Shown here: positions 1-64,000 of the stretch, piece by piece
How positions within the stretch are numbered: position 1 is the first letter of the stretch
Layout: every line of letters starts with the position of its first letter
Origin: an uncultured Granulosicoccaceae bacterium
GTDB taxonomy: Bacteria > Pseudomonadota > Gammaproteobacteria > Granulosicoccales > Granulosicoccaceae
DNA length: 64,000 nt
Reading direction: 5' to 3'
Assembly (NCBI GenBank): GCA_937951345.1
Contig: CALFCF010000004.1
Coordinates: 85,341-149,340 of the forward strand
The notes under the pieces: model-generated
The model's database searches: none
What the model saw: the letters and a program-made list of their open reading frames with translations, nothing else
Told to the model about the DNA's origin: nothing
Translations under genes and position numbers: made by a program

Positions 1-2989
1 CGATGATTCGAAGAGACCGAATATTGCCAAGATCACTGAGTTTCCATGTGCCGTCAAGATAACGTCCCAAAGTCGCTTTGCGAAAATCCGGAACCTTGAC
101 CGCGTATTCACTAACATAAACGGGATGAATTGGCTGAGTCAGTGTCCAGTCATACACTTCTTTTAAAGAACGCAAACCCGCGAGCTTAGTACCGATATAG
201 AAGTGATAATAAATATTGATTGGTTTAAGTCGAAATGGCTTATCAGTCATTTCAAAAGTTTCAATAACATGCCTGAAACCATCGAATGGACCCGTCCAGT
301 CATTGGTATACACGTTTTCATTCATGATGGGTGCATAGACTTGTAGCTGCGCTCCAACCGGCCGTGCCATCGGACTCACTCGTGAATGAGCTGGCATCGC
401 TTTGCGTATGGTTGTATTACCCCCGTTTAGATTCACCATTCCTGTTCGTGCAACTGCAGCGAGCATTCGCTCTGTCGGCAACGCATCACCGCTCCAGAGA
501 AACACATCAGTTTGCTTACCTTCAGGTGCCAGATTTTTATCGATGAATTCTTTTGAGCCCTGTGCTTCACGCTCCGGTGAAAAGCTATAACCATCGAGCT
601 TCAAGTTGTACTTGCCACTGTCCGGGTAACCCGCGATCTTTTGCCATTTAAAGGGATGACTGTAAGTATGTGTCGCGATCTCCACATTGGGTAACGCAAA
701 AATTTCACGAGCTGTACTAAACATGCGCTCACGGCTGTCAGCGTATTGCTCAAACCCAGTCATTTCCCCTTCTACAATCGACACCGTGTGTGGCAGATCG
801 TATTGCGAGAGCACGTCATCTTTTATCAACTCGGCCCCTAGCTTGCGCCCGGGAAATTCCGCCCACGACGGCAGCGCATCACCATCGATATGTGCCAGGA
901 AGAGGCGCCTGCCGTTTTCAGTGGTGACGTCCGGCATCGGCGCGTCACTAACACCCAATGCTTCTTTCAAAAATTCAAACGGGTTGATGTGCCAGTAGAC
1001 GACGTTATCAATATCAGTAAAAAATCCGGTAGGTGAAATAATCATTCCGCCCCAGGGTCCGGTAACAATCGAATCAACCGTACGACCACGCGCATCCTTA
1101 TAGCTCAAGTGAACCTTATTCTCAGCGCTGGAGTTTGCGACCAGGTAAGAGAAGTTTTCTATTCGCGAAGGCAATTGCTTTTCGAAGTCCAGAGATGAGC
1201 TTTTATGCGATACCTTCGCTGTTGCCGAGTCGAATTCAGCAACGTGTTTCAATCCCATTGCGTCAATGGATTCCTGATTCAGGTAAAAACCTGGGTGAGC
1301 AAGTGTTATCAACCGCATTCCAGTCGCTACCTGTGCCCCCATCCAATTCTGGAAACCGGGGTGCTTCACCGGCGAAAACCCTGCATAGGCGACTGCTGCG
1401 AAGGCACCTTGCAAATTTTGATCAGGCAGTCCTTCGGTCGCAATGTCGTGGTAGTGAGGCACATACCCCATGTACTCCAAAGGCATTGCCAACAACGTAT
1501 GCACCAACGTAAAGTAGAGCGTCGTACCGTCACTCGAATCATGAAGCATCATCACTTTACGTGGCAGTGATTCAAGCAAGCCGATCCCTACATGATCAAG
1601 CGAAGGGGTGGATATCCACGGAACAAAACCGTGCGCGGCAATAACTTTCGCGACAGCTTTGGCTTCCTTGCGCCTCGAAGGCGGCACATAGTCGATAACA
1701 ATAACGTCAAGGCCATACGTATCTTTGGCTTTGTTCAAGTGACCAAGCAGCCACTGTCGATCCGTGTCATCAACCTCTGTATAGATCTTTTTGTTATTGT
1801 CCCATGAGGCATACAAGGACTCAGCTGCCACCGCCTCAAGATATTGCGCAGCCTGATCGAGTATCTCGAAACCGCGATTACTGATTAACTTGAGATCCGG
1901 ATATTGCTGTTTGATCGCTTGCAGAAGCGTCACCAGTCCGGCTTCCTGACGAACCCGCTCTTCAGGTTGTTTTGCGTACAGCTGATAGCTGTCCATCGTG
2001 TCGAGAAACAGGCCTTTGTAACCGGCACGTTGCAATACATCAACACGTTCAAGCAGAAATTTTCGCCACGCTGGATTAGATAGATCCAGGACTTTACTTC
2101 CCCACGTATTATTGCTACCCAGTATCCACTCAGCGGGTATACGATTGGCAAATCGACGATGAGGGCCGACTTCACCGACGCTGAGATAGGCATAGGGTGT
2201 TGCACCATTGGCTGTCAACTGCGACAGTTCTTCTTCATTGATCGCATCAGCTTCGAGTATGAGTCGATCAAATTGAGAAAGCTGATCGACCGGCGGTTTG
2301 TCCCCGTAATACACTGCAACACTGCGACCCACCATCGGTCCGACAAGCTCTTTACGCGCTGCACTGGTTTTCAGGAATTGATAACCCGAATCTTTCTCAT
2401 CTATCCGATGTTCACCGGCCAGTGCTGCCTGAAGCTGAGGTTCGTATTGATCGGACTGCCCTGCAGCAAGTAAGTGTTTTACCGGTAGTCTCTGGACCAG
2501 ACGTGTAACTACCTTGTTCGCCGTTGCGGAAACTGCGCCACCGAAAGACCCTACAACTGATTCTTTACCTGTCCACAGGGCTTCAGTCTGTTGAGTGGCG
2601 TGCACGCTAAGCGCGACGGAAACTCGTGGGCGGGCACCATTGATATTTCCGGATCGCCAACGGATGATCTCACCGCTTAGGTACTGCGTTACACCCTGTT
2701 GCCGAAAAACTTCAAGTTGACGCTCGCGGGGATCACGTGTTGCTGCCAGCACCGGCGTAAAACCCGCATTCCGCAAACTGGTTTCAAGCTGCAACGCGAG
2801 TGTGCGCTCAGCAACAACATCTACGAAATCGGACTGTAGTGGCAGGACACCGATCAGTGCCTGTCCGTGCGCTGCAGATGCTCCGCCACCGGCAACCAAA
2901 GAAGGTCCGGACACAGAGCATCCTGCAAACAAAAGGAGTAAGCCAAAAATCAACGGTACACGGCAAATTACATGCACTATAGCTTTCAT
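1..2989 (-). CDS. pelA: PelA-like bifunctional glycoside hydrolase (GH114/PelA-type TIM barrel) / CE4 polysaccharide deacetylase, lipoprotein. The first 996 codons are present and the 3' end lies beyond the window start.
   Basis: Absent from the ORF track because it runs off the edge. My manual minus-strand translation from ATG 2989..2987 stays open for 996 codons down to position 2. N-terminus MKAIVHVICRVPLIFGLLLLFAGC carries a lipobox. Hydrolase region: ATPYAYLSVGEVGPHRRF...GYKGLFLDTMDSYQ. CE4 motifs: FLAHIDGDALP and EIATHTYSHPFKW. It lies 205 nt downstream of pelG. Confidence 0.8.
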   Translation of the reverse strand, partial: MKAIVHVICRVPLIFGLLLLFAGCSVSGPSLVAGGGASAAHGQALIGVLPLQSDFVDVVAERTLALQLETSLRNAGFTPVLAATRDPRERQLEVFRQQGVTQYLSGEIIRWRSGNINGARPRVSVALSVHATQQTEALWTGKESVVGSFGGAVSATANKVVTRLVQRLPVKHLLAAGQSDQYEPQLQAALAGEHRIDEKDSGYQFLKTSAARKELVGPMVGRSVAVYYGDKPPVDQLSQFDRLILEADAINEEELSQLTANGATPYAYLSVGEVGPHRRFANRIPAEWILGSNNTWGSKVLDLSNPAWRKFLLERVDVLQRAGYKGLFLDTMDSYQLYAKQPEERVRQEAGLVTLLQAIKQQYPDLKLISNRGFEILDQAAQYLEAVAAESLYASWDNNKKIYTEVDDTDRQWLLGHLNKAKDTYGLDVIVIDYVPPSRRKEAKAVAKVIAAHGFVPWISTPSLDHVGIGLLESLPRKVMMLHDSSDGTTLYFTLVHTLLAMPLEYMGYVPHYHDIATEGLPDQNLQGAFAAVAYAGFSPVKHPGFQNWMGAQVATGMRLITLAHPGFYLNQESIDAMGLKHVAEFDSATAKVSHKSSSLDFEKQLPSRIENFSYLVANSSAENKVHLSYKDARGRTVDSIVTGPWGGMIISPTGFFTDIDNVVYWHINPFEFLKEALGVSDAPMPDVTTENGRRLFLAHIDGDALPSWAEFPGRKLGAELIKDDVLSQYDLPHTVSIVEGEMTGFEQYADSRERMFSTAREIFALPNVEIATHTYSHPFKWQKIAGYPDSGKYNLKLDGYSFSPEREAQGSKEFIDKNLAPEGKQTDVFLWSGDALPTERMLAAVARTGMVNLNGGNTTIRKAMPAHSRVSPMARPVGAQLQVYAPIMNENVYTNDWTGPFDGFRHVIETFEMTDKPFRLKPINIYYHFYIGTKLAGLRSLKEVYDWTLTQPIHPVYVSEYAVKVPDFRKATLGRYLDGTWKLSDLGNIRSLRII

Positions 2990-3194
2990 GTGGTTTGTAC
3001 TTAATTGCAGCTGGCTACGATCTGACGGGTGCTGTACTAGTAAGCATCATATGAATGTCTAGAATGCAGATTGCATTCCAGCGCCGAGCTACGCCAATGT
3101 GAGGAAATCACGTGCACAGTCTGTTACGCACACAGACAGTGAAAGCACAGAGAAGTCTAGAGAGAAGTTACAAATAAATTCGATGAACTATGGA

Positions 3195-4625
3195 TCAGGC
3201 CTGACTACCAGCGACAACAGTCTCATCTGAAACTGATACGCCGCTGTTTTTTCTACGTCGATCAGCCATGAATGTCTGATATTCAATACCGTCCATTACG
3301 GATGACAGACGAATAATGCCAACAAAGGCTGTTAAAGCCATTGATACACCGAAACCGTAGCCATAGAAGTCCGGCCCTGCTTTCAGAGTCAACGCCGTTA
3401 ATAACGTGTTCGACACCAATAACGTAAGCGTTAACAACAGTGCATCTTTCAGCCGATCAAGATAAAAAAGGACATTTAGTACAGCCAGCATCAATACCTG
3501 CGCTGCCACACCAATCAAGTCGATGTAATAGAGATGAACATAACGCGGAGAAATACCCAGCCACTGAATGATAGTCGGCCCGAGTAAATACAGAATCAAA
3601 ACAGTGACACCCTGGACACGAAGAATCTGATAGATTCCTTCACGTACCGCGACCACCATTTCATTACCAAGTTTTTCAATTTCCAGAAGACTTGCGTTAC
3701 CACGCACGGCTTTGAAAAACCCCTCATAAGCTTCGGCGAAATCTGTTTCGATTCGCAACAGGAAAACTGCCATACCCGGGATGATACTCAGGTAAGCCAA
3801 AAAGATCGGCAGATCGTAAATGGTCGATGTGCGCAGAGGGCCGATAATTGACTCCGATGTACCAGGTGTCAGCCAGAACAGTAGCTTATCGACCCATATA
3901 CCGAGATTGTAGAAAAACCCGATAAAAATAAGTATCGGAAAAATCTGGCGTCGATCAAAAAAATCCAGCGCCAATGTTCGCTTGACGCGATACTCCGGCA
4001 CACAAACACCCAACATCAGAAAAAGCAAAACTGCATGACCTGCCAACACACCGAAGAGCAAACCATTCAATCCGTGTGGAATCAACAACACTGAAAACAG
4101 AAACGTCAGAAAATAACCGACAGCAAAAGCAACCAGTATCAGCTTGAACTGCTTAAGCCCTGCTACGAATATAACAACGATCCACACATTCGACAGCACA
4201 ACAAAGTTTGCCACCATTAACAATTCGTAGAAGAACGACTCGTTAAAAAGAAAAAACTTGCACATCAACGCAAACGCCAGCGAGACAACAGTCGTGACCA
4301 GCAATGCACCGAACAGATTGGGGTTCACATCGTCTTCACGGTCATTGTAGAGTTTGTCAGCAATGAATCGGGTAAATAGCAATTGAAACAAACCCGTCAG
4401 TATCAGCGATGAACCCATAATCCAGGTCACTGATGTGGTGAACTGCCGAATTTCATGACCACCAATCTTTTGTGACACTGCAACAATGCCAATCAGCATG
4501 ACACCAACGATCGACAATACCCAGGGACCGGCACTAATCAAACCGGCAAATCCGTAGGCTTTTAACGATCCTGTAAAAGAATCGTCATTCAGGTATTTTC
4601 GTAGTTCAAAGCCAATGCCAGCCAT
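3195..4625 (-). CDS. pelG: PelG, polytopic inner-membrane Pel polysaccharide export protein
   Basis: 476 aa with about 12 hydrophobic segments. The N-terminus MAGIGFELRKYLNDDSF is typical of PelG. Its position follows pelF. Confidence 0.8.
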   Translation of the reverse strand: MAGIGFELRKYLNDDSFTGSLKAYGFAGLISAGPWVLSIVGVMLIGIVAVSQKIGGHEIRQFTTSVTWIMGSSLILTGLFQLLFTRFIADKLYNDREDDVNPNLFGALLVTTVVSLAFALMCKFFLFNESFFYELLMVANFVVLSNVWIVVIFVAGLKQFKLILVAFAVGYFLTFLFSVLLIPHGLNGLLFGVLAGHAVLLFLMLGVCVPEYRVKRTLALDFFDRRQIFPILIFIGFFYNLGIWVDKLLFWLTPGTSESIIGPLRTSTIYDLPIFLAYLSIIPGMAVFLLRIETDFAEAYEGFFKAVRGNASLLEIEKLGNEMVVAVREGIYQILRVQGVTVLILYLLGPTIIQWLGISPRYVHLYYIDLIGVAAQVLMLAVLNVLFYLDRLKDALLLTLTLLVSNTLLTALTLKAGPDFYGYGFGVSMALTAFVGIIRLSSVMDGIEYQTFMADRRRKNSGVSVSDETVVAGSQA

Positions 4626-4666
4626 GGTTCTTGATTACTCAGGATTCTTGCAGTTTACGACCATGA

Positions 4667-6286
4667 TCACGATGCTTTACGGACAGAGGTGTCAGCAGCG
4701 TCTCGCTGTTGACCTGTGTGCCGTACATATATCGACCGATAGCGATCGATCATGTCTTTGTCGCTGTAAAACGCTTCAACCCGTTTAATGGCCGCATCAC
4801 GAGCAGCGCACCACTTGTTTCGATCGGTGAGCAATTGCAACGCAGCTTCGGCAAATTGAGTGGGATTGGATATGGATACAATCTCACCTGATGCACCCAG
4901 CGCACGATCTTCTTCGCTGACGCCATAGATCAATTCGCTGCAACTGCCGACATCAGTTGTTAACGCCGGTATACCTGCCGCGTAACCTTCCAGCGTTGTC
5001 AATGGTTGCCCCTCTGACACAGAGGTCAGTACATTCAAGCCCAGTTGTGGAAACATTTCAGCAGGTTTTTGAAAGCCGAGGAATTTCACCGTGTCAGTAA
5101 GATCCAGACTCTCAACCAGCAGTTTACATTCTTCAAAATAATCTTCATCTTCATCCTGCGGCCCGATCAGCCAACCTTCTACGTCCGGTATGGTTTCTTT
5201 TATGACGCCCATCGCACGTATAAACGTTTTGATGTCTTTTATCGGGACAACGCGACCAATGAGTCCGAGTACAGGCGGTACCGGTGCATCGTCTGCACGA
5301 CGCACCTTCTTGAAGGCTTCAATATTGACGCCGTTTGGAATGATGGTTAGCTTTTCCGGTGGACAACCATCAACAATCTGCCGTCGTCTGTTACCGTCAT
5401 ACAACGTGTAAATTTCAGATGCTGCGCTATAGGCCATGCTACCCAGAGACTTGAAAAATTGAATCCAGACGCTGCGCAGGTAACCCATTTCTTCGTTTAA
5501 ACCCACCTTGAACGGATCCAGCTCCTCCGGAATCCATTCAACCTGCGCCAAATCCAGCTCACGTTCCTTGGTGTAAATGCCATGTTCAGTGATGATATAG
5601 GGCACGCCTTTACTGCTATGCAGCATAGCTCCAAGAAAACCCGCGTAGCCGGTGGACACCGAGTGATAAAGCCGGGCCGGTGGTGCAAGCCTGGCGGCTT
5701 CACCTAACGTAAAGAGTGGCGTATGCATGCCTCGCACACTCCAGAAATAGTGGTTGAAATCCAGATCTCCGGGTGCTTGCGCATACTTTTCCCGAATGGT
5801 TTCCCATGAAGCCTGACTGTAATGCAACTCGTCTTCAGTAATAGCATCTTCACCGGCCAGCAATTCAGCAAAACCTTCCGCAACGTTTGCAGGCAAATGG
5901 TTCTGGTTTTCAGACAGTTGTGTGTGCAGATCACTGTTACGAGCAAACTGCGCCTTTTTTATCCGCCGTTTAGCCAAATCGGCTGAGTTACGAACTTTAT
6001 TGCGAATTCGCGCCGCCAGAGAATCAGAATTCTCTGTCTCCTCTGTACGCGCTAATAGAAAACACATCTCGATATGTACAAGATTATCGGGCAATTCGTA
6101 GGCGGGTTCTTCGTATTCTTGTTCGCGGGTGCCAAGAAAAATAATCGAGAAGGTGAGCTCCGGCATACCTTCAATCAGTTGCTTAACCCAGGTCGATACA
6201 CCACCGCGGACGTAAGGATAAGTACCCTCCAGTAACAGACACACATCCGCCTGCGCGGCCGGGTTATATCGCGGAGACGCACTCAC
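4667..6286 (-). CDS. pelF: PelF, GT4-family glycosyltransferase with DUF3492-type N-terminal domain
   Basis: 539 aa. The N-terminal LLLEGTYPYVRGGVSTWV signature is followed by a GT1/GT4-type C-terminal fold (LTSVSEGQPLTTLEGYAAGIPALTTDVGS). It overlaps pelE by 4 nt. Confidence 0.85.
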   Translation of the reverse strand: MSASPRYNPAAQADVCLLLEGTYPYVRGGVSTWVKQLIEGMPELTFSIIFLGTREQEYEEPAYELPDNLVHIEMCFLLARTEETENSDSLAARIRNKVRNSADLAKRRIKKAQFARNSDLHTQLSENQNHLPANVAEGFAELLAGEDAITEDELHYSQASWETIREKYAQAPGDLDFNHYFWSVRGMHTPLFTLGEAARLAPPARLYHSVSTGYAGFLGAMLHSSKGVPYIITEHGIYTKERELDLAQVEWIPEELDPFKVGLNEEMGYLRSVWIQFFKSLGSMAYSAASEIYTLYDGNRRRQIVDGCPPEKLTIIPNGVNIEAFKKVRRADDAPVPPVLGLIGRVVPIKDIKTFIRAMGVIKETIPDVEGWLIGPQDEDEDYFEECKLLVESLDLTDTVKFLGFQKPAEMFPQLGLNVLTSVSEGQPLTTLEGYAAGIPALTTDVGSCSELIYGVSEEDRALGASGEIVSISNPTQFAEAALQLLTDRNKWCAARDAAIKRVEAFYSDKDMIDRYRSIYVRHTGQQRDAADTSVRKAS

Positions 6287-7446
6287 GATGCAACACCCCG
6301 AGCAGGCTGTTGCGCCTGCCAGTACCCGGCCACTTGACTCAGCGGCGGATAAACTTTGAATGCGTCCTCAACATTACTTAAATATTTGACCACCCTGGGA
6401 AAGTCCCGTTTGTTAAAAGAGACTTCAGCCAGATACGGCAGAATTTTTTCCGAAGGCATACCGAGTGCTGCTGCCTGCTGAAACGCATCATCGGCTGTTT
6501 CCAGCTCATGTTGCATCAAAGCAGTACGTCCAAGCGTAAAGTGTGCGTTACGATTCGTGGGTTGAATATCGATAGCTTTACGCGCTGCAGCCGCAGCTTT
6601 TTTCAACAACTGCTTGCGTGTCACTGCCTCGCCCTTTTCAAGCGTCAGCAATTCCCAGTAGTTGCTGGCAATTTGCAGCCAGGTATTTGCCTTGTCATGC
6701 CCTTCCTGATTGCGAGCGGTGACTTCCAATCGTTGAATTTCGCGATTTAATCCTGTGGCTTTGCTATCGAGAGTCTGATAAGCCGTCAGGCGAATTTTGT
6801 CATCCGGATGTCCTACAGCTTGCTTAAGAAGCGGTACCGACAACGATGCTTTGATATTCGACGCAGCCAGAATCTTTTTGTATAGATCATCTGTATCCTC
6901 CGAATAGATAAGCTGCTCGAGAAATCCACGACTGTCATAGGCTGCGACCTTCCGTCCGATCGGCGTTACAAAAGGTAAGTCGATATTGTCAGTTACGTGC
7001 CAGTAAATATCTTCGGATTCCCGACTGTTGGCAAACCAGATGCCGGTCAACAACGCCACTACGATACCTGGGCCACCAACAATTGGCACAGCAAGCGCAG
7101 TGCACAGCGTAAGAATGCCGAGACCGGCAACAGGATGCAATCGGGATTGTTTTTCTTTGTGGTAATCGTCGCTGCTACTATCCAACATCACATCTGCGAT
7201 CAATGCCACAGAGAAAGCAGTGCCGATCGAAGCAACGACGTGCACAGCCAACCACCAGGCGATCTGCATGGTCGAATCGGATATCGAGAAGATGCGTCCA
7301 AGCAAATGAAACTGAAGTGCAAGGCACAATAAGAAAAGTACCCCACCCGTGAAAACACTGACAGGCAATTGTTTAACTCTGTCGAACACGGCTACCGGTC
7401 GCGCAGTGGATTCTGCCAGCGACGATGGTTCGTCAGCAGGTGTCAC
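6283..7446 (-). CDS. pelE: PelE-like inner-membrane TPR protein
   Basis: 387 aa with N-terminal transmembrane helices and a helical-repeat (TPR-like) C-terminal half. It overlaps both pelD and pelF by 4 nt, in the canonical pelD-E-F order. Confidence 0.65.
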   Translation of the reverse strand: MTPADEPSSLAESTARPVAVFDRVKQLPVSVFTGGVLFLLCLALQFHLLGRIFSISDSTMQIAWWLAVHVVASIGTAFSVALIADVMLDSSSDDYHKEKQSRLHPVAGLGILTLCTALAVPIVGGPGIVVALLTGIWFANSRESEDIYWHVTDNIDLPFVTPIGRKVAAYDSRGFLEQLIYSEDTDDLYKKILAASNIKASLSVPLLKQAVGHPDDKIRLTAYQTLDSKATGLNREIQRLEVTARNQEGHDKANTWLQIASNYWELLTLEKGEAVTRKQLLKKAAAAARKAIDIQPTNRNAHFTLGRTALMQHELETADDAFQQAAALGMPSEKILPYLAEVSFNKRDFPRVVKYLSNVEDAFKVYPPLSQVAGYWQAQQPARGVAS

Positions 7447-8906
7447 GCGACTTTCTCATCGCCGGAGTCATGCTCCTGCGGCTCTGATCTTTCTGCAGAA
7501 AGCCTGGACCCGACAACGCGCTTGCCACGCTTAGCTTTTTTACTCTGCTCTGTGCCACGGATAAAATTGACACAATCGTCCCGCGATACAGATTTAGTCA
7601 ACTCCAGCATCCGACAGCTGGATGTTGCTTTTTCAAAGTCGATACCAAATTGTGCCGTGATGGAATCTATCAATCGCTGTAGATAACCTTCCGCCTGACT
7701 CTTTGAGATCAGCGGTAACAGCACAACTACAGTCTGAAAACCATCACGGGATTGTAGCTGCCAGGACGCATCGAGACTACGTATGCCGCTGGCGATGTGG
7801 TCGGATATTTGTCTATCCGCATCAAAACGCTTGAGTCGAATGCAGAGAAGTGACGAGCGCACACTATTTGTGCTTGCGAAACGTAACGCCGTTTCGAGCT
7901 CTGCCATAAACCATGCGCCACGCGTATTTGAAGCACCCTTCGAGCGTGTCAACATGTCACCCACATAGCCGCACAATAACGACAGAAGATTCAGATTCTC
8001 TTGCTGGAACGCCATGAAATGCATATCACGAATGGCGAGCACACCGTGTAGCTTTCCACCGGCATCAACAATCGGCACGGCTGCGAGCAAATCATTTTGA
8101 TGCTTATCTTCAGCCAGAGAGTCAAGCTTTACACTTACCAGCTTTTGTTCTTTTATCGCAAGGTTAAGTATTTTGTCGAACATCGGCAATTCACCCATGT
8201 TGCCGTGAATCGCAACCGCACGACTGTCTACAATCTTGTCATTTTTCATGGCATAAAGACCGGCAATCTGCACAGAGCAGAACTGCGAGAACACGGCCAT
8301 TAACTCGGAACCAGCCTGTAGCCCGTTTTCCTCAGCGGTAAGTACTGGTTTTAATTGTTGCAGTGCCTGACGCAGGCTCAAACGCTGGCCCGCCATATAC
8401 TCTTCTAACTGTCCATGAGAAACCTTCAATACATGGTAGTCATTAGAGAATTCTTTCAATCGGTGTCGCAAATATTGATTCTCGGCACCGGCTTGAGCGG
8501 CGCGTTTGCGCCATTCACTGCCTGCATCCCCAACCACCACGGACAGCACAACCATACCTGCAGACAGCACAATTGCCGCTACCAGACTGCCGTAGAAAAG
8601 TGCTGCCGTAAACAAGATCGCTGCTGCTGCAACAACCGCACAGACAGCGCCATGTGCAACACCGTAACGCGCTGCAAATATTACCGGACCTACAATCGCC
8701 CATGGAAAACCGGCTTGTAGTCCAAGCGGATCGTGAGGAAAAAGGAGTGAGCCGGTGACAGGGGCAGCCAGTGCGAAGACCAATAACTCGATCGCCCGCT
8801 TGACGGTGCCGGGGTTACGCCTGGTTTTCCCGGCGGGTGCACGCTCGCGCAGGGAACTCATCCTGTTTCTTATCGATGAATACAACCTGGATATTTGCGT
8901 TTGCAC
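7443..8906 (-). CDS. pelD: PelD-like c-di-GMP receptor (TM region + GAF + degenerate GGDEF)
   Basis: 487 aa. The hydrophobic N-terminal quarter is followed by a soluble domain with no GG(D/E)EF motif. It sits between pelC and pelE. Confidence 0.65.
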   Translation of the reverse strand: MQTQISRLYSSIRNRMSSLRERAPAGKTRRNPGTVKRAIELLVFALAAPVTGSLLFPHDPLGLQAGFPWAIVGPVIFAARYGVAHGAVCAVVAAAAILFTAALFYGSLVAAIVLSAGMVVLSVVVGDAGSEWRKRAAQAGAENQYLRHRLKEFSNDYHVLKVSHGQLEEYMAGQRLSLRQALQQLKPVLTAEENGLQAGSELMAVFSQFCSVQIAGLYAMKNDKIVDSRAVAIHGNMGELPMFDKILNLAIKEQKLVSVKLDSLAEDKHQNDLLAAVPIVDAGGKLHGVLAIRDMHFMAFQQENLNLLSLLCGYVGDMLTRSKGASNTRGAWFMAELETALRFASTNSVRSSLLCIRLKRFDADRQISDHIASGIRSLDASWQLQSRDGFQTVVVLLPLISKSQAEGYLQRLIDSITAQFGIDFEKATSSCRMLELTKSVSRDDCVNFIRGTEQSKKAKRGKRVVGSRLSAERSEPQEHDSGDEKVA

Positions 8907-8921
8907 GTTGTGGTCCGATGC

Positions 8922-9884
8922 CTAATTACCCGAGGTAATCGCGGTGTTCAGAGGTTCTATCGACAACTGAGTCTCTGCCGGAGCCTCCGATGTCGACACT
9001 GTAGTTTCTGATAGAGCGGAGTCAGCACCTGGAATACGTAATCGTCCGGACGGTATCGGCATCTCTGCTTGTAATGTATCCAATGAACCGGAATTCAAAA
9101 CCGTATCACTCGGGATAACTGCTTCATCCGCCAACGCCGCACCTAAACCCGGTATAGAAATTTCTATTGGTCCGGTATCTTGTGGAACAACCTGTGGAGG
9201 GATGTCTTGCGTAGTGAATGGCGAAACAGATTCATCCACGCCCGATGTTGGATAGGTTGTGTTGTTGATAATTGTTTCAGTCGCAGCACGAATTGACAGC
9301 GCATTGTTAGATGCCACCGTATTGCCAATGCTCTGCTGACGTATGCGCAACTCGCCAACCATATCGGCAACAAGGCGGCTACCGACTCGCGAAAGATTAG
9401 CGTAACCCCAACCTGTGCGCGCTGCATTCGCTTGCCAGAGTACAGCACCCGTTGGTACATCAACGAGTTTCAGATTGACGCCAACAGCTGGCTCTTTGTC
9501 AGTACCTGACTTGTAATGCCATTCGCTGACAGAACCTGTTATTGCATAACGGAAACCACTGTTTAACGCCCAACTGGCGGCTTTTACCGTACGCGCACGA
9601 CCATCAAGGAGTGCAGCCAGTGTCTCAGGCCGTTCCTCAGGATAGATTTCCAACCGATTGACACCGCGTTTGCGTAACTGGGTTTCAACCAATGTGGCGA
9701 CCTTATGTCCAGCCATGGGTGTGGTCGACAAGTTCTCAATTGGAAGCACCGCCCAGCTTTGACCGGAATCTACAGTTACCGTGCGCGTAGATGTAATTGA
9801 ACTGCACGCACTTACTAACAGCAATACAACTGCAATTGCTAATCGATTGAGACTATGCATCGTTGTGAGAGAGCTGAACGCCAT
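8922..9884 (-). CDS. pelC: PelC-like outer-membrane lipoprotein with a long Ser/Thr/Pro-rich C-terminal extension
   Basis: 320 aa with lipobox LLLVSAC. The core is WAVLPIENLSTTPMAGHKVATLVETQL...YAITGSVSEWHYKSG...VNLKLVDVPTGAVLW. The last ~130 aa are low-complexity. Confidence 0.65.
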   Translation of the reverse strand: MAFSSLTTMHSLNRLAIAVVLLLVSACSSITSTRTVTVDSGQSWAVLPIENLSTTPMAGHKVATLVETQLRKRGVNRLEIYPEERPETLAALLDGRARTVKAASWALNSGFRYAITGSVSEWHYKSGTDKEPAVGVNLKLVDVPTGAVLWQANAARTGWGYANLSRVGSRLVADMVGELRIRQQSIGNTVASNNALSIRAATETIINNTTYPTSGVDESVSPFTTQDIPPQVVPQDTGPIEISIPGLGAALADEAVIPSDTVLNSGSLDTLQAEMPIPSGRLRIPGADSALSETTVSTSEAPAETQLSIEPLNTAITSGN

Positions 9885-10048
9885 TGACTGTCCGGATCTT
9901 ATTTTTATTGCTCACAGATCAACCAAAATATGCTGCGTGCAAGCTAGTGTATTGATGAAACAGCAAAGCAACTGTTGAGCCAGTCGAAGTTGACCGACCC
10001 CTGTGAGTGATACGCAAGTAAATGCATCTATCGGCCGTATCTGAACCG

Positions 10049-11068
10049 CTAGGCAGCCCTGCCGTTTTGTTCTCGATCAAGCAGAACCTTTTCCCAGGCA
10101 AGCGACGTCTGCACAATAATGTCGAGATCATCGTATCGTGGCTTCCATTCAAAGGTGTCGTGTATCTTTTTGACAGCAGCAGTTAAAGACGGCGGATCAC
10201 CTGCCCTTCTTGGCTCTTCAACTACCGTGATAGGACTATCATTGTGTTTGTTAACTGCGTCGATTACCTGTCGAACGCTGTAACCCCGACCATATCCGCA
10301 GTTAACCAGGGTTGAATCACCGCCACTGCGAAGATAATCGAGTGCCGACAGATGAGCAGATGCCAGATCAGACACATGAATGTAATCACGCACACCGGTA
10401 CCGTCTGGCGTGGGATAGTCTGTACCGAACACAACAAGGTTGTCGCGTTTACCTACGGCAACCTCGGATGCCACTTTGATCAGCAACGTTGCGTTCTTGG
10501 TTGACTGACCGATCTTGCCATCCGGATCGCAACCAGCCACATTGAAGTAACGCAGAATTACATGCCGCATATCGCTGGCTGCACTAAGATCCTTCAGCAT
10601 ATGTTCCGACATCAGTTTGGACATACCGTAAGGGTTTATCGGTGCAGTCGGTAATTCCTCATGACAGGGTTCAGAAGCGTCTTCAGGTATACCGTAGGTG
10701 GCAGCAGTTGATGAAAAAATGAAATGGCTGACACCTGCATTTTGAGAGCATTCGAGCAGGTTACGCGTGGCAGCTGTGTTGTTGCGATAGTACTTCAGTG
10801 GGTTCTCAACACTTTCTGGGACGATAGTGTGAGCAGCAAAATGCATCACCGTCTGAACGTTGAAACGCTCCAATACGTCTTTAACAAGCGCTTCATCACC
10901 GGTATTACCCTCGACAAATTCCCCATACAGGACTGCGTCACGGTTACCTTTCGACAAATCATCAAGTACAACAATGGATTCGCCCCGTTCACCCAGTAGT
11001 TTTACGACATGACTGCCTATGTAACCGGCGCCACCGGTAACCAGAATTGTGCCGCTTGTATCGTGCAT
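10049..11068 (-). CDS. galE: UDP-hexose 4-epimerase (GalE family SDR), a possible PelX-like UDP-GlcNAc/GalNAc epimerase
   Basis: 339 aa with the Rossmann motif ILVTGGAGYIGSH and the YGMSKLM catalytic YxxxK. It lies 164 nt upstream of pelC on the same strand. Confidence 0.85.
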   Translation of the reverse strand: MHDTSGTILVTGGAGYIGSHVVKLLGERGESIVVLDDLSKGNRDAVLYGEFVEGNTGDEALVKDVLERFNVQTVMHFAAHTIVPESVENPLKYYRNNTAATRNLLECSQNAGVSHFIFSSTAATYGIPEDASEPCHEELPTAPINPYGMSKLMSEHMLKDLSAASDMRHVILRYFNVAGCDPDGKIGQSTKNATLLIKVASEVAVGKRDNLVVFGTDYPTPDGTGVRDYIHVSDLASAHLSALDYLRSGGDSTLVNCGYGRGYSVRQVIDAVNKHNDSPITVVEEPRRAGDPPSLTAAVKKIHDTFEWKPRYDDLDIIVQTSLAWEKVLLDREQNGRAA

Positions 11069-11252
11069 GTTGCATCAGCTCCTGCTAGTGAGGCACGCAG
11101 AAAATCGTATAACTGCGCAGCTAGAAGCTTGTTAAATTGCAGATTCAATGCCAGCAAACCGGTGAACATCGCAAGAAATTGCAACGCATTTGAATTAAGG
11201 GTGTTGCCTTACGAGCAGGAAGATCATGCAGCGATCGCGTAAAAATCGGGAG

Positions 11253-11990
11253 TTAGCCAGGCAGTGGAGCAACGGACAGCTTTCCATCCACTGCGTGACG
11301 CGCGATGGCCTCAGCCACCTTGCCAGATGTAATCATGCGTATGACAAAGTCATGGACGAAGGCCGCCGCCTCGGGCTTGCCTCGCTGGCAGCCAATGGAT
11401 TGCTGGATAGCGGTAAAACTCCCATCGAGAATCGTCGCACCTGTCATTTGCATCTGCTGTTTTTGCAATGCCGGACGCAATCCCGCGAGTACTTCAAGCC
11501 CGTCTTGCTGAAAGCGCTCAAACGACGCATCGATACTCTCGACGCGTACCAGCTCCGCCTTTTCAAGATTGTCAGTCAACCATAAATCGTAAGCGCTACG
11601 GTGTTTAACAGCGATACGATTACCGATCTGATCGACCTGATCAATCCCCTCGATAGGTGACCCGGGTGGCACCATATAGGTCGCCTGGATTTCGCAATAA
11701 GCAGGCGAAAATTGTATGGTTTTGGCTCTTTCAGGTTCAGCCGCAATGTTGCCGATGTCCCAACCGTCATCCAGAGCCGCATCCGCGAGTTCACCCGGCC
11801 CTTTAAAGGGCACCATCCGCGCGGGTACGCCCAGTTCCGCAGCCAGAGCATGACCGACGTCAGGTGACACGCCAATCGGAACACCGTTGCTGTCTCTTTC
11901 AGTAACCAACAGAAAGTTTGACAGATTGATACCCACACGTAGTTCTCCGTGAGGTGCCAGCTGTGCTTTTACGGTTTTTAAATCACTCAT
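11253..11990 (-). CDS. Family-3 solute-binding-protein-like protein with no obvious signal peptide
   Basis: 245 aa. The pattern LRVGINLSNFLLV...GVSPDVGHALAAELG...FSPAYCEIQATYMV is typical of polar amino-acid SBP folds. Confidence 0.5.
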   Translation of the reverse strand: MSDLKTVKAQLAPHGELRVGINLSNFLLVTERDSNGVPIGVSPDVGHALAAELGVPARMVPFKGPGELADAALDDGWDIGNIAAEPERAKTIQFSPAYCEIQATYMVPPGSPIEGIDQVDQIGNRIAVKHRSAYDLWLTDNLEKAELVRVESIDASFERFQQDGLEVLAGLRPALQKQQMQMTGATILDGSFTAIQQSIGCQRGKPEAAAFVHDFVIRMITSGKVAEAIARHAVDGKLSVAPLPG

Positions 11991-12193
11991 GTGACTCTCT
12001 GGTATAAGTCTGTATTATGGATCGGTATCAGCACGATAGTAGTCGATCACTGCAAAAAAATAATCTCGGCGTTACAATATCAGCGTGAAATAGCCGTGAT
12101 ATTAGCCGTGATACTCAACAGATTAATTTCGGGGCCATACCTGGAGCCTAATCTATTGCTTCAATATACCCGAAGATAGTAACCTCAGGCGTT

Positions 12194-12808
12194 ATGAGCG
12201 ACAAACTTGAACAAACCATCCAGCGTCTGGTTGCGTCGAAAAGCGACGAGGAAGCCAAACAGGTTTATGCCGAATGGCAGAGTTATGATTCCGACCTGGA
12301 TGCTTATGGCTATATCGCACCGCAGTTGATGGCAAATAAGCTCATCGCGGAAATCGATGATCCAGGCGCGCTAATTTACGATGCCGGATGCGGTACCGGA
12401 AAGGTCGGTGCTGCGCTGCATACCGCTGGCTATCAACAGCTCGAAGGTGGCGACCTGTCTGAATCAATGCTGGAACGGGCTGAAGCACTGGGGGTTTACC
12501 AACACCTGTCGGTTGCCGATTTCGCTCAACGTTTAGACTATAACGATAACTATTTCGATGCAGCCATTTCGGTAGGTGTGTGGAAAGATCATTTCGGGCT
12601 CGTTTTAACCAACGAGCTCCTGCGGATCGTTAAACCGGGCGGACACGTTGCATTGAGCATAAGACCCCAGTTTATGCCCGCGTTCGACGCTATCGCGGAT
12701 ACATTGACGAAAGACAAAGCAATCCGTATCTGTTGTAACGATCTCGACGATTATATAAAAGGTCAGCAATCAACTGCGCACTATGTTGTCATGCAAAAGC
12801 TGGTTTAG
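12194..12808 (+). CDS. Class I SAM-dependent methyltransferase
   Basis: 204 aa with SAM motif I LIYDAGCGTGKVG, an acidic loop (GGDLSESM) and post-I motifs. Confidence 0.75.
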   Translation: MSDKLEQTIQRLVASKSDEEAKQVYAEWQSYDSDLDAYGYIAPQLMANKLIAEIDDPGALIYDAGCGTGKVGAALHTAGYQQLEGGDLSESMLERAEALGVYQHLSVADFAQRLDYNDNYFDAAISVGVWKDHFGLVLTNELLRIVKPGGHVALSIRPQFMPAFDAIADTLTKDKAIRICCNDLDDYIKGQQSTAHYVVMQKLV

Positions 12809-12823
12809 CACCGCTGCAAACCG

Positions 12824-13534
12824 GTGCATACAACAGTGAACGCTCATCCAGTAGATGATGCAAAACCTGTTTATGAACCTTTGCTCGAACTTGTCGTGCA
12901 AGCTTGCAAGCATTGGTCAACTGATTTTCCCGCACAGTTTTATCCCGCTCTAGACACCTGTAGTGATAACTGGATTGAATTACGGGATACAAGCCAGCCA
13001 GCACAATTGCGTTGTCGTGCAATCGCCACGCGCGTACTCGATAAACTGGACACGGTATCTACCCAAGAAAAAAAAGTATTCGCCCCACTAATCAAGGCGC
13101 TGACAAACTGCCACACGTCACTTTACTGGGAACAAAGTTATACCCGGCAGGACGGTGTTGTCAGCGATATCATGCTCGAGGGTTACACATTCGCAGAACT
13201 GGTGGGCAGTTGTGGGCCGGCTTTCAGCAAGCAAATTCGGATCGGTTTTGGTCTATGGGATGCCGGCATTCACTATCCGCAGCACGCGCACCTGGCTGAA
13301 GAAGTCTATTGCGTGCTTGACGGAACAGCGACATTTACTGTGGGTTCATCCACTGTGACGGCTTCTGCCGGTCAGGCCGTCTATGTGCCACACAACGAAC
13401 CACATAGCTTCATAACCCGCTCAAGCCCGCTATTGATAATGTATTTGTGGCAGGGAGGTGACCTGCGACAGAAATCTGTGTTTAATGCTGATACAACAAC
13501 ACAAGAAAGTGAAACTGCCGGGCATCAACCATGA
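12824..13534 (+). CDS. Cupin-superfamily protein with a DMSP-lyase-type (DddL/DddW/DddK-like) metal motif
   Basis: 236 aa with a GTG start. HYPQHAHLAEEVYCVLDG fits HxHxxxExY, and a second cupin motif is GQAVYVPHNEPHSF. The size is similar to DddL (~230 aa). Confidence 0.5.
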   Translation: MHTTVNAHPVDDAKPVYEPLLELVVQACKHWSTDFPAQFYPALDTCSDNWIELRDTSQPAQLRCRAIATRVLDKLDTVSTQEKKVFAPLIKALTNCHTSLYWEQSYTRQDGVVSDIMLEGYTFAELVGSCGPAFSKQIRIGFGLWDAGIHYPQHAHLAEEVYCVLDGTATFTVGSSTVTASAGQAVYVPHNEPHSFITRSSPLLIMYLWQGGDLRQKSVFNADTTTQESETAGHQP

Positions 13535-14028
13535 CTGCAACAGACCAAAACTCCTACCCCGAAGAAAAGGCCATCGCTGATCTGGAATCAGTAAGTGCTG
13601 AGGATTTCGGTAGATCGTTAAATGGTATCGGGCTTAATCTGCTAACCCGCGATGTGCTGTCTCTGCAGACGTTTTTATCTGACGTGTTTGCGATGCGCGC
13701 GTCACGGGTATCAAAGGACTTTGCCATCATGCATTACGCAGATACCGTGTTCCAGCTCCACGCCGATGCTACGTTTCACAGCAACCCTTTATTGTCCGTT
13801 TTACCTGAGAGTGGATTACGTGGTGCCGGTATTGAAATAAGGCTGTACCAGACAGACCCAGACATCGCCGCGGACGCTGCCGGCTCACATTCGCATGAGT
13901 GTCTTTTGCTACAGGCGCCAACAAACAAACCCCATGGATTGCGGGAATGTATCATACTCTGCGAGAACGGCTACGCTTGGGTACCAAGCCGGCCATTAAC
14001 AGACGCTGAATCAGCAGCGGTTGCGTGA
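13531..14028 (+). CDS. Hypothetical protein, possibly glyoxalase/VOC-like
   Basis: 165 aa. Its start overlaps the cupin stop by 4 nt (ATGA). The beta-alpha-beta pattern (FAIMHYADTVFQLHAD...GIEIRLY...) only weakly suggests a VOC fold. Confidence 0.35.
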   Translation: MTATDQNSYPEEKAIADLESVSAEDFGRSLNGIGLNLLTRDVLSLQTFLSDVFAMRASRVSKDFAIMHYADTVFQLHADATFHSNPLLSVLPESGLRGAGIEIRLYQTDPDIAADAAGSHSHECLLLQAPTNKPHGLRECIILCENGYAWVPSRPLTDAESAAVA

Positions 14029-14113
14029 TAGGTGCACCGAATTAAAGACGACGATAGATACCAATGCATTACGGTTTAATTGCAAGGCTTATGACGGAAA
14101 CGACCAAAAAAAA

Positions 14114-15040
14114 ATGACTGCATTTGAGAATATTCAAACACGCATCAATGCCGGTGAAAAAATCTGGCTGGACGCCGGTAACGGCACAGAGTTGCAGGAA
14201 CGTGGCGTTGCAATGCATCCGGATGTCTGGTGCGGTGTTGCTCACATGCAGCAACCGCAAACCATGATTGATATTCATGCAGACTATATAAAGGCAGGCG
14301 CTGACATTATCACGACCAACACGTTTTCATCCAATCGCAATATGATGGGCCCGGCCGGTCTTGGTGATCAGGTAGAAGACACGATACAAACCGGTGTTCG
14401 ATTAGCACAACAGGCGCGGGCCTCCGTTGATGCCGATGAACGGGTGGCTATCGCCGGCTCCATGTCGCATCAGGTACCGGTAATACTCGGCAGCAATACC
14501 CGCGATCCGGATACGGTGCCAGACACTGATATCGCAGCACAGAATTTTGTCGAAATGACCGGAATACTGGCAATGAGCGGTGTTGATTTGATACTGCTTG
14601 AAATGATGTCAGATCTAAATCTGGTTCCGGCTGCAAAAAATGCAGCAGTTCAAACAGGTCTACCTGTGTGGATGGGCATGTGTTGCAAGCGTGGTGATTC
14701 CGGTGAACTTGTCAACTATGTCAACCCTGCCGTAAGTTTTAACGATACCTGTGCACAACTGATCGACGACAGCATTGCGGCTGTCGGCATCATGCATACC
14801 AGTATCGATTGTATTGACGATGCTGTCGCGACAATTCGCAAACACTGGTCAGGGCCGGTTATGGTATATCCTGACAGTGGGCATTTCACCATGCCCAAGT
14901 GGCATTTCGAAACCGTGATATCACCCGAGGCTTACGCTGAACACATGAAACGCTGGGCTGATGCCGGTGTACAGATTCTGGGTGCGTGTTGTGGCATGGG
15001 TGTTAAACACATAGACGCCTGCGTGCGCAAGCTTGGCTGA
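14114..15040 (+). CDS. mmuM: Homocysteine S-methyltransferase (MmuM/BHMT family)
   Basis: The track ORF is 14021..15040. I prefer ATG 14114 (MTAFENIQTRINAGEKIWLDAGNGTELQERG). The C-terminal zinc-site signature is ILGACCGMGVKHI, and DIITTNTF is also present. Confidence 0.8.
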   Translation: MTAFENIQTRINAGEKIWLDAGNGTELQERGVAMHPDVWCGVAHMQQPQTMIDIHADYIKAGADIITTNTFSSNRNMMGPAGLGDQVEDTIQTGVRLAQQARASVDADERVAIAGSMSHQVPVILGSNTRDPDTVPDTDIAAQNFVEMTGILAMSGVDLILLEMMSDLNLVPAAKNAAVQTGLPVWMGMCCKRGDSGELVNYVNPAVSFNDTCAQLIDDSIAAVGIMHTSIDCIDDAVATIRKHWSGPVMVYPDSGHFTMPKWHFETVISPEAYAEHMKRWADAGVQILGACCGMGVKHIDACVRKLG

Positions 15041-15136
15041 GCACCTCAACTTCAGATTTCTACCGGAGAGCAACCGCTGACTTCCCAACGTTCAACCAAT
15101 CTGTTACGAGAAGATCTTTGCACGCTGGCGCGTTCT

Positions 15137-15730
15137 TTGTTTGATCGTGGCCTGACAGCCGGCAGTACCGGTAATCTATCTGCGAAAACACCGGACGGCG
15201 GACTACTGGTTTCACCAACAGGCACCTGTTTCGGTCGTCTCGATCCGGCGCGACTGAGTTATTTCGATAGCAGTGGACAGTTTGTCAGCGGCGATAAACC
15301 CACCAAAGAAATGCCACTGCACTCCGCTTTTTATGAAACACGCGGCGATGCACAAGCGGTCGTACATCTGCATTCATGCCATTCAGTCGCATTATCCCTG
15401 GTACAGTCGGATACAAATGAAGATTTTCTTCAACCACTGACCCCGTATGCAATCATGCAGCTCGGTCATGTCAAGCTACTGCCCTACTTTCAACCCGGTG
15501 ACGCAGCTATGGGTGAGGCTGTGCGTAATCTAAAAGGCAAACATCACGCGGTCATGCTGGCCAATCACGGCCCTGTTGTTGCCGGCAAGTCACTGGATGC
15601 CGCTTGCAACGCCATTGAAGAGCTGGAGGCAACTGCCAGACTAAGCCTGCTTGTGCAAGGCCAGAATCCGCGTTTGTTGACCGACAAACAGATAGCCGAC
15701 CTGGTTCAGACCTTTAACATTGACTGGTAA
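15137..15730 (+). CDS. Class II aldolase/adducin-family protein (start uncertain)
   Basis: Motifs GSTGNLSAK and VVHLHS support the family. The frame is open from 15041 with no upstream ATG or GTG. Candidate starts are TTG 15137, CTG 15101 and CTG 15077. Confidence 0.7.
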   Translation: MFDRGLTAGSTGNLSAKTPDGGLLVSPTGTCFGRLDPARLSYFDSSGQFVSGDKPTKEMPLHSAFYETRGDAQAVVHLHSCHSVALSLVQSDTNEDFLQPLTPYAIMQLGHVKLLPYFQPGDAAMGEAVRNLKGKHHAVMLANHGPVVAGKSLDAACNAIEELEATARLSLLVQGQNPRLLTDKQIADLVQTFNIDW

Positions 15731-15799
15731 TGCATTCGCTACCCACCCGTTACCCACCGGTTAACAGGCAACAGTGCAAACCGGCCGGCGCTTAACTCC

Positions 15800-16432
15800 A
15801 TGAAGAACCATCTTGTACTGTTCGCGCGGGCACCTCGCATCGGTAAAGTTAAAACACGGTTGGCGAGTGATATCGGTAAAACTGCAGCGCTACATTTCTA
15901 CCGGCGAAACCTTTTACGCATGCAGTATCAATTGAGTCGTGGCCCATGGACGTGCACCGTAGCGGTCGCATCTGCAGGTGACTGTCATCACAATGCTTTT
16001 AAAGGCCAACAGGTTATTGTTCAGCCGCCCGGTGATATCGGTAAACGTATGCGTGACACACTGACAACGTTTCGATCGGATCGCTGCGTTATCGTCGGCA
16101 GTGACATTCCGTACATAACGCACGAGCACATCAGACGGGCCTTTCACGCGCTGAATAATAAAGACTTTGTCTTCGGTCCAGCCACGGACGGAGGCTTCTG
16201 GCTGGTGGGCCGGCGACCATTGGCACAACCCGGTCACCGTTTTATGCGAAACGTACGCTGGTCGAGCCGCTTTGCACTGGAGGACACGCTGAACAGTCTT
16301 CCACCGCAACAACAAACTGCGCTGATCGACACCTTATCGGATGTTGACGATGGCGATGAGTACCGTATTTACTGTGAATGGCTGGAAGCGAAGAAGCCGT
16401 CAATAAAACCGGCCTTTCAATCTGCCGGCTAG
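15800..16432 (+). CDS. DUF2064 / TIGR04282-type glycosyltransferase-like protein
   Basis: 210 aa. The N-terminus LVLFARAPRIGKVKTRLA is characteristic of DUF2064. Confidence 0.6.
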   Translation: MKNHLVLFARAPRIGKVKTRLASDIGKTAALHFYRRNLLRMQYQLSRGPWTCTVAVASAGDCHHNAFKGQQVIVQPPGDIGKRMRDTLTTFRSDRCVIVGSDIPYITHEHIRRAFHALNNKDFVFGPATDGGFWLVGRRPLAQPGHRFMRNVRWSSRFALEDTLNSLPPQQQTALIDTLSDVDDGDEYRIYCEWLEAKKPSIKPAFQSAG

Positions 16433-16466
16433 CTGGATCGATAAATCAACTATCACGAGAACAACC

Positions 16467-17438
16467 ATGACAAACCCGGACAACGACATTCTTGTCGATC
16501 AGGCACTGGCCTCCAAAAACGCTATGCCAGCCGCGAGCGAACCGACTTTCTCAGGTGTTTGTAGTTTATTCCGTCGACGCTTCAGTAAAGATCTAAGCGC
16601 TGTCGATATCGCGACGCTCGGTGTGCCCTACGATTTGTCAGTGACTAATCGCCCCGGTACCCGGTTTGGTCCGCGTGCAATTCGCGAAGCCTCCAGTAAC
16701 CTCAGCTGGATGGGTGCAGCATGGCCATGGGGGTTTGATCCATTCGAATCACTCACTATGGTTGATTACGGTGATTTGCTGATCGATCACGGCTATCCGC
16801 AATCGATACTCGATAATGTGTTTGAGGAGGTTAAAACCGTACTCGAATCCAACGCTTTTTTACTTTCCATGGGTGGAGATCACTCGGTTTCCTATCCGTT
16901 AATACGTGCCCACGCGGAAAAATATGGACCCGTTGCACTTGTACAATTCGATGCGCACTCTGATACCTGGGAAGAGCCGGACAAGCGCATCGACCATGGC
17001 ACTATGTTTTACCACGCGATACAGGAAGGGTTTATAGACAGTAAACGCTCGGTGCAGATTGGTATCAGAACATTAAACGACAGTTCACACGGCTGCACCA
17101 TTCTTGATGCTGCATACGTGCACCAGCACAGAAGCGAAGACATTGCTAAAAAAATTCACGAAGTAACCGGCGACGGTCCGACGTATGTCACATTGGATAT
17201 TGACGCACTCGATCCAGCGTACGCTCCGGGCACCGGGACACCGGTGTGCGGAGGACTCTCAACATGGCAACTACAATCGATACTCCGCCTGATGCAGAAC
17301 ATCAATATCGTCGGCATGGATCTGGTTGAAGTGTCACCACCGTATGATCACGCAGGTATCACCGCATTGGCAGCCAGCACACTGTTGATGGATTGTATTT
17401 GTTTACGAAAAGCGCGCCTTGACTATCTGGCATCTTAA
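16467..17438 (+). CDS. Ureohydrolase (agmatinase / guanidino-acid hydrolase family)
   Basis: 323 aa with Mn-binding motifs GGDHSVSYP, FDAHSDT, TLDIDALDP and DLVEVSPPYD. Confidence 0.85.
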   Translation: MTNPDNDILVDQALASKNAMPAASEPTFSGVCSLFRRRFSKDLSAVDIATLGVPYDLSVTNRPGTRFGPRAIREASSNLSWMGAAWPWGFDPFESLTMVDYGDLLIDHGYPQSILDNVFEEVKTVLESNAFLLSMGGDHSVSYPLIRAHAEKYGPVALVQFDAHSDTWEEPDKRIDHGTMFYHAIQEGFIDSKRSVQIGIRTLNDSSHGCTILDAAYVHQHRSEDIAKKIHEVTGDGPTYVTLDIDALDPAYAPGTGTPVCGGLSTWQLQSILRLMQNINIVGMDLVEVSPPYDHAGITALAASTLLMDCICLRKARLDYLAS

Positions 17439-17489
17439 ATTACAGATATCCGACACTACACATTCCTGCAGTAGTAACTGCGCACACAG

Positions 17490-18656
17490 TTAGTGATCAA
17501 ATACGATCACACTGCGGGCAACACTACCCGTCAGCATTTCATCATAAGCACTGTTGACATCTTCAAGCGTAACGCGTTTTGAGATCATCTTGTCCAGATG
17601 CAATCGTCCCTGCAGGTAAAAATCAACCAGCATGGGCATATCAAGTCGGAAAACGTTTGAGCCCATGTTACAACCCACCAGACGCCGGTCATCAATCAGC
17701 GACGCGCCACTGATGTTGATCGTCTGGTTTTCCGGCACCATACCGATCACACAGGCTGTGCCCGAAGGACGCAACATACCAAAGGCCTGTTCAGCAGTGG
17801 TCTTTGTACCAAGCGCTTCAAAACTGTAGTCTACGCCGCCGTCTGTCATGTCAATTATTCTGTCGACAATATCGGGCCCGGTCAGCACACCTTCGGTAGC
17901 ACCAAATTCGCGTGCCAGCGCCAGCTTCTGATCTTGCGTGTCAATCGCAATGATGCGAGCCGCCCCGGCAATGGCAGCGCCATTAACTGCAGATAAGCCA
18001 ATGCCACCACAGCCTATGACAACCACAGTCGCGCCCGGTTTAACAGCTGCAGTATTAAAAACCGCACCGACACCGGTCATTACCGCACAGCCAATCAATG
18101 CGGCACGATCGAGCGGCATATCTTCAGAAATTTTTACCAATGCCTGTTCAGGCAACAGCATAGCTTCAGCGAAAGAACCCAACTCGTAGGCCAGATGAAT
18201 TTGCTGCCCGTTCTGCTGAACGCGCGGTCTATTACTGTCAGGACGCAGTAGACGGTCTGTTTGTTCACAACTGTAAGCTTGACCGCGTAAACAGTAACGA
18301 CAGGAGCCACAAAACATCGACATGCAACTGATGACTCGGTCGCCCGGTTTTAAATAACTAACACCCTTACCAACCTGTTCAACAATGCCTGCCGCTTCAT
18401 GACCCATGATGCTCGGCAACGGTGTTGCATAAGCTCCATTCATAAAATGGTAGTCACTGTGACATACACCCGCAGCAGCAGTACGGACCAGTACTTCACC
18501 GTATTGCGGCTCGTCTATGTCGACCGACTCCACGCTCAGTGGTTGCTTGGTTTGCCGGAGAATGGCGGCAGATATTGTGGTCACAGGTACTCGTAAACAG
18601 CGATCAGAATATGCAGTAGAAAACGTTTTCCTGTGCTTGTCAATGTCATCTGTCAA
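17490..18656 (-). CDS. Zn-dependent alcohol dehydrogenase (MDR family). The true start is probably GTG at 18584.
   Basis: Motifs are GVCHSDYHF, the structural-Zn cluster CGSCRYCLRGQAYSC, and VIGCGGIGLS. The long start would sit 6 nt after an upstream terminator. GTG 18584 gives MTTISAAILRQ..., a typical ADH N-terminus. Confidence 0.85.
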   Translation of the reverse strand: MTDDIDKHRKTFSTAYSDRCLRVPVTTISAAILRQTKQPLSVESVDIDEPQYGEVLVRTAAAGVCHSDYHFMNGAYATPLPSIMGHEAAGIVEQVGKGVSYLKPGDRVISCMSMFCGSCRYCLRGQAYSCEQTDRLLRPDSNRPRVQQNGQQIHLAYELGSFAEAMLLPEQALVKISEDMPLDRAALIGCAVMTGVGAVFNTAAVKPGATVVVIGCGGIGLSAVNGAAIAGAARIIAIDTQDQKLALAREFGATEGVLTGPDIVDRIIDMTDGGVDYSFEALGTKTTAEQAFGMLRPSGTACVIGMVPENQTINISGASLIDDRRLVGCNMGSNVFRLDMPMLVDFYLQGRLHLDKMISKRVTLEDVNSAYDEMLTGSVARSVIVFDH

Positions 18657-18661
18657 ACCAC

Positions 18662-18694
18662 AAAAAAAGCCGCACCCCGGAGGAAAGGTGCGGC
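18662..18694 (-). terminator. Rho-independent terminator downstream of the DM13 gene
   Basis: On the minus strand the stem GCCGCACC/GGTGCGGC has a 10-nt loop and is followed by TTTTTTTG. Confidence 0.7.
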
Positions 18695-18787
18695 CCTTCT
18701 AATGCTTAACTATTAGTAGCGGTCGATCACATAGATCTGGAACAAACGCGAGAGACAGATCGTGTCATGCGTCGATACTCAAACTGA

Positions 18788-19225
18788 TCAGATTGCCGAA
18801 CCACCCCAGAGAACTGAGTAGGCTTCACAGTGAATCAGTATGGAGCTGAAGTCACTGAGTGAAACACCCTGCGGCAATACATACTCTTGTGCACCTTTGT
18901 TGCTCGCCAGAACATCAAGTTTGATGGCATCCTGTGTTGCATTACGACCGTTCACGTTGGCAATATCTTTTCGCGAAAGAAATACTTTTAAATCGGGCCC
19001 TGATTTAGTCTTGAAATCATCGGAGAAGCGGATAACTGTTTGACCATTCTTTTGCTTAACTTCCCAGCCGCCCTGAATGGAGTACTGTTTACCCACCCAT
19101 CCTCCCTGGCTGAGAACTTCAGCAGATACCTTGGAAGACATAAACATCAGCGAAAGCGCGAGCAGAAAAGTTATACCAACACTCATGATGATATTTTGCG
19201 GACGGATTGCGTTTGCAGTGTTCAT
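18788..19225 (-). CDS. Secreted DM13-domain protein
   Basis: 145 aa with a signal peptide. The sequence GPDLKVFLS...ILIHCEAYSVLWG is typical of the DM13 domain. Confidence 0.6.
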   Translation of the reverse strand: MNTANAIRPQNIIMSVGITFLLALSLMFMSSKVSAEVLSQGGWVGKQYSIQGGWEVKQKNGQTVIRFSDDFKTKSGPDLKVFLSRKDIANVNGRNATQDAIKLDVLASNKGAQEYVLPQGVSLSDFSSILIHCEAYSVLWGGSAI

Positions 19226-19621
19226 ATAGGGTTCCTCTATCGTGTTTTCTTTAAATTAAAAACCAGCCAGGTTAACGATAAGCGCGTTTCAGCGAACATC
19301 ACTGTTACCTTCTGTGTTGTAGCTTTAGTGCCACTACACGCACCCAAGTTCCCGTGTACTTACAGCAATTTTCGATAGTTGTGAGCGAATATTTCTATCG
19401 GTCATATCCTTCGGTTGCTTTTCCGGGATTTGAGCCGGATTTGCTCATATATGGAGACAAAGAAGGCTAACAATAGGCGAATTTGAATTAGTTCCGTAAT
19501 TTTGCAGAATTGGTATATTTGTCGGTTTTTTCACACTTTGAGTGACGATTCCACAGGTTCCGGATAGACTTAATTCACGGTAAGACATCATGCCATTGCC
19601 GAATCACAGGGGACCGATAAT

Positions 19622-20503
19622 ATGAGTGCAATAACACGCGTGGGATTGATTGGCGTGGGATTGATGGGTCACGGGATAGCACAGAATATTCTCCGTGGTG
19701 GATGCCAACTTGATTTACTCGAACACCCGGGAAATCAACCTGTGGATGATCTGGTATCAAGCGGTGCAAAGTCGCACACCACCCTACAATCGTTAGCAGA
19801 AACTGTTGATGTGATTATTCTGTGCGTCACAGGAAGCCCGCAGGTTGAAGCTGTCCTAAGTGGCAAGGACGGATTGCTGGAACACTGGCGCAGTGGTTCA
19901 TTGTTGATCGACTGTTCAACTGCAATACCGGAATCAACTCGACAACTGGCCACAATCGCCGGGAAAAACGGCATCCGGTTTCTGGATGCACCGATGACGC
20001 GCACACCCAAAGAAGCCAGGGAAGGTCGTTTAAATCTACTGGTTGGTGGCGACAAACAGGATTTCGAGCAGGCGTTACCACTACTCCAACTGTTCGCTGA
20101 AAACATTACACATATTGGAGCCACCGGCACCGGGCACGCAATGAAACTGATACACAACTATGTATCACTCGGTTTCTCAGCTGTTCTTTCGGAAGCTGTC
20201 GCCTCAGCCAATAAAGCCGGTGTTGACATTACTGTATTGCAGAAAGTACTCGATACCGGCGGCGGCAAAGGTGTTGTGCTTGATCGGATGACACCTTATA
20301 TGCTTGACAATGATCTATCAGCTTACGCGTTCTCACTTGCCAACAGCTTTAAAGACATTGGTTATTACACCGCCATGTGCAACACTCTCGACGCAGACAT
20401 AGAGATAGCACAGGCGGTGCTACGACGTTTTGAACAACCAGTCAACGATTCGCAAGGGCATCGGTTTGTTCCCGAACTAATCGAAATGCTGACAGACAAA
20501 TAG
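19622..20503 (+). CDS. NAD(P)-dependent beta-hydroxyacid dehydrogenase (3-hydroxyisobutyrate dehydrogenase family)
   Basis: 293 aa with the N-terminal motif VGLIGVGLMGHGIAQN and later DAPMTRTP. Confidence 0.8.
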   Translation: MSAITRVGLIGVGLMGHGIAQNILRGGCQLDLLEHPGNQPVDDLVSSGAKSHTTLQSLAETVDVIILCVTGSPQVEAVLSGKDGLLEHWRSGSLLIDCSTAIPESTRQLATIAGKNGIRFLDAPMTRTPKEAREGRLNLLVGGDKQDFEQALPLLQLFAENITHIGATGTGHAMKLIHNYVSLGFSAVLSEAVASANKAGVDITVLQKVLDTGGGKGVVLDRMTPYMLDNDLSAYAFSLANSFKDIGYYTAMCNTLDADIEIAQAVLRRFEQPVNDSQGHRFVPELIEMLTDK

Positions 20504-20542
20504 GAGCACGCTATTTCCTCGCCAGATACAACTAGATGTGCA

Positions 20543-21304
20543 GTGGTTACCGGTGGTGCAAGCGGCATTGGTGAAGCCATTGCAAAAACACTAGCCGGTA
20601 AACATGTAACCGTTATCGCCGGTTCACGTCGTAGTGAAAAACTGGAGTCGGCAAGCGCCACTGGCGAATACGAAGGTGCCAACCTGATCACACACCCTCT
20701 CGATGTTGCAGATAACGACAGCATTGAGGCATTTATGGCCTTCGCGAAATCACATGCACCGAACGGCATTATCGACATACTCGTCAATGCAGCAGGAATC
20801 AGCGTCTCTCAGCCTGTGTGCGGTCACGACGACATCGCGTGGCAGTCAGTTATAGATATTAACCTTACCGGCGCTTTTCGCATGACACGTGCTGTGCTGC
20901 CAGCAATGATGTCACAAAAGTGGGGACGCATTGTCAATATAGGTTCAACAGCCGCGACTACCGGCGATGTTGACAGCCCTGCTTACTGTGCGTCAAAAGC
21001 CGGGTTGCTCGGCCTGACACGCTGTGTTGCACTGGAGGGTGCGGCTCACGCGGTGACGTGCAATATGGTAAGCCCAACCTGGATTGATACACCGATGATG
21101 CGTAACAGTATGGCGCGGTGGGTGAATAAACCGAAAGGTCCGAACAACGTCAGTGAAGCCATGCAGCGGGTAGCGACCGACAATCCACAACAACGCGTTC
21201 TGCAGGCTGAAGAAGTCGCTTCAGTCGTTAAACATCTATGTAGCGAAGAAGCTAAAGGTCTGACTATGGAAAATATTAAGGTTACCGGTGGTGCAAACTG
21301 GTAA
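20543..21304 (+). CDS. Short-chain dehydrogenase/reductase
   Basis: Motifs are VTGGASGIGEAIA, NAAG and YCASKAG. The GTG start leaves an unusually short N-terminus, and the frame is open from 20504. Confidence 0.8.
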   Translation: MVTGGASGIGEAIAKTLAGKHVTVIAGSRRSEKLESASATGEYEGANLITHPLDVADNDSIEAFMAFAKSHAPNGIIDILVNAAGISVSQPVCGHDDIAWQSVIDINLTGAFRMTRAVLPAMMSQKWGRIVNIGSTAATTGDVDSPAYCASKAGLLGLTRCVALEGAAHAVTCNMVSPTWIDTPMMRNSMARWVNKPKGPNNVSEAMQRVATDNPQQRVLQAEEVASVVKHLCSEEAKGLTMENIKVTGGANW

Positions 21305-21447
21305 ATCGGCAATCTGTTTCGTTTAAATATCTGGTCTGAAAAATTGATCTAACTATTTGGACTAAATACTTGAGCTAATTACTAGGGCTAAATACTTGGG
21401 TTAAATAAACCGCCCGAGCACCACGGACCACGGACCACGGACTCGAG

Positions 21448-22812
21448 TTACGGCAATCGCATATATTCACCGATCGCGGACGCAGTAAGTGTATCGTAAC
21501 CTTGCAACATCTCCAAAAGTGAATCCGCCTCATTCCCCAGCACAGCGCGCGCTTTTGATTCCAGCCGTTGTAACAGCAGCTCGACCGATTGTGATGCAGA
21601 CAGGTCATAATCAAACACAACCTTCCTGCCTCCGGCGAACTCAACCTCAACATTCGCCTCTTCATCAGCAATACTCGCGTCACCAGTGACTTCAACCTTA
21701 GCTGCCAGGCTGGCAAGCCGCGAGTCGGCTGCTAACTCATCCGTGTAGAGTCGATCATCAGCTGTCGAATATCCTGCAAACACCATTGCTGCAAGCCATG
21801 CATAACTGAATTTCACCTCAAGACCGGTTTTCGGTGACGGGATGTTGCATACACTCATCCAGCGCGGATTAGTGCGAAGCCTGATCGATACCGGTTTATC
21901 TACGGATAAGTCAGAAGCTCTAAGTATTTCCTGCAAGGCTTCGATCATTGCATGCGTACCGTGACAACAGGCATGGAATTTATAGCTGTTGTTCATAAAA
22001 CGAAAATGCCCGGGCGGTGGTTCCTGCCATACAGCTTGCAGCCTTGAAGCATCAGATTCGTCGCACTCACCCGTATCAGTATGTGTAGCCAGAAACCCCT
22101 GCGTACCAAACAATGCATCATCGGCTGAGGTAATACCCAATGATGCAAACAGTGCGGCCTCTACTCCATTGGACGCCGACAGACCTGCATTCACAGGCTT
22201 ACCCATGGTTCCAAATTGCGATTTTAATCCAGCAGCACGACTGGCACAGAGTCCCAGTGCATGACGAAGTGCTTGTTGATCCAACTGCAACAATCGACCG
22301 GCTGCAAGCGTGGCACCAAACGCACCGGCAGTTGCAGTTTGATGAAAACCTTTGTTGTAGTGCGCGCTACCGAGCAGGCAGCCTGTTCGTATTGCCGCTT
22401 CTGCACCGACAAGAAACGCTGCAACAACCTGCTTTGCAGTTGCATCTGTTTGCTCAGCCAAAGCGATAACTGCCGGATAGATACCGACAGACAAATGTCC
22501 CACGTGAGCAAAATGGGTATCGTCGTAGTCAAGTGCATGGCTGATTGCGCCATTAACCATTGCCGCTAAGCGAGCACTGGTTGCAGCACCACCAAAAATT
22601 GAAGATCCAGCAGTTGACACATCAGTTTCAGCGTACTGACGAAGCTTTTGCGCTACCGGTTCAGAACGCCCGGCACGACCGCAGATCAGCCAATCGAGTA
22701 ACGATGCCCTCGCTAACTGCAGTGCACTTGCGGGCAGTTCATCATAGGCCAACACCGATAGCTGAATCAGACGGGTGTTCATGTCATCCTCAGGATGCAT
22801 TACGCTACTCAT
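21448..22812 (-). CDS. MmgE/PrpD-family protein (2-methylcitrate dehydratase-like)
   Basis: 454 aa. Family-typical segments are SHALDYDDTH and HFAHVGHLSV. Confidence 0.75.
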   Translation of the reverse strand: MSSVMHPEDDMNTRLIQLSVLAYDELPASALQLARASLLDWLICGRAGRSEPVAQKLRQYAETDVSTAGSSIFGGAATSARLAAMVNGAISHALDYDDTHFAHVGHLSVGIYPAVIALAEQTDATAKQVVAAFLVGAEAAIRTGCLLGSAHYNKGFHQTATAGAFGATLAAGRLLQLDQQALRHALGLCASRAAGLKSQFGTMGKPVNAGLSASNGVEAALFASLGITSADDALFGTQGFLATHTDTGECDESDASRLQAVWQEPPPGHFRFMNNSYKFHACCHGTHAMIEALQEILRASDLSVDKPVSIRLRTNPRWMSVCNIPSPKTGLEVKFSYAWLAAMVFAGYSTADDRLYTDELAADSRLASLAAKVEVTGDASIADEEANVEVEFAGGRKVVFDYDLSASQSVELLLQRLESKARAVLGNEADSLLEMLQGYDTLTASAIGEYMRLP

Positions 22813-22911
22813 TACCTGTCCGTTAAATATCCGTAGAATGTCCGCAGGATGTCTGTTGAATAACCACCGATAAAATATAAGTCGACTGGCGTCCTATCGA
22901 TGTATGCAGAT

Positions 22912-23499
22912 TCAGTGAACAACTTTTATCAATTGCTCGACGGCAAAACCACTTTCTTTAGCACGCATAACCAGCGACTGATAGACAACGTCATCAAGTT
23001 CCGGCTGACGGGCAAGCACCCACAGAAACCGCCGCGATGGCCCGGCTACCAGTGCATGATTGTATGTATCGCTATCCAGTTCAATTATCACATAGCTGCC
23101 ATAGAATGGACCGAAGAACGATACCTTCAGGTGCCCAAGCGCCGCATCACCGACAAACCTGGCACGACCAGTCGCCGTTTTTCGTTTGCCGGTTGATTCA
23201 GAAACACCACTATTGACCACTTTAACCGAACCGTCTGCATTCAGACTGTATTCGGCTGTCACTTGCTGAAGACCCCGCTCAAAACGATGATCAAGGCGTG
23301 CTATCTCATACCAACGACCCAGATAACGATCAAGCTCAAACCCGCTAACCGGCGAGAGTCCATCCGGTACACCGGTCAGCGAACATGCAGACAAAAACAA
23401 CAGACTTAACCCGATGGCAAGTCGTACGATGAGCTTACGCAATACGGCTGATACCGCTCGATAACTGAACACCAGCAATAGATTGTTAATAAAAGTCAT
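22912..23499 (-). CDS. blc: Bacterial lipocalin Blc, outer-membrane lipoprotein
   Basis: Motif RYLGRWYEIARLDHRFERG plus lipobox LFLSAC. The real start may be TTG at 23442 (MRKLIVRLAIGLSLLFLSAC). Confidence 0.8.
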   Translation of the reverse strand: MTFINNLLLVFSYRAVSAVLRKLIVRLAIGLSLLFLSACSLTGVPDGLSPVSGFELDRYLGRWYEIARLDHRFERGLQQVTAEYSLNADGSVKVVNSGVSESTGKRKTATGRARFVGDAALGHLKVSFFGPFYGSYVIIELDSDTYNHALVAGPSRRFLWVLARQPELDDVVYQSLVMRAKESGFAVEQLIKVVH

Positions 23500-23898
23500 C
23501 TCAAATTCGATCGGGGACGCCGAGTTCTGTACGCTGACCCTGCGTTGTGTGCCATTCTGCGCTGCCTATTTACTAACAAGAGATTGTTATTAGCAATTTT
23601 TTTAAATGGATGAGTCACAACACAAGCACGGCAGAAATTCACGGAAGATCCTTTATAACGCGTTTGCAACTCGGCTATCATTACAACCGCAACCATCGAT
23701 ACCGGTTTAGTCATGAATGCAGACGTGCCTAAGCAACCCACTGCCTGACACCCACCATGACAGTTGCGCTCATCAAAGAACCGAAAAATGAAATCTCAAA
23801 TTGGGGATATTGCTGAGGTTATTGCAAAAGGTTTCTTGCGAAGACCTGCAAACCAGAGGACGGCAACGGGGTGTTAAGAGAACTTTGCCGGTAGCAGA

Positions 23899-24921
23899 TC
23901 AGGCTGCTTTGTCACCAGCTACAAGCTTTTTGAAGCGCACGCAATTTCTGCCAGCGCGCTTGGCTTCGTAGAGGGCGCTATCAGCACTGGCCATCAGCCC
24001 TCTGGGGGTAATATCGCCATCAGCGGCTTCCACACCTGTCACTCCGATACTGGCAGTGATGTTGGCCGGACCGTCTTTCGTGTCAATGACTTGCGTTTCA
24101 ATCATGCGCCTGACACGTCGTGCAAAGATCAACGCGTTCAATGGTGATGTTTTAGGTAGAAGAATCATAAACTCCTCGCCACCGAAACGCCCCGCGATAT
24201 CGGTGTTTCGGCCACAGGCGGACAGTACGTTACCCAGCACTTTAAGTGCAGCGTCGCCTCCTTCGTGGCCATAATCATCATTAAACTGTTTGAATCGATC
24301 AATGTCGAGCATCACTAATGACAGCGGGTCCGGATAGCGGTTTCGTCGCGCCACTTCTGACTCCACTGCCAGATCGATATATCGCCGGTTATATAATTGC
24401 GTAAGACTATCGGTACTGGCCTGCAGCATTAACTCATCATTTAATTCACGAAGTCGCTCGTTGGCATCGCGCAACATATCCTGGCTGGCGGACAGCTGAT
24501 CGATTAACCCGGCGTTGTCGCGTTCCAGCTGACTGGCCGCATTCGCACGTCGCACGGTTGATAGAATGAGCTCATGATTATCCAGTGGTTTAGCGATGTA
24601 ATCGTAAGCACCGAGTCGCAGAGCCTGACGAACCTTGTCATAACTATCATAGGCTGTGATCACAATCGGACTGATGTACGGGTCGAGCACCCGCGCCTGC
24701 TGAATCAACTCAAAACCCGTCATACCGTGCATCTGAATATCAGTGACCAGCACGTTCACAGACTGAACACGCAGGATTTCGATAGCCGATTCACCGCTTA
24801 AAGCTGTTTCGATCTCAAATTTTTCGTCACCTAACAGGATCGAAAGCAACTCCACAACAGCAGGGTCGTCGTCCACGATTAAGAGGCGGTGCGCTGGTTT
24901 AAAGTGTGCGGATTCAGGCAT
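23899..24921 (-). CDS. Response-regulator diguanylate cyclase (REC-GGDEF, WspR/PleD-like)
   Basis: 340 aa. REC domain: LLIVDDDPAVV...VLVTDIQMHGMTG. A coiled-coil linker is followed by the active site GGEEF, with an RNTD I-site 5 residues upstream. Confidence 0.85.
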   Translation of the reverse strand: MPESAHFKPAHRLLIVDDDPAVVELLSILLGDEKFEIETALSGESAIEILRVQSVNVLVTDIQMHGMTGFELIQQARVLDPYISPIVITAYDSYDKVRQALRLGAYDYIAKPLDNHELILSTVRRANAASQLERDNAGLIDQLSASQDMLRDANERLRELNDELMLQASTDSLTQLYNRRYIDLAVESEVARRNRYPDPLSLVMLDIDRFKQFNDDYGHEGGDAALKVLGNVLSACGRNTDIAGRFGGEEFMILLPKTSPLNALIFARRVRRMIETQVIDTKDGPANITASIGVTGVEAADGDITPRGLMASADSALYEAKRAGRNCVRFKKLVAGDKAA

Positions 24922-25042
24922 TACTTAATGTGTTCAGATTACTCAGTTCGTTGGGAACGTCATGGTCGGGACGCACTATTCAGTGTTCGTAGCGGCTTGC
25001 GCAGGTTTTACTCCTGCAAAAACCCATCGAAGACGTGACGTT

Positions 25043-25058
25043 TGTGAGGGATATCACA
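25043..25058. promoter_or_regulatory. Perfect CRP-type palindrome TGTGA-N6-TCACA
   Basis: The sequence is tgtgagggatatcaca. It lies in the divergent region 122 nt from the REC-GGDEF start and 193 nt from the GST start. Confidence 0.5.
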
Positions 25059-25250
25059 TATTGCGGTGGCACGACTGTACGCATGATTGTGCAATTTACA
25101 CATCACCCACCGTACCGCTCGAAAAGGCCAGGTACCCGTTTCACTTTGTCACCCCGCTACAAAACCAGATACCTGACCACCCGGCAGATACCAACACGCA
25201 CAAGGCCGTGCGATACTTCACCGAATTCCACACACCAAAGGCAGCAACGG

Positions 25251-25880
25251 ATGATTGATTTCTATACCTGGACAACACCCAACGGGCGAAAAGTGTCGAT
25301 ATTGCTCGAGGAGTTGGGATTGGACTACCAGACCCACGCTATTGATATCGGTAAAGACGAGCAGTTCGCCGAAGAATTTCTGGCGATCAGCCCGAACAAT
25401 AAAATCCCGGCTATCAAAGACCATGACAATGGACTGACGTTGATGGAATCCGGTGCAATTCTCTGGTACCTGGCTGACAAACATAATCAATTTATCGGGA
25501 CTGACGCTGAATCGCGACACCGGGTACTGGAGTGGCTGATGTGGCAGATGGGTGGCCTTGGCCCCATGGCAGGACAGACACACCATTTTCTCAAGTTTAA
25601 CCCCGGGGTATCAGACTATGCGGAGAAACGATTTTCCGGTGAAACACGTCGTTTGTATGGTGTGCTGGAAAAAGAACTCGGCAAAAAACCTTACATTGCA
25701 GGTGACTACTCGATTGCTGATATGGCGTGCTGGCCCTGGATTTCGCGTTTCGAATGGCAGCAACTGGATTTAAACGAGTTCCCGTCACTGAAACGCTGGT
25801 ATGTTGAAGTGGCGGAGCGGCCGGCTGTTCAAAAGGGTTATCACATACCATCGTTCACGACCGATATCCCGATGCCCTGA
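25251..25880 (+). CDS. Glutathione S-transferase (YfcG/YghU-like)
   Basis: The track ORF starts at 25035, but its first 72 aa are Arg/Thr/Pro-rich junk. ATG 25251 gives MIDFYTWTTPNGRKVSILLEELGL..., a typical GST N-terminus, and NKIPAI is also present. Confidence 0.8.
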   Translation: MIDFYTWTTPNGRKVSILLEELGLDYQTHAIDIGKDEQFAEEFLAISPNNKIPAIKDHDNGLTLMESGAILWYLADKHNQFIGTDAESRHRVLEWLMWQMGGLGPMAGQTHHFLKFNPGVSDYAEKRFSGETRRLYGVLEKELGKKPYIAGDYSIADMACWPWISRFEWQQLDLNEFPSLKRWYVEVAERPAVQKGYHIPSFTTDIPMP

Positions 25881-26005
25881 GTAACGCCAGCCCCGGCATG
25901 CGCGCTGCAAAACCTGACACCGTTCTAAGAACAGTTTTGTAGCGAACTCTTTGCGCTCAGTGGCGTCAAAGTTCCACACACTATTCTTAAATGTAGGACT
26001 CCGTT

Positions 26006-27427
26006 ATGGCTGAAGCCTCCTGCTCAACACATACTGCAGCGCAATCACGAACCACAAACCCTGTTCGATGGATCGCACTGTTCCTGTCTGCTTGCGTTTC
26101 ACTGGTCACAGGCCTGGCGCTGGCACAGGATGCCCCCTCCCGCAATGTCACACCCCATGCGATTGAACAATTTGGCGAGCCGCCGGAAATACCCGACGGT
26201 GAGCTGAGCGAAGAGCTGGCTACTGCGGTGGAGACTGCTTTCATCTTAAGTACAAGTAATGGCCAATGGGGGCGCGACCAATCCGACGCGCTGCGTGTCA
26301 TTGCTGAGTCTGGCGACCCAAGGCTGGTCTGGCCGGTCAGCGATATGATGCGTTTCATCACGCAGCCGGAACTGTTGAAAGAACTGGGGGCGACAGCCAC
26401 CAGTCTGATGGGTGTCGAGTACCCGGTTGCGAACTACTGGGGCATCACGACGGATCACCTGATTGCCTGGGACATACCCGAACCACCGGACTACCTGCGT
26501 CTTAAGCGGCAAATTTTTACAACCATCGTTCCGGGTTGGGAGAAGATTTTCGTTGAAGGAGACATTGATTGGCGCCATGTTTCCTGGGGAGGGGTACTGA
26601 TCGATGATCGCGCCTTCGACACCACCGACGAAACCTGCAACTGTATCCCTGCAGCCGACAACCCGAAAGTCACCGATGTTGAGGGTGCCACCTGGCTCAA
26701 AGATGATGACATCGTATTCGGTATCGAAGTTAACGGTGAACAGCGTGCCTACCCGCGCCGTATTATGGAAGTACGCGAGATGGTTAACGACACACTCGGT
26801 GGGCGCGACCTGGGTATTCCCTATTGCACACTCTGTGGTGCAGCGCAGGCCTACTTCACAGATGATGTACCAGAAGGTGTCGAGCGACCGGTTCTTCGAA
26901 CATCCGGTTTACTGATTCGTTCTAATAAAGTGATGTACGACATCACCAGTCATTCCGTCTTCGATACGTTCCTCGGCAAGGCCGTGACCGGACCACTGCT
27001 TGAAAAAAATGTTCAGCTTAAACAGGCGGGTGTTGTAACAACTGACTGGGGCACCTGGAAAAAAGCCTACCCGGAAACAACCGTACTGGTTGAAGAGCTG
27101 GCGTTGGGTCGTGATTTCGATTTTCGTAACAACCGTGATGCTGAAGGTCCGATTTTCCCGGTTGGTGATGTCGACCCGCGACTACCGGTACACGAGGATA
27201 TTGTTGGGATCGTCACTGCGTCAGGTGAGCCGATAGCGTTCCAACGCAGTAAAGCATTTCTGGCCCTGAGCAAAGGTGAGGAAGTCAGTTACGAGAACGT
27301 TACCCTTATTCTGTCTGGTGGTGGTGTCAAAGCGGTCGACAAGGATGGCAATGACTTAGGCGGACACCAGGCTTTCTGGTTCGCGTGGTCGCAGTTTTAT
27401 CCTGAAACACGCTTATGGCCGTCCTGA
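26006..27427 (+). CDS. Secreted DUF3179-domain protein
   Basis: 473 aa with a signal peptide. Family-typical segments are AYPRRIMEVREMVNDTLGGRDLGIPYCTLCGAAQAYF and TSGLLIRSNKVMYD. Confidence 0.65.
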   Translation: MAEASCSTHTAAQSRTTNPVRWIALFLSACVSLVTGLALAQDAPSRNVTPHAIEQFGEPPEIPDGELSEELATAVETAFILSTSNGQWGRDQSDALRVIAESGDPRLVWPVSDMMRFITQPELLKELGATATSLMGVEYPVANYWGITTDHLIAWDIPEPPDYLRLKRQIFTTIVPGWEKIFVEGDIDWRHVSWGGVLIDDRAFDTTDETCNCIPAADNPKVTDVEGATWLKDDDIVFGIEVNGEQRAYPRRIMEVREMVNDTLGGRDLGIPYCTLCGAAQAYFTDDVPEGVERPVLRTSGLLIRSNKVMYDITSHSVFDTFLGKAVTGPLLEKNVQLKQAGVVTTDWGTWKKAYPETTVLVEELALGRDFDFRNNRDAEGPIFPVGDVDPRLPVHEDIVGIVTASGEPIAFQRSKAFLALSKGEEVSYENVTLILSGGGVKAVDKDGNDLGGHQAFWFAWSQFYPETRLWPS

Positions 27428-27727
27428 TCGAACAGCACTGATCAACTGGGAGTAACATCAGAATAATCTGTCGTTTTCTGGACAATGCGAAAACAGAAGA
27501 TCAGGTTTTTGGTGAACTTTCTTGGTCACGATGACTCTTACTATCAGCGTTTGACTGGAATGTCGATTTATCCGGATATCATTCAGATACCGACAATCGA
27601 TACTCCGGAAAAGCGTCATATCTTCTCCGAGATATCTGCCGACTTGAGGTAAGTCGTAACAGCATTAGCTTATGTAACGCATAGCGAAATGCCTGAGTAA
27701 ATGCTGGAACAGCTGCCTCGTTATAAA

Positions 27728-27761
27728 CCGACTGGTGACTTTCACTGGTCGGTTTTTTTTT
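27728..27761 (+). terminator. Rho-independent terminator
   Basis: The stem CCGACTGGTGA/TCACTGGTCGG is 11 bp (2 G-U pairs) and is followed by 9 T. It lies 300 nt downstream of the DUF3179 gene. Confidence 0.7.
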
Positions 27762-27912
27762 GCTGTTTTCCAGCTCTTGTCCGACCACCCTTCTGTCTCA
27801 GTAATTGTGTCCAAGGCTCTGTGCTGAACGGAAGATGAATTGTTGTCGCACTTGTCTACCCACTCCGATAGTATTCATAACTTCCTGCCACCTTTCCTGA
27901 TCCATCAAAGCG

Positions 27913-28806
27913 ATGAAATTTCCAGGGTGGGCCAATGACAACATGGCCTCTTCTGCCTACATGGCTGCCGCCATGTTCGGCTATGTCGTCAACGACGCTC
28001 TGGTCAGACAGGTGGGGCAGACGTTACCGCTCGGTCAGATCATGCTGATTCGCAACAGCTTACTGGTTTTCTTGCTGATATTGATTGTGCACTACCGCGG
28101 GCACTGGCCTCAGATCAGGCAGGTGTTTGAACCGCGAGTCGCACTACGCTCGGTGTTTGAGCTACTCGCAACACTGACCTTTTTATACGCGTTGATGCGC
28201 GTACCGTTTGCCAATACTGCAGCGATCCTGCAGTGTTTGCCACTGGCAGTTGCACTAGGTGCCGTATTCTTTTTCGGAGAACGCGTCGGGGTCTGGCGGT
28301 GGACTGCGATTGTCATCGGCTTCATCGGCGTGCTGATAATAGTCAGGCCGGGTATGACCGGTTTTACATCAGCTTCCTTATGGCTATTGGTCACCGTTGT
28401 GTTTGCAGCCGGACGAGACTTGTTGGCCCGCACCTTTCCGAAGAGTCTGGCAACAACCATCGTGGCGTTGTCAACGGCGTGCATCATCGCGCTGGCCGGT
28501 GCTGTGATGGTACTGTTTCAGGAAACCTGGGTAGCGGTCAGTCTTGCAAACAGCTTGCGCCTGGCAGGTGCCGCATTCTTTTTAACCGGTGCCTATTTGT
28601 GTATCGTATTAACCATGCGCGTTGGCGATATCAGCGTCTCGGTTTTCTTCCGTTACACCAGCCTGTTGTGGGCAATATTTTTTGGCTGGCTTTTGTTCAG
28701 TGAACTCCCGGATGCCATGACACTGACAGGTTCAGCGCTGGTCATTAGTATGGGTGCGTTAACACTTTACCGTGAAGGTCGTAGTCGCAACGCTCAATCA
28801 CGGTGA
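27913..28806 (+). CDS. DMT-superfamily (EamA) transporter
   Basis: 297 aa with about 10 hydrophobic helices in a duplicated EamA-like arrangement. Confidence 0.7.
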   Translation: MKFPGWANDNMASSAYMAAAMFGYVVNDALVRQVGQTLPLGQIMLIRNSLLVFLLILIVHYRGHWPQIRQVFEPRVALRSVFELLATLTFLYALMRVPFANTAAILQCLPLAVALGAVFFFGERVGVWRWTAIVIGFIGVLIIVRPGMTGFTSASLWLLVTVVFAAGRDLLARTFPKSLATTIVALSTACIIALAGAVMVLFQETWVAVSLANSLRLAGAAFFLTGAYLCIVLTMRVGDISVSVFFRYTSLLWAIFFGWLLFSELPDAMTLTGSALVISMGALTLYREGRSRNAQSR

Positions 28807-28898
28807 TACATATGGCCTGTCGACTGTTCTCTTTCGCTCAAAGTAAATACACCTAAGTTCACTAAACAAAGGCAGCTTGTAACAACCGGTACAGTCTA

Positions 28899-30014
28899 AT
28901 GCAGCTGACAGAAATCTCTTTGATACCTCTTCCTTTCAGAATGTCTGGCGGCACCTATGTCACTTCCTATGGCTCAAGAGACCGATTGGATAACCTGTTG
29001 TTGCTTGCGCGAACCGACAACAACCTGATCGGCCTGGGTGAGATAGCCCGACGCTCCGGTTCCAACGACATACCGGCAGATGCAGCCATGGCAGCGAGCT
29101 ACCGCAAACATCTGCAGCCTTTAATGGGTTGTAACCCGGAGAATTTAATTGACGTTGTCAACAAACTCGGCACTTTGTCTGAAGCGCAAAGTAATCTGAA
29201 AACTGCGGTGGAATGTGCCTGCCTGGATCTAAGCGCAAGGGCCAGACAGATGCCGCTGTATCAGCTCTTCGGTGGCCAACACAATAGCGATCTCCCTGAC
29301 TACGCATCAATCAGTCAGGCAGATCCTGACGTCATGCAAGAACAGACACGCAGCAGCATTACAGCGGGCCATCGTGTCATTCAAATCAAGATAGGTGGCG
29401 AACGTGACTTGAAACTTGACGTTGCACGCCTATCAGCAATCAGCGAAGTATTGTCTCCCGACAGTCAATTATTGATTGATGCCAACGGAGCGTTTAGCTC
29501 ACAGCAGGCGGCTGCACTAGTACAACAATGCAACGAGCCGGGCTACCTGTGGGAGGAACCCTGTTCCTCTTATGAACAGAACGCACAATTGGTTACCGAA
29601 ACCGGCGCACGGGTTATTCTCGATCAGTGCATGACCAGCCCGGTCGTTGCTGCACGCGCATGTGCTGACGGGTTGGTTGCTGGTTACGGCATAAAGTGCA
29701 CGATGCAGGGTGGACCGATGGCTGCGCGAACAGCCCGTGATCTGGCAATCGCCCACGGTTTGTTGATGAAGGTTGACGACTGCTGGTGTTCCGATGTGGG
29801 CTGCGCGCTGGCGGTTCACCTCGCCGCTGGTATTCCTGCCGACCTACTGATTGCAACGGTCAATATGTCGAGCTACCTTGAAGGAGATGTCAGCACGGAA
29901 GGACTGCAAAGTCAGGCAGGTGTCATGCAGGTTCAGCAAGGGATTGGTCTCGGATTGACGCCGGATCTGCAGGCGTTGCCGGATCCACTCGAAGTGATCA
30001 ACCCGACTACTTGA
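28899..30014 (+). CDS. Enolase-superfamily enzyme (mandelate racemase / muconate lactonizing family)
   Basis: 371 aa. Barrel-domain segments are VIQIKIGG, LLIDANGAFS and LWEEPC. Confidence 0.7.
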   Translation: MQLTEISLIPLPFRMSGGTYVTSYGSRDRLDNLLLLARTDNNLIGLGEIARRSGSNDIPADAAMAASYRKHLQPLMGCNPENLIDVVNKLGTLSEAQSNLKTAVECACLDLSARARQMPLYQLFGGQHNSDLPDYASISQADPDVMQEQTRSSITAGHRVIQIKIGGERDLKLDVARLSAISEVLSPDSQLLIDANGAFSSQQAAALVQQCNEPGYLWEEPCSSYEQNAQLVTETGARVILDQCMTSPVVAARACADGLVAGYGIKCTMQGGPMAARTARDLAIAHGLLMKVDDCWCSDVGCALAVHLAAGIPADLLIATVNMSSYLEGDVSTEGLQSQAGVMQVQQGIGLGLTPDLQALPDPLEVINPTT

Positions 30015-30087
30015 ACTTTCCATACTTACCGTTCTATCCAGAGGCGCGGGATGGTGTGCGAATAATATTTTATCCAGGTTAGTAACT

Positions 30088-30915
30088 ATGTTAATTCCAG
30101 TACATACAACAAACAGTATCAGACGGTGTCTCGAATCGAAGCGCGACGTGCGATTATTAAACAGAGCACCCCTAAAAGCGGTGATGTTGCTGCTAGTCTT
30201 AGCGAGCTCACAAACACTTGCCGCTGAGGGCGATTTTCCGTTAATCCCGTTTGGGGAAAAAGTGTCATCAGAGGGCACAGGGATCACTAGCGCCTGGTAC
30301 AGTTGCGCAACGGATCGGTACCGGCACGGTGTACTTGGCGATGCCATCGAAGGTGGCTGCCTGGTCGCGGTAAACAGCGACGGCAAATTGATGTCGCTGA
30401 AACTCTCTGATCAGTTTGTTTTCGAAGATAATCTGCCGCGTCTCGCCGATATCGACAACGATGGCCGCAACGACATCATCACAGTTCGCGCCGATACATC
30501 CGAAGGTGCAGCACTTGTGGTGTACAACGAAGTGGACGGCGAACTTCAAGAACTGGCAGCAACCCCTACTATCGGAACCGCTCATCGCTGGCTTGCTCCT
30601 GCCGGTATCGCCGATTTCAACAAAGATGGTATTAATGACATCGCTTACGTACAAACACCGCATATCGGTGGTAAGCTTCGTATCTGGTCGCTAATTGAAA
30701 ATAAATTTACAGAAATAGCGAGCCTTTCCGGATTCTCCAACCATGCAATCGGCGCGACCAGAGTCAGCATCAGCCGCGTCGACGATTTCAACAATGACGG
30801 TGTTGCAGATCTTGCGGTTCCTGCCCGCAATGGTCGCGAAACCGTTTTAATCACGCTTTATCCGAAGGTCGTGGAAATCGCCCGACAACCGTTTGAGTTG
30901 GATTTTTTCGACTAA
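30088..30915 (+). CDS. Secreted FG-GAP/VCBS-repeat protein
   Basis: 275 aa with a signal peptide. There are three Ca-binding-type repeats: DIDNDGRNDII, ADFNKDGINDIA and DDFNNDGVADLA. Confidence 0.65.
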   Translation: MLIPVHTTNSIRRCLESKRDVRLLNRAPLKAVMLLLVLASSQTLAAEGDFPLIPFGEKVSSEGTGITSAWYSCATDRYRHGVLGDAIEGGCLVAVNSDGKLMSLKLSDQFVFEDNLPRLADIDNDGRNDIITVRADTSEGAALVVYNEVDGELQELAATPTIGTAHRWLAPAGIADFNKDGINDIAYVQTPHIGGKLRIWSLIENKFTEIASLSGFSNHAIGATRVSISRVDDFNNDGVADLAVPARNGRETVLITLYPKVVEIARQPFELDFFD

Positions 30916-30935
30916 CCACAACCTGACGTTAAACC

Positions 30936-32258
30936 ATGCCGGCAGAATCAACGCGTTCGATTTCATTGCAGCACTGGTGCGCGTATGTACTCGGCATGGT
31001 TTTTTTCCTTTATGCGTTTATCCAACGTGTCGCGCCAAGCGTGATGACCGACGAGTTGATGCATGATTTTCGCGTCGGCGCCACCCGGCTTGGCATTTTA
31101 TCAGGTACCTATTTCGCCACCTATGCGCTTTTGCAAATGCCCATCGGTCTGTTGATTGATCGCTATGGTGCACGACGATTGTTAAGCGCAGCGGCAGCGC
31201 TCGCCTGTCTTGCGTCGATTGGTTTTGCCGCCAGCGACAGTCTGACTATGGCCACTTTCTATCGCGCAATGACAGGTGCAACCGTCGCCTTTGCTTTTGT
31301 CGGCACGCTCAGTATTCTGTCATTGAACTTCCCGCCCAGGCTATTCAACACACTTGCCGGTGTGTTGCAAACCATGGGTATGGCAGGTGCGCTGGTTGGT
31401 CAGGCACCGCTTCGCTGGCTGATAGAACAACGGGGTTGGCAGCAGGTCTTTCGCGATCTGGGTTGGATGGCAGCGCTACTGGCACTCGCATTATTTTTTG
31501 CGGTCCCGCGACGAAAAAAGAACAATCAATCTTCCGGGACAGAACAAGATAGTGGCGCGTCGCAGGTCGAGACCAGTCAACAACAGAAAAATGGATCTGC
31601 GGATAAGCCTTCGCTTACTGCAAGCCTGGGACAGGTTGTCAGTAATCCACAAAGCTGGTACTGCGCCTTGTTTGGTTTCGGTATGGCGGCACCCATGCTG
31701 GCATTTGCCGGCCTGTGGGCTATCCCCTGGGCACGTAGCACCTATGGGATACCACCGACACAGGCTGCCGGTATTGTCTCGCTACTGTTTCTCGGTTGGG
31801 GTATCGCTGCGCCAATTGCCGGATGGTTTGCCGATGCGTCAGGCAAGCGTAAATTGATTGAAGTTGCCGGTGCGTTATTGGCGCTGATTGCTCTGAGTCT
31901 GTTGATCTACATCCCCGGCTGGTCGTTGCGCAGCATGTCAATACTGTTTTTTCTGACCGGTTGCGGCGGTTCCACCATGATCCTCCTGTTCAGTTCGATA
32001 CGACGGGTTAACAGTGACAAAAATTCTGCAGCTGCGATGGGTTTTGCCAACATGTTTGTTGTCGGTGCCGGGGGCATCCTGCAGGCGGTTATCGGTTGGC
32101 TGCTGGACCGCAATGATGTTCAACTTAGCGCTGGTATACCGGAGTACACCGCAGCGCATTTCCAGTCAGCCCTGCTCATTCTAATTGGTACCAGCGTACT
32201 CGCCTTGATTTCGGCATTGCTGATCCGCGAGAGTTACCCGCAAGCTCATACCGCGTAA
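30936..32258 (+). CDS. MFS transporter
   Basis: 440 aa with a 6+6 helix layout and a hydrophilic central loop. The motif GLLIDRYGARR is present. Confidence 0.8.
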   Translation: MPAESTRSISLQHWCAYVLGMVFFLYAFIQRVAPSVMTDELMHDFRVGATRLGILSGTYFATYALLQMPIGLLIDRYGARRLLSAAAALACLASIGFAASDSLTMATFYRAMTGATVAFAFVGTLSILSLNFPPRLFNTLAGVLQTMGMAGALVGQAPLRWLIEQRGWQQVFRDLGWMAALLALALFFAVPRRKKNNQSSGTEQDSGASQVETSQQQKNGSADKPSLTASLGQVVSNPQSWYCALFGFGMAAPMLAFAGLWAIPWARSTYGIPPTQAAGIVSLLFLGWGIAAPIAGWFADASGKRKLIEVAGALLALIALSLLIYIPGWSLRSMSILFFLTGCGGSTMILLFSSIRRVNSDKNSAAAMGFANMFVVGAGGILQAVIGWLLDRNDVQLSAGIPEYTAAHFQSALLILIGTSVLALISALLIRESYPQAHTA

Positions 32259-32461
32259 CGCTTAAAAAAATTATCACTCAAGTCAAAAACTACTCAGGTT
32301 AATTCTTCGCGGAAAGCCCTCACTGCACAGGAGAATTCCGCCGTACTCGCCCCAGGTGACAGAAAACCGTCATCACAACCGGAGTAAATTGGTTCCGGTA
32401 TAGTGATCTGGTCAATTTCTTGCGGTAACGCAGGTATAGCAGCGCGGGCTTCTGCAAAACG

Positions 32462-33991
32462 ATGGCATCGAGCGAAACTAACGACACAAAACGGCAAGGT
32501 ACCAGCAGTCGATCGACTGAGGGTAAGGCACTGCGAATAAACCTCGACGAACGAAAGTACGGAACGATTGCTGAAATCGGTGCCGGGCAAGAGGTTGCGC
32601 GTCAGTTTTTTATGGCTGGCGCAGCCGCAGGCACTGTCGCCAAGACGATCTCGGCTTACGACATGCAGTTTTCCGATGCTATCTACGGCATCCAGGAAGG
32701 TGGCAGGTATGTCAGTAAGAATCGTGTCAACGCGATGCTGGACAAGGAATTCAAACTGGTGGTTGACCGCGTCGGCGATTCGCGTTCGAAATCCTCCCGC
32801 TTCTTCAGCTACGCAGCAACTGTTGCTGCAAAAAGCTTTAACCGTGATAACGAGTGCCATGCATGGTGTGGGCTGCACGTACAAACCTATCCGGGCGCTC
32901 CACCTTCAGAAATCATCATCCATGTACGGATGCTCGATAAAACCGTTGAGCAACAGCAGGAATGCCTGGGCATTCTGGGTGTAAATCTGATTTACGCCGG
33001 GTTTTATTTTTTTGAAAATCCCCACGAGTTTATTGACTCGTTGACTGACAATATTGAGTTTGATCGCCTGGAAATCGATTCCATCGAGTTTAAAGGCCCC
33101 TACTTCGAGGAAATCGACAACCGCGAAATCAATCTTCATCTGATTCGTAGCTGGAAAACACGTGCGATTATGTTCCAGCCAGACGGCAGCGTCGCAGTAC
33201 CAGCTGAAATGCTGTACAAGAAAAATGTCCTGACGATTCGCGGGTCATTCAAACCGGTAACGAAACTCAATGTCGACATGATTGAGCAAGGCTCATCGTC
33301 GTTCTATCAGTTGCCCGGTGTTAAAACTGAAAACACAGTGGTATTAGCTGAAATTTCAATCAATGATCAACGCGGCAAAGATCTGGGTGCCAGCGTTAGC
33401 GATCTTATCGAGCGGGTACGTTTACTCAACACGCTTGGTTATAGCGTTATGGTCTCTGACTACACACGCTACTTCTCGTTACGTGCTTATCTACGCCGCT
33501 ACACAAAACTACAGATAGGCATTGTGCTCGGTATGATGAATATCAAACAAATTTTTGACGAAAGTAATTACGAAGGTGTAGAAGGTGGCATTCTCGAGGG
33601 ATTCGGCAAACTGTTTCCTGACAATACGCGGTTGTTTGTTTACCCGGAGCTTGACGAGAATGGCGAACTCCGTGATTTCACAAATATTATGGTGCCAGAC
33701 CATCTTCGCTATCTGTATCGGCATCTGCTCGAAAACCGATTTGTATTCGGCATAGACTGCAGTGATCTGGAATTATTAAAAATTTACTCGCGCGAAGTAT
33801 TGGCTATGATCGAGCAAGGCAACCCGGAATGGAAAAAATGCCTGCAAGCGGACACAGTTACTCAAATAGTAAAGCGCAAATTGTTTAACTACTCAGGTTC
33901 AGCAACACTGTCGAAGCCGGCAGCAGAAAACAAGAGTGACAAGAAAAACCGAAAGAAAAATACTAAGGGTGGAAAAAACGCGAAGAAATAA
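32462..33991 (+). CDS. Hypothetical cytoplasmic protein of unknown family with a Lys-rich tail
   Basis: 509 aa with even, protein-like composition. The N-terminal segment is YGTIAEIGAGQEVARQFFMAGAAAGTVAKTISAYDMQFSDAIYG and the C-terminus is KSDKKNRKKNTKGGKNAKK. I recognised no catalytic motif. Confidence 0.6.
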   Translation: MASSETNDTKRQGTSSRSTEGKALRINLDERKYGTIAEIGAGQEVARQFFMAGAAAGTVAKTISAYDMQFSDAIYGIQEGGRYVSKNRVNAMLDKEFKLVVDRVGDSRSKSSRFFSYAATVAAKSFNRDNECHAWCGLHVQTYPGAPPSEIIIHVRMLDKTVEQQQECLGILGVNLIYAGFYFFENPHEFIDSLTDNIEFDRLEIDSIEFKGPYFEEIDNREINLHLIRSWKTRAIMFQPDGSVAVPAEMLYKKNVLTIRGSFKPVTKLNVDMIEQGSSSFYQLPGVKTENTVVLAEISINDQRGKDLGASVSDLIERVRLLNTLGYSVMVSDYTRYFSLRAYLRRYTKLQIGIVLGMMNIKQIFDESNYEGVEGGILEGFGKLFPDNTRLFVYPELDENGELRDFTNIMVPDHLRYLYRHLLENRFVFGIDCSDLELLKIYSREVLAMIEQGNPEWKKCLQADTVTQIVKRKLFNYSGSATLSKPAAENKSDKKNRKKNTKGGKNAKK

Positions 33992-34006
33992 TATCTTTTT
34001 CGCACG

Positions 34007-34585
34007 TTAAACAGAATTTAGTGGCGGGTCCGATGTGAATACCTGCCCAAGCCCCGGATCTTCAGAGAACAACTGCAACGTAAACCCGGGTTGCTCGGCT
34101 ATTACGCGGTGAATCATGTTGTCGTAACGACCCTCTTCACCGTATTCCCAGTAACTATCGCCGCTGGTCATTTTGCGGGCTTCACGCATCGCGACTTTGT
34201 CACTCTCAGTACGATCATATAATTCCATCGTAAAGCTGCCTTCAATAACGTGGTAGAAGGTAAACGCCGGGTGACCGTGTACAGAGGAGCTGGCACCCGC
34301 CTCCCAGCGACAAATCAGCCCTGTCCAGCCCTGATCTTCACCGATAATGTTCCGACTGTAGCAACAATGTCTGGACAGCGAATTCAGCTGTTCGGAGCGA
34401 TCACCCAACCGTGAAGCAATTTCAGCGGTGATGCTTGCCATCTCATCGGGTAACAACGTTTTACACTGACCGCAAGCTTGTCGACAACGCAGCGCAGTCG
34501 TAAAAACATCCGCGAATTCATTATTCAAATTGAATGTTTGACCCGATGATGCCTGGTCTAACTTTATGGCTTGCATTACTGCCAC
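34007..34585 (-). CDS. Cysteine dioxygenase type I-like cupin (or thiol dioxygenase)
   Basis: 192 aa. RWEAGASSSVHGHPAF fits the CDO W..G..S..H.H iron motif. It overlaps the upstream decarboxylase by 10 nt. Confidence 0.55.
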   Translation of the reverse strand: MAVMQAIKLDQASSGQTFNLNNEFADVFTTALRCRQACGQCKTLLPDEMASITAEIASRLGDRSEQLNSLSRHCCYSRNIIGEDQGWTGLICRWEAGASSSVHGHPAFTFYHVIEGSFTMELYDRTESDKVAMREARKMTSGDSYWEYGEEGRYDNMIHRVIAEQPGFTLQLFSEDPGLGQVFTSDPPLNSV

Positions 34586-35997
34586 TCCTGTTCAAGCTGA
34601 CGAGACTCGTGCATCCACAAATCAAAGAAGCGTGTGATATCACTGGCGACCACGTCTATGTTTGCAATAATCAACCGGATGGTTAACTCATCACCAATAT
34701 ATGCCTGATTAACAAATGTACTGCCTGCAGCCTTCAATCGATCGCGCACGGTTTGATTGAATCGGTTCAATGTTTCCGTGTCATTAATACCAGCCGGCCG
34801 GTAGCGGAAACAGATATTGTTTATCCATCGGTCAGCTTGCAGTTCAAGCGCGCTTTCCTGCTCAACACGCCGTTCAGCCAGAGCCGAGAGTTGCATAAAA
34901 TGATCAATCCGCCGGGTGAATCCGTGATGTCCGTAAAAAAGGTATTCGAGCCACATTTTGAACATGTCGACTCGGCGTCCACACTGTAGCGAAGACGGCC
35001 CGAGATCATGGCTGTCAGCGTCATCATGGAAAATGTAAGAGGTATCCCCCAAATTAAACGATCGAGCTAACACACCGCTTTCCCTGACATACAGTAACGA
35101 GCACATTAACGGTACGCCGAGCATTTTATGCGCATCCCATGAAAATGAATCTGCGCGCTCAACACCGGTCAGAAATTTTCTCTCATCAGTAGCATAGGTC
35201 ATTGCCCCGCCCCATGCGCCGTCAACATGCAACCAGCACTGATACTCGTTAGCCAGATCTGCAAGCGTTGTGAATGGATCGAACGCGCCCCTGACTGTGG
35301 TACCTGCCGTGCCGACGATCAGACAGGGTGTTTTGCCGTTGGCCTTATCCTGTTCAAGTAATTGCTTAAGCGCCTCACAATCCATAGCACCGCGTGTATC
35401 AGCCGGCACTTTCACCAGCGCACCCAACCCAAGCCCGGCCATCATGACGGCCTTATCTACAGAATAGTGCGCTTCTGCTGAGACATAAACACGCGGTTGG
35501 CTCGCACCGATACCCGCGTTTTTGTATTCAGGAAGTGTTTTGTTCAGTGCCAGCAACAACGCGAGAAAATTACTGTTACTGCCACCCGTTGTCACCTGAC
35601 TCTCCCAGCCAGACAGACCAAGTTGTTCCGCGAAAACGGCACGCATCTCGTTCTCGACGACAGTCGCCATGGGTGCAACTTCGAAGGTGTACATCGATGT
35701 GTTCGCTAACAATTCGATGACACCACCGATTAGCGCAGGCTCGGATTGACCGGCCCAGAGTTGATTGAAATACAGTGGATGGGCAGTTTTAACGCTGTCG
35801 TCGAGATAGTGATCAACCATCTCCCAGATATCACTCCAGGTCTCGCCCCCTGCTCTCGATTTGAGATGCGCGAGCTTATCGCGCAGCGCGTGATAATCCT
35901 GAGTATCGACGACTTCGCCTTCGCGTTGACGCTTGCGGTATTCGCTCATCAAATGAGCGAGTTCACGGTACGGTGATGTCTGTGCCGATTCGAGCAT
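34576..35997 (-). CDS. Group II PLP-dependent decarboxylase (GAD / cysteine-sulfinate decarboxylase-like)
   Basis: 473 aa with HPLYFNQLWAG, TTGGSNSN, DGAWGG and the PLP-lysine motif SWDAHKML. Confidence 0.8.
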   Translation of the reverse strand: MLESAQTSPYRELAHLMSEYRKRQREGEVVDTQDYHALRDKLAHLKSRAGGETWSDIWEMVDHYLDDSVKTAHPLYFNQLWAGQSEPALIGGVIELLANTSMYTFEVAPMATVVENEMRAVFAEQLGLSGWESQVTTGGSNSNFLALLLALNKTLPEYKNAGIGASQPRVYVSAEAHYSVDKAVMMAGLGLGALVKVPADTRGAMDCEALKQLLEQDKANGKTPCLIVGTAGTTVRGAFDPFTTLADLANEYQCWLHVDGAWGGAMTYATDERKFLTGVERADSFSWDAHKMLGVPLMCSLLYVRESGVLARSFNLGDTSYIFHDDADSHDLGPSSLQCGRRVDMFKMWLEYLFYGHHGFTRRIDHFMQLSALAERRVEQESALELQADRWINNICFRYRPAGINDTETLNRFNQTVRDRLKAAGSTFVNQAYIGDELTIRLIIANIDVVASDITRFFDLWMHESRQLEQEWQ

Positions 35998-36554
35998 ATT
36001 GTTCTTGATGTCTATAAGTTTTCAGCGTTGGCGGTGCAACTGAGCCGACAGACAGCCGGCATTGGTATACACGGTTACTTTCTACCTTTGGTTTGAGTTG
36101 TAGTGCACGCATGAGTTCCGGGCAATTCCTTCAAAAACTGCCCGATTCCTGCCCCGTTCACACCGGATTAGGGTACTGATTGGGCAGTTTGTGAAACCCG
36201 GTGGTTGGCTCATGAACTAAATATCGACCTACAAACGGGCTGATGCCGTGAGACGGTCGCATCAATTCAAATTCTAATAGCCAAATACCACGCATTTTGA
36301 AGAGATTGGACGGTAACGGGGGCATTTCTGCCCGGAAAGGTGGGCTATGCCGGCGATTCCAAAGTGACTGCATAGACTGTTGCAGGTACCTTGTTAATAC
36401 ATTGATTAATACAATGGTTTGCTTCGAAAAGACGAGCTACCCGTCTGGCAGCCGCCTGATGCTGGTCAAATTTCAGGTCAACAAGGGATGATGCTTATGG
36501 ATTGCATCGTCTTTACCAGCCGGGTGCAACAGTCTATGCACCCACTTTGAAGGA

Positions 36555-36914
36555 TTACTGCTGTTCGATCGCCTCATCGAAACACGCACCAGCCTTCTCC
36601 TCCGGATACCCGGCTTCTTCATAGACGTTTTTCGGGCACTCTTCGATGATGTCGTTCTGCAACTCAGCAAGCCCGATGCGCTCTGGCAGCGGCGCCAGGC
36701 ACTGCAGGATAGACTCTTCAGACAATGCCAGACAGGCTTCCTGCGTAAACCCCATGCACTGCGTAAACGCACTGGAACCACACAGCGTCTGCCCCTGGTC
36801 GCGCGCGAGTTTGATTAACAGCGTGCGTGACACACTCTGATCCTGCGAGGAAACAACCCCGGGTACAACAATCACCGCAAAGATACACAGAACCAAACCG
36901 AGTATTCGAATCAT
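36555..36914 (-). CDS. Small secreted Cys-containing hypothetical protein
   Basis: 119 aa with a signal peptide (MIRILGLVLCIFAVIVVPGVVSS) and 6 Cys in the mature part. Confidence 0.45.
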   Translation of the reverse strand: MIRILGLVLCIFAVIVVPGVVSSQDQSVSRTLLIKLARDQGQTLCGSSAFTQCMGFTQEACLALSEESILQCLAPLPERIGLAELQNDIIEECPKNVYEEAGYPEEKAGACFDEAIEQQ

Positions 36915-37155
36915 ATTTAGTTACCTGAAAAAGCGGCTTCTACAAACAACACCGAAGCCTCGGGAAAAATAACAAACTTTATTGTAGTGTGGTTGGGTAA
37001 CAGGCGCTGTGACATCTATTCCACTAACGCGACTCTAATACGCGTTAGTCACAGGAAAACTACGAACAGCGTGTAGTGTGGCAAGTAATCTAACACGTCA
37101 GCAGATTTTTGCAGGTCCCGGTTTTTCGTTCCTTGGGATGGAATCCAGTATTGTG

Positions 37156-37920
37156 TTAACCGGCAACACCGTCGATAGTAACCAGCTTGCCGTCAACACT
37201 CGCGTCAACACCGTAAATCTGACGCAAGCGATCTGCGTCAAGCGTCTCGTCCGGTGGACCATCCGCAACGATACAACCGCGTTGCATCCAGATAAGACGC
37301 GATGCATAGCGTGCCGCGAGCTGCACGTCATGTAGGACAACCAATGCGCCGCCGCCATCACGCACATAAGCGGCTATCAAATCCATTATGCGGAACTGAT
37401 GCCGTGGATCAAGGGCTGCTGTGGGTTCGTCAGCAATTAACAAGGGCGTTTGCGCAACAAACGCACGTGCACAATGCATGCGCGCAAGTTCACCGCCGGA
37501 CAAGGTATGCACTTGACGCCGCGCCAACGCAGTCAGATCACAATCCGTTAATGCACGTTCAACGGCTGCTGCATCCTCACTACCCAGTTTGCCCAGTGTC
37601 ACACCGTGCGCGAATCGACCAAGAGCCACCACATCATAAACATAACCCGGCCATGCCAAAGGACGCATTTGTGGCAGATAAGCGAGCGTTTTTGCGCGCT
37701 TTATCGGACTCATGTAACGCGTATCGTGATCATCGAGTATTGCCCTGCCTGCTGTGGGTGCCGACAATCCCAGACTCGTCTGAATCAGGCTGGTCTTACC
37801 GGAACCATTAGGCCCCAGCAACACCACCAGTTCTCCCTGTGACAGTTTGAAGCTGGCATTTTCTATCAGCGTCGTGTCGCGCACACGTCGGGTCAAAGCA
37901 CTTGCTATCAATTCACTCAT
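37156..37920 (-). CDS. btuD: ABC transporter ATP-binding protein (BtuD/FecE type)
   Basis: Walker A is GPNGSGKTS, the signature is LSGGE and Walker B is LLIADEP. I prefer ATG 37920, which overlaps the btuC stop (ATGAGTGA). Confidence 0.75.
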   Translation of the reverse strand: MSELIASALTRRVRDTTLIENASFKLSQGELVVLLGPNGSGKTSLIQTSLGLSAPTAGRAILDDHDTRYMSPIKRAKTLAYLPQMRPLAWPGYVYDVVALGRFAHGVTLGKLGSEDAAAVERALTDCDLTALARRQVHTLSGGELARMHCARAFVAQTPLLIADEPTAALDPRHQFRIMDLIAAYVRDGGGALVVLHDVQLAARYASRLIWMQRGCIVADGPPDETLDADRLRQIYGVDASVDGKLVTIDGVAG

Positions 37921-38905
37921 GGCCAGCCCTGCGTTGCATCGCGATCCACACGAAAACCGGTGCACCAATCAATGCTGCGACCACACCCAGCTTTAACTCA
38001 CTACTGGTTGGAATAAGCCGGACACCAATATCTGCAAGCACAAGAATCAAACCGGACAACAATGCAGAGGGTATGAGTGAGCGCGCCGGATCGTATCCCA
38101 CCAGCGGCCGAATCAGATGGGGTGCAACAATGCCAACGAAACCAATAACACCTGCCAGCGCAACAGACGCACCGGTTGCGAGACCCGCACCCAGCACTGT
38201 GTAAATACGCTGACGCTGCAGATTCAACCCAATACCGTTCGCTGCTTCTTCACCAAGCGTAAGCGCAGACAGACCACGCCGAGTTGTCAACAAGATAACA
38301 GCACCAAGCAGGATGAACGGGAATACAAGCCCGATGTCGGTAAAGCTTCGATTGGCAACTGACCCGAGCATCCAGTTCACCATGTCAGACAACGAGAATG
38401 GATTGGGTGCCAGATTCAGTATCAGGCTCATCGCAGCGCCGGCAAAACTGGATAACCCGACACCAATTAATATAAGTGTCACAACCGACTGCGTACGCAC
38501 GGCGGCAATCGCCAGAAAAGCGGTTGCCAATAACGCACCTGTTATCGCAGCGATTGGCAGTACCCATGCGCTGTAGGCGGCAAGCCCGTAATACAGTGTA
38601 GTGGTAGCCGCCAGCGAGGCAGTTGCTGACACACCGAGCACGCCGGGTTCAGCCAGCGGGTTTCGTAACAATCCCTGCAACGCTGCACCGCTTAAACCAA
38701 GCGCTGCACCGACCAGAAATGCAGCCAGCGCTCGCGGCAGGCGAATACTCCAGACAACGATGTGCTCACCGTGCTCCGCCTGCCCCAATAGAGCCGCCAC
38801 AACTCGTTCGGCCGGCAGTGATGTCGAGCCAAGCAGGCAAGCCGCGAACAACGCCAGTAAACAAGCGAACAGCAGGCACGGATTTAACCAGCGCGCTACC
38901 GTCAT
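37913..38905 (-). CDS. btuC: FecCD-family ABC permease (BtuC-like)
   Basis: 330 aa of polytopic membrane protein. The segment LGVSATASLAA...GVIGFVGIVAPHLIR is typical of FecCD/BtuC. Confidence 0.75.
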   Translation of the reverse strand: MTVARWLNPCLLFACLLALFAACLLGSTSLPAERVVAALLGQAEHGEHIVVWSIRLPRALAAFLVGAALGLSGAALQGLLRNPLAEPGVLGVSATASLAATTTLYYGLAAYSAWVLPIAAITGALLATAFLAIAAVRTQSVVTLILIGVGLSSFAGAAMSLILNLAPNPFSLSDMVNWMLGSVANRSFTDIGLVFPFILLGAVILLTTRRGLSALTLGEEAANGIGLNLQRQRIYTVLGAGLATGASVALAGVIGFVGIVAPHLIRPLVGYDPARSLIPSALLSGLILVLADIGVRLIPTSSELKLGVVAALIGAPVFVWIAMQRRAGHE

Positions 38906-39816
38906 GATTTCTGTCGCGCGGCAAGCGCTTCAACCGCTTCAATCAGATACCATCCGCCACAGGTCATCCACGCACCCTGCAAATGAACAACCTCTGTGTC
39001 AGTGTTTGAAAACAACGCGCGTGCAACCGGGTGACGGGAAGCGCTCCACTCACCCGGGTGTCTGTTCTGCATCTGGAAAAAGGCTGCCGCAACCACCGCC
39101 GGTTGCTCATAAGCGAGGCGCTCGAGCGGCAGTGACCGCCAGCCCGCTTCCGTTTGAAAATTTCTCAAGCCAGCGGTTTCAAATAGCTCATGCACCAGTG
39201 AACCGGCACCGGTTGTGGCCCCTGATGGCGTCATGTACAACGCTTCAGTGTTTTGATTCAATCCGGACAGATTACTCAAGCGCTTGCGTACATCTGCAAC
39301 TGTCTCAAGCCCCTGTTGTGTAGCACCCAGGCTGGATGCCATGCGCTCGACATTATCCAGTACACCGTCTATATCACCGGCCCAGCCAACATCGAGTACA
39401 GGAATGCCCAATTGCTTGAAATAGTCACCGCTGTTGGCACCACCCCCATAGGACCGAACAATCAGATCAGGCTCAAGCAGTATCACATCCTCGGCACGGG
39501 CCTGCACGCTCGGTAAGCCATGTGCCTGCTGACGCATGTAAGAAAACTCTTTGGTCGCATCAGGAGAAACTGCAGCAATGCGATTGCGCGGCACAAATTT
39601 AAGCACAAACTGGTCAGCGCAATAGTCAAGACTGACGATGCGTTTGTATTGCTTTGACTGCGCGGCCTGTGCGGCTATCGGGTCAGAACCAGCAACGCCA
39701 TCAACACCCGTTTGATGAACGTTCACGTCTTCGCGGTTACAACCCGACAACAACACGCAGAACAAGACAGGCACCAGCGCAGCCTTTAGGTTTAACCTAA
39801 ACAAAGGCACTGCCAT
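38902..39816 (-). CDS. btuF: Periplasmic binding protein of the BtuF/HmuT class (lipoprotein)
   Basis: I prefer ATG 39816 (MAVPLFRLNLKAALVPVLFCVLLSGC, a lipobox). The motif RIVSLDYCADQFVL is present. The longer track start (39960) would overlap the upstream gene. Confidence 0.65.
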   Translation of the reverse strand: MAVPLFRLNLKAALVPVLFCVLLSGCNREDVNVHQTGVDGVAGSDPIAAQAAQSKQYKRIVSLDYCADQFVLKFVPRNRIAAVSPDATKEFSYMRQQAHGLPSVQARAEDVILLEPDLIVRSYGGGANSGDYFKQLGIPVLDVGWAGDIDGVLDNVERMASSLGATQQGLETVADVRKRLSNLSGLNQNTEALYMTPSGATTGAGSLVHELFETAGLRNFQTEAGWRSLPLERLAYEQPAVVAAAFFQMQNRHPGEWSASRHPVARALFSNTDTEVVHLQGAWMTCGGWYLIEAVEALAARQKS

Positions 39817-39850
39817 CAAGACAGATAAGCGACGGGCACCGAACGGATAA

Positions 39851-41128
39851 CTACTGAGTAAACACAATACTGCTGGGTACGAATTCAGTAGCAACCCGTT
39901 CAAATATGACTTCGTTGGTAGCAGGGTCCAATACAACCAGCCCGGGGTTATCCTCACCACCGACGCCTACCCAGACACGACCGGCTGGCCCAAGTGCCAA
40001 TAAGGTCAGGTCAAGACCCTCCAACCCGGCAACAACACCCTCTTCAATAACACCTGTGGTTGGATTGAATGAACGCAATGTATTGTTAGCAAATGATTCC
40101 GAGCTAATGATGTATCCACGCTCGGCGCTCGCTACAACTGACCCAACGATAAAGGGTCGATTCTCAACATTGATGTCATCAACCAATTCGTCATCATCAA
40201 CCAGCACGTCAAGCGCATAGGTATCAACATCGATAGTCTCAAGTGCACCTTGGTAGGGGTCGCCTGGCAATTCATTAAAACCAACGCCGGTGTTACCGCG
40301 ACCGGTGATCACCACTTCATTAAACTCCGGTACATATTGAATGCCTTCCGGGTTTAACGAGTTAAGAATAATGCCGTTCAAGCCATCAACACCACTACCT
40401 GTGTCAATTTCCGTATCAGTAGCAATATCAAAAACTGCGACGGCACCTGACATCTCGGGTTGAAATAGCGGACCTGTCAGCCGTTGCATCAATACGAATA
40501 ACTGTCCATTGGCAATTACGGCACCTGAAGCCTGTGGAATACCGTCCGGGTCGTAGCCACTGATATCGATCTGGCCAGTGATAAATTCTTCTTCTGTCAT
40601 CGCTGAAGGATTCACGATTAGAACAAACGGCGTGCCGAGTTGTACAACGTAAGCCTTTGACTCATCAACAAACACCATGGCCTGCGGGTTAGGTGAGCCG
40701 CCCTGGGCAACCGAATATTGGTAGATGGGCGTGTTCAGATCGGTTTGTGAAAAACGCGTTATCGACTCAAGGCCAAAACGACCGATCTGATAAACGTCGC
40801 TGCCATCAGTGGCAACACGTATATCGGATGAGGTTGCCGGAAACACCGCGCTGCCTTCCAGACTGATTTGCTCAATTTGACCCGCGTCAAACGAAGGCGT
40901 TCTGGCTGAAATAAATACCGATACACCATCAGGCAGCAACACCATTGCGGTTTCATCGCCATTACCGGGATCTGCAGGGTCACCGGCATTTGCACCGTCA
41001 TCATCATTCGATGAACAACCGACGGCGAACAATACACTTAACACAATTACTAAAGCACGTATCGGCCTGAGGTGGCTCATAAGAGAATCGTACGTTCGTG
41101 ATAACAATAAAATCGGGAGAATTTTCAT
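39851..41128 (-). CDS. Lipoprotein of unknown function, predicted beta-rich (propeller-like), inside the B12 uptake operon
   Basis: 425 aa (or 409 aa from ATG 41080: MSHLRPIRALVIVLSVLFAVGCSS). An Asp/Gly-rich linker is followed by repeated beta-strand-like segments. The long start overlaps the btuB stop by 4 nt. Confidence 0.6.
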   Translation of the reverse strand: MKILPILLLSRTYDSLMSHLRPIRALVIVLSVLFAVGCSSNDDDGANAGDPADPGNGDETAMVLLPDGVSVFISARTPSFDAGQIEQISLEGSAVFPATSSDIRVATDGSDVYQIGRFGLESITRFSQTDLNTPIYQYSVAQGGSPNPQAMVFVDESKAYVVQLGTPFVLIVNPSAMTEEEFITGQIDISGYDPDGIPQASGAVIANGQLFVLMQRLTGPLFQPEMSGAVAVFDIATDTEIDTGSGVDGLNGIILNSLNPEGIQYVPEFNEVVITGRGNTGVGFNELPGDPYQGALETIDVDTYALDVLVDDDELVDDINVENRPFIVGSVVASAERGYIISSESFANNTLRSFNPTTGVIEEGVVAGLEGLDLTLLALGPAGRVWVGVGGEDNPGLVVLDPATNEVIFERVATEFVPSSIVFTQ

Positions 41129-43125
41129 AGTGCAGTCTTTAATGAGAAAGTAAATGAACGTCCGGGACGTGGCAGACCGTTGAAGTCTTCCACGTTACGG
41201 TCTGTGAGATTATTAAGCGTTGCCGCGAACGACCAGCGGCCGTGATGCCAGTCAATGCCAACGTTTTGCAGGAAAAAGTCTTCAGCAGGAAGCACGTTTG
41301 CCTGATCATAAAAACGATCACGGGAACCGTTGGCTTCGATAAACAGTGTCAACGCAGGGGTTTTGTACTGAGCGCGAAGAAACGTGCTGAGTTGCGCTTC
41401 GCCGGGTAGCTGACTTCCATTGATCGCATTAAAATTACGTAGGGCTTGCGCATCCTGATAAGTCAGATTGGCAACCAGCGAGACAAACGGATTTAACTGC
41501 CAGTTAGAGCCCAGCTCCACCCCGAGTATACGTGCACGGCTGATATTAACGGCCCGCCCGATACCTCTGGCATCGAACACCGTGGCTATTAAATCATCCC
41601 GCCAACTACCAAACAGCGATGCATCAAGCTTTAACCCTGCACGCGGTTGCCAGGTGAAACCGATGTCCGCATTAACGCCCTCCTCAGACAACAAATTGTT
41701 GTTGCCCTCGAACAACCCGCGACTGCCAAACAGCTCATCAAAGGAAGGCTCACGAAAGTAACGGCCAACGTTAGCCCGGTATCGCAGTTGTTCATTCACA
41801 TCAAACCGAAAACCGAGCGTTGGCGTCAGTCTGTCTGCACGTCTGCCTTGCTGATCGACGCGTGTAATGCGTTGATAGTCGTCATCGGTTGATTGATAAC
41901 GTAATGCCGGGATCAACAGAACACGATCATCGCCGAAATAGAACACACGCTGTGCTGTCAAATTAACTGCACGTCGTCGAGCAACGCTGTCGAATCGCGG
42001 TTCGAGTAAATCGCGATTTGTCTGTCGCTCATTGCGAAGCTCCAGATGCAAGCTGCTCGTTGATGTATCGCCGAGATACTCCCAATAGCTGGTCAGTCCC
42101 AGATTGCGATTATCGATCGATAAATTTTGTGCACCGAGCCCGACCTGACTGAAACGGTCATCAAAAATGTCTTCATCAGAATATCGAAACAACGTGTGTC
42201 TGCTATTCCAGTTCCCGTCCGGATTCCAGGTCTGCGATACCTGGACACGTACACTATCGGTATCAAACGACGATTGATTGTCCTGCAAATTACGAATTTC
42301 CGGTACACCCAAATCGCGCGAAGTCGTCTGCAGCAGTACATCTGTACGTGCACTGTTACTCCAGCTTAAACCTGCCTTGACCAGACTACTTAGCTGTTCA
42401 GCTGCTGCGTTGTTACGTGTTTGACGGGTATCATCGTTTGGATTTAACGGAGTTGTGTTGTCATTTAAAAACGGATAATCGTTATCGGATTGCTGCAGAC
42501 TGAAGGCGCCGGTCAATTCAAGTTCACCGACACGGGCACTGTGCAAAAGCTGGGCGCGTTGTGTGTTGAAACTGCCACCACCGATTAACAACTTGGTTTG
42601 CTCGCGCCCGGCAGAGAGGCTTTTGATATTAACGGCGCCGCCGATTGTACCGGCACCGAATTGCGCTGGTGTTGTACCGCGGTAAATATCAACAGAGCCG
42701 GCGTTCAACAGATCGAGCAGCGATAAATCAACCACTGCATTGCCACCGCTATTGAGCAGTACGCCGTCAAGGTAGACACCGGTTTGGGCAGCAGTGGCTG
42801 CACGAACGGTGATACTGGAGAACGTACCAAAACCGCCAGCCTGTCGACTCTGTACACCGGTTTCATTCGCCAGAATATCCGCCAGCGTCACATCACGACG
42901 TTCAAGCTGGCTGCGTTCAATACGCTGATAACTGCCGCTGAATTCCGCATGTTCAACCTCGCCGACCGGCGCTACCTCGGCTTCTATTTCGAGGGTATCG
43001 AGCCTATTGTCGATTGTGTCCTGCGCATGCAAAGCGTTAGCGCCACAGCACAATCCGCCGGACAGCAGCAGTACTGTTCTGACGGAACAGCCTGATATAA
43101 ATTGTGAAAATGACAGTGGCATCAA
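41125..43125 (-). CDS. btuB: TonB-dependent outer-membrane receptor, BtuB-like
   Basis: 666 aa with a signal peptide and a TonB-box-like DTLEIEA. Plug motifs are present (LADILANETGVQSRQAGGFG...SITVRA). A cobalamin riboswitch lies upstream. Confidence 0.8.
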   Translation of the reverse strand: MMPLSFSQFISGCSVRTVLLLSGGLCCGANALHAQDTIDNRLDTLEIEAEVAPVGEVEHAEFSGSYQRIERSQLERRDVTLADILANETGVQSRQAGGFGTFSSITVRAATAAQTGVYLDGVLLNSGGNAVVDLSLLDLLNAGSVDIYRGTTPAQFGAGTIGGAVNIKSLSAGREQTKLLIGGGSFNTQRAQLLHSARVGELELTGAFSLQQSDNDYPFLNDNTTPLNPNDDTRQTRNNAAAEQLSSLVKAGLSWSNSARTDVLLQTTSRDLGVPEIRNLQDNQSSFDTDSVRVQVSQTWNPDGNWNSRHTLFRYSDEDIFDDRFSQVGLGAQNLSIDNRNLGLTSYWEYLGDTSTSSLHLELRNERQTNRDLLEPRFDSVARRRAVNLTAQRVFYFGDDRVLLIPALRYQSTDDDYQRITRVDQQGRRADRLTPTLGFRFDVNEQLRYRANVGRYFREPSFDELFGSRGLFEGNNNLLSEEGVNADIGFTWQPRAGLKLDASLFGSWRDDLIATVFDARGIGRAVNISRARILGVELGSNWQLNPFVSLVANLTYQDAQALRNFNAINGSQLPGEAQLSTFLRAQYKTPALTLFIEANGSRDRFYDQANVLPAEDFFLQNVGIDWHHGRWSFAATLNNLTDRNVEDFNGLPRPGRSFTFSLKTAL

Positions 43126-43344
43126 TCCAACCGTGTTGCTCTGTTACTTTGTTCGGTTTGTACAGAACACGACCGAAGGATTCGAGCACCGCAATGCTCA
43201 AACGGAACGAATCAAGATGGATTGATGATCAAGACGAGTGACAGGCAGGTGACGGGTGAGGCGAATCAGTTGCGGATAATGCCGGGAACCGTCAGGCAGC
43301 ACAGGTGAACTCTCAAGACCCAAAACACCCCGTTTTGGTCGTGC

Positions 43345-43600
43345 ATTCTGTACAGCCTGGCAGGTCTCCTGGCTCATGATGATGACCGGCAAAAACCAGG
43401 TCAATGCATGCAACCCCTTCCCGGATTCGATCGCTTTTCGCAGTTGTTTGGCGAGAAACTTCCGCAAATCCAGTGGCTCTGTACCAACAGGGTTGGCCAG
43501 AGTTTGTTGCACACTCATCATTCACAGTTGCGGGGGCAGCCGGAGCCTTCACTCCGTTCCCTATTAATCCACACTTGGAACCATGCTGTAGCCATAGGAT
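43345..43600 (-). ncRNA. Cobalamin (B12) riboswitch
   Basis: The minus strand reads GGAACGGAGTGAAGGCTCCGGCTGCCCCCGCAACTGTGA (43560..43522), then AGCCACTGG and GGGAAGG. The B12 box AGCCAGGAGACCTGCC lies at 43374..43359, about 230 nt upstream of btuB. Boundaries are approximate. Confidence 0.85.
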
Positions 43601-43793
43601 AGCGCAAATAAACAGCCGCCGCCTAGTACCTAAAGATCGAATAACGTTACGAGGTGATGCCGGTCGCCATCAGAGACAGCCAGGTGCCGTCTGCGGATAT
43701 ATCCAATGTGCGAGTCAATGGTGTGACAGAACGAAACTGCTAACGCGGGTGGTCGCGCGTCTGATCGCCGAGGTAGGTGGCGCCGGGATTGAC

Positions 43794-44549
43794 TTAACCG
43801 GCTTGCTTGTATTCGACTGCGGCCGACGTGAGCGATTCGAGCATGGCAACATCGTGAACGATATAGTTTCCGGGGCGCCAGGTAATCACTTCCTTTCTTT
43901 CGAGGTTTTTCAGTTCGCGGGTGACGGCTTCCCGGTGCGTGCTGATGCGCGAGGCGATGTCAGCATGCGTCGGTACCCTGTCAAATCTGACAGTGTTCGC
44001 AAAGTCGTTGGTGGAGGCATCCCTGGCCATACGCAACAGCTCCAGTCGCACACGGGCGCCCACGGTTTCCGTGCTGAATTCATAGATGCGCTGCATATGC
44101 ACCCGCAAACGTTCTGTCAGATGACGCATCACAACAGCGGCAACAGAGGGGTAGCGGGCGAGAATTTGCAGGAACACCTCTGCTGTAACAGTTGCCGCAA
44201 CAACGGGTGTTCTGGCAATCGTTTCGGTCTGACGCGGTTTGCCGTCGATGGCAGTGAGATGACCACACATCATGCCCGCGGTGTATTCAAAGTACTGAAC
44301 CTGCTTACCGCTCGGAGACAGGTTATGAGCGCAGGCCCTGCCGCTGATGATAAAAAAAACATCCGTGTTGTCTTCCATAACGGAAGTCAACGACTGTCCG
44401 CTGCGAAAGTCCTTCAAAATCATCAGGTCCGCAATGCTACTGCGCTCCTGGTGCGACAGTGAACTGAAAGCATCAAACGCGGAAAGTGTTGTAGCGGTCG
44501 CTTTATTCAAGAAACGTCTCCTAACATCAATACCGACAACACAATCCAT
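43794..44549 (-). CDS. Crp/Fnr-family transcriptional regulator
   Basis: 251 aa. A cNMP-binding-like beta-roll is followed by the C-terminal HTH PTHADIASRISTHREAVTRELKNLE. Confidence 0.75.
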   Translation of the reverse strand: MDCVVGIDVRRRFLNKATATTLSAFDAFSSLSHQERSSIADLMILKDFRSGQSLTSVMEDNTDVFFIISGRACAHNLSPSGKQVQYFEYTAGMMCGHLTAIDGKPRQTETIARTPVVAATVTAEVFLQILARYPSVAAVVMRHLTERLRVHMQRIYEFSTETVGARVRLELLRMARDASTNDFANTVRFDRVPTHADIASRISTHREAVTRELKNLERKEVITWRPGNYIVHDVAMLESLTSAAVEYKQAG

Positions 44550-44810
44550 GCACCCGGTTGCTGAATCCTTGCGGTTCGGACTTACGATTCTAAGATGAAC
44601 GATTTGTCACGAAGATTGACAATCTATCACTTGACGCGCGAAAAGTTAATATAAACGAAAGTACCAATTTTCGGGTTTTTGAATTCAACGATCCAGGGTT
44701 ATACAAGCTATTGATTTCTTGCAGAAAGTCTTAGTCAGTGGCTACAAATACGCGAACTTGGTACCCGTAACGAAGGCGCAAAGCACAACGCATAATCAGT
44801 CTGTCGTTAA

Positions 44811-44849
44811 AACTAATCTTTAGATTAATAACTAAACGAAAGATTAGTT
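44811..44849. promoter_or_regulatory. 39-bp AT-rich palindromic element, copy 1
   Basis: The sequence is aactaatctttag-attaataa-ctaaacgaaagattagtt. The 11-bp perfect arms AACTAATCTTT/AAAGATTAGTT are separated by 17 nt. It lies 111 nt upstream of the kinase ORF. A near-identical copy is at 54081..54119. Confidence 0.6.
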
Positions 44850-44959
44850 TTTTCAAGCAACTACAAAACCGTTCATCACGCAAAACTGCACACAGCAAAG
44901 ACCACAAAACGCGTTAATATCGATCCCTGAAATACCTCCGATTCAAAAAATACGTCCAG

Positions 44960-46783
44960 GTGAATGAAAGCCTGACAAAGCCTCGAATTTCAATGGAAAC
45001 CCAGCCTTCAGCGCAGGAAATCAGAGACCACCTGTATGCCGAGCTGATCACATTGGTTTACAAGCAGAATCTGCGTGCCTTTTTGTCAATGCTGATTCCG
45101 ATTTGTCTGATCGCTTTTTTGATACAGCGCTCGGCCAGCACATTACCGGCTTTCTCTTGGGCCGCACTAGCCGTGGTAGTACTGGTTTTCAGACTCTGTG
45201 TTCTCCAGCTCATTTCTAAGAAAATCAGCTGGAACAACGAGCGCAAGCTTCAGATTCTGTGCGCGTTAAGCATCCTGCATAGCATCACCCACGCTTCGTC
45301 GTTGTTGTTCTTCGCAGATATGCCGGCTATTGACCGAACCGTGTTATCGATGATCCTTGTTGCGTTGAGTGCTGGTTCGATCGGTACAAGTGCTGGCTAT
45401 CAGCCACTGTTCTGGTGCTACTCAGCACCAGTGATTATCACCGCATCCCTCTGTTGGTTTATCAACTTCAACAGTCCGGTCGAACAGATGTTCGCTGTTA
45501 TCATCGGATTCGCGATGCTTGCATTGATGCTGACACTCGCAACGCTGAGTCATCATACCTTCCGTTTTTTCTCCTCATCAGTAACTGCGATACAACGCGA
45601 GAAATCATTAACACTGCAGTTAACAGGCGCGTTAGATAAAGCCAAACAGGAAAAACAACGCGCCGAGGCGAGCAATCAGTCCAAGGTCAGATTTCTTGCT
45701 TCCGCGAGTCATGATCTGCGCCAACCGGTGCATGTACTGACACTTTTCTCGGCCGCATTGCAGCAGCATAAATTAGCTCCGGAAGCACGACAGATTTGCG
45801 ACGGCATGGACAATGCCATTGACTCGCTGGCCAGTCAGATTCACTCGCTGCTTGATGTGTCAAAACTCGATGCCGGTTTGGTGAAACCGGAATTAACCCG
45901 AATATCATTATCAGCACTATTGCAAACTCTGGTGCGCGAACATGTACAGGATGCGGAGGCTGCCGGTATAACGCTCAATATTGATCTGGCACCGGATATC
46001 CGCGTGAATACCGATCAGGTGATGCTGACACAAATTATCCGTAATCTTCTGACCAATGCCATCAAATATACCAATACGGGCGAAGTCGAAGTAAATCTGT
46101 CTAAAGAAGGTGGCAATGCGGTACTGGTGATCCGTGATACCGGGATCGGCATCGCTGAATCTGACCTCGAAAAGGTCTTTGAAGAATTTTTTCAGGTGAG
46201 CAACACGCAGCGTGACGCCTCACAGGGACTTGGGCTAGGGTTGGCGATTGTACGACGATTGTGCAGTTTGCTTGATGCGCAAATCGAACTGACATCTTCA
46301 CTCGGTGAAGGAACAACCGTTCGTGTCTGCTATCCACTGGCATCCAAAGACCAGACGCTATCCGACAGTAACACTGCCAGAACTCCAATCTCCCGTGCTT
46401 ATGATCTGAGCGTACATATTCTTGATGATGCTGAGCTTGTCAGAGACAGCACGAAGAAACTTCTGGAACCACTGGGCTGCGAGGTTAGTGTTGCCGGTTC
46501 GACCAGTGAATCACTGGCAGTGACAAGAAATACAGACCCGGATGTATTTCTGATTGATCTGAGGCTTGGCGGTGGAGACTCAGGCATCATGGCCATAGAT
46601 GCACTAAGTGACATATTCCCGCAAGCAACGTTTGTAATGGTCTCCGGAGAGTCGGAACTTGAGCAACTGGGCCTGGAACCCCGTGGAATCAAAGCACTGA
46701 AAAAGCCTCTAAAAATAGACAACCTGGTGGAGCTGTTAGATGAAATCCGGGAACAAAAAACAACAAAGAGTTACATCGCTTGA
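44960..46783 (+). CDS. Hybrid sensor histidine kinase (membrane-embedded sensor, HisKA, HATPase_c, C-terminal REC)
   Basis: 607 aa with a GTG start (an alternative is ATG 44993). There are about 5-6 TM helices with only short loops. The H-box is SHDLRQP, the N/G boxes are NAIKYT and DTGIGI, and the REC domain contains VFLIDLRLGG. Confidence 0.85.
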   Translation: MNESLTKPRISMETQPSAQEIRDHLYAELITLVYKQNLRAFLSMLIPICLIAFLIQRSASTLPAFSWAALAVVVLVFRLCVLQLISKKISWNNERKLQILCALSILHSITHASSLLFFADMPAIDRTVLSMILVALSAGSIGTSAGYQPLFWCYSAPVIITASLCWFINFNSPVEQMFAVIIGFAMLALMLTLATLSHHTFRFFSSSVTAIQREKSLTLQLTGALDKAKQEKQRAEASNQSKVRFLASASHDLRQPVHVLTLFSAALQQHKLAPEARQICDGMDNAIDSLASQIHSLLDVSKLDAGLVKPELTRISLSALLQTLVREHVQDAEAAGITLNIDLAPDIRVNTDQVMLTQIIRNLLTNAIKYTNTGEVEVNLSKEGGNAVLVIRDTGIGIAESDLEKVFEEFFQVSNTQRDASQGLGLGLAIVRRLCSLLDAQIELTSSLGEGTTVRVCYPLASKDQTLSDSNTARTPISRAYDLSVHILDDAELVRDSTKKLLEPLGCEVSVAGSTSESLAVTRNTDPDVFLIDLRLGGGDSGIMAIDALSDIFPQATFVMVSGESELEQLGLEPRGIKALKKPLKIDNLVELLDEIREQKTTKSYIA

Positions 46784-49700
46784 GACTGAATGCTGTACGT
46801 GGATATCGAGCCGCTTCGAGAATTACCTGACTGATCTCGAACGTAACCAGATAGCAGGCAGTGCATCTGAGCCAATTGATTTCCTGATTCTTGGCAGTGG
46901 TTATGGTGCTGCTGTTGCGGCACAAAAACTTGCCCGCAACTACCCTGACAACACCCGCAAAGTCGTGCTTTTCGAGCGCGGTGATGAGTATTTGCCCGGA
47001 AGCTTTCCGGAAGCAATAGCAGATCTTCCGGGGCATCTGCGAATCAGCCCGGTCGCAAAAACTCAGGTTGTCGGCAACAAACACGGCCTGTTCGATATGC
47101 GCATCGGCAATCAATTGAATTGTCTGATTGCCAACGGACTGGGCGGCGGATCATTGATAAATGCCGGTGTAATGCGCAGACCTCCGGCACATGCCTATGA
47201 AACTGAATGGCCCGACGCGATTACGCAAACGGTACTGGAACCGTACCTGACGCGGTCAGAAGTTCTGCTTGGCAGTCATACCCGCGACACAACAACGGAT
47301 TCGAATGTACCGGTGACAGTCAATCTGGACACCGATACCGAATCCCACAGTAAAACACGTTTACTGCAGCAATCCGTCAACAGGCTTCGCGCAGGTAATC
47401 CGAATAGTACATTTGCTTTCGAGCCTGCAGCCATCACTGTAGCGGTCAACGACGGTGAAAATCAATCAGGTGTTGAACTGTCAAAATGCATCAACTGCGC
47501 CGACTGCGCTACGGGATGTAACCACAACGCCAAGAATTCGCTCGATGTAAATCTGCTGGTCGAGGCATACCGCGACGGCGCCACACTGATTACCGGTGTG
47601 ACAGCGTTGAAGCTTGTCAAACACACACTCAATAACAATAAAGATAACAGCACAGGGAACAGCACGAGCGACTCAACGCTTTGGCAGGTTGATTGCCGCT
47701 TTACTGATGACAGGCTCTTCGAGCGGGATACCGGCGGTACCGCAGGCATTCGTTCAGTGTACGCACACAATGTGCTGGTGTGTTGTGGCGCACTTGGCAG
47801 CACCGAGCTGTTGTTGAACTCGCAAACGGATACGCTCGCGTTCTCTCACAAGCTCGGACACAACTTCTCAGGCAATGGTGACTTACTCGCCTTCTATCCG
47901 ACAGATCATTTTAAAAGCAGCGGGATCCGGCCCAACAGTTCTGCCCGGCCACATGTGCCACCTGCAGAGCGCCATATAGGACCAACGATAGGCGGTGTTG
48001 TCAGCACAACAGGCACTAAGGACAGTGGCTTGCAAACACTGTTGATCGAAGAAATGGCCATTCCGGGCACCATCCGCAGCTTCTTCGAACAACCGATTGA
48101 ACTCAACCGGTATATACGCGGTGTACTGACAAACTTTCAGAAAAGGCTGACCGACGACGAGAAGATTCACCCCCTGGCAGTCGACAACACCGGCATCTAT
48201 GCAGCGATAGGCGATGATCAATCCAAAGGTATTGTTTCATTGCCTCAGGAAGGCAATCTCAAGAACCCGCAAGCGCAGCACGACGGCATCGCTCAAGTTA
48301 GCTGGTCTGACTTCAACACAATCGAGAAGCTTTTCAATGAGCAGACCAGACGCATAAACGAACTATTTGCTGAAAAGCCGAATAGACGCGGTGTACTACC
48401 TAATCCTATGTGGCGATTTTTCAAGCGGTTGCAGCGCCTTCTCACTGATGAAAACCGTTTGAACACTGCCTTGAGCGTTCACCCACTGGGTGGATGCCGT
48501 ATGGCAGACTCAGTCAGTCAGGGTGTTACCGACGACAAAGGCAGAGTTTTCAATCCGCAGACCAATCAGGGTGTGCACGACGGGCTGTACGTGCTCGATG
48601 GTGCCATCGTTCCGCGTGCACTAAGTGCAAACCCTGCACTGACAATTACCGCACTGGCACTTCGCGCGACCGAACAACTGGTAGACGAACAACTGTTTAA
48701 TCTCCCCGACCTGCACACATCCGACACTGCAATTGCACCGCAATTGCTTTCAAGTAACCCGTCAATCGATAATAGTATCGCGACACACGGACGACGCAAA
48801 CTGCCGTCGCAACGCCCACGCATAAACAAACACGAAAACCAGCTGGCAACCAATGCGCGAAGCCAGAGTCGCTTCACCCTGCTTGAGCGCCTTGGCGGTG
48901 AGGTTACCCTCAAGATAAAAGGGGTGAAACACACGGTCTTTCTGGAACTCACCATCAGAAGTGCGGCGAAAAACCTGAATGAGTTCAGTGATGCTGACTA
49001 TCGCTCGAATAGTGAACATGAACAGTTTCAGGTATCTGCTAACTGGAGCCACAAAGGGTTTAGTTCAACTTTACGCATTTACCCGTCACGGGCCGCCTAT
49101 GACGATGCAGAGCGTCGCGCAATGGTTCAGCTTCCAATGCTGTCGGACAATGATTTCGGTTCGTCCTGGCAAGGCGACAGGTCTCTTTTTGGCGCACTGA
49201 TATCCAACCAGAGTGCTCGTGAAAAGATCCTCACGGAAGCTGCATTGACAGTAATTTCTTTAGAGGGAAGTGTGCGGGTTTTACACACCAAGCCTTACGC
49301 ATTTTTTCGTCGCGCGAAAACCGGTGTAAAAAATATTATCAAACTCGGGTTCTTAGTTTGGCAAACCCGTAGTTTCCGCCTTGCGCTTGCTACTACACAA
49401 TGGCGATATTTAACCTACCGGCTGCTTCCGGCCCAAGCCATTTACAGAACCGATGCTGATAGCAAGACCCAGGCACTGGTTGATCGCCTGCAACACAGAA
49501 TCCGCAAATCCATTGCTCGCGGTGAGACACTACTGATAGGCGAGAAATGTGTGTACACCGATAGGCCAGAAACCATCATTTCTCAACTTAGTGAAGTCAA
49601 CATCAGGAAATTTCCGTTTTTTTCCAGGCTCGAATCCGAGCGACTGGTGCTCGACCCCAAACTCTTTGCAGCAACAGCGCATCCACTGATCGCGATCGAA

Positions 49701-51614
49701 AAACAAACCAACCTGATTGACAGTTTCACTGACCTTGCAAGCTTTTCGCTGTTTTGTTTTAAGCGGCTACTGCCCATTCACGCCCCGGCCATCGCAGCCG
49801 CAGCAGCTGATATCTTTGCCACTTCCGCTGCGACACAAACAGACGAACTCACCGCTCCAGCAGATGTTAAGCGTACACCGGGTGAAATTCCGGGAGCCAA
49901 TCGCACACTGTATTTACTGGAAGTTCCGAAAACGATTTCAAGTCCAGACAGCAACAGCAAGACAAGCGGGCGACTCAATATTCACCCATCGGATGATACG
50001 TCACCGGTTTTTATCGGCCTGACCCGGTATCAAGGCAAACACCATGAACAGGTGAACACAACACATCAACGAGCACCCATACTGTTGATCCACGGCTATA
50101 TCGCCGGTGGCAATACCTTTACTCACCATTCACTCGAGTACCCGCTGGCACAAACGCTAATCGAAGACGGTTACGATGTGTGGGTGCTGGACATGCGCGA
50201 CAGTTGCCGCTTCTACGCACAGGCGCAGAAGATCTGGACGTTCGAACAAGTTGGGCTGATCGATATCAGAGTAGCAATTGATTTTGTTTGCAAAACCAGT
50301 AGGCAGCCGGCAATTGAGGTATTGGCCCACTGTATCGGTTCTGCGAAATTTTCATTAGCGATGCTGTCAGACAAAGCATCAATTCAAGTATTCGAGTATG
50401 AAGCCAAGCAAGTGCGCGACTGGTCGGTACACGACTGGGAACCCCGGCCACGCGCACCGGCTGGACATGCAGATTCCACGCAGTACAGCGAATCCACATG
50501 GCAAAGATACACGATTGATGCAACGCATCCTGCCGAACGTATCGCCAAAGCAGTTCTGTCACAAGTGACACCCATACTCAGCGTTAGTGACGGTAACCTG
50601 CTGCGTGCTTATCTACTCGACAACTGGCTGAAATTTACCCCGTTCTCGGCTTATCAACTGCAGTACAGGCGCGATAACAGCGGATTCGCACTCATGGCTG
50701 AGAAACTGTTGGATGCCGGTCTGCAAATGATCCCCTACGCCTATGACAAATCAGACAAACGTCTGGATGCAACAGAATTCAAAGAGGCGATGCGCATACG
50801 GCGCCGAATGGATTTGTTGTACAACAAAGTGTTTGAACTTAAACATACCAGTGACAAAACACTTCATCACCTGCATGAGTTATTCGGTCCGGTTAATCTG
50901 CACACACTCCTGCAAGGCGTTCATTTTGCCAGAGAGAGTCAGGTTACCGGTCATCTCGGTGAAGGCGTCTCTTATCGCAACAATCGTATCCTGGAGCGAA
51001 TGGCCGAACAATGGACCTTCCCGACACTGTGCTTCATTGGTGCTGATAACAATGTCTTCCACGCGGATGGCTTTCAGGCATTTAAACAGGCAGTAGATGT
51101 CAATGAACTCACCAACTTCCACGTCATGACACCGATAAATGACTACGGACATCAGGATGCTTTCACTGGCACAAAAGCGCACACTGAAATTCATCCGTTA
51201 ATACTGGCATGGCTTGATAATCCCATCAGTGTGCCGGGCGACACCCAACATCGCAAAAATTTAAACAAAAAAGCACAGCGGAAATTCATCTCTGTCACGC
51301 AACAGGTCAGCCATAACATACAGCCAATAGCAGACGGTCTGGCTCTGACCTTACGTAAGAGCGATTTGCCTCGTGGCGTGTCCACTGTACGCCTGGCAAA
51401 CCGGGCACATCCACAACCAGCGGTTTTTGACTACCGTTACCTGCAGCAATCGACCTATACCGATAACTTCGCCGACATCTCACATGACAAGGCTTCTGTG
51501 TACTTTCTTATCAAACGTAACAAAGCCAACGATTTGTTTACAGATAGCGGGCGAATCGCTGCAATAGATATACAGGTTGATGCCTTACATTTTTCATCCC
51601 CAGTGACCGAATAG
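46740..51614 (+). CDS. 1624-aa multidomain protein: ChoD-like GMC (FAD) oxidoreductase, then ~450 aa of unknown region, then an alpha/beta-hydrolase domain
   Basis: The FAD motif is DFLILGSGYGAAVAA (aa 47-61), followed by GLGGGSLINAG. KCINCADCATGCNHNAKNSLDVN is similar to mycobacterial ChoD. The GMC C-terminal motif is HPLGGCRM...LYVLDGAIVP (aa ~581-640). The hydrolase part has PILLIHGYIAGGNTF...GYDVWVLDMRDS, the elbow AHCIGS (Cys-1198) and YGHQDAF (His-1471). It is a single uninterrupted ORF. Confidence 0.8.
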   Translation: MKSGNKKQQRVTSLETECCTWISSRFENYLTDLERNQIAGSASEPIDFLILGSGYGAAVAAQKLARNYPDNTRKVVLFERGDEYLPGSFPEAIADLPGHLRISPVAKTQVVGNKHGLFDMRIGNQLNCLIANGLGGGSLINAGVMRRPPAHAYETEWPDAITQTVLEPYLTRSEVLLGSHTRDTTTDSNVPVTVNLDTDTESHSKTRLLQQSVNRLRAGNPNSTFAFEPAAITVAVNDGENQSGVELSKCINCADCATGCNHNAKNSLDVNLLVEAYRDGATLITGVTALKLVKHTLNNNKDNSTGNSTSDSTLWQVDCRFTDDRLFERDTGGTAGIRSVYAHNVLVCCGALGSTELLLNSQTDTLAFSHKLGHNFSGNGDLLAFYPTDHFKSSGIRPNSSARPHVPPAERHIGPTIGGVVSTTGTKDSGLQTLLIEEMAIPGTIRSFFEQPIELNRYIRGVLTNFQKRLTDDEKIHPLAVDNTGIYAAIGDDQSKGIVSLPQEGNLKNPQAQHDGIAQVSWSDFNTIEKLFNEQTRRINELFAEKPNRRGVLPNPMWRFFKRLQRLLTDENRLNTALSVHPLGGCRMADSVSQGVTDDKGRVFNPQTNQGVHDGLYVLDGAIVPRALSANPALTITALALRATEQLVDEQLFNLPDLHTSDTAIAPQLLSSNPSIDNSIATHGRRKLPSQRPRINKHENQLATNARSQSRFTLLERLGGEVTLKIKGVKHTVFLELTIRSAAKNLNEFSDADYRSNSEHEQFQVSANWSHKGFSSTLRIYPSRAAYDDAERRAMVQLPMLSDNDFGSSWQGDRSLFGALISNQSAREKILTEAALTVISLEGSVRVLHTKPYAFFRRAKTGVKNIIKLGFLVWQTRSFRLALATTQWRYLTYRLLPAQAIYRTDADSKTQALVDRLQHRIRKSIARGETLLIGEKCVYTDRPETIISQLSEVNIRKFPFFSRLESERLVLDPKLFAATAHPLIAIEKQTNLIDSFTDLASFSLFCFKRLLPIHAPAIAAAAADIFATSAATQTDELTAPADVKRTPGEIPGANRTLYLLEVPKTISSPDSNSKTSGRLNIHPSDDTSPVFIGLTRYQGKHHEQVNTTHQRAPILLIHGYIAGGNTFTHHSLEYPLAQTLIEDGYDVWVLDMRDSCRFYAQAQKIWTFEQVGLIDIRVAIDFVCKTSRQPAIEVLAHCIGSAKFSLAMLSDKASIQVFEYEAKQVRDWSVHDWEPRPRAPAGHADSTQYSESTWQRYTIDATHPAERIAKAVLSQVTPILSVSDGNLLRAYLLDNWLKFTPFSAYQLQYRRDNSGFALMAEKLLDAGLQMIPYAYDKSDKRLDATEFKEAMRIRRRMDLLYNKVFELKHTSDKTLHHLHELFGPVNLHTLLQGVHFARESQVTGHLGEGVSYRNNRILERMAEQWTFPTLCFIGADNNVFHADGFQAFKQAVDVNELTNFHVMTPINDYGHQDAFTGTKAHTEIHPLILAWLDNPISVPGDTQHRKNLNKKAQRKFISVTQQVSHNIQPIADGLALTLRKSDLPRGVSTVRLANRAHPQPAVFDYRYLQQSTYTDNFADISHDKASVYFLIKRNKANDLFTDSGRIAAIDIQVDALHFSSPVTE

Positions 51615-51622
51615 GACGAGCA

Positions 51623-51870
51623 CTAGCCTGCTCTATTCATGAAGGCGAAAACAGTGACAATGAAAACTAAGCAATTTCCAGTTAGAAAAGCAGTTTTAGC
51701 GTCGCTGCGGGTATTCGCACACTGTTTTCTATTCACCACCAGAGCCAGTCTGCCGTCGCAGCTCACTCGATTGAGCTCAACCCGTAGATTTCTACGAATT
51801 TCGCTCAATCGAGCGACCAGCTTAGGTAGCCAGACTCTGGTGGCGAACCCTTCATGAATAGAGCAGGCTA
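51623..51870. repeat. Inverted-repeat element (22-23-nt terminal arms around a ~200-nt structured core), MITE/REP-like
   Basis: The left arm ctagcctgctctattcatgaagg (51623..51645) and the right arm ccttcatgaatagagcaggcta (51849..51870) are reverse complements. The core holds nested inverted repeats (caccagag..cagtct/agactctggtg and tcgattgagc/gctcaatcga). It starts 9 nt after the giant ORF stop. Confidence 0.7.
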
Positions 51871-51944
51871 AAAGAACACAATTAAGCACAACATCAAAAA
51901 CGTACCCGACAACAAACACAAACAGATCGGAAAATCCCAGCGGC

Positions 51945-53141
51945 ATGGAAACTACAAAAGAGCAGACCCTCGCAAACGAACAAACGGTCGCCATCGGCAG
52001 CTGCCAGTATCCGGGTAGTTTTTTTGATAACAACTACGCCTACCAAGCCTGGCGACAGCTGACTGATGACAACGGCGATTTGCGCGCTCAAACGATGATT
52101 CTGCTGGGCGATCAGATCTACGCAGATGCGACTGCCGGCCTGTTCGAAACGGAAAATCCGATAGCACAGTATCTTTATCCGTATGAACAGCTCCACACGC
52201 GGCTTCGTAACGTTAAGACACCACCGGGCAAATATTCACTGAACGACGATCACGAGATGATTGAAAACTGGGAACCGGTGTCACCACATAGCGCAAGTGC
52301 CGAGAAAGTGGAAATCGCTAGAAACTACGGCCTCGATTGCTACCGCGATCACGGGTATTGCAAGGGATACCCACAAAACTACAATCAAGCCCCCTACTTT
52401 CGGGCGCTTGATTATCTGCCGTTCCCAATATTTCTCTGTGACACACGGACAGAACGAGAACATCGGTCAACCGGTAATTTTCTCGATGCAAAAATGTTCA
52501 GTGAACAACAGATGCAGGCACTTAAAGAATGGCTGATAACACACAGACAAGACGAGCTTAAGATAATCACGTCACCCGCTGCCCTACTGCCACGTTCAGC
52601 TGCCGCCAACAGACCTCAGCCTTCTGATGATCAACAGGTTCACGGACTGCCATTTACATCGAGTGTGCTGCGCAGTGATGCATGGGACGGCTATCCGGCA
52701 ACTTTCAGCGAATTACTAACGTTTATCGCAAAGGAGTCCTTGACCGGCATCGTATTCGTATCCGGTGATTTCCATTTCTCTTCCGTCAGCAGTTTGAACA
52801 TGATGCATGGCGGGAATCAAACCACTGTGCACTTGATTCACTGCTCCGGGTTATATTCACCCTTTCCCTTTGCCAACGCCACACCCCCGGATTTGCTATT
52901 AAACGATGAGTTCTGGTTACCGGCATCCATGCAGGGAAGTCTGTTAGACGTCTGTCAGCACTCAACGCAAATCAGTGACTGTATTCACTGCCAGGTAGCA
53001 ACTGAAGTGGTTGAGGCCGGAGATGGATTTTGTTTTATCAAAGTATCTGCAGACGGGTTTCTGGAGATTGAATTCTCACGTCATCACAAGCCGGAGAATC
53101 CGATATACCGTAAGCCGTTACAAGAAAAACAGTTTGTGTGA
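51945..53141 (+). CDS. PhoD-like metallophosphoesterase with no signal or Tat peptide
   Basis: 398 aa. VAIGSCQYPG, MILLGDQIYADATAG, NDDHEMIENW and FVSGDFHFSSV match the PhoD-like/calcineurin-like metal-site pattern. Confidence 0.65.
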   Translation: METTKEQTLANEQTVAIGSCQYPGSFFDNNYAYQAWRQLTDDNGDLRAQTMILLGDQIYADATAGLFETENPIAQYLYPYEQLHTRLRNVKTPPGKYSLNDDHEMIENWEPVSPHSASAEKVEIARNYGLDCYRDHGYCKGYPQNYNQAPYFRALDYLPFPIFLCDTRTEREHRSTGNFLDAKMFSEQQMQALKEWLITHRQDELKIITSPAALLPRSAAANRPQPSDDQQVHGLPFTSSVLRSDAWDGYPATFSELLTFIAKESLTGIVFVSGDFHFSSVSSLNMMHGGNQTTVHLIHCSGLYSPFPFANATPPDLLLNDEFWLPASMQGSLLDVCQHSTQISDCIHCQVATEVVEAGDGFCFIKVSADGFLEIEFSRHHKPENPIYRKPLQEKQFV

Positions 53142-53145
53142 TGGG

Positions 53146-53190
53146 CTAGCCTGCTCTATTCATGAAGGGTTCGTGAATAGAGCAGGCTAG
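53146..53190. repeat. Compact hairpin copy of the 51623/51870 repeat family, a possible bidirectional terminator
   Basis: CTAGCCTGCTCTATTCA-tgaagggttcg-TGAATAGAGCAGGCTAG forms a 17-bp perfect stem. It starts 5 nt after the PhoD-like stop and lies between convergent genes. Confidence 0.65.
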
Positions 53191-53299
53191 GTTTAACGCG
53201 TTTCAGTTAGGGCGCGTTACGGTGTTTTTGCCACAAAGTTTCAAAGGAAATTGGCAGAAACTAAGTACAAAGCTATTGAAGTACAACGTGAGTAAAACA

Positions 53300-53971
53300 C
53301 TACTGCACGTTTGTATCATCCGTACCTTCCAAACCAGCTAACATCAATAACGCTTCTGTTCTGCTTTTTACCCCCAGCGTCTTGTAAGCTGTAGACAAAT
53401 GCGCCTTCACTGTGCCTTCAGAAATATTCAACTCGTTGGCTATTACCCGATTGGTCGCACCCCGAACAGCCAATAAAGTAGTTTCACGCTGCCGCAACGA
53501 TAAACTTGCCAGTGCTGTCTCTATGCTGTCGCTGATGGAGACACAGGTAAACCCGCGTAACTCCTCTGTTGCAGGATCCTGTTCAACTAGCGCTTCAGGG
53601 GGAAGGTATATGCCACCGGCCAAAACAAGTCTTAACGCCTGGACTAATAACTCTTTGGATGAATGTTTCGGAATGAAACCGGATGCACCGCCATCGAGCA
53701 CACTGCGGATAAGATCCGGGCGATCATCCCCGGATAACACGACAACTGCGGCGGTTGGAAAACTATCCTGGATTCTTGCAATTGCAGCCGAACCACCAAT
53801 GCAAGGCAGATGGTAGTCGAGCAATACGAGATCCACGTTCCCGGCACCCAGATCATCGAGCCTGTCGACACTACCCGTATCGAAAAACTCGACATCGCTT
53901 GCGAGCTCCTTCAGCAGTAAACGTAGCCCTGATCTGAAGAGCTCGTGATCGTCCACAATGAGTACTTTCAC
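53300..53971 (-). CDS. NarL/FixJ (LuxR-type HTH) response regulator
   Basis: 223 aa. The REC domain is MKVLIVDDHELFRSGL...LVLLDYHLP. The C-terminal HTH is RETTLLAVRGATNRVIANELNISEGTVKAHLSTAYKTLGV. Confidence 0.85.
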   Translation of the reverse strand: MKVLIVDDHELFRSGLRLLLKELASDVEFFDTGSVDRLDDLGAGNVDLVLLDYHLPCIGGSAAIARIQDSFPTAAVVVLSGDDRPDLIRSVLDGGASGFIPKHSSKELLVQALRLVLAGGIYLPPEALVEQDPATEELRGFTCVSISDSIETALASLSLRQRETTLLAVRGATNRVIANELNISEGTVKAHLSTAYKTLGVKSRTEALLMLAGLEGTDDTNVQ

Positions 53972-54080
53972 GCGCTTCCAATGATTGATTAAACACTCCC
54001 TGGTATTTCCTCCTAACTACTTGACACAACTACACGTGCAGCTGACCGTCCAACCGGATCCTCGCAACGTTCACAAAAAA

Positions 54081-54119
54081 AACTAATCTTTAGTTTATTT
54101 TCTAAACCAAAGATTAGTT
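54081..54119. promoter_or_regulatory. 39-bp AT-rich palindromic element, copy 2
   Basis: The sequence is aactaatctttag-tttatttt-ctaaaccaaagattagtt, with the same arms and 17-nt spacing as copy 1. It lies 110 nt upstream of the LuxR-type regulator start and is preceded by an A8 run. Confidence 0.6.
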
Positions 54120-54398
54120 GATTAGCGTACTGACTGAATAGCTACCAGTCATGGTTAATATTCTCGACGTGCATATTTCGTCCCTAAATCGTGCAATCGG
54201 GACCGATTGCCTACTAAGAGTGCTTATCACTAATAACGCTCGACGGATGGCTTTTAATGCGGAGTAGCTCAGTAAATGTTCTCTTGCCTGCCCTTAAGTC
54301 TAGCCTACTCGACCGACACTGAACAGATAAACCTGACACTGACTGCATGCGCAGGTACATGACTACAGCAACCGCCTGGCTGCAATAACAAAGGGCTT

Positions 54399-55259
54399 TT
54401 AACCCATTTTCGATTTAAGTCCATAGTGCGATCGCCGGTCGCCAAGAAAACCATACTGACGACGCGCGTCATCAATTTCCTGTAGCGCCAGCGTGAAACT
54501 TAAAAGCTGCTCATCACAATCGTGGAAGACATAAGGCGGGCGTTGTCCGTCAACCCACGGATAACTGATGATAGATGCACCGTAGTTCGAACCCGCCCGG
54601 TTAAGCCCCAAAAAGAACAACTGATTTTCAACGGAGCGTGTGATCACAAAGGGGTGCCAGCTGTAGAACGACTGATCGCGGAAGTACGCACTGCACTGGA
54701 GTATCAAATCAACCTGATGTGTTGTTGCCAGCTCACGAACAATTTCCGGGGTTCTGATATCGACACAGATAATCGGAGCAACTGTAAAACCGCCAACACT
54801 AAAAACCAACAGCCCGTCGCCTGGGACAAAAAAGTTCTTCTCGGCAGATGCACCAAATTGAGCAAGATGTATTTTGTCGTAATAACCGATCAGATTTCCG
54901 TCGGGTCCGACAACCGCCGAAGTGATGGTGTAACCTTGATCTGTAACTCGCGGGAATCCGAATACGATATGCGTTGAATATTCCTTCGCAACTTCACACC
55001 ACGTATTAAACGAAGGACCATCTAAAGGTTCAGCCAGCGTATCAAGAAGATCAAAAGCCTCACCGGAATATTCAATACTCGAGAGTTCAGGTAGCACAAC
55101 CAGATCAGCCGATTGCTTAGAGAGACTTTCGCGAACGCGCCGTGCACTAGACAGTAAGTGCTGATCACGCTCAACCTCCGTTCGCGTTTCGGGTATCGCA
55201 AGCTGCGCTGCCAGCAAGGTGAGTGTATGTGTTGTCGTCATGTGTCCTCCGGGACCCAC
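54399..55259 (-). CDS. Carbon-nitrogen hydrolase (nitrilase superfamily)
   Basis: The E-K-C triad context is VLPELSS, YDKIHL and APIICVDIRTPE. The likely start is ATG 55241 (MTTTHTLTLLAAQLAI). Confidence 0.75.
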   Translation of the reverse strand: MGPGGHMTTTHTLTLLAAQLAIPETRTEVERDQHLLSSARRVRESLSKQSADLVVLPELSSIEYSGEAFDLLDTLAEPLDGPSFNTWCEVAKEYSTHIVFGFPRVTDQGYTITSAVVGPDGNLIGYYDKIHLAQFGASAEKNFFVPGDGLLVFSVGGFTVAPIICVDIRTPEIVRELATTHQVDLILQCSAYFRDQSFYSWHPFVITRSVENQLFFLGLNRAGSNYGASIISYPWVDGQRPPYVFHDCDEQLLSFTLALQEIDDARRQYGFLGDRRSHYGLKSKMG

Positions 55260-55287
55260 AGGAGGGGCACGATTTACGAAGCACTTT

Positions 55288-55321
55288 CGTTGTATTGCGA
55301 CTTACGTTGTATTGCGACTTA
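55288..55321. repeat. Perfect 17-bp tandem duplication (cgttgtattgcgactta x2)
   Basis: Read directly from the sequence. It lies in the divergent promoter region between the nitrilase-family gene and hyuA. Confidence 0.9.
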
Positions 55322-55481
55322 CGATCAAGGGTTACGCCGATAGTTGCTGTGACGCAGTTGCACAGGGTAACTGGTTTCTCGCAGTTTAATCGAAAACACG
55401 CGATAATCCAGCCGATCAAAGACAAACTCCATCGATTCGCACCGTTAATCGCGAAAAAAGCAACGGAAACAGAATACTCAG

Positions 55482-57569
55482 ATGTCCGAAAATCAGATCC
55501 GACTTGGCGTGGATATCGGTGGCACATTCACCGACGTCGTGCTTGAAACACCTGACAACAGCTATTCGACAAAAGTGCTGACAACCTATGCGGCACCTGA
55601 AGATGCCATCCTGACAGGAATCGACAAGGTTTGTAGTCTTGGCGGCGTCAACCCGGCTTCTGTCGAGCAGATGATTCACGGAACCACACTTGCCACCAAT
55701 GCGTTGATTGAACGACGCGGCGCAAAAACCGCTCTTGTGACGACCAGCGGTTTTCGCGATGTAATGGAAATGCGTACGGAAAGTCGCTTTGAGCAGTACG
55801 ATCTGAATTTGACTTTGCCAACACCGTTACTACCTCGCAACCGTCGCTACGTGCTACCCGAACGCATGGACGCACGCGGCGAGGTGTTGATCCCTCTTGA
55901 GCGTCCGGCAATTGAACAACTTGCCGATGAGCTGGCCGCGGCAAACTACGAAAGTATCGCCATCGGTTTGCTGCATTCCTATGTCAACGATGCCCACGAA
56001 AAAATGATCAGAGATGTATTCACTGAGCGCATGCCAGAAGTCATGCTTTCATTGTCGAGTGAAGTATCACCGCAGATGCGCGAATACGAACGATTCAATA
56101 CGACTGTTGCTAACGCCTATATTAAACCTTTGATGAAAAGTTACCTGAGTCGGCTCGAAGGCCGGTTGCGGGAATCCGGTATTACCTGCCCGGTATTTTT
56201 GATGCATTCCGGCGGTGGCATTATCAGTCTCGAAAACGCTGCTGAATTTCCGGTTCGACTGGTTGAATCAGGCCCTGCAGGTGGTGCGGTCTTCGCAGCA
56301 GATGTTGCTGCGCGTCACGGCCTTGAAAACGTGCTGTCGTTTGATATGGGTGGTACAACTGCAAAAATCTGCCTGATTAAAAATCAAACACCAAAAACCG
56401 CGCGCGTTTTTGAGGTGGCACGAACCTATCGTTTCAAAAAAGGGTCGGGTATGCCCATTTCGATCCCGGTTATCGATATGGTGGAAATCGGCGCCGGCGG
56501 CGGATCACTTGCCCACGTTGATGCGATGAATCAGATTCGTGTGGGTCCGGAAAGCGCAGGCTCTGAACCGGGTCCGGCGTGCTACGGCCGCGGTGGTAAA
56601 CATGCGGCAGTCACTGATGCCGACCTGACACTCGGCAAACTCGATCCGGATAATTTCGCCGGTGGCACGATTCCATTAAACAAAGCAGACTCTGAAGCCG
56701 CACTGCAATGCGATATCGGTTCACAACTGGGTATGGACGCCAACGAATCCGCCTGGGGTGTGGCAGAAGTTGTTGATGAAAACATGGCCAATGCCGCGCG
56801 AGTACATGCGGTCGAAAACGGTGAAGACTTAAGCCAGTACACAATGATTGCATTCGGCGGTGCCGCGCCCTTACACGCTGCTCGTCTTTGTCAGAAACTC
56901 GGTATCGAGCGCTGCCTAGTGCCACAGGGAGCCGGTGTCGGCTCAGCCATCGGTTTTCTGCGTGCACCGTTCAGCTTCGAATCAAACCGTACTGTTTTCA
57001 TGAAGCTCACAGCATTCGAACCGGAAAGGATCAAACAGTTGTTCACGGAAATGGAGGAAGAAGCAACAACATTTGTGCGCGCCTGCGATGCGACTGCGGA
57101 TATACTGAAAGACCACAAAATCTACATGCGCTATGCCGGTCAAGGCTGGGAAATTCCTGTACCACTGACAACCGACGAGGCACGTACGCCGAACGTTGAC
57201 ACTTACACTGAACGTTTTGAAACAACCTACCGGACACTGTTCGGGCGTTCGGTAGAAGGCATGGAAATCGAAGTCACTGTCTGGTCGGTCAACGCCTATA
57301 CAACCCCTCTGGCATCCGAAAAGTTGCTGCAACAACCTGCCCCTGAAAATGTGCAAACGCAAACTACCCGAGCGTTGTTTGATTCTGCCACCGGCAAGTC
57401 GATAGACGCGGCCGTTCACTCGCGGACTGCACTTGCTGCCGGCAATCAAGTCGCAGGGCCTGCGATCATCACTGAAGACGAGACAACCGTTATTGTCCCG
57501 TCAGATCGTTTTGCACGGGTACTCACAGACAACACGGTCGAGGTAGCAGTTAAAGGAGAATCCAGATGA
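55482..57569 (+). CDS. hyuA: Hydantoinase/oxoprolinase A subunit (HyuA family)
   Basis: 695 aa. The N-terminus is IRLGVDIGGTFTDVVL, with later FDMGGTTAKICLI, both typical of Hydantoinase_A. Confidence 0.85.
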   Translation: MSENQIRLGVDIGGTFTDVVLETPDNSYSTKVLTTYAAPEDAILTGIDKVCSLGGVNPASVEQMIHGTTLATNALIERRGAKTALVTTSGFRDVMEMRTESRFEQYDLNLTLPTPLLPRNRRYVLPERMDARGEVLIPLERPAIEQLADELAAANYESIAIGLLHSYVNDAHEKMIRDVFTERMPEVMLSLSSEVSPQMREYERFNTTVANAYIKPLMKSYLSRLEGRLRESGITCPVFLMHSGGGIISLENAAEFPVRLVESGPAGGAVFAADVAARHGLENVLSFDMGGTTAKICLIKNQTPKTARVFEVARTYRFKKGSGMPISIPVIDMVEIGAGGGSLAHVDAMNQIRVGPESAGSEPGPACYGRGGKHAAVTDADLTLGKLDPDNFAGGTIPLNKADSEAALQCDIGSQLGMDANESAWGVAEVVDENMANAARVHAVENGEDLSQYTMIAFGGAAPLHAARLCQKLGIERCLVPQGAGVGSAIGFLRAPFSFESNRTVFMKLTAFEPERIKQLFTEMEEEATTFVRACDATADILKDHKIYMRYAGQGWEIPVPLTTDEARTPNVDTYTERFETTYRTLFGRSVEGMEIEVTVWSVNAYTTPLASEKLLQQPAPENVQTQTTRALFDSATGKSIDAAVHSRTALAAGNQVAGPAIITEDETTVIVPSDRFARVLTDNTVEVAVKGESR

Positions 57570-59272
57570 ACCAGATTAGTCAGGTCGCCTATCAAGTGAT
57601 GTGGAATCGACTGATATCAGTCGTCGAAGAGCAGGCTCAGGCGTTGGTTCGTACTGCGTTTTCAACGTCAGTGCGTGAGGCGGGGGATTTATCTGCCGGC
57701 GTGTACAACGATCAGGGTGAGATGCTGGCACAAGCAGTAACCGGCACACCCGGGCATGTCAATGCAATGGCCGATGCGGTTGGTCATTTTATTCGGCGTA
57801 TTGGCCGCGACAATATGTATGAAGGTGATGTGTACATCACTAATGACCCTTGGGAAGGTACTGGTCACCTACACGATATCACTGTCGTTACACCGTCGTT
57901 TTACCAAAGCCAGCTCATTGGTTTCTTTGCGTGCACTGCACACATTGTTGATATCGGCGGTCGGGGTTTTGGTGCAGACGCCAACTCTGTCTATGAAGAA
58001 GGTTTATATATCCCGATCATGAAATTTGCCGAACGCGGCAGCGTTGATCAGACACTGATCAAACTGATACGCGGCAACGTGCGTGAACCGGATCAATTAG
58101 TGGGTGATGTTTATGCGCTGGAAACCTGCAACGAAGTGGGACATCGTCGCCTGATTGATATGTTATCTGAATTCAACCTCAGCAACCTCGACGGCATTTC
58201 GCGTTTTATTATGGAAAACTCGCGCGCTGCAACACTGGCACGCATCAATGCACTGACGCCGGGTACTGCCGACGGCCATATGCGTATTGACGGTTACACA
58301 AATCCGATTGATCTGCACGTAAAATTAAGCATCGAGCAGGACCGTATGCACTGCGACTGGGAAGGAACGTCAGGGCTCGACAAAAAAGGGATCAACGTAC
58401 CGCTGGTGTACACCAAGGCTTACACCTGTTACGCACTGAAGTGTGCCATTGCTCCAGATATTCCAAACAATGCTGCATCGCTGGCACCGTTTGAAATCAC
58501 AGCACCGGAAAACAGCATTGTCAATGCAGTACACCCGGCACCGGTTGCGTTACGTCATGTCATCGGTCACATGGTGCCCGACACCGTATACGACGCGCTC
58601 GACAAGCTGCTTCCGAATACAGTACCGGCAGAAGGCGCCGGTAGTCTGTGTAACTTCCAGGTGTCGTTGCGTCCGCGCTCGGACGAAGATGCACCGGAGG
58701 ATGCAGTCAGATCAGAAGTCCTGACCTTCAACTCCGGTGGCTCGGGTGCACGCCCGACGCTCGACGGTATGAATGCAACCGCCTTTCCGTCAGGCGTCAT
58801 GACCATGCCGGTTGAAGCCACGGAACAAGTGGGACCGGTTATTATCTGGCGCAAGGAATTACGCCAGGATAGCGGTGGTGGCGGACAGTACCGTGGCGGA
58901 CTCGGACAGCATATGGAAGTGGGTGCCCGCGAGGGACACGAATTCGATATTCAAGCGATGTTTGATCGTGTTGACCATCCTGCACGCGGTCGACGTGGCG
59001 GACACAACGGTGCGCCAACAACTATCGCACAAGATGATGGAACACCGATGCAAGGCAAGGGTAAACAGTTTGTTCCTCACGGACGCAAAGTGATTATGGC
59101 TTTTCCGGGAGGTGCCGGTTACGGTGAGCCTGCGTCAAGAAGTAAACAGCAAGTGTGCAGTGATCTTGCCAACGGATACATCTCAAAACAAATGGCAATT
59201 GACACGTATGGCTTATCGTCGGCTGAGGCCAGCGACGTATTGCAACGTTCTAAAAATGGTGACTCTATCTAG
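57566..59272 (+). CDS. hyuB: Hydantoinase/oxoprolinase B subunit (HyuB family)
   Basis: 568 aa. Hydantoinase_B-type segments are VMWNRLISVVEEQAQALVRTAFSTSVREAGDLSAGV and NDPWEGTGHLHD. It overlaps hyuA by 4 nt. Confidence 0.85.
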   Translation: MNQISQVAYQVMWNRLISVVEEQAQALVRTAFSTSVREAGDLSAGVYNDQGEMLAQAVTGTPGHVNAMADAVGHFIRRIGRDNMYEGDVYITNDPWEGTGHLHDITVVTPSFYQSQLIGFFACTAHIVDIGGRGFGADANSVYEEGLYIPIMKFAERGSVDQTLIKLIRGNVREPDQLVGDVYALETCNEVGHRRLIDMLSEFNLSNLDGISRFIMENSRAATLARINALTPGTADGHMRIDGYTNPIDLHVKLSIEQDRMHCDWEGTSGLDKKGINVPLVYTKAYTCYALKCAIAPDIPNNAASLAPFEITAPENSIVNAVHPAPVALRHVIGHMVPDTVYDALDKLLPNTVPAEGAGSLCNFQVSLRPRSDEDAPEDAVRSEVLTFNSGGSGARPTLDGMNATAFPSGVMTMPVEATEQVGPVIIWRKELRQDSGGGGQYRGGLGQHMEVGAREGHEFDIQAMFDRVDHPARGRRGGHNGAPTTIAQDDGTPMQGKGKQFVPHGRKVIMAFPGGAGYGEPASRSKQQVCSDLANGYISKQMAIDTYGLSSAEASDVLQRSKNGDSI

Positions 59273-59356
59273 CCTAGACGCTGCTTAGAAGTAGCATCTG
59301 ACTCAGCGTCTGACTCGCAATCGATTTTACCTATCTCGAACATCCCAATCGTTCCA

Positions 59357-59809
59357 ATGGACAGTAAATCCACCCACGAAACACATTCCCGCAATGACCG
59401 GAGCGGTCACTGTTTATGCGGTGATGTTTCGTGGCAATACACGGGTGAACATACCTGGGCCTGTTACTGCCACTGCGATGACTGCCGCCGTAATTGCGCT
59501 GCACCTGTTGTTGCCTTTATCGGTGTCAGGCTGGACGACTTTGCCTGGACCGGGCAACAACCAGCACACTATGCCTCATCACCCGGTGTTAAACGATACT
59601 TCTGCAACCGTTGCGGAACGCCCATGGCGTTTCAGGCAGAACACTACGAGGGCGAAATTCATGTCTATGCGGCGTCGCTACAGAACCCGGGCATGTTTGA
59701 GCCGGCCTTTCACGTGCATACCGATGAACAATTACCGTGGTTGAAACTGCAGGACAATTTGCCTCGTCATGCCGGCTCTGCGGAGTCTACCCCGGCTTCT
59801 GACGGGTGA
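59357..59809 (+). CDS. GFA-family (CENP-V/glutathione-dependent formaldehyde-activating-like) zinc protein
   Basis: 150 aa with the Cys pattern CLCGDV...CYCHCDDCRR...FCNRCGTPM. Confidence 0.7.
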   Translation: MDSKSTHETHSRNDRSGHCLCGDVSWQYTGEHTWACYCHCDDCRRNCAAPVVAFIGVRLDDFAWTGQQPAHYASSPGVKRYFCNRCGTPMAFQAEHYEGEIHVYAASLQNPGMFEPAFHVHTDEQLPWLKLQDNLPRHAGSAESTPASDG

Positions 59810-60058
59810 TTTGACGATAACGGGTTTGACAAGAAGTCTTACCCAAACCTGAAGCGCTCGATATCTACCGGACGGCACCGGCAATTTACTGCCGAGCAGC
59901 TCACATCAATAACTGTGCGGCGTGTCAATGAATTTCAAATCTACGCTGGAACTAGTTTGAGGCTGTTCTGTCTACTGCCGCAAAGGTAGGATGTTTAGCT
60001 GGTTAAACACCCGGACATCATTTGCAGATTTACAAGTATCTCAGGAGCTCAAGGAACC

Positions 60059-60463
60059 ATGATACGGCCCATATTTATCGCAGCAGCTTTCGCAATCACA
60101 TCCACTGTGGTAACAACCTTCAGCTCTCCGGCTATTGCATCCGGAGGCGGTGGCTATGATACCGGCAGTTTCTCGCAACAGCGGATTGATCAACTGTACG
60201 AACTAGGTAAAGCCTACTACAAGGCACCGCAGGCTGACGGTAAACGATTGGAATACTGCATTAAAACGAATGACGGCTTGAAAAAGCTAAGCCGCAGTTC
60301 AGTCAGACCATTCAAACGTGGTGCAGCCGCAACGTTTGTAAACAGTCTTTACAGCTGCCAGGACCCGTCGTTGAAAATTTCAGATGCTGTGGCTGACGAT
60401 CAGGGCGATGCCATACTGCATTACCTGAACAAGCGGTTTAAGCTCCGTCTAGCCGGCAGCTGA
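60059..60463 (+). CDS. Small secreted hypothetical protein
   Basis: 134 aa with a signal peptide (MIRPIFIAAAFAITSTVVTTFSSPAIA). I recognised no motif. Confidence 0.45.
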   Translation: MIRPIFIAAAFAITSTVVTTFSSPAIASGGGGYDTGSFSQQRIDQLYELGKAYYKAPQADGKRLEYCIKTNDGLKKLSRSSVRPFKRGAAATFVNSLYSCQDPSLKISDAVADDQGDAILHYLNKRFKLRLAGS

Positions 60464-60508
60464 TCAATCCGCCTTTGAAAACCGACACTATCAACAGCCG
60501 GTTCTTTG

Positions 60509-61966
60509 TTAACAATTGGTGCGTTGGCGTGCGCTGCGGCTGATAGTCCAGGCAATAAACGGGATAGTTATTGCCAGACTGTACTCCACTACAATCACAG
60601 GCAGGGGTAGCTGCAACGCTGTAGCACCCGTTGCTGCAACGTAACTCCCGTACCAGTACGACATCAACACAACCGCGCTGGCAGTCCATGACCACCAGCG
60701 CGGAAACAGTGTGGCGAACGGTAAAATCCAGGCGACATACCATGGATTAATCACCGGCAGCGATAACAGGAACAACATAAACACCCAGTCCCCGCGAAAT
60801 GCCGCTGCGGATTGCACCCACCAGTCAGTTGACCCACCCGTCTCCGGATCAGCACTGCACCTATCCGCGCTGCGTGTTAATCGTCGAACGAACACAAGCA
60901 GCAAATAGCCGGCAAACAAGCCGAGCAAAATCAGTTTGATCGATTGAAACTGAAATACATTCAGTAATATCAGGTAGACCGGGGCGTTAAATAACCAGCT
61001 ATCTGCCATAGCACACAACCCCTCCGGCACCCAGATCGTAAACGTGCCATACCAAAAGGTAACGGCCGAAAGCGTCAGCAGAAATCCGGCACCGGCAATT
61101 GCGACCTGTTTAAACCAGTCAGACCAGGAGTCCCGCCTGATACCGCTGACCAGAAAGGGTAAAACAAGTATCGCAAAGACCTTACAGGCGAAGGCCAGGC
61201 CGAGGCAGGTACCGGCGAAAAAAAGCATTCTGCGAGAAAGCAGATAAATGCTCATGAAAACGAACAGGATGGCAAAGACATCCGGGTGCGCAGTCAGGGA
61301 AAATTCCTTCAACAACAACGGCGACCACGCATAGAGCAACAGGGCGTTACCGGCACCCAGTCTCCAGAGCAACAGCATAATCAGCAAGTCAGCAAAGCCT
61401 GCCAGCAGTTGCAACGGCCGAACATCAGCGGACTGGATCCAGTACGCAAGCGCGAATATCCATTCGGTTACCGGGCCGTAAACTGTGGCTATCTCCGGGT
61501 AGTTGATCAGCGAAAGAATTTCTTCAAACTCCACTGGCACATCAACATCAAAATAGTCCGACGGTGGTTTTGAATAAGGGTTACCTGTGGTTGCTGTCTG
61601 ATAGCCATCCCACAGGTAGCGGTAAAAATCATCTTCAAACAGTGGCTCCCCGGTCATCGACAGCAGACGCAGGGCCACCGCTGTTGCGAAAATCCATGTT
61701 AACGGTATTTTTTCGCAGTTTTTATGCGCATGTGCGAGTGCCGCCAGCGTGCAGAAAAGCATTCCCGATGCGCACAGCAATACCCCCACCAGGGCGTGCG
61801 GACCGGGCTGTCGTGATATATGGCAGATCACCAGCCACAGCAACGCAACGACCAAACTTGAGGCAAAAAGTACGTTTTTTTGCCGAATCCGGTAGAAACT
61901 ACACAAATTCAGCTTTAAAGATGAAAACCCGTATTGCCGTTGTTGAACCATTGAAATCAACCGCAC
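60509..61966 (-). CDS. GT-C-fold integral-membrane glycosyltransferase (DUF2029/GT87-like)
   Basis: 485 aa of polytopic membrane protein. The first periplasmic loop carries FEDDFYRYLWDG, the DDxxRYxWDG signature of polyprenyl-phosphate-sugar-dependent GT-C enzymes. The start is uncertain. Confidence 0.6.
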   Translation of the reverse strand: MRLISMVQQRQYGFSSLKLNLCSFYRIRQKNVLFASSLVVALLWLVICHISRQPGPHALVGVLLCASGMLFCTLAALAHAHKNCEKIPLTWIFATAVALRLLSMTGEPLFEDDFYRYLWDGYQTATTGNPYSKPPSDYFDVDVPVEFEEILSLINYPEIATVYGPVTEWIFALAYWIQSADVRPLQLLAGFADLLIMLLLWRLGAGNALLLYAWSPLLLKEFSLTAHPDVFAILFVFMSIYLLSRRMLFFAGTCLGLAFACKVFAILVLPFLVSGIRRDSWSDWFKQVAIAGAGFLLTLSAVTFWYGTFTIWVPEGLCAMADSWLFNAPVYLILLNVFQFQSIKLILLGLFAGYLLLVFVRRLTRSADRCSADPETGGSTDWWVQSAAAFRGDWVFMLFLLSLPVINPWYVAWILPFATLFPRWWSWTASAVVLMSYWYGSYVAATGATALQLPLPVIVVEYSLAITIPFIAWTISRSARQRTNC

Positions 61967-61977
61967 TCTGAATAGGC

Positions 61978-62721
61978 GTGTACAGAGACCGCAAAGTGTG
62001 CGTAATTATACCGGCCCTGAATGAGGCACCTTCTATTGGCCGCGTAATCGATGGTCTGCTGGCGCTGTCGGTCAGTGATGGTCATGAGCCATCACTCAGG
62101 GTTGTAGATGATGTCGTTGTCGGTGACAACGGTTCAACCGATGACACAGCAGCGATCGCACACCGCGCCGGCGCACAGGTAGTGACAGAAACAGACCCCG
62201 GGTACGGTTCAGCCTGTCTGGCTGCCCTTTCGGCACCTGTTGAAAAAGATATTGTAGTTTTTGTAGACGGTGACCATTCCGTGGTCGCCGATGAGCTAAC
62301 GACGCTGCTCGATCCGATAGTAGAAGGCGCGGACATCGTCATAGGCTCGCGAACGCTGGGGAATTGTCATAAAGGTGCATTATCGATACCACAGCGATTC
62401 GGTAATCGTGTTGCCGGCATATTAATTCGCGTGCTGTGGAATACAAAGGTGACTGATCTCGGGCCGTTTCGTGCAGTGACTAACGAGGCGTTGAGCAAAA
62501 TCGGTATGCAGGACAGACGCTTTGGTTGGACGGTTGAAATGCAAGTCCGGGCAATTCAGTTGACATTGAAAATGGTTGAGGTTCCGGTCACGACACGAGT
62601 GCGGATCGGTAAATCGAAAATAGGTGGGACGGTAAAAGGCGTTATCGGAGCGTCGCAAGGTATTTTGGGCACAATTTTTAAGTTGTATCTGAAAGGACGC
62701 AAATCAGGCGAGTACAAGTAA
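61978..62721 (+). CDS. GT2 glycosyltransferase (polyprenyl-phosphate hexose synthase / DPM1-like)
   Basis: 247 aa with VCVIIPALNEAPSIGRVI, VVGDNGSTDDTA and VFVDGDHS (DxD-like). Confidence 0.75.
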   Translation: MYRDRKVCVIIPALNEAPSIGRVIDGLLALSVSDGHEPSLRVVDDVVVGDNGSTDDTAAIAHRAGAQVVTETDPGYGSACLAALSAPVEKDIVVFVDGDHSVVADELTTLLDPIVEGADIVIGSRTLGNCHKGALSIPQRFGNRVAGILIRVLWNTKVTDLGPFRAVTNEALSKIGMQDRRFGWTVEMQVRAIQLTLKMVEVPVTTRVRIGKSKIGGTVKGVIGASQGILGTIFKLYLKGRKSGEYK

Positions 62722-62784
62722 AGCTGCTGGAATTTTGCAATCAATGTTAGACCACAACAGAACGTACAAGGAACACACAAGATA

Positions 62785-63651
62785 ATGCGTAAGCCATGGA
62801 TCGCAATTATTGCTATCGGCGCGATAGTGCTTACGTTGGCAGCCTTTGGCTACTACCGCTATTTAGGCAGTACCAATAACGCTGTGCTGGACGATCGTTG
62901 GGCAACCTTTGACGACAGCAGTGAAACATCGGTAGACAATAGTGTGTGGCAGCAGATTCTTGACGATTACCTGGTAACAGACACCAACTCCGGTGTGTAC
63001 CTGTTCGACTACGAAGGTCTGCTTGATGATGGTCGCGAATCGATTGACGGGTACGTCGAATTGCTTGAATCAACCGACCCACTCAAGCTTAATCGCCAGG
63101 AACAGAAGTCCTACTGGATAAATCTGTACAACGCCGCAACCGTTCAGTTGATCATCGACAACTACCCACTTAATTCCATAACCACACTCGGGAATAATCC
63201 GGTGGATTTTGGACCCTGGAACGATGATGCTGTGACTGTTAACGACATTGATCTGAGTCTCAATGACGTTGAACATCGGATCATCCGGCCGCTCTACAAC
63301 GACTATCGTATTCACTTTGGCGTCAACTGCGCCAGCATCGGCTGCCCGGACCTGGCGACAACGGCCTACAACGCCGAACAAATCGATCAGCAGCTGGATG
63401 ACGCCGCCGCACGATATCTTGCACACCCGCGTGGGTTGCGTATCGAGAACGGGAAATTACACCTCTCAACCTTATTCGAGTGGTATAGCTCTGACTTCGG
63501 TGAATCATTAAGCGAAGTGCTGACAACACTCGGAAAACACACCCCGGACAACATCCGCACTCAGCTGGCCGAGTATGCCGGTGAGCCTGAATATGCCTAT
63601 GACTGGTCCTTGAACGGATATTGCAGTGAAGAAGGCGGTTGCGGCCAATAA
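62785..63651 (+). CDS. DUF547-domain protein with an N-terminal membrane anchor
   Basis: 288 aa. YWINLYNAATVQLIIDNYPLNSI and RIHFGVNCASIGCPDL are typical of DUF547. Confidence 0.65.
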   Translation: MRKPWIAIIAIGAIVLTLAAFGYYRYLGSTNNAVLDDRWATFDDSSETSVDNSVWQQILDDYLVTDTNSGVYLFDYEGLLDDGRESIDGYVELLESTDPLKLNRQEQKSYWINLYNAATVQLIIDNYPLNSITTLGNNPVDFGPWNDDAVTVNDIDLSLNDVEHRIIRPLYNDYRIHFGVNCASIGCPDLATTAYNAEQIDQQLDDAAARYLAHPRGLRIENGKLHLSTLFEWYSSDFGESLSEVLTTLGKHTPDNIRTQLAEYAGEPEYAYDWSLNGYCSEEGGCGQ

Positions 63652-63708
63652 ACGGAAAACATCTTTACCTGACAAGAGCACTGGTATTTCCAGGAATTTT
63701 AAAAAACA

Positions 63709-64000
63709 ATGAATCATAAATTTCGTTTAACTACATTACTTGCACTGACGCTTTCCAGCGGCGCCTTGTTCGCCGATGGATCACCCTGGGTTCCCGCACA
63801 TGGCTCAACGACATTGAGCGCAAATGTGACCAGCGGTTCTACAGAAGACTTTTTCGCTGGTGAAGACACTATCAATCTGGGCGGCGAACTCAGCGGTACC
63901 TATCTATGGCTAAACGCCATCTACGGTTACGATGATATATGGGCTTTTGATGCACGTATTGGTTATGCTGAAACAGAACTTAGCTCGAACTCACTGAACG
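63709..64000 (+). CDS. Putative outer-membrane beta-barrel protein, N-terminal 97 codons only (continues past the window end)
   Basis: Not in the ORF track. ATG 63709 gives MNHKFRLTTLLALTLSSGALFADGSPW..., a signal peptide followed by alternating beta-strand-like segments. The frame stays open to the window end. Confidence 0.5.
   Translation, partial: MNHKFRLTTLLALTLSSGALFADGSPWVPAHGSTTLSANVTSGSTEDFFAGEDTINLGGELSGTYLWLNAIYGYDDIWAFDARIGYAETELSSNSLN

Follow-up and report, generated by a model that had tools for sequence, protein, structure and literature searches.

A hybrid kinase and a NarL-type regulator accompany a predicted oxidase-hydrolase-PhoD mega-enzyme in many Proteobacteria

Introduction

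Hybrid histidine kinases that carry a receiver and no Hpt domain, combined with a regulator of the NarL family, constitute the ErcS'/ErdR, CrbS/CrbR and MctS/MctR systems, which control a small catabolic regulon. The sensors of CrbS and MctS are solute-symporter-like, and NahK/ErcS' is soluble. Operators of NarL and NarP are of the "7-2-7" type, i.e., inverted heptamers separated by 2 bp, the NarL consensus heptamer being TACYYMT. Among enzymes, the class I (GMC-type) cholesterol oxidases ChoA/ChoB and the ChoD-like clade share the domains GMC_oxred_N and GMC_oxred_C, a GxGxxG motif and a His...Asn-Pro pair; presumably, ChoD of Mycobacterium tuberculosis (Rv3409c) also contains a Cys-rich CxxC...C...C-x-HGAKN stretch. 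Acid lipases display an HG oxyanion motif, a capped alpha/beta fold and the nucleophile elbow VGHSQG, whereas PhoD of Bacillus subtilis (2YEQ) is recognized by the PhoD Pfam domain and by motifs extending from SCQ to GDxH.

In this work, we describe a locus within a 64,000-nt stretch of DNA (hereafter, the window) in which features shared with these systems are found together, with LAHCIG at the elbow. It encodes an uncharacterized predicted mega-enzyme, in which an alcohol oxidase is joined by a lipase-like and a phosphate-ester hydrolase, along with its own sensor, and this package recurs in many Proteobacteria.

Results

Genetic organization of the locus

By ORF scanning and Pfam searches, four genes were found as the earlier note had listed them, including a 44-nt overlap and a convergent LuxR-type regulator. 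A hybrid sensor histidine kinase of 607 aa (44960-46783, plus strand) overlaps by 44 nt at its end a giant ORF of 1624 aa (46740-51614, plus strand), which is followed by a PhoD-like metallophosphoesterase of 398 aa (51945-53141, plus strand); a NarL/FixJ-type regulator of 223 aa (53300-53971, minus strand) converges on this kinase-enzyme-PhoD unit. The N-terminus of the giant protein is conserved among its relatives, including W21, and therefore the ATG that overlaps the kinase gene was taken as the likely start.

To the left, a Crp/Fnr-like gene (43794-44549, minus strand) is divergent from the kinase gene. An ORF at 43404-44462 (plus strand) is probably spurious, since Pfam gave no match for it and it runs over both the Crp/Fnr-like gene and a riboswitch. 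The flanking genes are syntenic in a 66%-identical locus (L001), and recent mobility is therefore not indicated. No composition shift was seen. The giant ORF and the PhoD-like gene are separated by 330 nt, which contain a MITE/REP-like inserted hairpin element of 248 bp (51623-51870), with perfect 22-bp terminal inverted repeats and a predicted RNA fold of -117 kcal/mol (z = -10.9). This element is absent from L001, where the corresponding gap is 82 nt, and does not belong to the ancestral module. The region in which the PhoD-like and regulator genes converge contains an "empty" 45-bp copy of its terminal repeats (53146-53190) and, after it, a terminator-like hairpin that carries a T-run (53194-53219).

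Domain architecture of the giant enzyme

The giant protein comprises a GMC flavoprotein (approximately aa 47-650), a novel middle domain (700-1040), an alpha/beta hydrolase (1100-1500) and a beta-rich tail (1514-1620). A hydropathy scan detected no transmembrane segments in this protein, in the PhoD-like protein or in the regulator, and the giant enzyme is thus predicted to be cytoplasmic.

Both GMC_oxred_N (53.1 bits, cut-off 23) and GMC_oxred_C (52.6 bits, cut-off 24.6) scored above threshold. The FAD-binding GxGxxG motif is present as GSGYGAA (aa 52-58), with G52, G54 and G56 invariant. H581 (within VHPLGGC) and N631-P632 are likewise invariant in 22 homologues and, by motif recognition, would be the equivalents of the catalytic His/Asn pair of ChoA. 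The nearest solved relatives are the cholesterol oxidases of Streptomyces and Brevibacterium (E ~1e-26), and the score against the ChoA/B equivalog NF058674 was 113.4 bits, below its cut-off of 850. A four-Cys motif, C250-x2-C253-x-D-C256-x3-C260 (CINCADCATGC; 47487-47519, plus strand), lies within the GMC domain; it is invariant in the 22 homologues, has ferredoxin-like spacing and is a possible Fe-S or metal site. The same motif occurs in a 781-aa homologue from Bacteroidota, with Fer4 matches at sub-threshold level only. Some sources name homologues "cholesterol oxidase"; this name, as well as "lipase", would best be read as that of the nearest relative, having weak similarity as its basis.

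The middle domain (aa 700-1050; 48837-49889, plus strand) was confidently modeled by AF2 as a long-stranded beta-sheet with helices (pLDDT 83.4, pTM 0.83). Foldseek retrieved no neighbour in the PDB (best E-value 0.2), and a phmmer search of 1.84 billion representatives returned 4 proteins, with no relatives outside the giant-enzyme family.

The earlier note had described a fusion of a ChoD-like oxidoreductase with an alpha/beta hydrolase, which is borne out, the residue at the nucleophile position being Cys and not Ser. Abhydrolase_1 matched the giant ORF with 22.8 bits, slightly under its cut-off of 25.8. Acid lipases came first among the Foldseek neighbours of the modeled domain, with E-values from 8e-9 to 8e-8 and a target TM of 0.58-0.65, and profile matches included 1HLG, 1K8Q and 6V7N, pointing to a capped alpha/beta fold of the acid-lipase type, with gastric/lysosomal acid lipase as the nearest relative. 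At the nucleophile elbow, Cys1198 (in LAHCIGS; codon 50331-50333, plus strand) is aligned with the Ser that the human and dog gastric lipases carry in VGHSQGT. The box A-H-C-x-G, in place of G-x-S-x-G, is invariant in the 22 homologues, as are the HGY oxyanion motif and GHQD.

The PhoD-like protein as a split-off domain

The PhoD-like protein matched PF09423 with 71.5 bits (cut-off 27) and retains the metal-ligand motifs of the family (SCQ, GDQIYAD, DDHE, WDGYP and GDxH), its DAWDGYPA...SGDFH stretch aligning with B. subtilis PhoD 2YEQ; the PhoD equivalog NF058638 gave 23.2 bits against a cut-off of 1000. No PhoD_N domain was detectable. The absence of an export signal, already pointed out in the earlier note, was corroborated: neither an RR motif nor a hydrophobic segment was found, and the catalytic motif GSCQYPG begins at residue 18, which leaves no space for a Tat or Sec signal.

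Conversely, the view of the PhoD-like protein as an independent partner had to be abandoned. Among 63 three-part loci, the giant and PhoD-like proteins form a single polypeptide of ~1,900 aa in 44 and are split in 19, and most of the best 120 homologues carry PF09423 in addition to the GMC and abhydrolase domains. The giant ORF aligns with the first ~1,330 residues of one such fused protein (P0031), as far as the alignment was displayed, and the PhoD-like protein with its residues 1544-1888 (33% identity, E = 3e-52). By these comparisons, the product of the PhoD-like gene is the C-terminal domain of the giant enzyme, split off as a separate protein; the three catalytic centres of the enzyme appear intact.

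The sensor kinase

The kinase displays the Pfam domains HisKA (aa 242-306, H-box SHDLRQP), HATPase_c (352-461) and Response_reg (receiver, 485-593), and hence the features of a hybrid sensor histidine kinase. The hydropathy scan placed six transmembrane segments at aa 37-196, with loops of 12 aa or fewer, in agreement with the earlier proposal of a sensor of 5-6 helices lacking a sizeable periplasmic domain. This bundle has no Pfam match. Orthologous kinases are 30-38% identical over their full length, the sensor included. The best NCBIfam model, the NahK/ErcS C-terminal model NF041832, reached 260.3 bits against a cut-off of 400 and covers the C-terminal core only. No Hpt domain is present in the hybrid kinase or encoded nearby.

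Conservation of the gene set

Gene-neighbourhood analysis supported the linkage that had been proposed for these genes: about 51 of the 63 loci have an orthologous hybrid kinase gene beside that of the enzyme, and 41 have a LuxR-type regulator gene adjacent to it. The kinase gene is mostly located immediately upstream of the enzyme gene on the same strand, often overlapping it or within 100 nt, and the regulator gene is either convergent downstream or just upstream of the kinase gene. Three-part loci occur in Burkholderiales, Nevskiales, Cellvibrionales and further orders. In the survey of flanking genes, no family recurred other than those of the kinase, the enzyme and the regulator. The kinase/regulator two-component system is missing from some loci that have the enzyme, among them those of rhizobia and Ruegeria. 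In Bacteroidota, the GMC and Cys-hydrolase families are encoded by separate genes, clustered with genes for a patatin, a calcineurin-like phosphoesterase and an acetoacetate-decarboxylase-like protein.

No specific NCBIfam model matched, the single public annotation examined reads "alpha/beta fold hydrolase", and no paper on the oxidase-hydrolase-PhoD fusion family was found; as far as these checks reach, the description of the system as undescribed holds. A PADLOC search for anti-phage defence gave no match for the giant and PhoD-like proteins, and generic domain matches only for the kinase and the regulator.

The regulator and its predicted operators

The regulator belongs to the NarL/FixJ group, with Response_reg (68 bits) and GerE (50 bits) domains and an intact acidic pocket (D7, D8, D52, S80 and K102). 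Its closest NCBIfam model was ErdR NF041830 (114.1 bits, cut-off 390), followed by MctR and NarL.

A 39-bp palindrome had been noted ~110 nt upstream of both the kinase and the regulator genes, bracketing the module; its position stands, and instead of a single site each copy is a pair of 7-2-7 boxes. The predicted left operator (44811-44849), 110 nt before the GTG of the kinase gene in the divergent Crp-like/kinase intergenic region, contains CTAATCTTTAGATTAA (44813-44828) and CTAAACGAAAGATTAG (44832-44847), 19 bp apart from start to start. The predicted right operator (54081-54119), 109 nt before the GTG of the regulator gene, contains CTAATCTTTAGTTTAT (54083-54098) and CTAAACCAAAGATTAG (54102-54117). 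The window holds these two copies of the 39-mer and no other, with 0 expected by chance. Each consists of two tandem 16-bp boxes of 7-2-7 structure with the core CTAAWC-N4-GWTTAG.

In L001, the core motif is kept, with a different arrangement and different flanks: it occurs upstream of the kinase gene, and the place that corresponds to the right operator holds a pair of perfect boxes (CTAATCT-NN-AGATTAG) spaced by 20 bp. When the motif was built from the window and L001 alone and L001 was left out of the count, 4 of 10 matches with one mismatch or fewer fell into the 400-nt stretches preceding kinase or regulator genes, which make up 2.6% of the DNA (0.25 expected, p = 8e-5); with a looser motif, 11 of 30 did so (0.77 expected). 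The core upstream of kinase or regulator genes was also seen in Comamonadaceae, Halieaceae, Thiotrichaceae and Arenicella loci, and the box usually stands as a tandem pair, 19-22 bp apart; in many high-GC Burkholderiales loci, the motif was unrecognizable. A promoter scan of the box region gave no sigma-70 promoter, and by eye the boxes lie ~85-100 nt upstream of the sole plausible -10 element.

Discussion

The reading that we favor, with somewhat better than even confidence as a whole, is that the locus constitutes a self-contained sense-and-respond module, the split version of a widespread proteobacterial set of kinase, mega-enzyme and NarL-type regulator. As to its parts, the fusion of enzyme and PhoD domain, the synteny of kinase and regulator genes and the conserved boxes make it highly probable that the genes form one regulated unit, consistent with the earlier note, which had joined the four genes and the palindromes in this manner. 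The kinase and the regulator very probably switch on the giant enzyme, and autoregulation through the candidate boxes is reasonably probable. Weighing against this reading are the distance of the boxes from the -10 element and the negative result of the sigma-70 promoter scan, the T-runs behind both palindromes, the loci in which the motif is unrecognizable or the enzyme stands without the two-component system, and the absence of a nearby Hpt domain. In such a module, the six-helix, membrane-embedded sensor would detect a hydrophobic or membrane-borne cue, and the kinase would phosphorylate the regulator, with or without an unlinked Hpt protein as intermediary; regulator dimers bound to the tandem boxes would then turn on the kinase-enzyme(-PhoD) operon and, by positive autoregulation, the regulator gene as well. 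The induced cytoplasmic enzyme may carry out three reactions on a single substrate or on successive intermediates, namely phosphoester cleavage at the PhoD-type metal site, deacylation or transacylation by the acid-lipase-like hydrolase with an acyl-cysteine as intermediate, and FAD-dependent alcohol oxidation by the ChoD-like GMC domain, with electrons perhaps passing through the four-Cys site.

No transporter or further catabolic genes that might point to the substrate are linked to the locus. That the substrate might be a lipid, most likely a membrane-derived phospho-, acyl- or hydroxy-lipid, is a tentative guess. The proposal of the earlier note, in which a hydroxylated, esterified and phosphorylated lipid would be sensed and then remodelled or catabolized, would fit the nearest structural relatives (cholesterol oxidase and acid lipase/cholesteryl-ester hydrolase) and the patatin-containing cluster of Bacteroidota.

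A more specific form of the same explanation, which we regard as unlikely, would see in the enzyme an intracellular phospholipid-degrading machine for phosphorus scavenging or membrane remodelling, in which a PhoD-type activity resembling phospholipase C/D, the lipase and the oxidase act in succession, freeing phosphate and recycling diacylglycerol or head groups under nutrient stress by a logic like that of the intracellular PlcP of rhizobia. Phosphate-starvation regulons include PhoD enzymes, and the PhoD of B. subtilis acts as a phosphodiesterase; together with the membership in this family, the cytoplasmic location, the lipase-like hydrolase, and the patatin and metallophosphoesterase partners in Bacteroidota, this speaks for such a role. 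However, the module comes with a two-component system of its own and not with PhoBR, inspection by eye of positions 44550-44960 revealed no Pho-box-like tandem CTGTCA repeats, no phosphate-transport link exists at the locus, and a ChoD-like oxidase has no obvious role in phospholipid turnover.

Slightly less likely still is a biosynthetic or transacylating enzyme, whose invariant Cys would form a thioester and transfer or polymerize (hydroxy)acyl units in the manner of PHA synthases or intracellular PHB depolymerases, the oxidase and phosphoesterase tailoring product or precursor. The A-H-C-x-G box, in which Cys replaces Ser, the presence of PhaC and PhaZ among the structural neighbours (E ~1e-5) and the acetoacetate-decarboxylase-like gene of the Bacteroidota cluster would agree with it. 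Against it, acid lipases rank far ahead of PhaC (target TM 0.33-0.38), no acyl-CoA or ACP genes are linked, and Pfam found no PhaC_N or PHB_depo domain. Membership in the PHA synthase/PHB depolymerase family was accordingly rejected despite the Cys box.

It is also quite improbable that the palindromes are not operators at all, being instead terminators, insulators, REP-like repeats or the terminal inverted repeats of a mobile cassette, with regulation by other means. Each 39-mer can fold into a 17-bp hairpin and precedes a T-run, the right copy scoring as a terminator-like hairpin 280 nt past the end of a nitrilase-family gene; the two bracket the four genes exactly, and other palindromic repeat elements occur in the genome. 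Nevertheless, the stems have 3 G-C pairs of 17, no co-directional gene that it could terminate lies upstream of the left copy, and L001 conserves the 7-2-7 core as two short tandem palindromes and not as a long hairpin, so that an intrinsic terminator or REP element was discarded; moreover, the core recurs before kinase and regulator genes in the four further groups named above, and the syntenic flanks of L001 and the uniform composition argue against a mobile cassette.

No more probable is a module for sterol or steryl-ester catabolism, with sterol-ester sensing, a cholesteryl-ester hydrolase and a cholesterol oxidase, to which the nearest solved relatives (cholesterol oxidase, E ~1e-26, and lysosomal acid lipase/cholesteryl ester hydrolase) and the occasional label of homologues would point, but which is opposed by the score of 113 against 850 bits for the cholesterol-oxidase equivalog, the absence of sterol uptake genes and of linked genes for steroid-ring or side-chain degradation, the cytoplasmic location of both enzymes, and an obligatorily fused PhoD domain left without a role.

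Considered as a sense-and-respond module, the locus departs from each of the described systems that it resembles. Unlike ChoA/ChoB, the GMC domain carries an invariant four-Cys motif, remains at 113 bits under the 850-bit cut-off, and is predicted to be the N-terminal module of a cytoplasmic, not secreted, protein of 1,600-2,000 aa. The hydrolase shares 12-14% identity with acid lipases, from which it differs by a Cys instead of a Ser nucleophile in all members examined, and by being bacterial, cytoplasmic and fused to other enzymes. In contrast to B. subtilis PhoD, the PhoD-like part has neither a Tat signal nor a detectable PhoD_N, would be cytoplasmic, and is mostly the C-terminal domain of an oxidase-hydrolase protein. 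The predicted boxes share with NarL/NarP operators the inverted heptamers 2 bp apart, suited to a GerE-type dimer, whereas their half-site differs from TACYYMT and they are arranged in tandem pairs about two helical turns apart. Finally, the kinase and regulator score under the family cut-offs of ErcS'/ErdR, CrbS/CrbR and MctS/MctR, their sensor is a compact six-helix bundle, and, rather than a small catabolic regulon, their putative target is a single mega-enzyme.

Gene content of the module

The ORF list and Pfam searches on all four proteins bore out the four genes, with their 44-nt overlap, that an earlier note had read from the DNA. A hybrid kinase gene (44960-46783, + strand; 607 aa, Pfam HisKA, HATPase_c and Response_reg) is overlapped at its 3' end, by 44 nt, by the giant ORF (46740-51614, + strand), whose 1624-aa product matches GMC_oxred_N and GMC_oxred_C above threshold and Abhydrolase_1 near threshold, the latter at about residues 1113-1202. 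The PhoD-like ORF follows (51945-53141, + strand; 398 aa, Pfam PhoD at 71.5 bits), and the gene of a LuxR-type regulator (53300-53971, - strand; 223 aa, Pfam Response_reg and GerE) converges on this unit as previously described, its translation displaying an intact phospho-acceptor pocket (D7, D8, D52, S80 and K102).

In agreement with the sensor of 5-6 helices and no sizeable periplasmic domain proposed earlier, the hydropathy scan placed six membrane segments in the kinase, at residues 37-196 and joined by loops of at most 12 residues; no membrane segment was found in the giant, PhoD-like or regulator proteins. The sensor (residues 1-237) had no Pfam match even at E = 0.1, and a word-index homologue search using the sensor alone yielded none at E <= 0.001, the probable cause being the bias filters acting on a query rich in transmembrane segments. 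The absence of an export signal from the PhoD-like protein, also claimed in the note, was confirmed, since its conserved catalytic-family motif GSCQYPG already begins at residue 18 and leaves no room for one.

Domain organization of the enzyme

Invariance of residues was judged on an alignment of 22 sequences. Invariant elements of the GMC domain comprise the FAD motif GSGYG, a four-cysteine motif C250-x2-C253-x-D-C256-x3-C260 (CINCADCATGC), and the catalytic histidine H581 in VHPLGGC together with N631-P; those of the hydrolase part comprise the oxyanion motif HGY (1118-1120) and the elbow A1196-H-C1198-x-G1200, and GHQD (1470-1473) is invariant as well. The spacing of the four cysteines (residues 250-260) is ferredoxin-like and unusual for the GMC superfamily, and Pfam matches of this motif to Fer4 were sub-threshold and restricted to a Bacteroidota homologue. 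As a sequence pattern, the motif would mean that the domain houses a site for electron transfer or for a metal.

Profile searches against the PDB related the N-terminal part of the protein to cholesterol oxidases (E ~1e-26), the hydrolase part to gastric and lysosomal acid lipases, and the C-terminal part of the fused homologues to PhoD of B. subtilis. In a pairwise alignment, VGHSQGT of gastric lipase aligns with LAHCIGS of the giant protein, and Cys1198 therefore occupies the position of the gastric-lipase nucleophilic serine. Acid lipases were likewise the best PDB neighbours of an AlphaFold model of residues 640-1624 (pLDDT 74.7), with E values of 8e-9 to 8e-8 and target TM scores of 0.58-0.65, followed by bacterial lipases and esterases and, lower, by PhaC and PhaZ (E ~1e-5).

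The middle region between oxidase and hydrolase (residues 700-1050), modelled alone, reached a pLDDT of 83.4 and a pTM of 0.83, and Foldseek returned no significant neighbour for it in the PDB (best E 0.2). Weak matches to LolA/LolB, START and ApoB-like proteins (E 0.2-2, TM <= 0.3) do not count as evidence for lipid binding. A phmmer search of 1.84 billion representatives recovered only 4 proteins, this domain being too divergent for a single-sequence search; on the basis of the model, it constitutes a candidate new fold. The giant ORF ends in a beta-rich stretch of ~110 residues that is poorly modelled and is the counterpart of the linker preceding PhoD in the fusions. The PhoD-like protein retains the family motifs SCQ, GDQIYAD, DDHE, WDGYP and SGDFH.

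The giant ORF and the PhoD-like gene as parts of a fused enzyme family

Using the giant protein as query, we found 873 homologous proteins at E <= 1e-3, a count which includes GMC-only relatives. Most of the best 120 of these have 1,850-2,050 aa and carry PF09423 (PhoD) beside the GMC and abhydrolase domains. A scan of GTDB species genomes, covering the first 600 candidate stretches, detected an encoded relative in 596; these come from Proteobacteria of soil, freshwater and marine habitats. The PhoD-like protein of the window aligns with residues 1544-1888 of P0031, a fusion from Solimonas (33% identity, E = 3e-52), and the giant ORF is collinear with the part of P0031 that precedes PhoD, followed to at least about residue 1,330.

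Gene structure was assessed in a sample of 80 loci from GTDB species genomes plus L001, the closest relative, a metagenomic contig with 66% identity. The enzyme is encoded by a single continuous ORF in 44 loci, and the coding sequence breaks just before the PhoD domain in 19, some of which may be assembly frameshifts. L001 has the same split as the window with a gap of only 82 nt, so that the 330-nt gap of the window is secondary. These comparisons show one enzyme whose two halves are encoded separately here, by the giant ORF and the PhoD-like gene; the gene previously noted after the giant ORF is thus present, and what it encodes is no separate enzyme, being the C-terminal domain of the fusions in 44 loci.

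The 330-nt gap holds a 248-bp palindromic element (51623-51870) with perfect 22-bp terminal inverted repeats, which folds as one long hairpin (-117 kcal/mol, z = -10.9). It was ruled out as the cause of the split, as L001 is split without it. An "empty" copy of 45 bp, consisting of the two termini only, lies 3' of the PhoD-like stop codon (53146-53190), and both elements share the termini CTAGCCTGCTCTATTCATGAAGG. A Logan contig of 1,330 bp (L082) carrying only the PhoD-like gene ends at these repeat elements, which suggests that they are multi-copy in the genome.

An unfused counterpart in Bacteroidota

Six loci of Bacteroidota (L055, L067, L070, L076, L077 and L078; e.g., L067 at 3909-12301), from the genera Cyclobacterium, Aquiflexum and Lunatimonas, display a cluster in the order Cys-type alpha/beta hydrolase, acetoacetate-decarboxylase-like protein, patatin-like phospholipase, calcineurin-like phosphoesterase and GMC oxidoreductase. 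The GMC homologue (781 aa) has the same four-cysteine motif and a C-terminal extension, the hydrolase (338 aa) is homologous to the giant hydrolase domain with its cysteine in VHCQGS, and the phosphoesterase bears a membrane tail or anchor. This cluster looks like the unfused counterpart of the proteobacterial mega-enzyme, as we call the fused form of ~1,900 aa. Since Bacteroidota encode them as separate clustered genes, oxidase, Cys-hydrolase and phosphoesterase were already associated before the fusion arose.

A dedicated two-component system accompanies the enzyme

The window kinase, its sensor alone and the regulator were compared with all loci by tblastn. An orthologous hybrid kinase, with 30-38% identity over the full length and a sensor region that aligns alone in many loci, adjoins the enzyme gene in about 51 of the 63 three-part loci (44 fused and 19 split); mostly it immediately precedes the enzyme gene on the same strand, several loci have it on the other strand or downstream, and it is usually less than 100 nt away or overlapping. 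The regulator gene is adjacent in 41 of the 63, either convergent just downstream, as in the window, or immediately before the kinase gene. Simiduia litorea, Caenimonas soli, Roseateles depolymerans and Ramlibacter are culturable carriers. The loci belong to Burkholderiales, Nevskiales, Cellvibrionales, Salinisphaerales, Arenicella, Thiotrichaceae and others; the synteny supposed in the earlier note hence extends across orders, a few loci being without a linked regulator. An all-versus-all clustering of flanking ORFs recovered the kinase and regulator families as the only recurrent ones across loci, with no recurrent transporter, Hpt protein or extra catabolic enzyme; clusters 5 and 6 were discarded as antisense artefacts of high-GC DNA. 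Gene neighbourhood thus shows that the two-component system belongs to the enzyme, as a predicted dedicated kinase and dedicated NarL-type regulator.

The two-component system is absent from loci of Ensifer, Rhizobium and Ruegeria (L010, L015, L016, L018, L029 and L083), where a divergent gene of ~1,345 aa, with an adenylate/guanylate-cyclase domain and an AAA_16 STAND-type ATPase, adjoins the fused enzyme. This neighbour suggests a different regulatory input to the same enzyme.

Flanking loci and limits of the module

To the left, window and L001 have in common a Crp/Fnr-like gene and a cluster for B12 uptake that includes a cobalamin riboswitch; this riboswitch (43342-43600, - strand; RF00174, 83.9 bits) lies outside the module and was the only Rfam match in the whole window. 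It precedes a gene for a BtuB-like TonB-dependent receptor and then further minus-strand ORFs (together 37913-43125), and the syntenic left genes of L001 (periplasmic binding protein, FecCD permease and ABC ATPase) form a B12 uptake locus that adjoins the module. An ORF at 43404-44462 (+ strand), overlapping the riboswitch and the Crp-like gene, is probably spurious. To the right, both carry a nitrilase-family gene followed by hydantoinase-type genes; in the window (54399-59272) these are a nitrilase/amidohydrolase-family gene (- strand), syntenic in L001, and genes for hydantoinase/caprolactamase-like A and B subunits (+ strand), whose scores of 463 bits to CapA and 172 bits to CapB do not reach the cut-off. 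The neighbour genes of both sides are not conserved in the other loci. Base composition across the module region has no discontinuity, and this lack of a composition shift, along with the conserved flanking synteny, ruled out the module as a cassette bounded by inverted repeats.

Predicted operator sites of the regulator

Within the 64-kb window the 39-bp palindrome has exactly two copies, against none in shuffles, at 44811-44849 and 54081-54119; they precede the start codon of the kinase by 110 nt and that of the regulator by 109 nt, matching the ~110 nt reported earlier. As a sequence bracketing the module it holds, but not as a single site, since each copy consists of two 16-bp boxes, in which a heptamer and its inverted counterpart are separated by 2 bp, set 19 bp apart from start to start. 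The left pair is CTAATCT-TT-AGATTAA and CTAAACG-AA-AGATTAG, the right pair CTAATCT-TT-AGTTTAT and CTAAACC-AA-AGATTAG. L001 does not keep the long palindrome as such; there the regulator is preceded by two perfect CTAATCT-NN-AGATTAG boxes with a spacing of 20 bp, and the kinase by the box pair in swapped order.

A strict motif, CTAAWC-N4-GWTTAG, was drawn from the window and L001 only, and L001 was left out of the test. The 1.6 Mb of locus DNA contain 10 matches to it with at most one mismatch, and four of the ten (L009 of Comamonadaceae, L030 of Halieaceae, L034 of Thiotrichaceae and L058 of Arenicella) lie in the 400 nt preceding a kinase or regulator start, a zone comprising 2.6% of the sequence (expected 0.25, p = 8e-5). 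A slightly degenerate motif gave 11 of 30 matches upstream versus 0.77 expected; its consensus was widened after the data had been seen, and the strict test is the more trustworthy. Tandem boxes 19-22 bp apart also occur in L031 and L058. Of the supposed co-occurrence of palindrome and genes, what persists elsewhere is the boxes upstream of kinase or regulator; the long form is not conserved in L001, and many high-GC loci show no recognisable motif.

A purely structural role of the palindromes, as terminator, REP element or transposon ends, is disfavoured, as the box sequence is conserved in L001 and the hairpin is not. For this same reason, the boxes fit predicted sites for GerE-type regulator dimers in the style of the NarL 7-2-7 sites, which they resemble in their inverted-heptamer layout. 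Conserved tandem boxes of this predicted kind precede both transcription units. Between the boxes and the start codon of either gene, a sigma-70 scan detected nothing promoter-like, and its total number of sites was below that of shuffled sequence.

Further boxes were observed elsewhere. In L030, a phytochelatin-synthase-like gene beside the kinase is flanked by two perfect boxes. The Arenicella-like loci L058 (6283-6520) and L031 (3918-4150) have an extra box, GATTAGTTYATACAACTAAACTATAGTT, ~1 kb upstream of the regulator gene, and ~190 nt beyond it a conserved hairpin with a T-run (GTGCAGCA...TGCTGCTAAAC-TTTCTTTT); judging by this arrangement, box and hairpin could represent a regulator-controlled small RNA or leader.

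Discussion

Since they are fused, the three chemistries of the enzyme (alcohol oxidation, acyl-Cys hydrolysis or transfer, and phosphoester hydrolysis) act together. It is possible, if rather unlikely, that the mega-enzyme carries out a multi-step conversion of an unrecognised bacterial membrane lipid or lipid-linked metabolite, and that the same molecule is sensed in the membrane by the dedicated kinase. In what is considered the most likely mechanism, the six-helix sensor would respond to something in or at the membrane, and the phosphorylated regulator would bind the boxes, activating the kinase-enzyme operon and its own gene. The cytoplasmic enzyme would then act on a molecule in which an oxidisable hydroxyl is combined with a phosphoester and an acyl (thio)ester; the hydrolase step may proceed via an acyl-cysteine intermediate, and the flavoprotein may be an oxidase, or a dehydrogenase handing electrons to the four-cysteine site. 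The best argument for a lipid substrate is an indirect one by analogy, namely the company that the association keeps with a phospholipase family in Bacteroidota. Phospholipid recycling under phosphate stress, a transacylating or biosynthetic role, and steryl-ester catabolism are rival accounts of the same domains, which sequence alone cannot tell apart from one another.

If the lipid-conversion proposal is true, this would be a new and widespread proteobacterial pathway of lipid homeostasis or lipid-signal turnover that lacks a characterised counterpart. The enzymes form a large family and an unusually well-defined target for function discovery, with a dedicated membrane-sensing two-component system that travels with them; regulator, predicted binding site and single output gene make a ready-made reporter for the inducing signal, and that signal would be a lead to the substrate. 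Furthermore, phoD is a widely used marker for the mineralisation of extracellular organic phosphorus. A large clade of cytoplasmic, fused PhoD domains probably does something other than this, a point of relevance to environmental phoD surveys.

The system had been put forward as undescribed, and our searches concur. Nothing relevant was found in the literature on the fusion or the gene combination, and a search on ChoD/Rv3409c yielded only mycobacterial and Streptomyces cholesterol topics; the one public RefSeq record of a fused member that was checked is annotated only as "alpha/beta fold hydrolase"; by PADLOC, the module is unrelated to defence systems; and none of the NCBIfam equivalogs was reached (cholesterol oxidase, 113 of 850 bits; PhoD, 23 of 1000; ErdR, 114 of 390; NahK/ErcS, 260 of 400). 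So far as searched, the undescribed features are the three-chemistry architecture of the enzyme family, its Cys acid-lipase-like hydrolase, its cytoplasmic PhoD and apparently new middle domain, its close coupling to a hybrid kinase with six membrane helices, the predicted operator, and any function. Each part comes from a known superfamily, and two-component autoregulation of a small operon is ordinary logic; the module is therefore a widespread and well-delimited one rather than a categorically new type of system.

Follow-up and report, generated by a model that had tools for sequence, protein, structure and literature searches.

An intact gene of a large bacterial enzyme family joining a ChoD-like GMC flavoprotein domain to an acid-lipase-like hydrolase with a predicted cysteine nucleophile

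A real, intact gene belonging to a large, unstudied bacterial enzyme family was identified in the window, i.e., the whole 64,000-nucleotide stretch of DNA from an uncultured Granulosicoccaceae bacterium that was analysed here. Its 1624-aa product joins a ChoD-like GMC flavoprotein domain to an acid-lipase-like hydrolase domain in which a cysteine probably takes the place of the nucleophilic serine, and the functional unit runs on into a downstream PhoD-like gene. It is tentatively proposed that this cytoplasmic multi-enzyme and the PhoD-like product together process a lipid-like substrate that bears hydroxyl and ester groups and probably phosphate. Conservation counts below refer to about 120 sequences and neighbourhood counts to 47 close-family loci. 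The features concerned are as follows:

44960..46783, + strand, hybrid histidine kinase, 607 aa (Pfam HisKA, HATPase_c, REC)
46740..51614, + strand, 1624-aa multidomain ORF (ATG start, TAG stop, no internal stop)
46872..48674, + strand, ChoD-like GMC FAD oxidoreductase domain, aa ~45-645 (Pfam PF00732 and PF05199 above threshold)
47487..47519, + strand, Cys-250/253/256/260 (CxxCxxCxxxC, ferredoxin spacing, inside the GMC domain), candidate Fe-S ligands
48852..49814, + strand, middle domain, aa ~705-1025 (long antiparallel strands and helices, no known family or fold)
50052..51209, + strand, acid-lipase-like alpha/beta-hydrolase domain with helical cap, aa ~1105-1490 (core pLDDT >90)
50331..50333, + strand, Cys-1198, predicted nucleophile in an A-H-C-I-G-S elbow (model, profile alignment, conservation)
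51048..51050, + strand, Asn-1437, aligned with catalytic Asp324 of gastric lipase (gap-free hGaeNglfD/NGGKDLLAD profile alignment)
51150..51152, + strand, His-1471 (GHQD), predicted catalytic histidine, opposite the His of gastric lipase NHLD
51210..51611, + strand, C-terminal tail, aa ~1491-1624 (beta-rich in a model of low to moderate confidence, lineage-specific)
51624..51870, no strand, nested palindromic element of 247 bp with perfect 22-bp inverted repeats, between the 1624-aa ORF and the PhoD-like gene
51945..53141, + strand, PhoD-like metallophosphoesterase, 398 aa (Pfam PhoD 71.5 bits, cut-off 27)
53146..53229, + strand, hairpin of the same repeat arms (53146-53189), then a terminator-like stem and T-run (53194-53229)
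53300..53971, - strand, NarL/LuxR-type response regulator (Pfam REC and GerE)

The ORF is preceded by a Shine-Dalgarno-like GGTGGAG just 5' of its ATG, and G+C content is level throughout the region. A sequence-only reading had described an uninterrupted frame bearing a series of motifs, all of which were recovered in place, namely GSGYG (aa 52), GGGSLINAG (aa 135), CINCADCATGCNHNAKNS (aa 250), HPLGGCRM (aa 581), DGAIVP (aa 620), LLIHGYIAGGNTF (aa 1115), GYDVWVLDMRDS (aa 1144), AHCIGS (aa 1196), and YGHQDAF (aa 1469), with the Cys-1198 codon (TGT) at 50331-50333. In addition, a single HSP covers the whole 1624-aa length in many homologues, indicating that the architecture is far beyond chance. 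A protein identical to the product is on record (P0001). The three-part layout of that reading holds for a ChoD-like GMC domain fused to an alpha/beta-hydrolase, to which a C-terminal tail of ~130 aa must be added; the tail is common to this protein and P0002, and the linker in fused homologues did not match it.

The GMC domain is intact and carries all FAD-binding and catalytic residues. Its identification as a ChoD-like flavoprotein was borne out by the Pfam matches (GMC_oxred_N, aa 114-376, 53 bits; GMC_oxred_C, aa 530-640, 52.6 bits) and by alignment with cholesterol oxidases of class I/ChoD type (Streptomyces ChoA, 1B4V/4U2L), which have the GMC N and C domains and GxGxxG in common with it and whose HPLGG His and VNP Asn match, residue for residue, His-581 (48480-48482) and Asn-631 (48630-48632). 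This catalytic pair and the FAD fingerprint (G52/G54/G56 and E79) were conserved in 120 of 120 sequences. The four cysteines of the CxxCxxCxxxC insert were likewise invariant (120/120), suggesting an Fe-S site, and the motif recurs in distant ~1150-aa relatives, whereas the solved cholesterol oxidases aligned to this domain lack it; Fer4 Pfam matches at the motif were sub-threshold only. A similar cysteine motif is probably carried by ChoD of Mycobacterium tuberculosis. In the FAD-GDH alpha subunit of Burkholderia cepacia, electrons from FAD are relayed by a 3Fe-4S cluster that a cysteine-rich loop of the GMC fold carries (PMC6719666). That loop (Cys212/218/222; PMC6719666) lies at a position similar to that of Cys-250 to Cys-260, but its spacing is CC-x4-C-x3-C against C-x2-C-x2-C-x3-C in the present protein, where the cluster is putative; no sequence match between the two GMC domains was detectable, and the window holds no hitchhiker or cytochrome subunit like those of FAD-GDH. 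A cytochrome c gene adjoins the ~1150-aa relatives, which recalls direct-electron-transfer FAD dehydrogenases.

The hydrolase domain is acid-lipase-like and far nearer to gastric and lysosomal acid lipases than to PhaC or dienelactone hydrolase. Abhydrolase_1 of Pfam was sub-threshold (22.8 bits, cut-off 25.8); the best Foldseek matches were 6v7n, 1k8q, and 1hlg (E 4e-12 to 5e-11), and gastric lipase was the best match of the domain profile to PDB sequences (E 6.5e-16). The structure 6V7N is lysosomal acid lipase/cholesteryl ester hydrolase, and 1HLG and 1K8Q are human and dog gastric lipase. PhaC came at Foldseek rank 28 and profile E 1e-3, and dienelactone hydrolase gave no signal by Foldseek, PDB-sequence profile, or Pfam; hence, of the gastric-lipase/PhaC-type affinity proposed earlier, the gastric-lipase side is upheld and the PhaC side is weak. 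The three acid lipases share HG-x-x-AS-x-T, G-x-DVW, the xHxxG elbow, and H-x-D with the domain, in which the oxyanion HG dipeptide is at aa 1118-1119, and the model places the helical cap insertion behind strand beta6, where 6V7N also has it (PMC11878206). In contrast to the mammalian enzymes, which have Ser and Asp, the domain has Cys and Asn at those positions, is cytoplasmic, and is embedded in 1624 aa, with identity of only ~11-13 %.

In the confident model, Cys-1198 sits between strand 1192-1197 and helix 1199-1209, and the profile alignment sets vaHCmG opposite VGHSQG, pairing Cys-1198 with Ser153 of gastric lipase; its earlier placement in the nucleophile elbow is thus supported. The residue was invariant (119/119), a family hallmark rather than a one-off. 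Cys-1198, His-1471 (118/118), and Asn-1437 are predicted to fill the Ser, His, and Asp positions, respectively. The expected acid of a canonical lipase was not borne out: position 1437 was Asn in 114 of 119 sequences and Ser in the other 5, so the apparent triad is Cys-His-Asn. Asp-1436 directly precedes this residue, at a position where 98/119 close-family sequences have D/E and distant relatives vary. Were the alignment shifted by one residue, the acid position would fall on Asp/Glu-1436 for most close relatives.

The middle domain is modelled as a conserved domain with no known fold. Its core was mostly predicted by AlphaFold2 at pLDDT >90, in a region (aa 650-1100) that had been described as lacking any recognisable motif and still matched nothing in Pfam, by Foldseek in PDB (best E 0.2, TM <0.15), or by profile against PDB sequences. 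The best match in BFVD had E 0.065, and across 49 members no Pfam match exceeded E 0.004 in significance or was common to more than three. Likeness to lipid-binding half-barrels was weak and not significant (Foldseek). Homology (hhalign 95 %, E 3e-8) links the C-terminal half of the middle domain to the stretch between the domains of the ~1150-aa relatives.

The architecture as first described lacks one part, the downstream PhoD gene, which most homologues carry in fused form. Residues ~1520-1944 of fused homologues mapped onto the PhoD-like ORF (tblastn), which is the counterpart, split off here, of the C-terminal domain in these ~1900-aa forms; in several other relatives PhoD is likewise a separate adjacent gene. 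The ORF contains SCQYP, GDQIY, DDHE, WDGYP, and GDFH. It shares the DDHE, WDGYP, and GDxH blocks with Bacillus subtilis PhoD (2YEQ) and also has an SCQ motif, but it lacks the PhoD N-terminal domain, as far as detectable, and the Tat signal, indicating a cytoplasmic protein; neither this protein nor the 1624-aa product has a signal peptide. PhoD is not obligatory, since about four members lack it (L004, L008, L010, and L028). In the distant ~1150-aa group, a calcineurin-like phosphoesterase is encoded two genes downstream, and the phosphoesterase link thus recurs. The palindromic element in the gap (fold energy z-score -10.9) had no Rfam match, and in a syntenic relative the two genes are just 82 nt apart. 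The hairpin and terminator-like stem beyond the PhoD-like gene likely mark the end of the transcription unit.

Among alternative functions, an acyl-transferase or polyester enzyme of PhaC or intracellular PhaZ type, in which Cys-1198 would carry a growing or transferred (hydroxy)acyl chain without ester hydrolysis and the GMC domain would oxidise the 3-hydroxyl end, is unlikely. In its favour, a 2024 survey lists cysteine triads among alpha/beta-hydrolases only for dienelactone hydrolase, PhaZ, and PHA synthase (PMC11878206), which share with the present domain an elbow Cys and a His partner. However, their triad is Cys-Asp-His (PMC11878206), and the Asp kept by PhaC and PhaZ is Asn here. The class III PhaC model matched weakly (NCBIfam TIGR01836, E 0.004, score 16 against a cut-off of 365), as did PhaC structures, and acid lipases matched ~13 orders of magnitude better than PhaC. 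Many host genera of the family are PHA producers, which counts for this possibility, but the conserved neighbourhood yielded no pha genes.

Co-location with a membrane-embedded hybrid kinase and a NarL-type regulator is conserved, and the coding regions often overlap. The kinase has a hydrophobic N-terminal ~200 aa with about six membrane helices, as read from its sequence, and its gene overlaps the start of the 1624-aa ORF by 44 nt. At 22/47 loci the gene immediately upstream, in the same orientation, encodes an orthologous kinase, with a gap of -46 to +63 nt in 18 of these 22, and such a kinase is adjacent on either strand at ~38/47; a NarL/LuxR-type regulator is present at 19/47. Where the kinase is missing, another signalling protein replaces it (adenylate-cyclase/AAA_16 in Rhizobium and Ensifer, 7TM-GGDEF nearby elsewhere). 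This arrangement and the purely membrane-embedded sensor region would suit a megaenzyme that makes or inactivates a hydrophobic oxidised lipid signal sensed by the co-transcribed kinase, analogous to the autoinducer synthase and receptor pairs CqsA/CqsS and LuxM/LuxN. Nevertheless, such a role is quite unlikely: enzyme genes beside two-component systems are mostly regulated targets rather than signal synthases, the sensor domain had no demonstrable likeness to known autoinducer receptors, and the kinase core and regulator resemble proteins of the ErcS/ErdR type, a system for the control of alcohol and acetate catabolism (best NCBIfam models NahK/ErcS-type hybrid kinase, 260 bits, and ErdR, 114 bits, below cut-offs of 400 and 390, respectively).

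A true cholesteryl-ester hydrolase and cholesterol oxidase for sterol catabolism is decidedly unlikely. The best named matches are cholesterol oxidase and lysosomal acid lipase/cholesteryl ester hydrolase, and UniRef and JGI label relatives 'cholesterol oxidase', source names being generic labels. Yet the protein scored 113 of the 850 bits required by the NCBIfam cholesterol-oxidase equivalog, has identity to solved cholesterol oxidases in its FAD and catalytic blocks alone, and is cytoplasmic, and no steroid-degradation genes occurred among the scanned ORFs of the window; this role would also leave the PhoD module, the four-cysteine motif, and the Ser-to-Cys change unexplained. Very improbable is a redox or thiol sensory accessory of the kinase, with FAD, Fe-S, and the reactive Cys reporting redox state without turnover: it would fit the kinase adjacency and the three redox-sensitive features in one protein, but the protein is very large for a sensor, and the examined modules keep full catalytic sets (oxyanion HG, GMC His/Asn, PhoD motifs), as expected of selection on catalysis. 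Finally, despite the detached PhoD part and the repeat element in the gap, an assembly chimera or decaying pseudogene is refuted by colinearity with more than 100 homologues, over the full length with fused and split ones alike, the same 1624-aa product (P0121, 99.94 % identical) from a separate read-level assembly, a 66 % identical relative whose ORF stops at the same position and whose PhoD is likewise a gene of its own, hydrolase/PhoD splits in several other lineages, and the intactness of every catalytic residue.

Under the favoured reading of lipid-substrate processing, Cys-1198 of the lipase-like domain would attack an acyl ester to form an acyl-thioester that is hydrolysed or handed to an acceptor, the PhoD module would take off a phosphate or phosphodiester group, and the GMC domain would oxidise the freed hydroxyl to a carbonyl. 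Electrons would exit FAD via an Fe-S cluster on the four cysteines, so that the GMC domain would work as a dehydrogenase and not as an oxidase. The middle domain may bind or channel the hydrophobic substrate, and the kinase and regulator pair may turn the operon on in response to it. This reading is supported by the neutral lipid esters on which lysosomal and gastric lipases, the nearest hydrolase structures, act, by the sterols on which the nearest GMC-domain relatives act, and, for the Fe-S step, by the 3Fe-4S cluster documented in the cysteine-rich loop of a GMC dehydrogenase (PMC6719666). Against it stand the lack of lipid-metabolism genes conserved around family loci, the sub-threshold Fer4 matches, the possible register shift at the acid position, the PhoD-less members, and the non-significant half-barrel likeness.

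The family is widespread, uncharacterised, and proteobacterial, and the four-cysteine motif and HCxG persist in relatives with a hydrolase only 21-28 % identical (Pseudomonas, Acidobacteriota, Actinomycetota, and Persicobacter). Since no characterised member was found, its function is one that we infer. With Cys-1198 in the predicted elbow, no chimera in the assembly, and no assigned function found for the architecture, the sequence-only reading is supported in part. Thioester chemistry coupled to FAD oxidation in one polypeptide may reasonably be inferred. In summary, the family would represent lipid-ester and phospho-ester processing dehydrogenases with an acyl-thioester intermediate.

The open reading frame at 46740–51614 (+) runs without interruption from the ATG at 46740 to the TAG at 51612–51614 and encodes 1624 aa, comprising a GMC flavoprotein domain, a middle domain, a hydrolase domain and a C-terminal tail. 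The start codon is preceded by a Shine-Dalgarno-like GGTGGAG, located inside the coding region of a kinase gene. The three-part organisation described in the sequence-only reading was confirmed as a real feature, and every motif quoted there was located in the protein where it had been placed:

aa 52, GSGYG
aa 135, GGGSLINAG
aa 250, CINCADCATGCNHNAKNS
aa 581, HPLGGCRM
aa 620, DGAIVP
aa 1115, LLIHGYIAGGNTF
aa 1144, GYDVWVLDMRDS
aa 1196, AHCIGS, in which Cys-1198 is encoded by TGT at nt 50331–50333
aa 1469, YGHQDAF

A database search with the protein turned up an identical sequence along with 873 relatives, and the hydrolase elbow and the GMC domain occurred together in at least 119 of the 120 best relatives. 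A chimera or frameshift, which the same reading had proposed to check for, was ruled out by colinear homologues, as the fused ones aligned to the window over ~1500 residues in one HSP each, and by an independent read-level assembly, which yielded a 1624-aa protein with 99.94% identity. The G+C content was also even over the region (genome, ~50%).

For the hydrolase domain, an AlphaFold2 model (aa 1085–1624, 42 homologues) gave a core with pLDDT above 90, in which Cys-1198 is the sole residue between strand 1192–1197 and helix 1199–1209, a setting that matches the nucleophile elbow as defined in PMC11878206. In addition, His-1471 comes after the last core strand, the helical cap is inserted behind strand beta6, the place it has in lysosomal acid lipase (cap comparison in PMC11878206), and residues 1226–1249 form a low-confidence insertion absent from most relatives. 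Foldseek matched the model to many alpha/beta hydrolases with a probability of 1.0, the top ranks in the PDB being taken by human lysosomal acid lipase/cholesteryl ester hydrolase (6V7N, at E 3.8e-12) and by dog and human gastric lipase (1K8Q and 1HLG). At the sequence level, the Pfam model Abhydrolase_1 was just below threshold (22.8 bits against 25.8), a PDB sequence search matched gastric lipase at 5e-4 for aa 1106–1203, and a profile built from 32 hydrolase-only sequences of the genome loci reached E 6.5e-16 against gastric lipase, the alignment falling into two stretches that span the HG, elbow, acid and His blocks. The gap-free profile alignment paired three residues with Ser153, Asp324 and His353 of gastric lipase (published numbering):

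Cys-1198 (vaHCmG), opposite the nucleophile Ser153 (VGHSQG)
Asn-1437 (hGaeNglfD), opposite Asp324 (NGGKDLLAD)
His-1471 (GHqD), opposite His353 (NHLD)

The location of Cys-1198 in the nucleophile elbow, as originally claimed, is thus upheld both by its strand/helix position in the model and by its pairing with the serine of gastric lipase. Within the close family, His-1471 was present in 118 of 118 members and Asn-1437 in 114 of 119, the other five having Ser. Taken together, the profile alignment and the conservation indicate that a Cys-His-Asn site is the best reading. A one-residue register shift may apply, which would put Asp-1436 at the acid position instead of Asn-1437; residue 1436 is Asp or Glu in 98 of 119 close-family members and varies freely in distant relatives. 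The domain is therefore homologous to the acid lipases over both catalytic blocks, yet it departs from them at the two defining residues: in place of the Ser of G-H-S-Q-G it has A-H-C-I-G (Cys in 119/119), and Asn-1437 is aligned with the catalytic Asp after beta7.

Of the gastric-lipase/PhaC-type relationship suggested earlier, the lipase half is well supported by the structural and profile matches, whereas the PhaC half is not, the first PHA synthase appearing at rank 28 of the Foldseek list. Membership among the PHA synthases was rejected given a TIGR01836 (PhaC) score of 16.1 bits against 365, the box A-H-C-I-G in place of G-x-C-x-G and the Asn where PhaC has its catalytic Asp. Dienelactone hydrolases were rejected as well, with none in the top 50 Foldseek matches and no DLH Pfam match at E up to 1. 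By all of these tests the protein is neither a PHA synthase nor a dienelactone hydrolase. In a 2024 alpha/beta-hydrolase survey, cysteine triads are listed only for dienelactone hydrolases, PHA depolymerases (PhaZ) and PHA synthases (PhaC), all of them Cys-Asp-His (PMC11878206); the present family would add a fourth, acid-lipase-derived cysteine class with Asn at the acid position.

The N-terminal part matched GMC_oxred_N (PF00732, 53.1 bits against a cut-off of 23) and GMC_oxred_C (PF05199, 52.6 against 24.6) in Pfam and cholesterol oxidases at ~1e-11 in a PDB sequence search. The FAD fingerprint GxGxxG (G52, G54 and G56) with the acidic E79 at the end of beta2 was conserved in 120 of 120 relatives, as was the catalytic pair His-581 and Asn-631, which align with the catalytic His (HPLGG) and Asn (VNP) of the Streptomyces cholesterol oxidase. 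The best NCBIfam model was the cholesterol-oxidase equivalog NF058674, and membership among the cholesterol oxidases was rejected on its score of 113.4 bits, far under the cut-off of 850. Moreover, Cys-250, Cys-253, Cys-256 and Cys-260 form a CxxCxxCxxxC segment with ferredoxin spacing, likewise conserved in 120/120, whereas solved cholesterol oxidases lack cysteines at these positions; Fer4 Pfam matches on the segment were sub-threshold (E 0.04–0.11). In a described GMC dehydrogenase, a similarly placed loop rich in cysteines carries a 3Fe-4S cluster (PMC6719666), and we infer that the GMC domain studied here is a candidate Fe-S-containing dehydrogenase.

Between these two domains, the stretch aa 650–1100, in which the initial inspection had recognised no motif, indeed belongs to no family recognisable by Pfam, NCBIfam, PDB profile or Foldseek searches. 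A model of aa 606–1130 showed a well-defined core at aa ~705–1025 (pLDDT mostly above 90), in which long antiparallel strands pack against helices. Foldseek with the middle domain found nothing significant either among PDB structures (lowest E 0.2, TM below 0.15) or among viral models, and the middle-domain profile had zero matches among PDB sequences. In this region the query had no match in NCBIfam or Pfam, the latter being blank for aa 650–1100, and the middle domains of 49 family members gave no Pfam match above E 0.004 and none common to more than three. A single-sequence phmmer search of 1.84 billion cluster representatives returned only four matches, all close relatives or fragments, so that no estimate of family size can be drawn from it. 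The C-terminal half of the domain was, however, similar to the ~275-residue spacer of distant, simpler GMC-hydrolase relatives of ~1150 aa (hhalign 95%, E 3e-8, 161 columns). This homology and the defined core outside any known family mark the domain as an old, family-wide element rather than a linker.

The genes and signals flanking the large open reading frame are as follows:

44960–46783 (+), hybrid histidine kinase of 607 aa, with a hydrophobic N-terminus that reads as ~6 membrane helices, then HisKA, HATPase and REC
51945–53141 (+), gene for a PhoD-like phosphoesterase (PhoD gene)
53194–53229, terminator-like stem-loop with a T-run, probably the transcript end
just after the PhoD gene, on the other strand, NarL-type regulator

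The PhoD assignment is based on PF09423 (71.5 bits against 27) and on the blocks SCQYP and GDQIY, together with DDHE, WDGYP and GDFH, which align with 2YEQ. The PhoD of Bacillus subtilis carries a Tat signal peptide and is exported. In contrast, no export signal was found on the protein encoded here, its N-terminus (METTKEQTLANEQTVAIGSCQYPG) having neither a twin-arginine motif nor a hydrophobic stretch. In most relatives, the PhoD domain makes up the C-terminal quarter of proteins ~1900 aa long and maps onto the frame at 51945–53141; several other lineages have PhoD as a separate gene next to the enzyme gene, and ~4 members are without PhoD altogether. In a relative with 66% identity, the frame stops at the same position and the PhoD gene lies 82 nt downstream. 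The C-terminal tail of the 1624-aa protein showed no similarity to the hydrolase–PhoD linker of the fused homologues. The gap in the window is widened to 330 nt by the insertion of a nested palindromic element of 247 bp. Upstream of the operon, Pho box matches were no commoner than chance, with none in the promoter region. A sigma-70 promoter scan gave results below shuffle expectation.

The inserted element (51624–51870) is bounded by perfect inverted repeats of 22 bp (TAGCCTGCTCTATTCATGAAGG) and encloses a hairpin whose arms are 57 nt long; folded as RNA, it had a z-score of -10.9, and no Rfam family matched it. A hairpin right after the PhoD stop (53146–53189) has the same arms without the 203-nt insert. 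The element is absent from the syntenic relative L001, which has an 82-nt gap only. The PhoD gene was found on a 1.3-kb Logan contig that breaks off within these arms at either end, suggesting a multi-copy MITE- or REP-like repeat.

The kinase gene overlaps the start of the large frame by 44 nt. Among 47 close-family loci, 22 had an orthologous kinase immediately upstream in the same orientation, mostly with a gap of -46 to +63 nt, and such a kinase adjoined on either strand in ~38 of the 47. These recurring overlaps and very short gaps suggest translational coupling of the sensor kinase and the enzyme. No NCBIfam family matched the sensor domain, for which the database search gave a single relative. 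Four Rhizobium and Ensifer loci (L034, L037, L039 and L040; ~700–4700, minus) lack the hybrid kinase, and the gene of their ~1900-aa member is divergently oriented beside that of a ~1340-aa protein with adenylate/guanylate-cyclase and AAA_16 domains. Near some family loci, 7TM-GGDEF proteins were found. Two further neighbour families were conserved, and a Pfam scan of one member of each gave no match: one of ~560–760 aa follows PhoD-less ~1350-aa forms (L004, L008, L010 and L028; downstream, minus), and one of ~570–730 aa precedes the alphaproteobacterial ~1150-aa form (L047, L051, L065 and L072; upstream), with an extra ~600-aa GMC paralogue in between at three of these four loci.

Elsewhere in the window, a pel exopolysaccharide operon occupies 3195–11068 (minus), its frame at 4667–6286 being a PelF equivalog (648 bits), and a TonB receptor occurs with a FecCD transporter. 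Two frames, 39851–41128 (-, 425 aa) and 43404–44462 (+, 352 aa), had no Pfam or NCBIfam family; the former adjoins a TonB-dependent receptor, a position kept in L001. At 54399–59272, a carbon-nitrogen hydrolase gene (minus) adjoins a hydantoinase/oxoprolinase A and B pair (plus), possibly a cluster for the catabolism of cyclic amides, with no relation to the large frame.

The genome scan placed relatives in Burkholderiales, Nevskiales, Cellvibrionales, Salinisphaerales, Rhizobiaceae and others. The organism's own lineage was sparsely represented, with one 66% relative and all else at 32% identity or less. The ~1150-aa form, found in Pseudomonas, Acidobacteriota, Actinomycetota, Alphaproteobacteria and Persicobacter, keeps CxxCGDCxxGC and HC[FWY]G and is without a signal peptide. 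At several of the loci L056, L061, L062, L068–L071, L077 and L080 (~9000–12300), it is followed by genes for a RoxA-like cytochrome c (~620 aa) and a calcineurin-like metallophosphoesterase (~415 aa), so that a set of three genes recurs; the presence of a calcineurin-like gene in many ~1150-aa loci implies that the phosphoesterase link recurs with a different phosphoesterase family. Database labels ('cholesterol oxidase', 'alpha/beta fold hydrolase' and 'alkaline phosphatase D family protein') each name one domain of the fusion, a single-domain annotation that identification of the substrate would mend.

No characterised member with this domain combination was found in the literature, and the protein would work most like an acid lipase and a ChoD-type dehydrogenase joined. 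The reading that we tentatively favour, at somewhat less than an even chance, is a composite in which hydrolase, PhoD, GMC domain and sensor pair process a lipid-like substrate in the cytoplasm. The lipase-like domain would form an acyl-thioester on Cys-1198, with His-1471 as the base, oriented by Asn-1437; the PhoD module would take off a phosphate or phosphodiester; the GMC domain would oxidise the freed hydroxyl, electrons passing via the putative Fe-S cluster; the middle domain may handle the hydrophobic substrate; and the kinase and regulator may control expression in response to the same compound. Within the composite, the architecture and the role of the cysteine can be taken as near-certain, unlike the class of substrate: what suggests a lipid is the character of the nearest relatives (sterol oxidases and neutral-lipid lipases) and the membrane-embedded sensor.

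Among the other explanations, acyl transfer of the PhaC/PhaZ kind is unlikely, sharing the cysteine nucleophile with those enzymes and being opposed by the low PhaC score and rank. A signal synthase encoded beside its receptor, the kinase being likened to CqsS-type receptors, is rather improbable; the kinase adjoins in most loci. True sterol-ester catabolism, to which the cholesterol oxidase and cholesteryl ester hydrolase matches point, is doubtful in view of the NF058674 shortfall. It is similarly doubtful that the Cys-His-Asn site is a covalent tether rather than a hydrolase, holding a lipid acyl or aldehyde group as a thioester or thiohemiacetal for oxidation by the Fe-S flavoprotein, with the product serving as a membrane-soluble signal for the co-translated, membrane-embedded hybrid kinase; if true, one operon would combine a novel enzyme chemistry with a novel signalling module based on lipids. 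A redox sensor, suggested by the ferredoxin-like cysteines beside a kinase, is very improbable given the invariant GMC catalytic pair, and an artefact is practically negligible given the independent assembly.

Nothing as yet points to a new principle in the finding, which concerns a sizeable family without characterised members, in which the cysteine site is always joined to an Fe-S-motif flavoprotein and a domain without a known fold. The family is a worthwhile target for biochemistry on account of its altered catalytic site, its candidate Fe-S site, this domain and the sensor kinase conserved beside it. Many Proteobacteria of soil, fresh water and the sea carry it, its simpler form being present in Pseudomonas, Acidobacteriota and Actinomycetota, and identification of the substrate could reveal a route of lipid or phospholipid turnover or signalling under a dedicated membrane sensor kinase.
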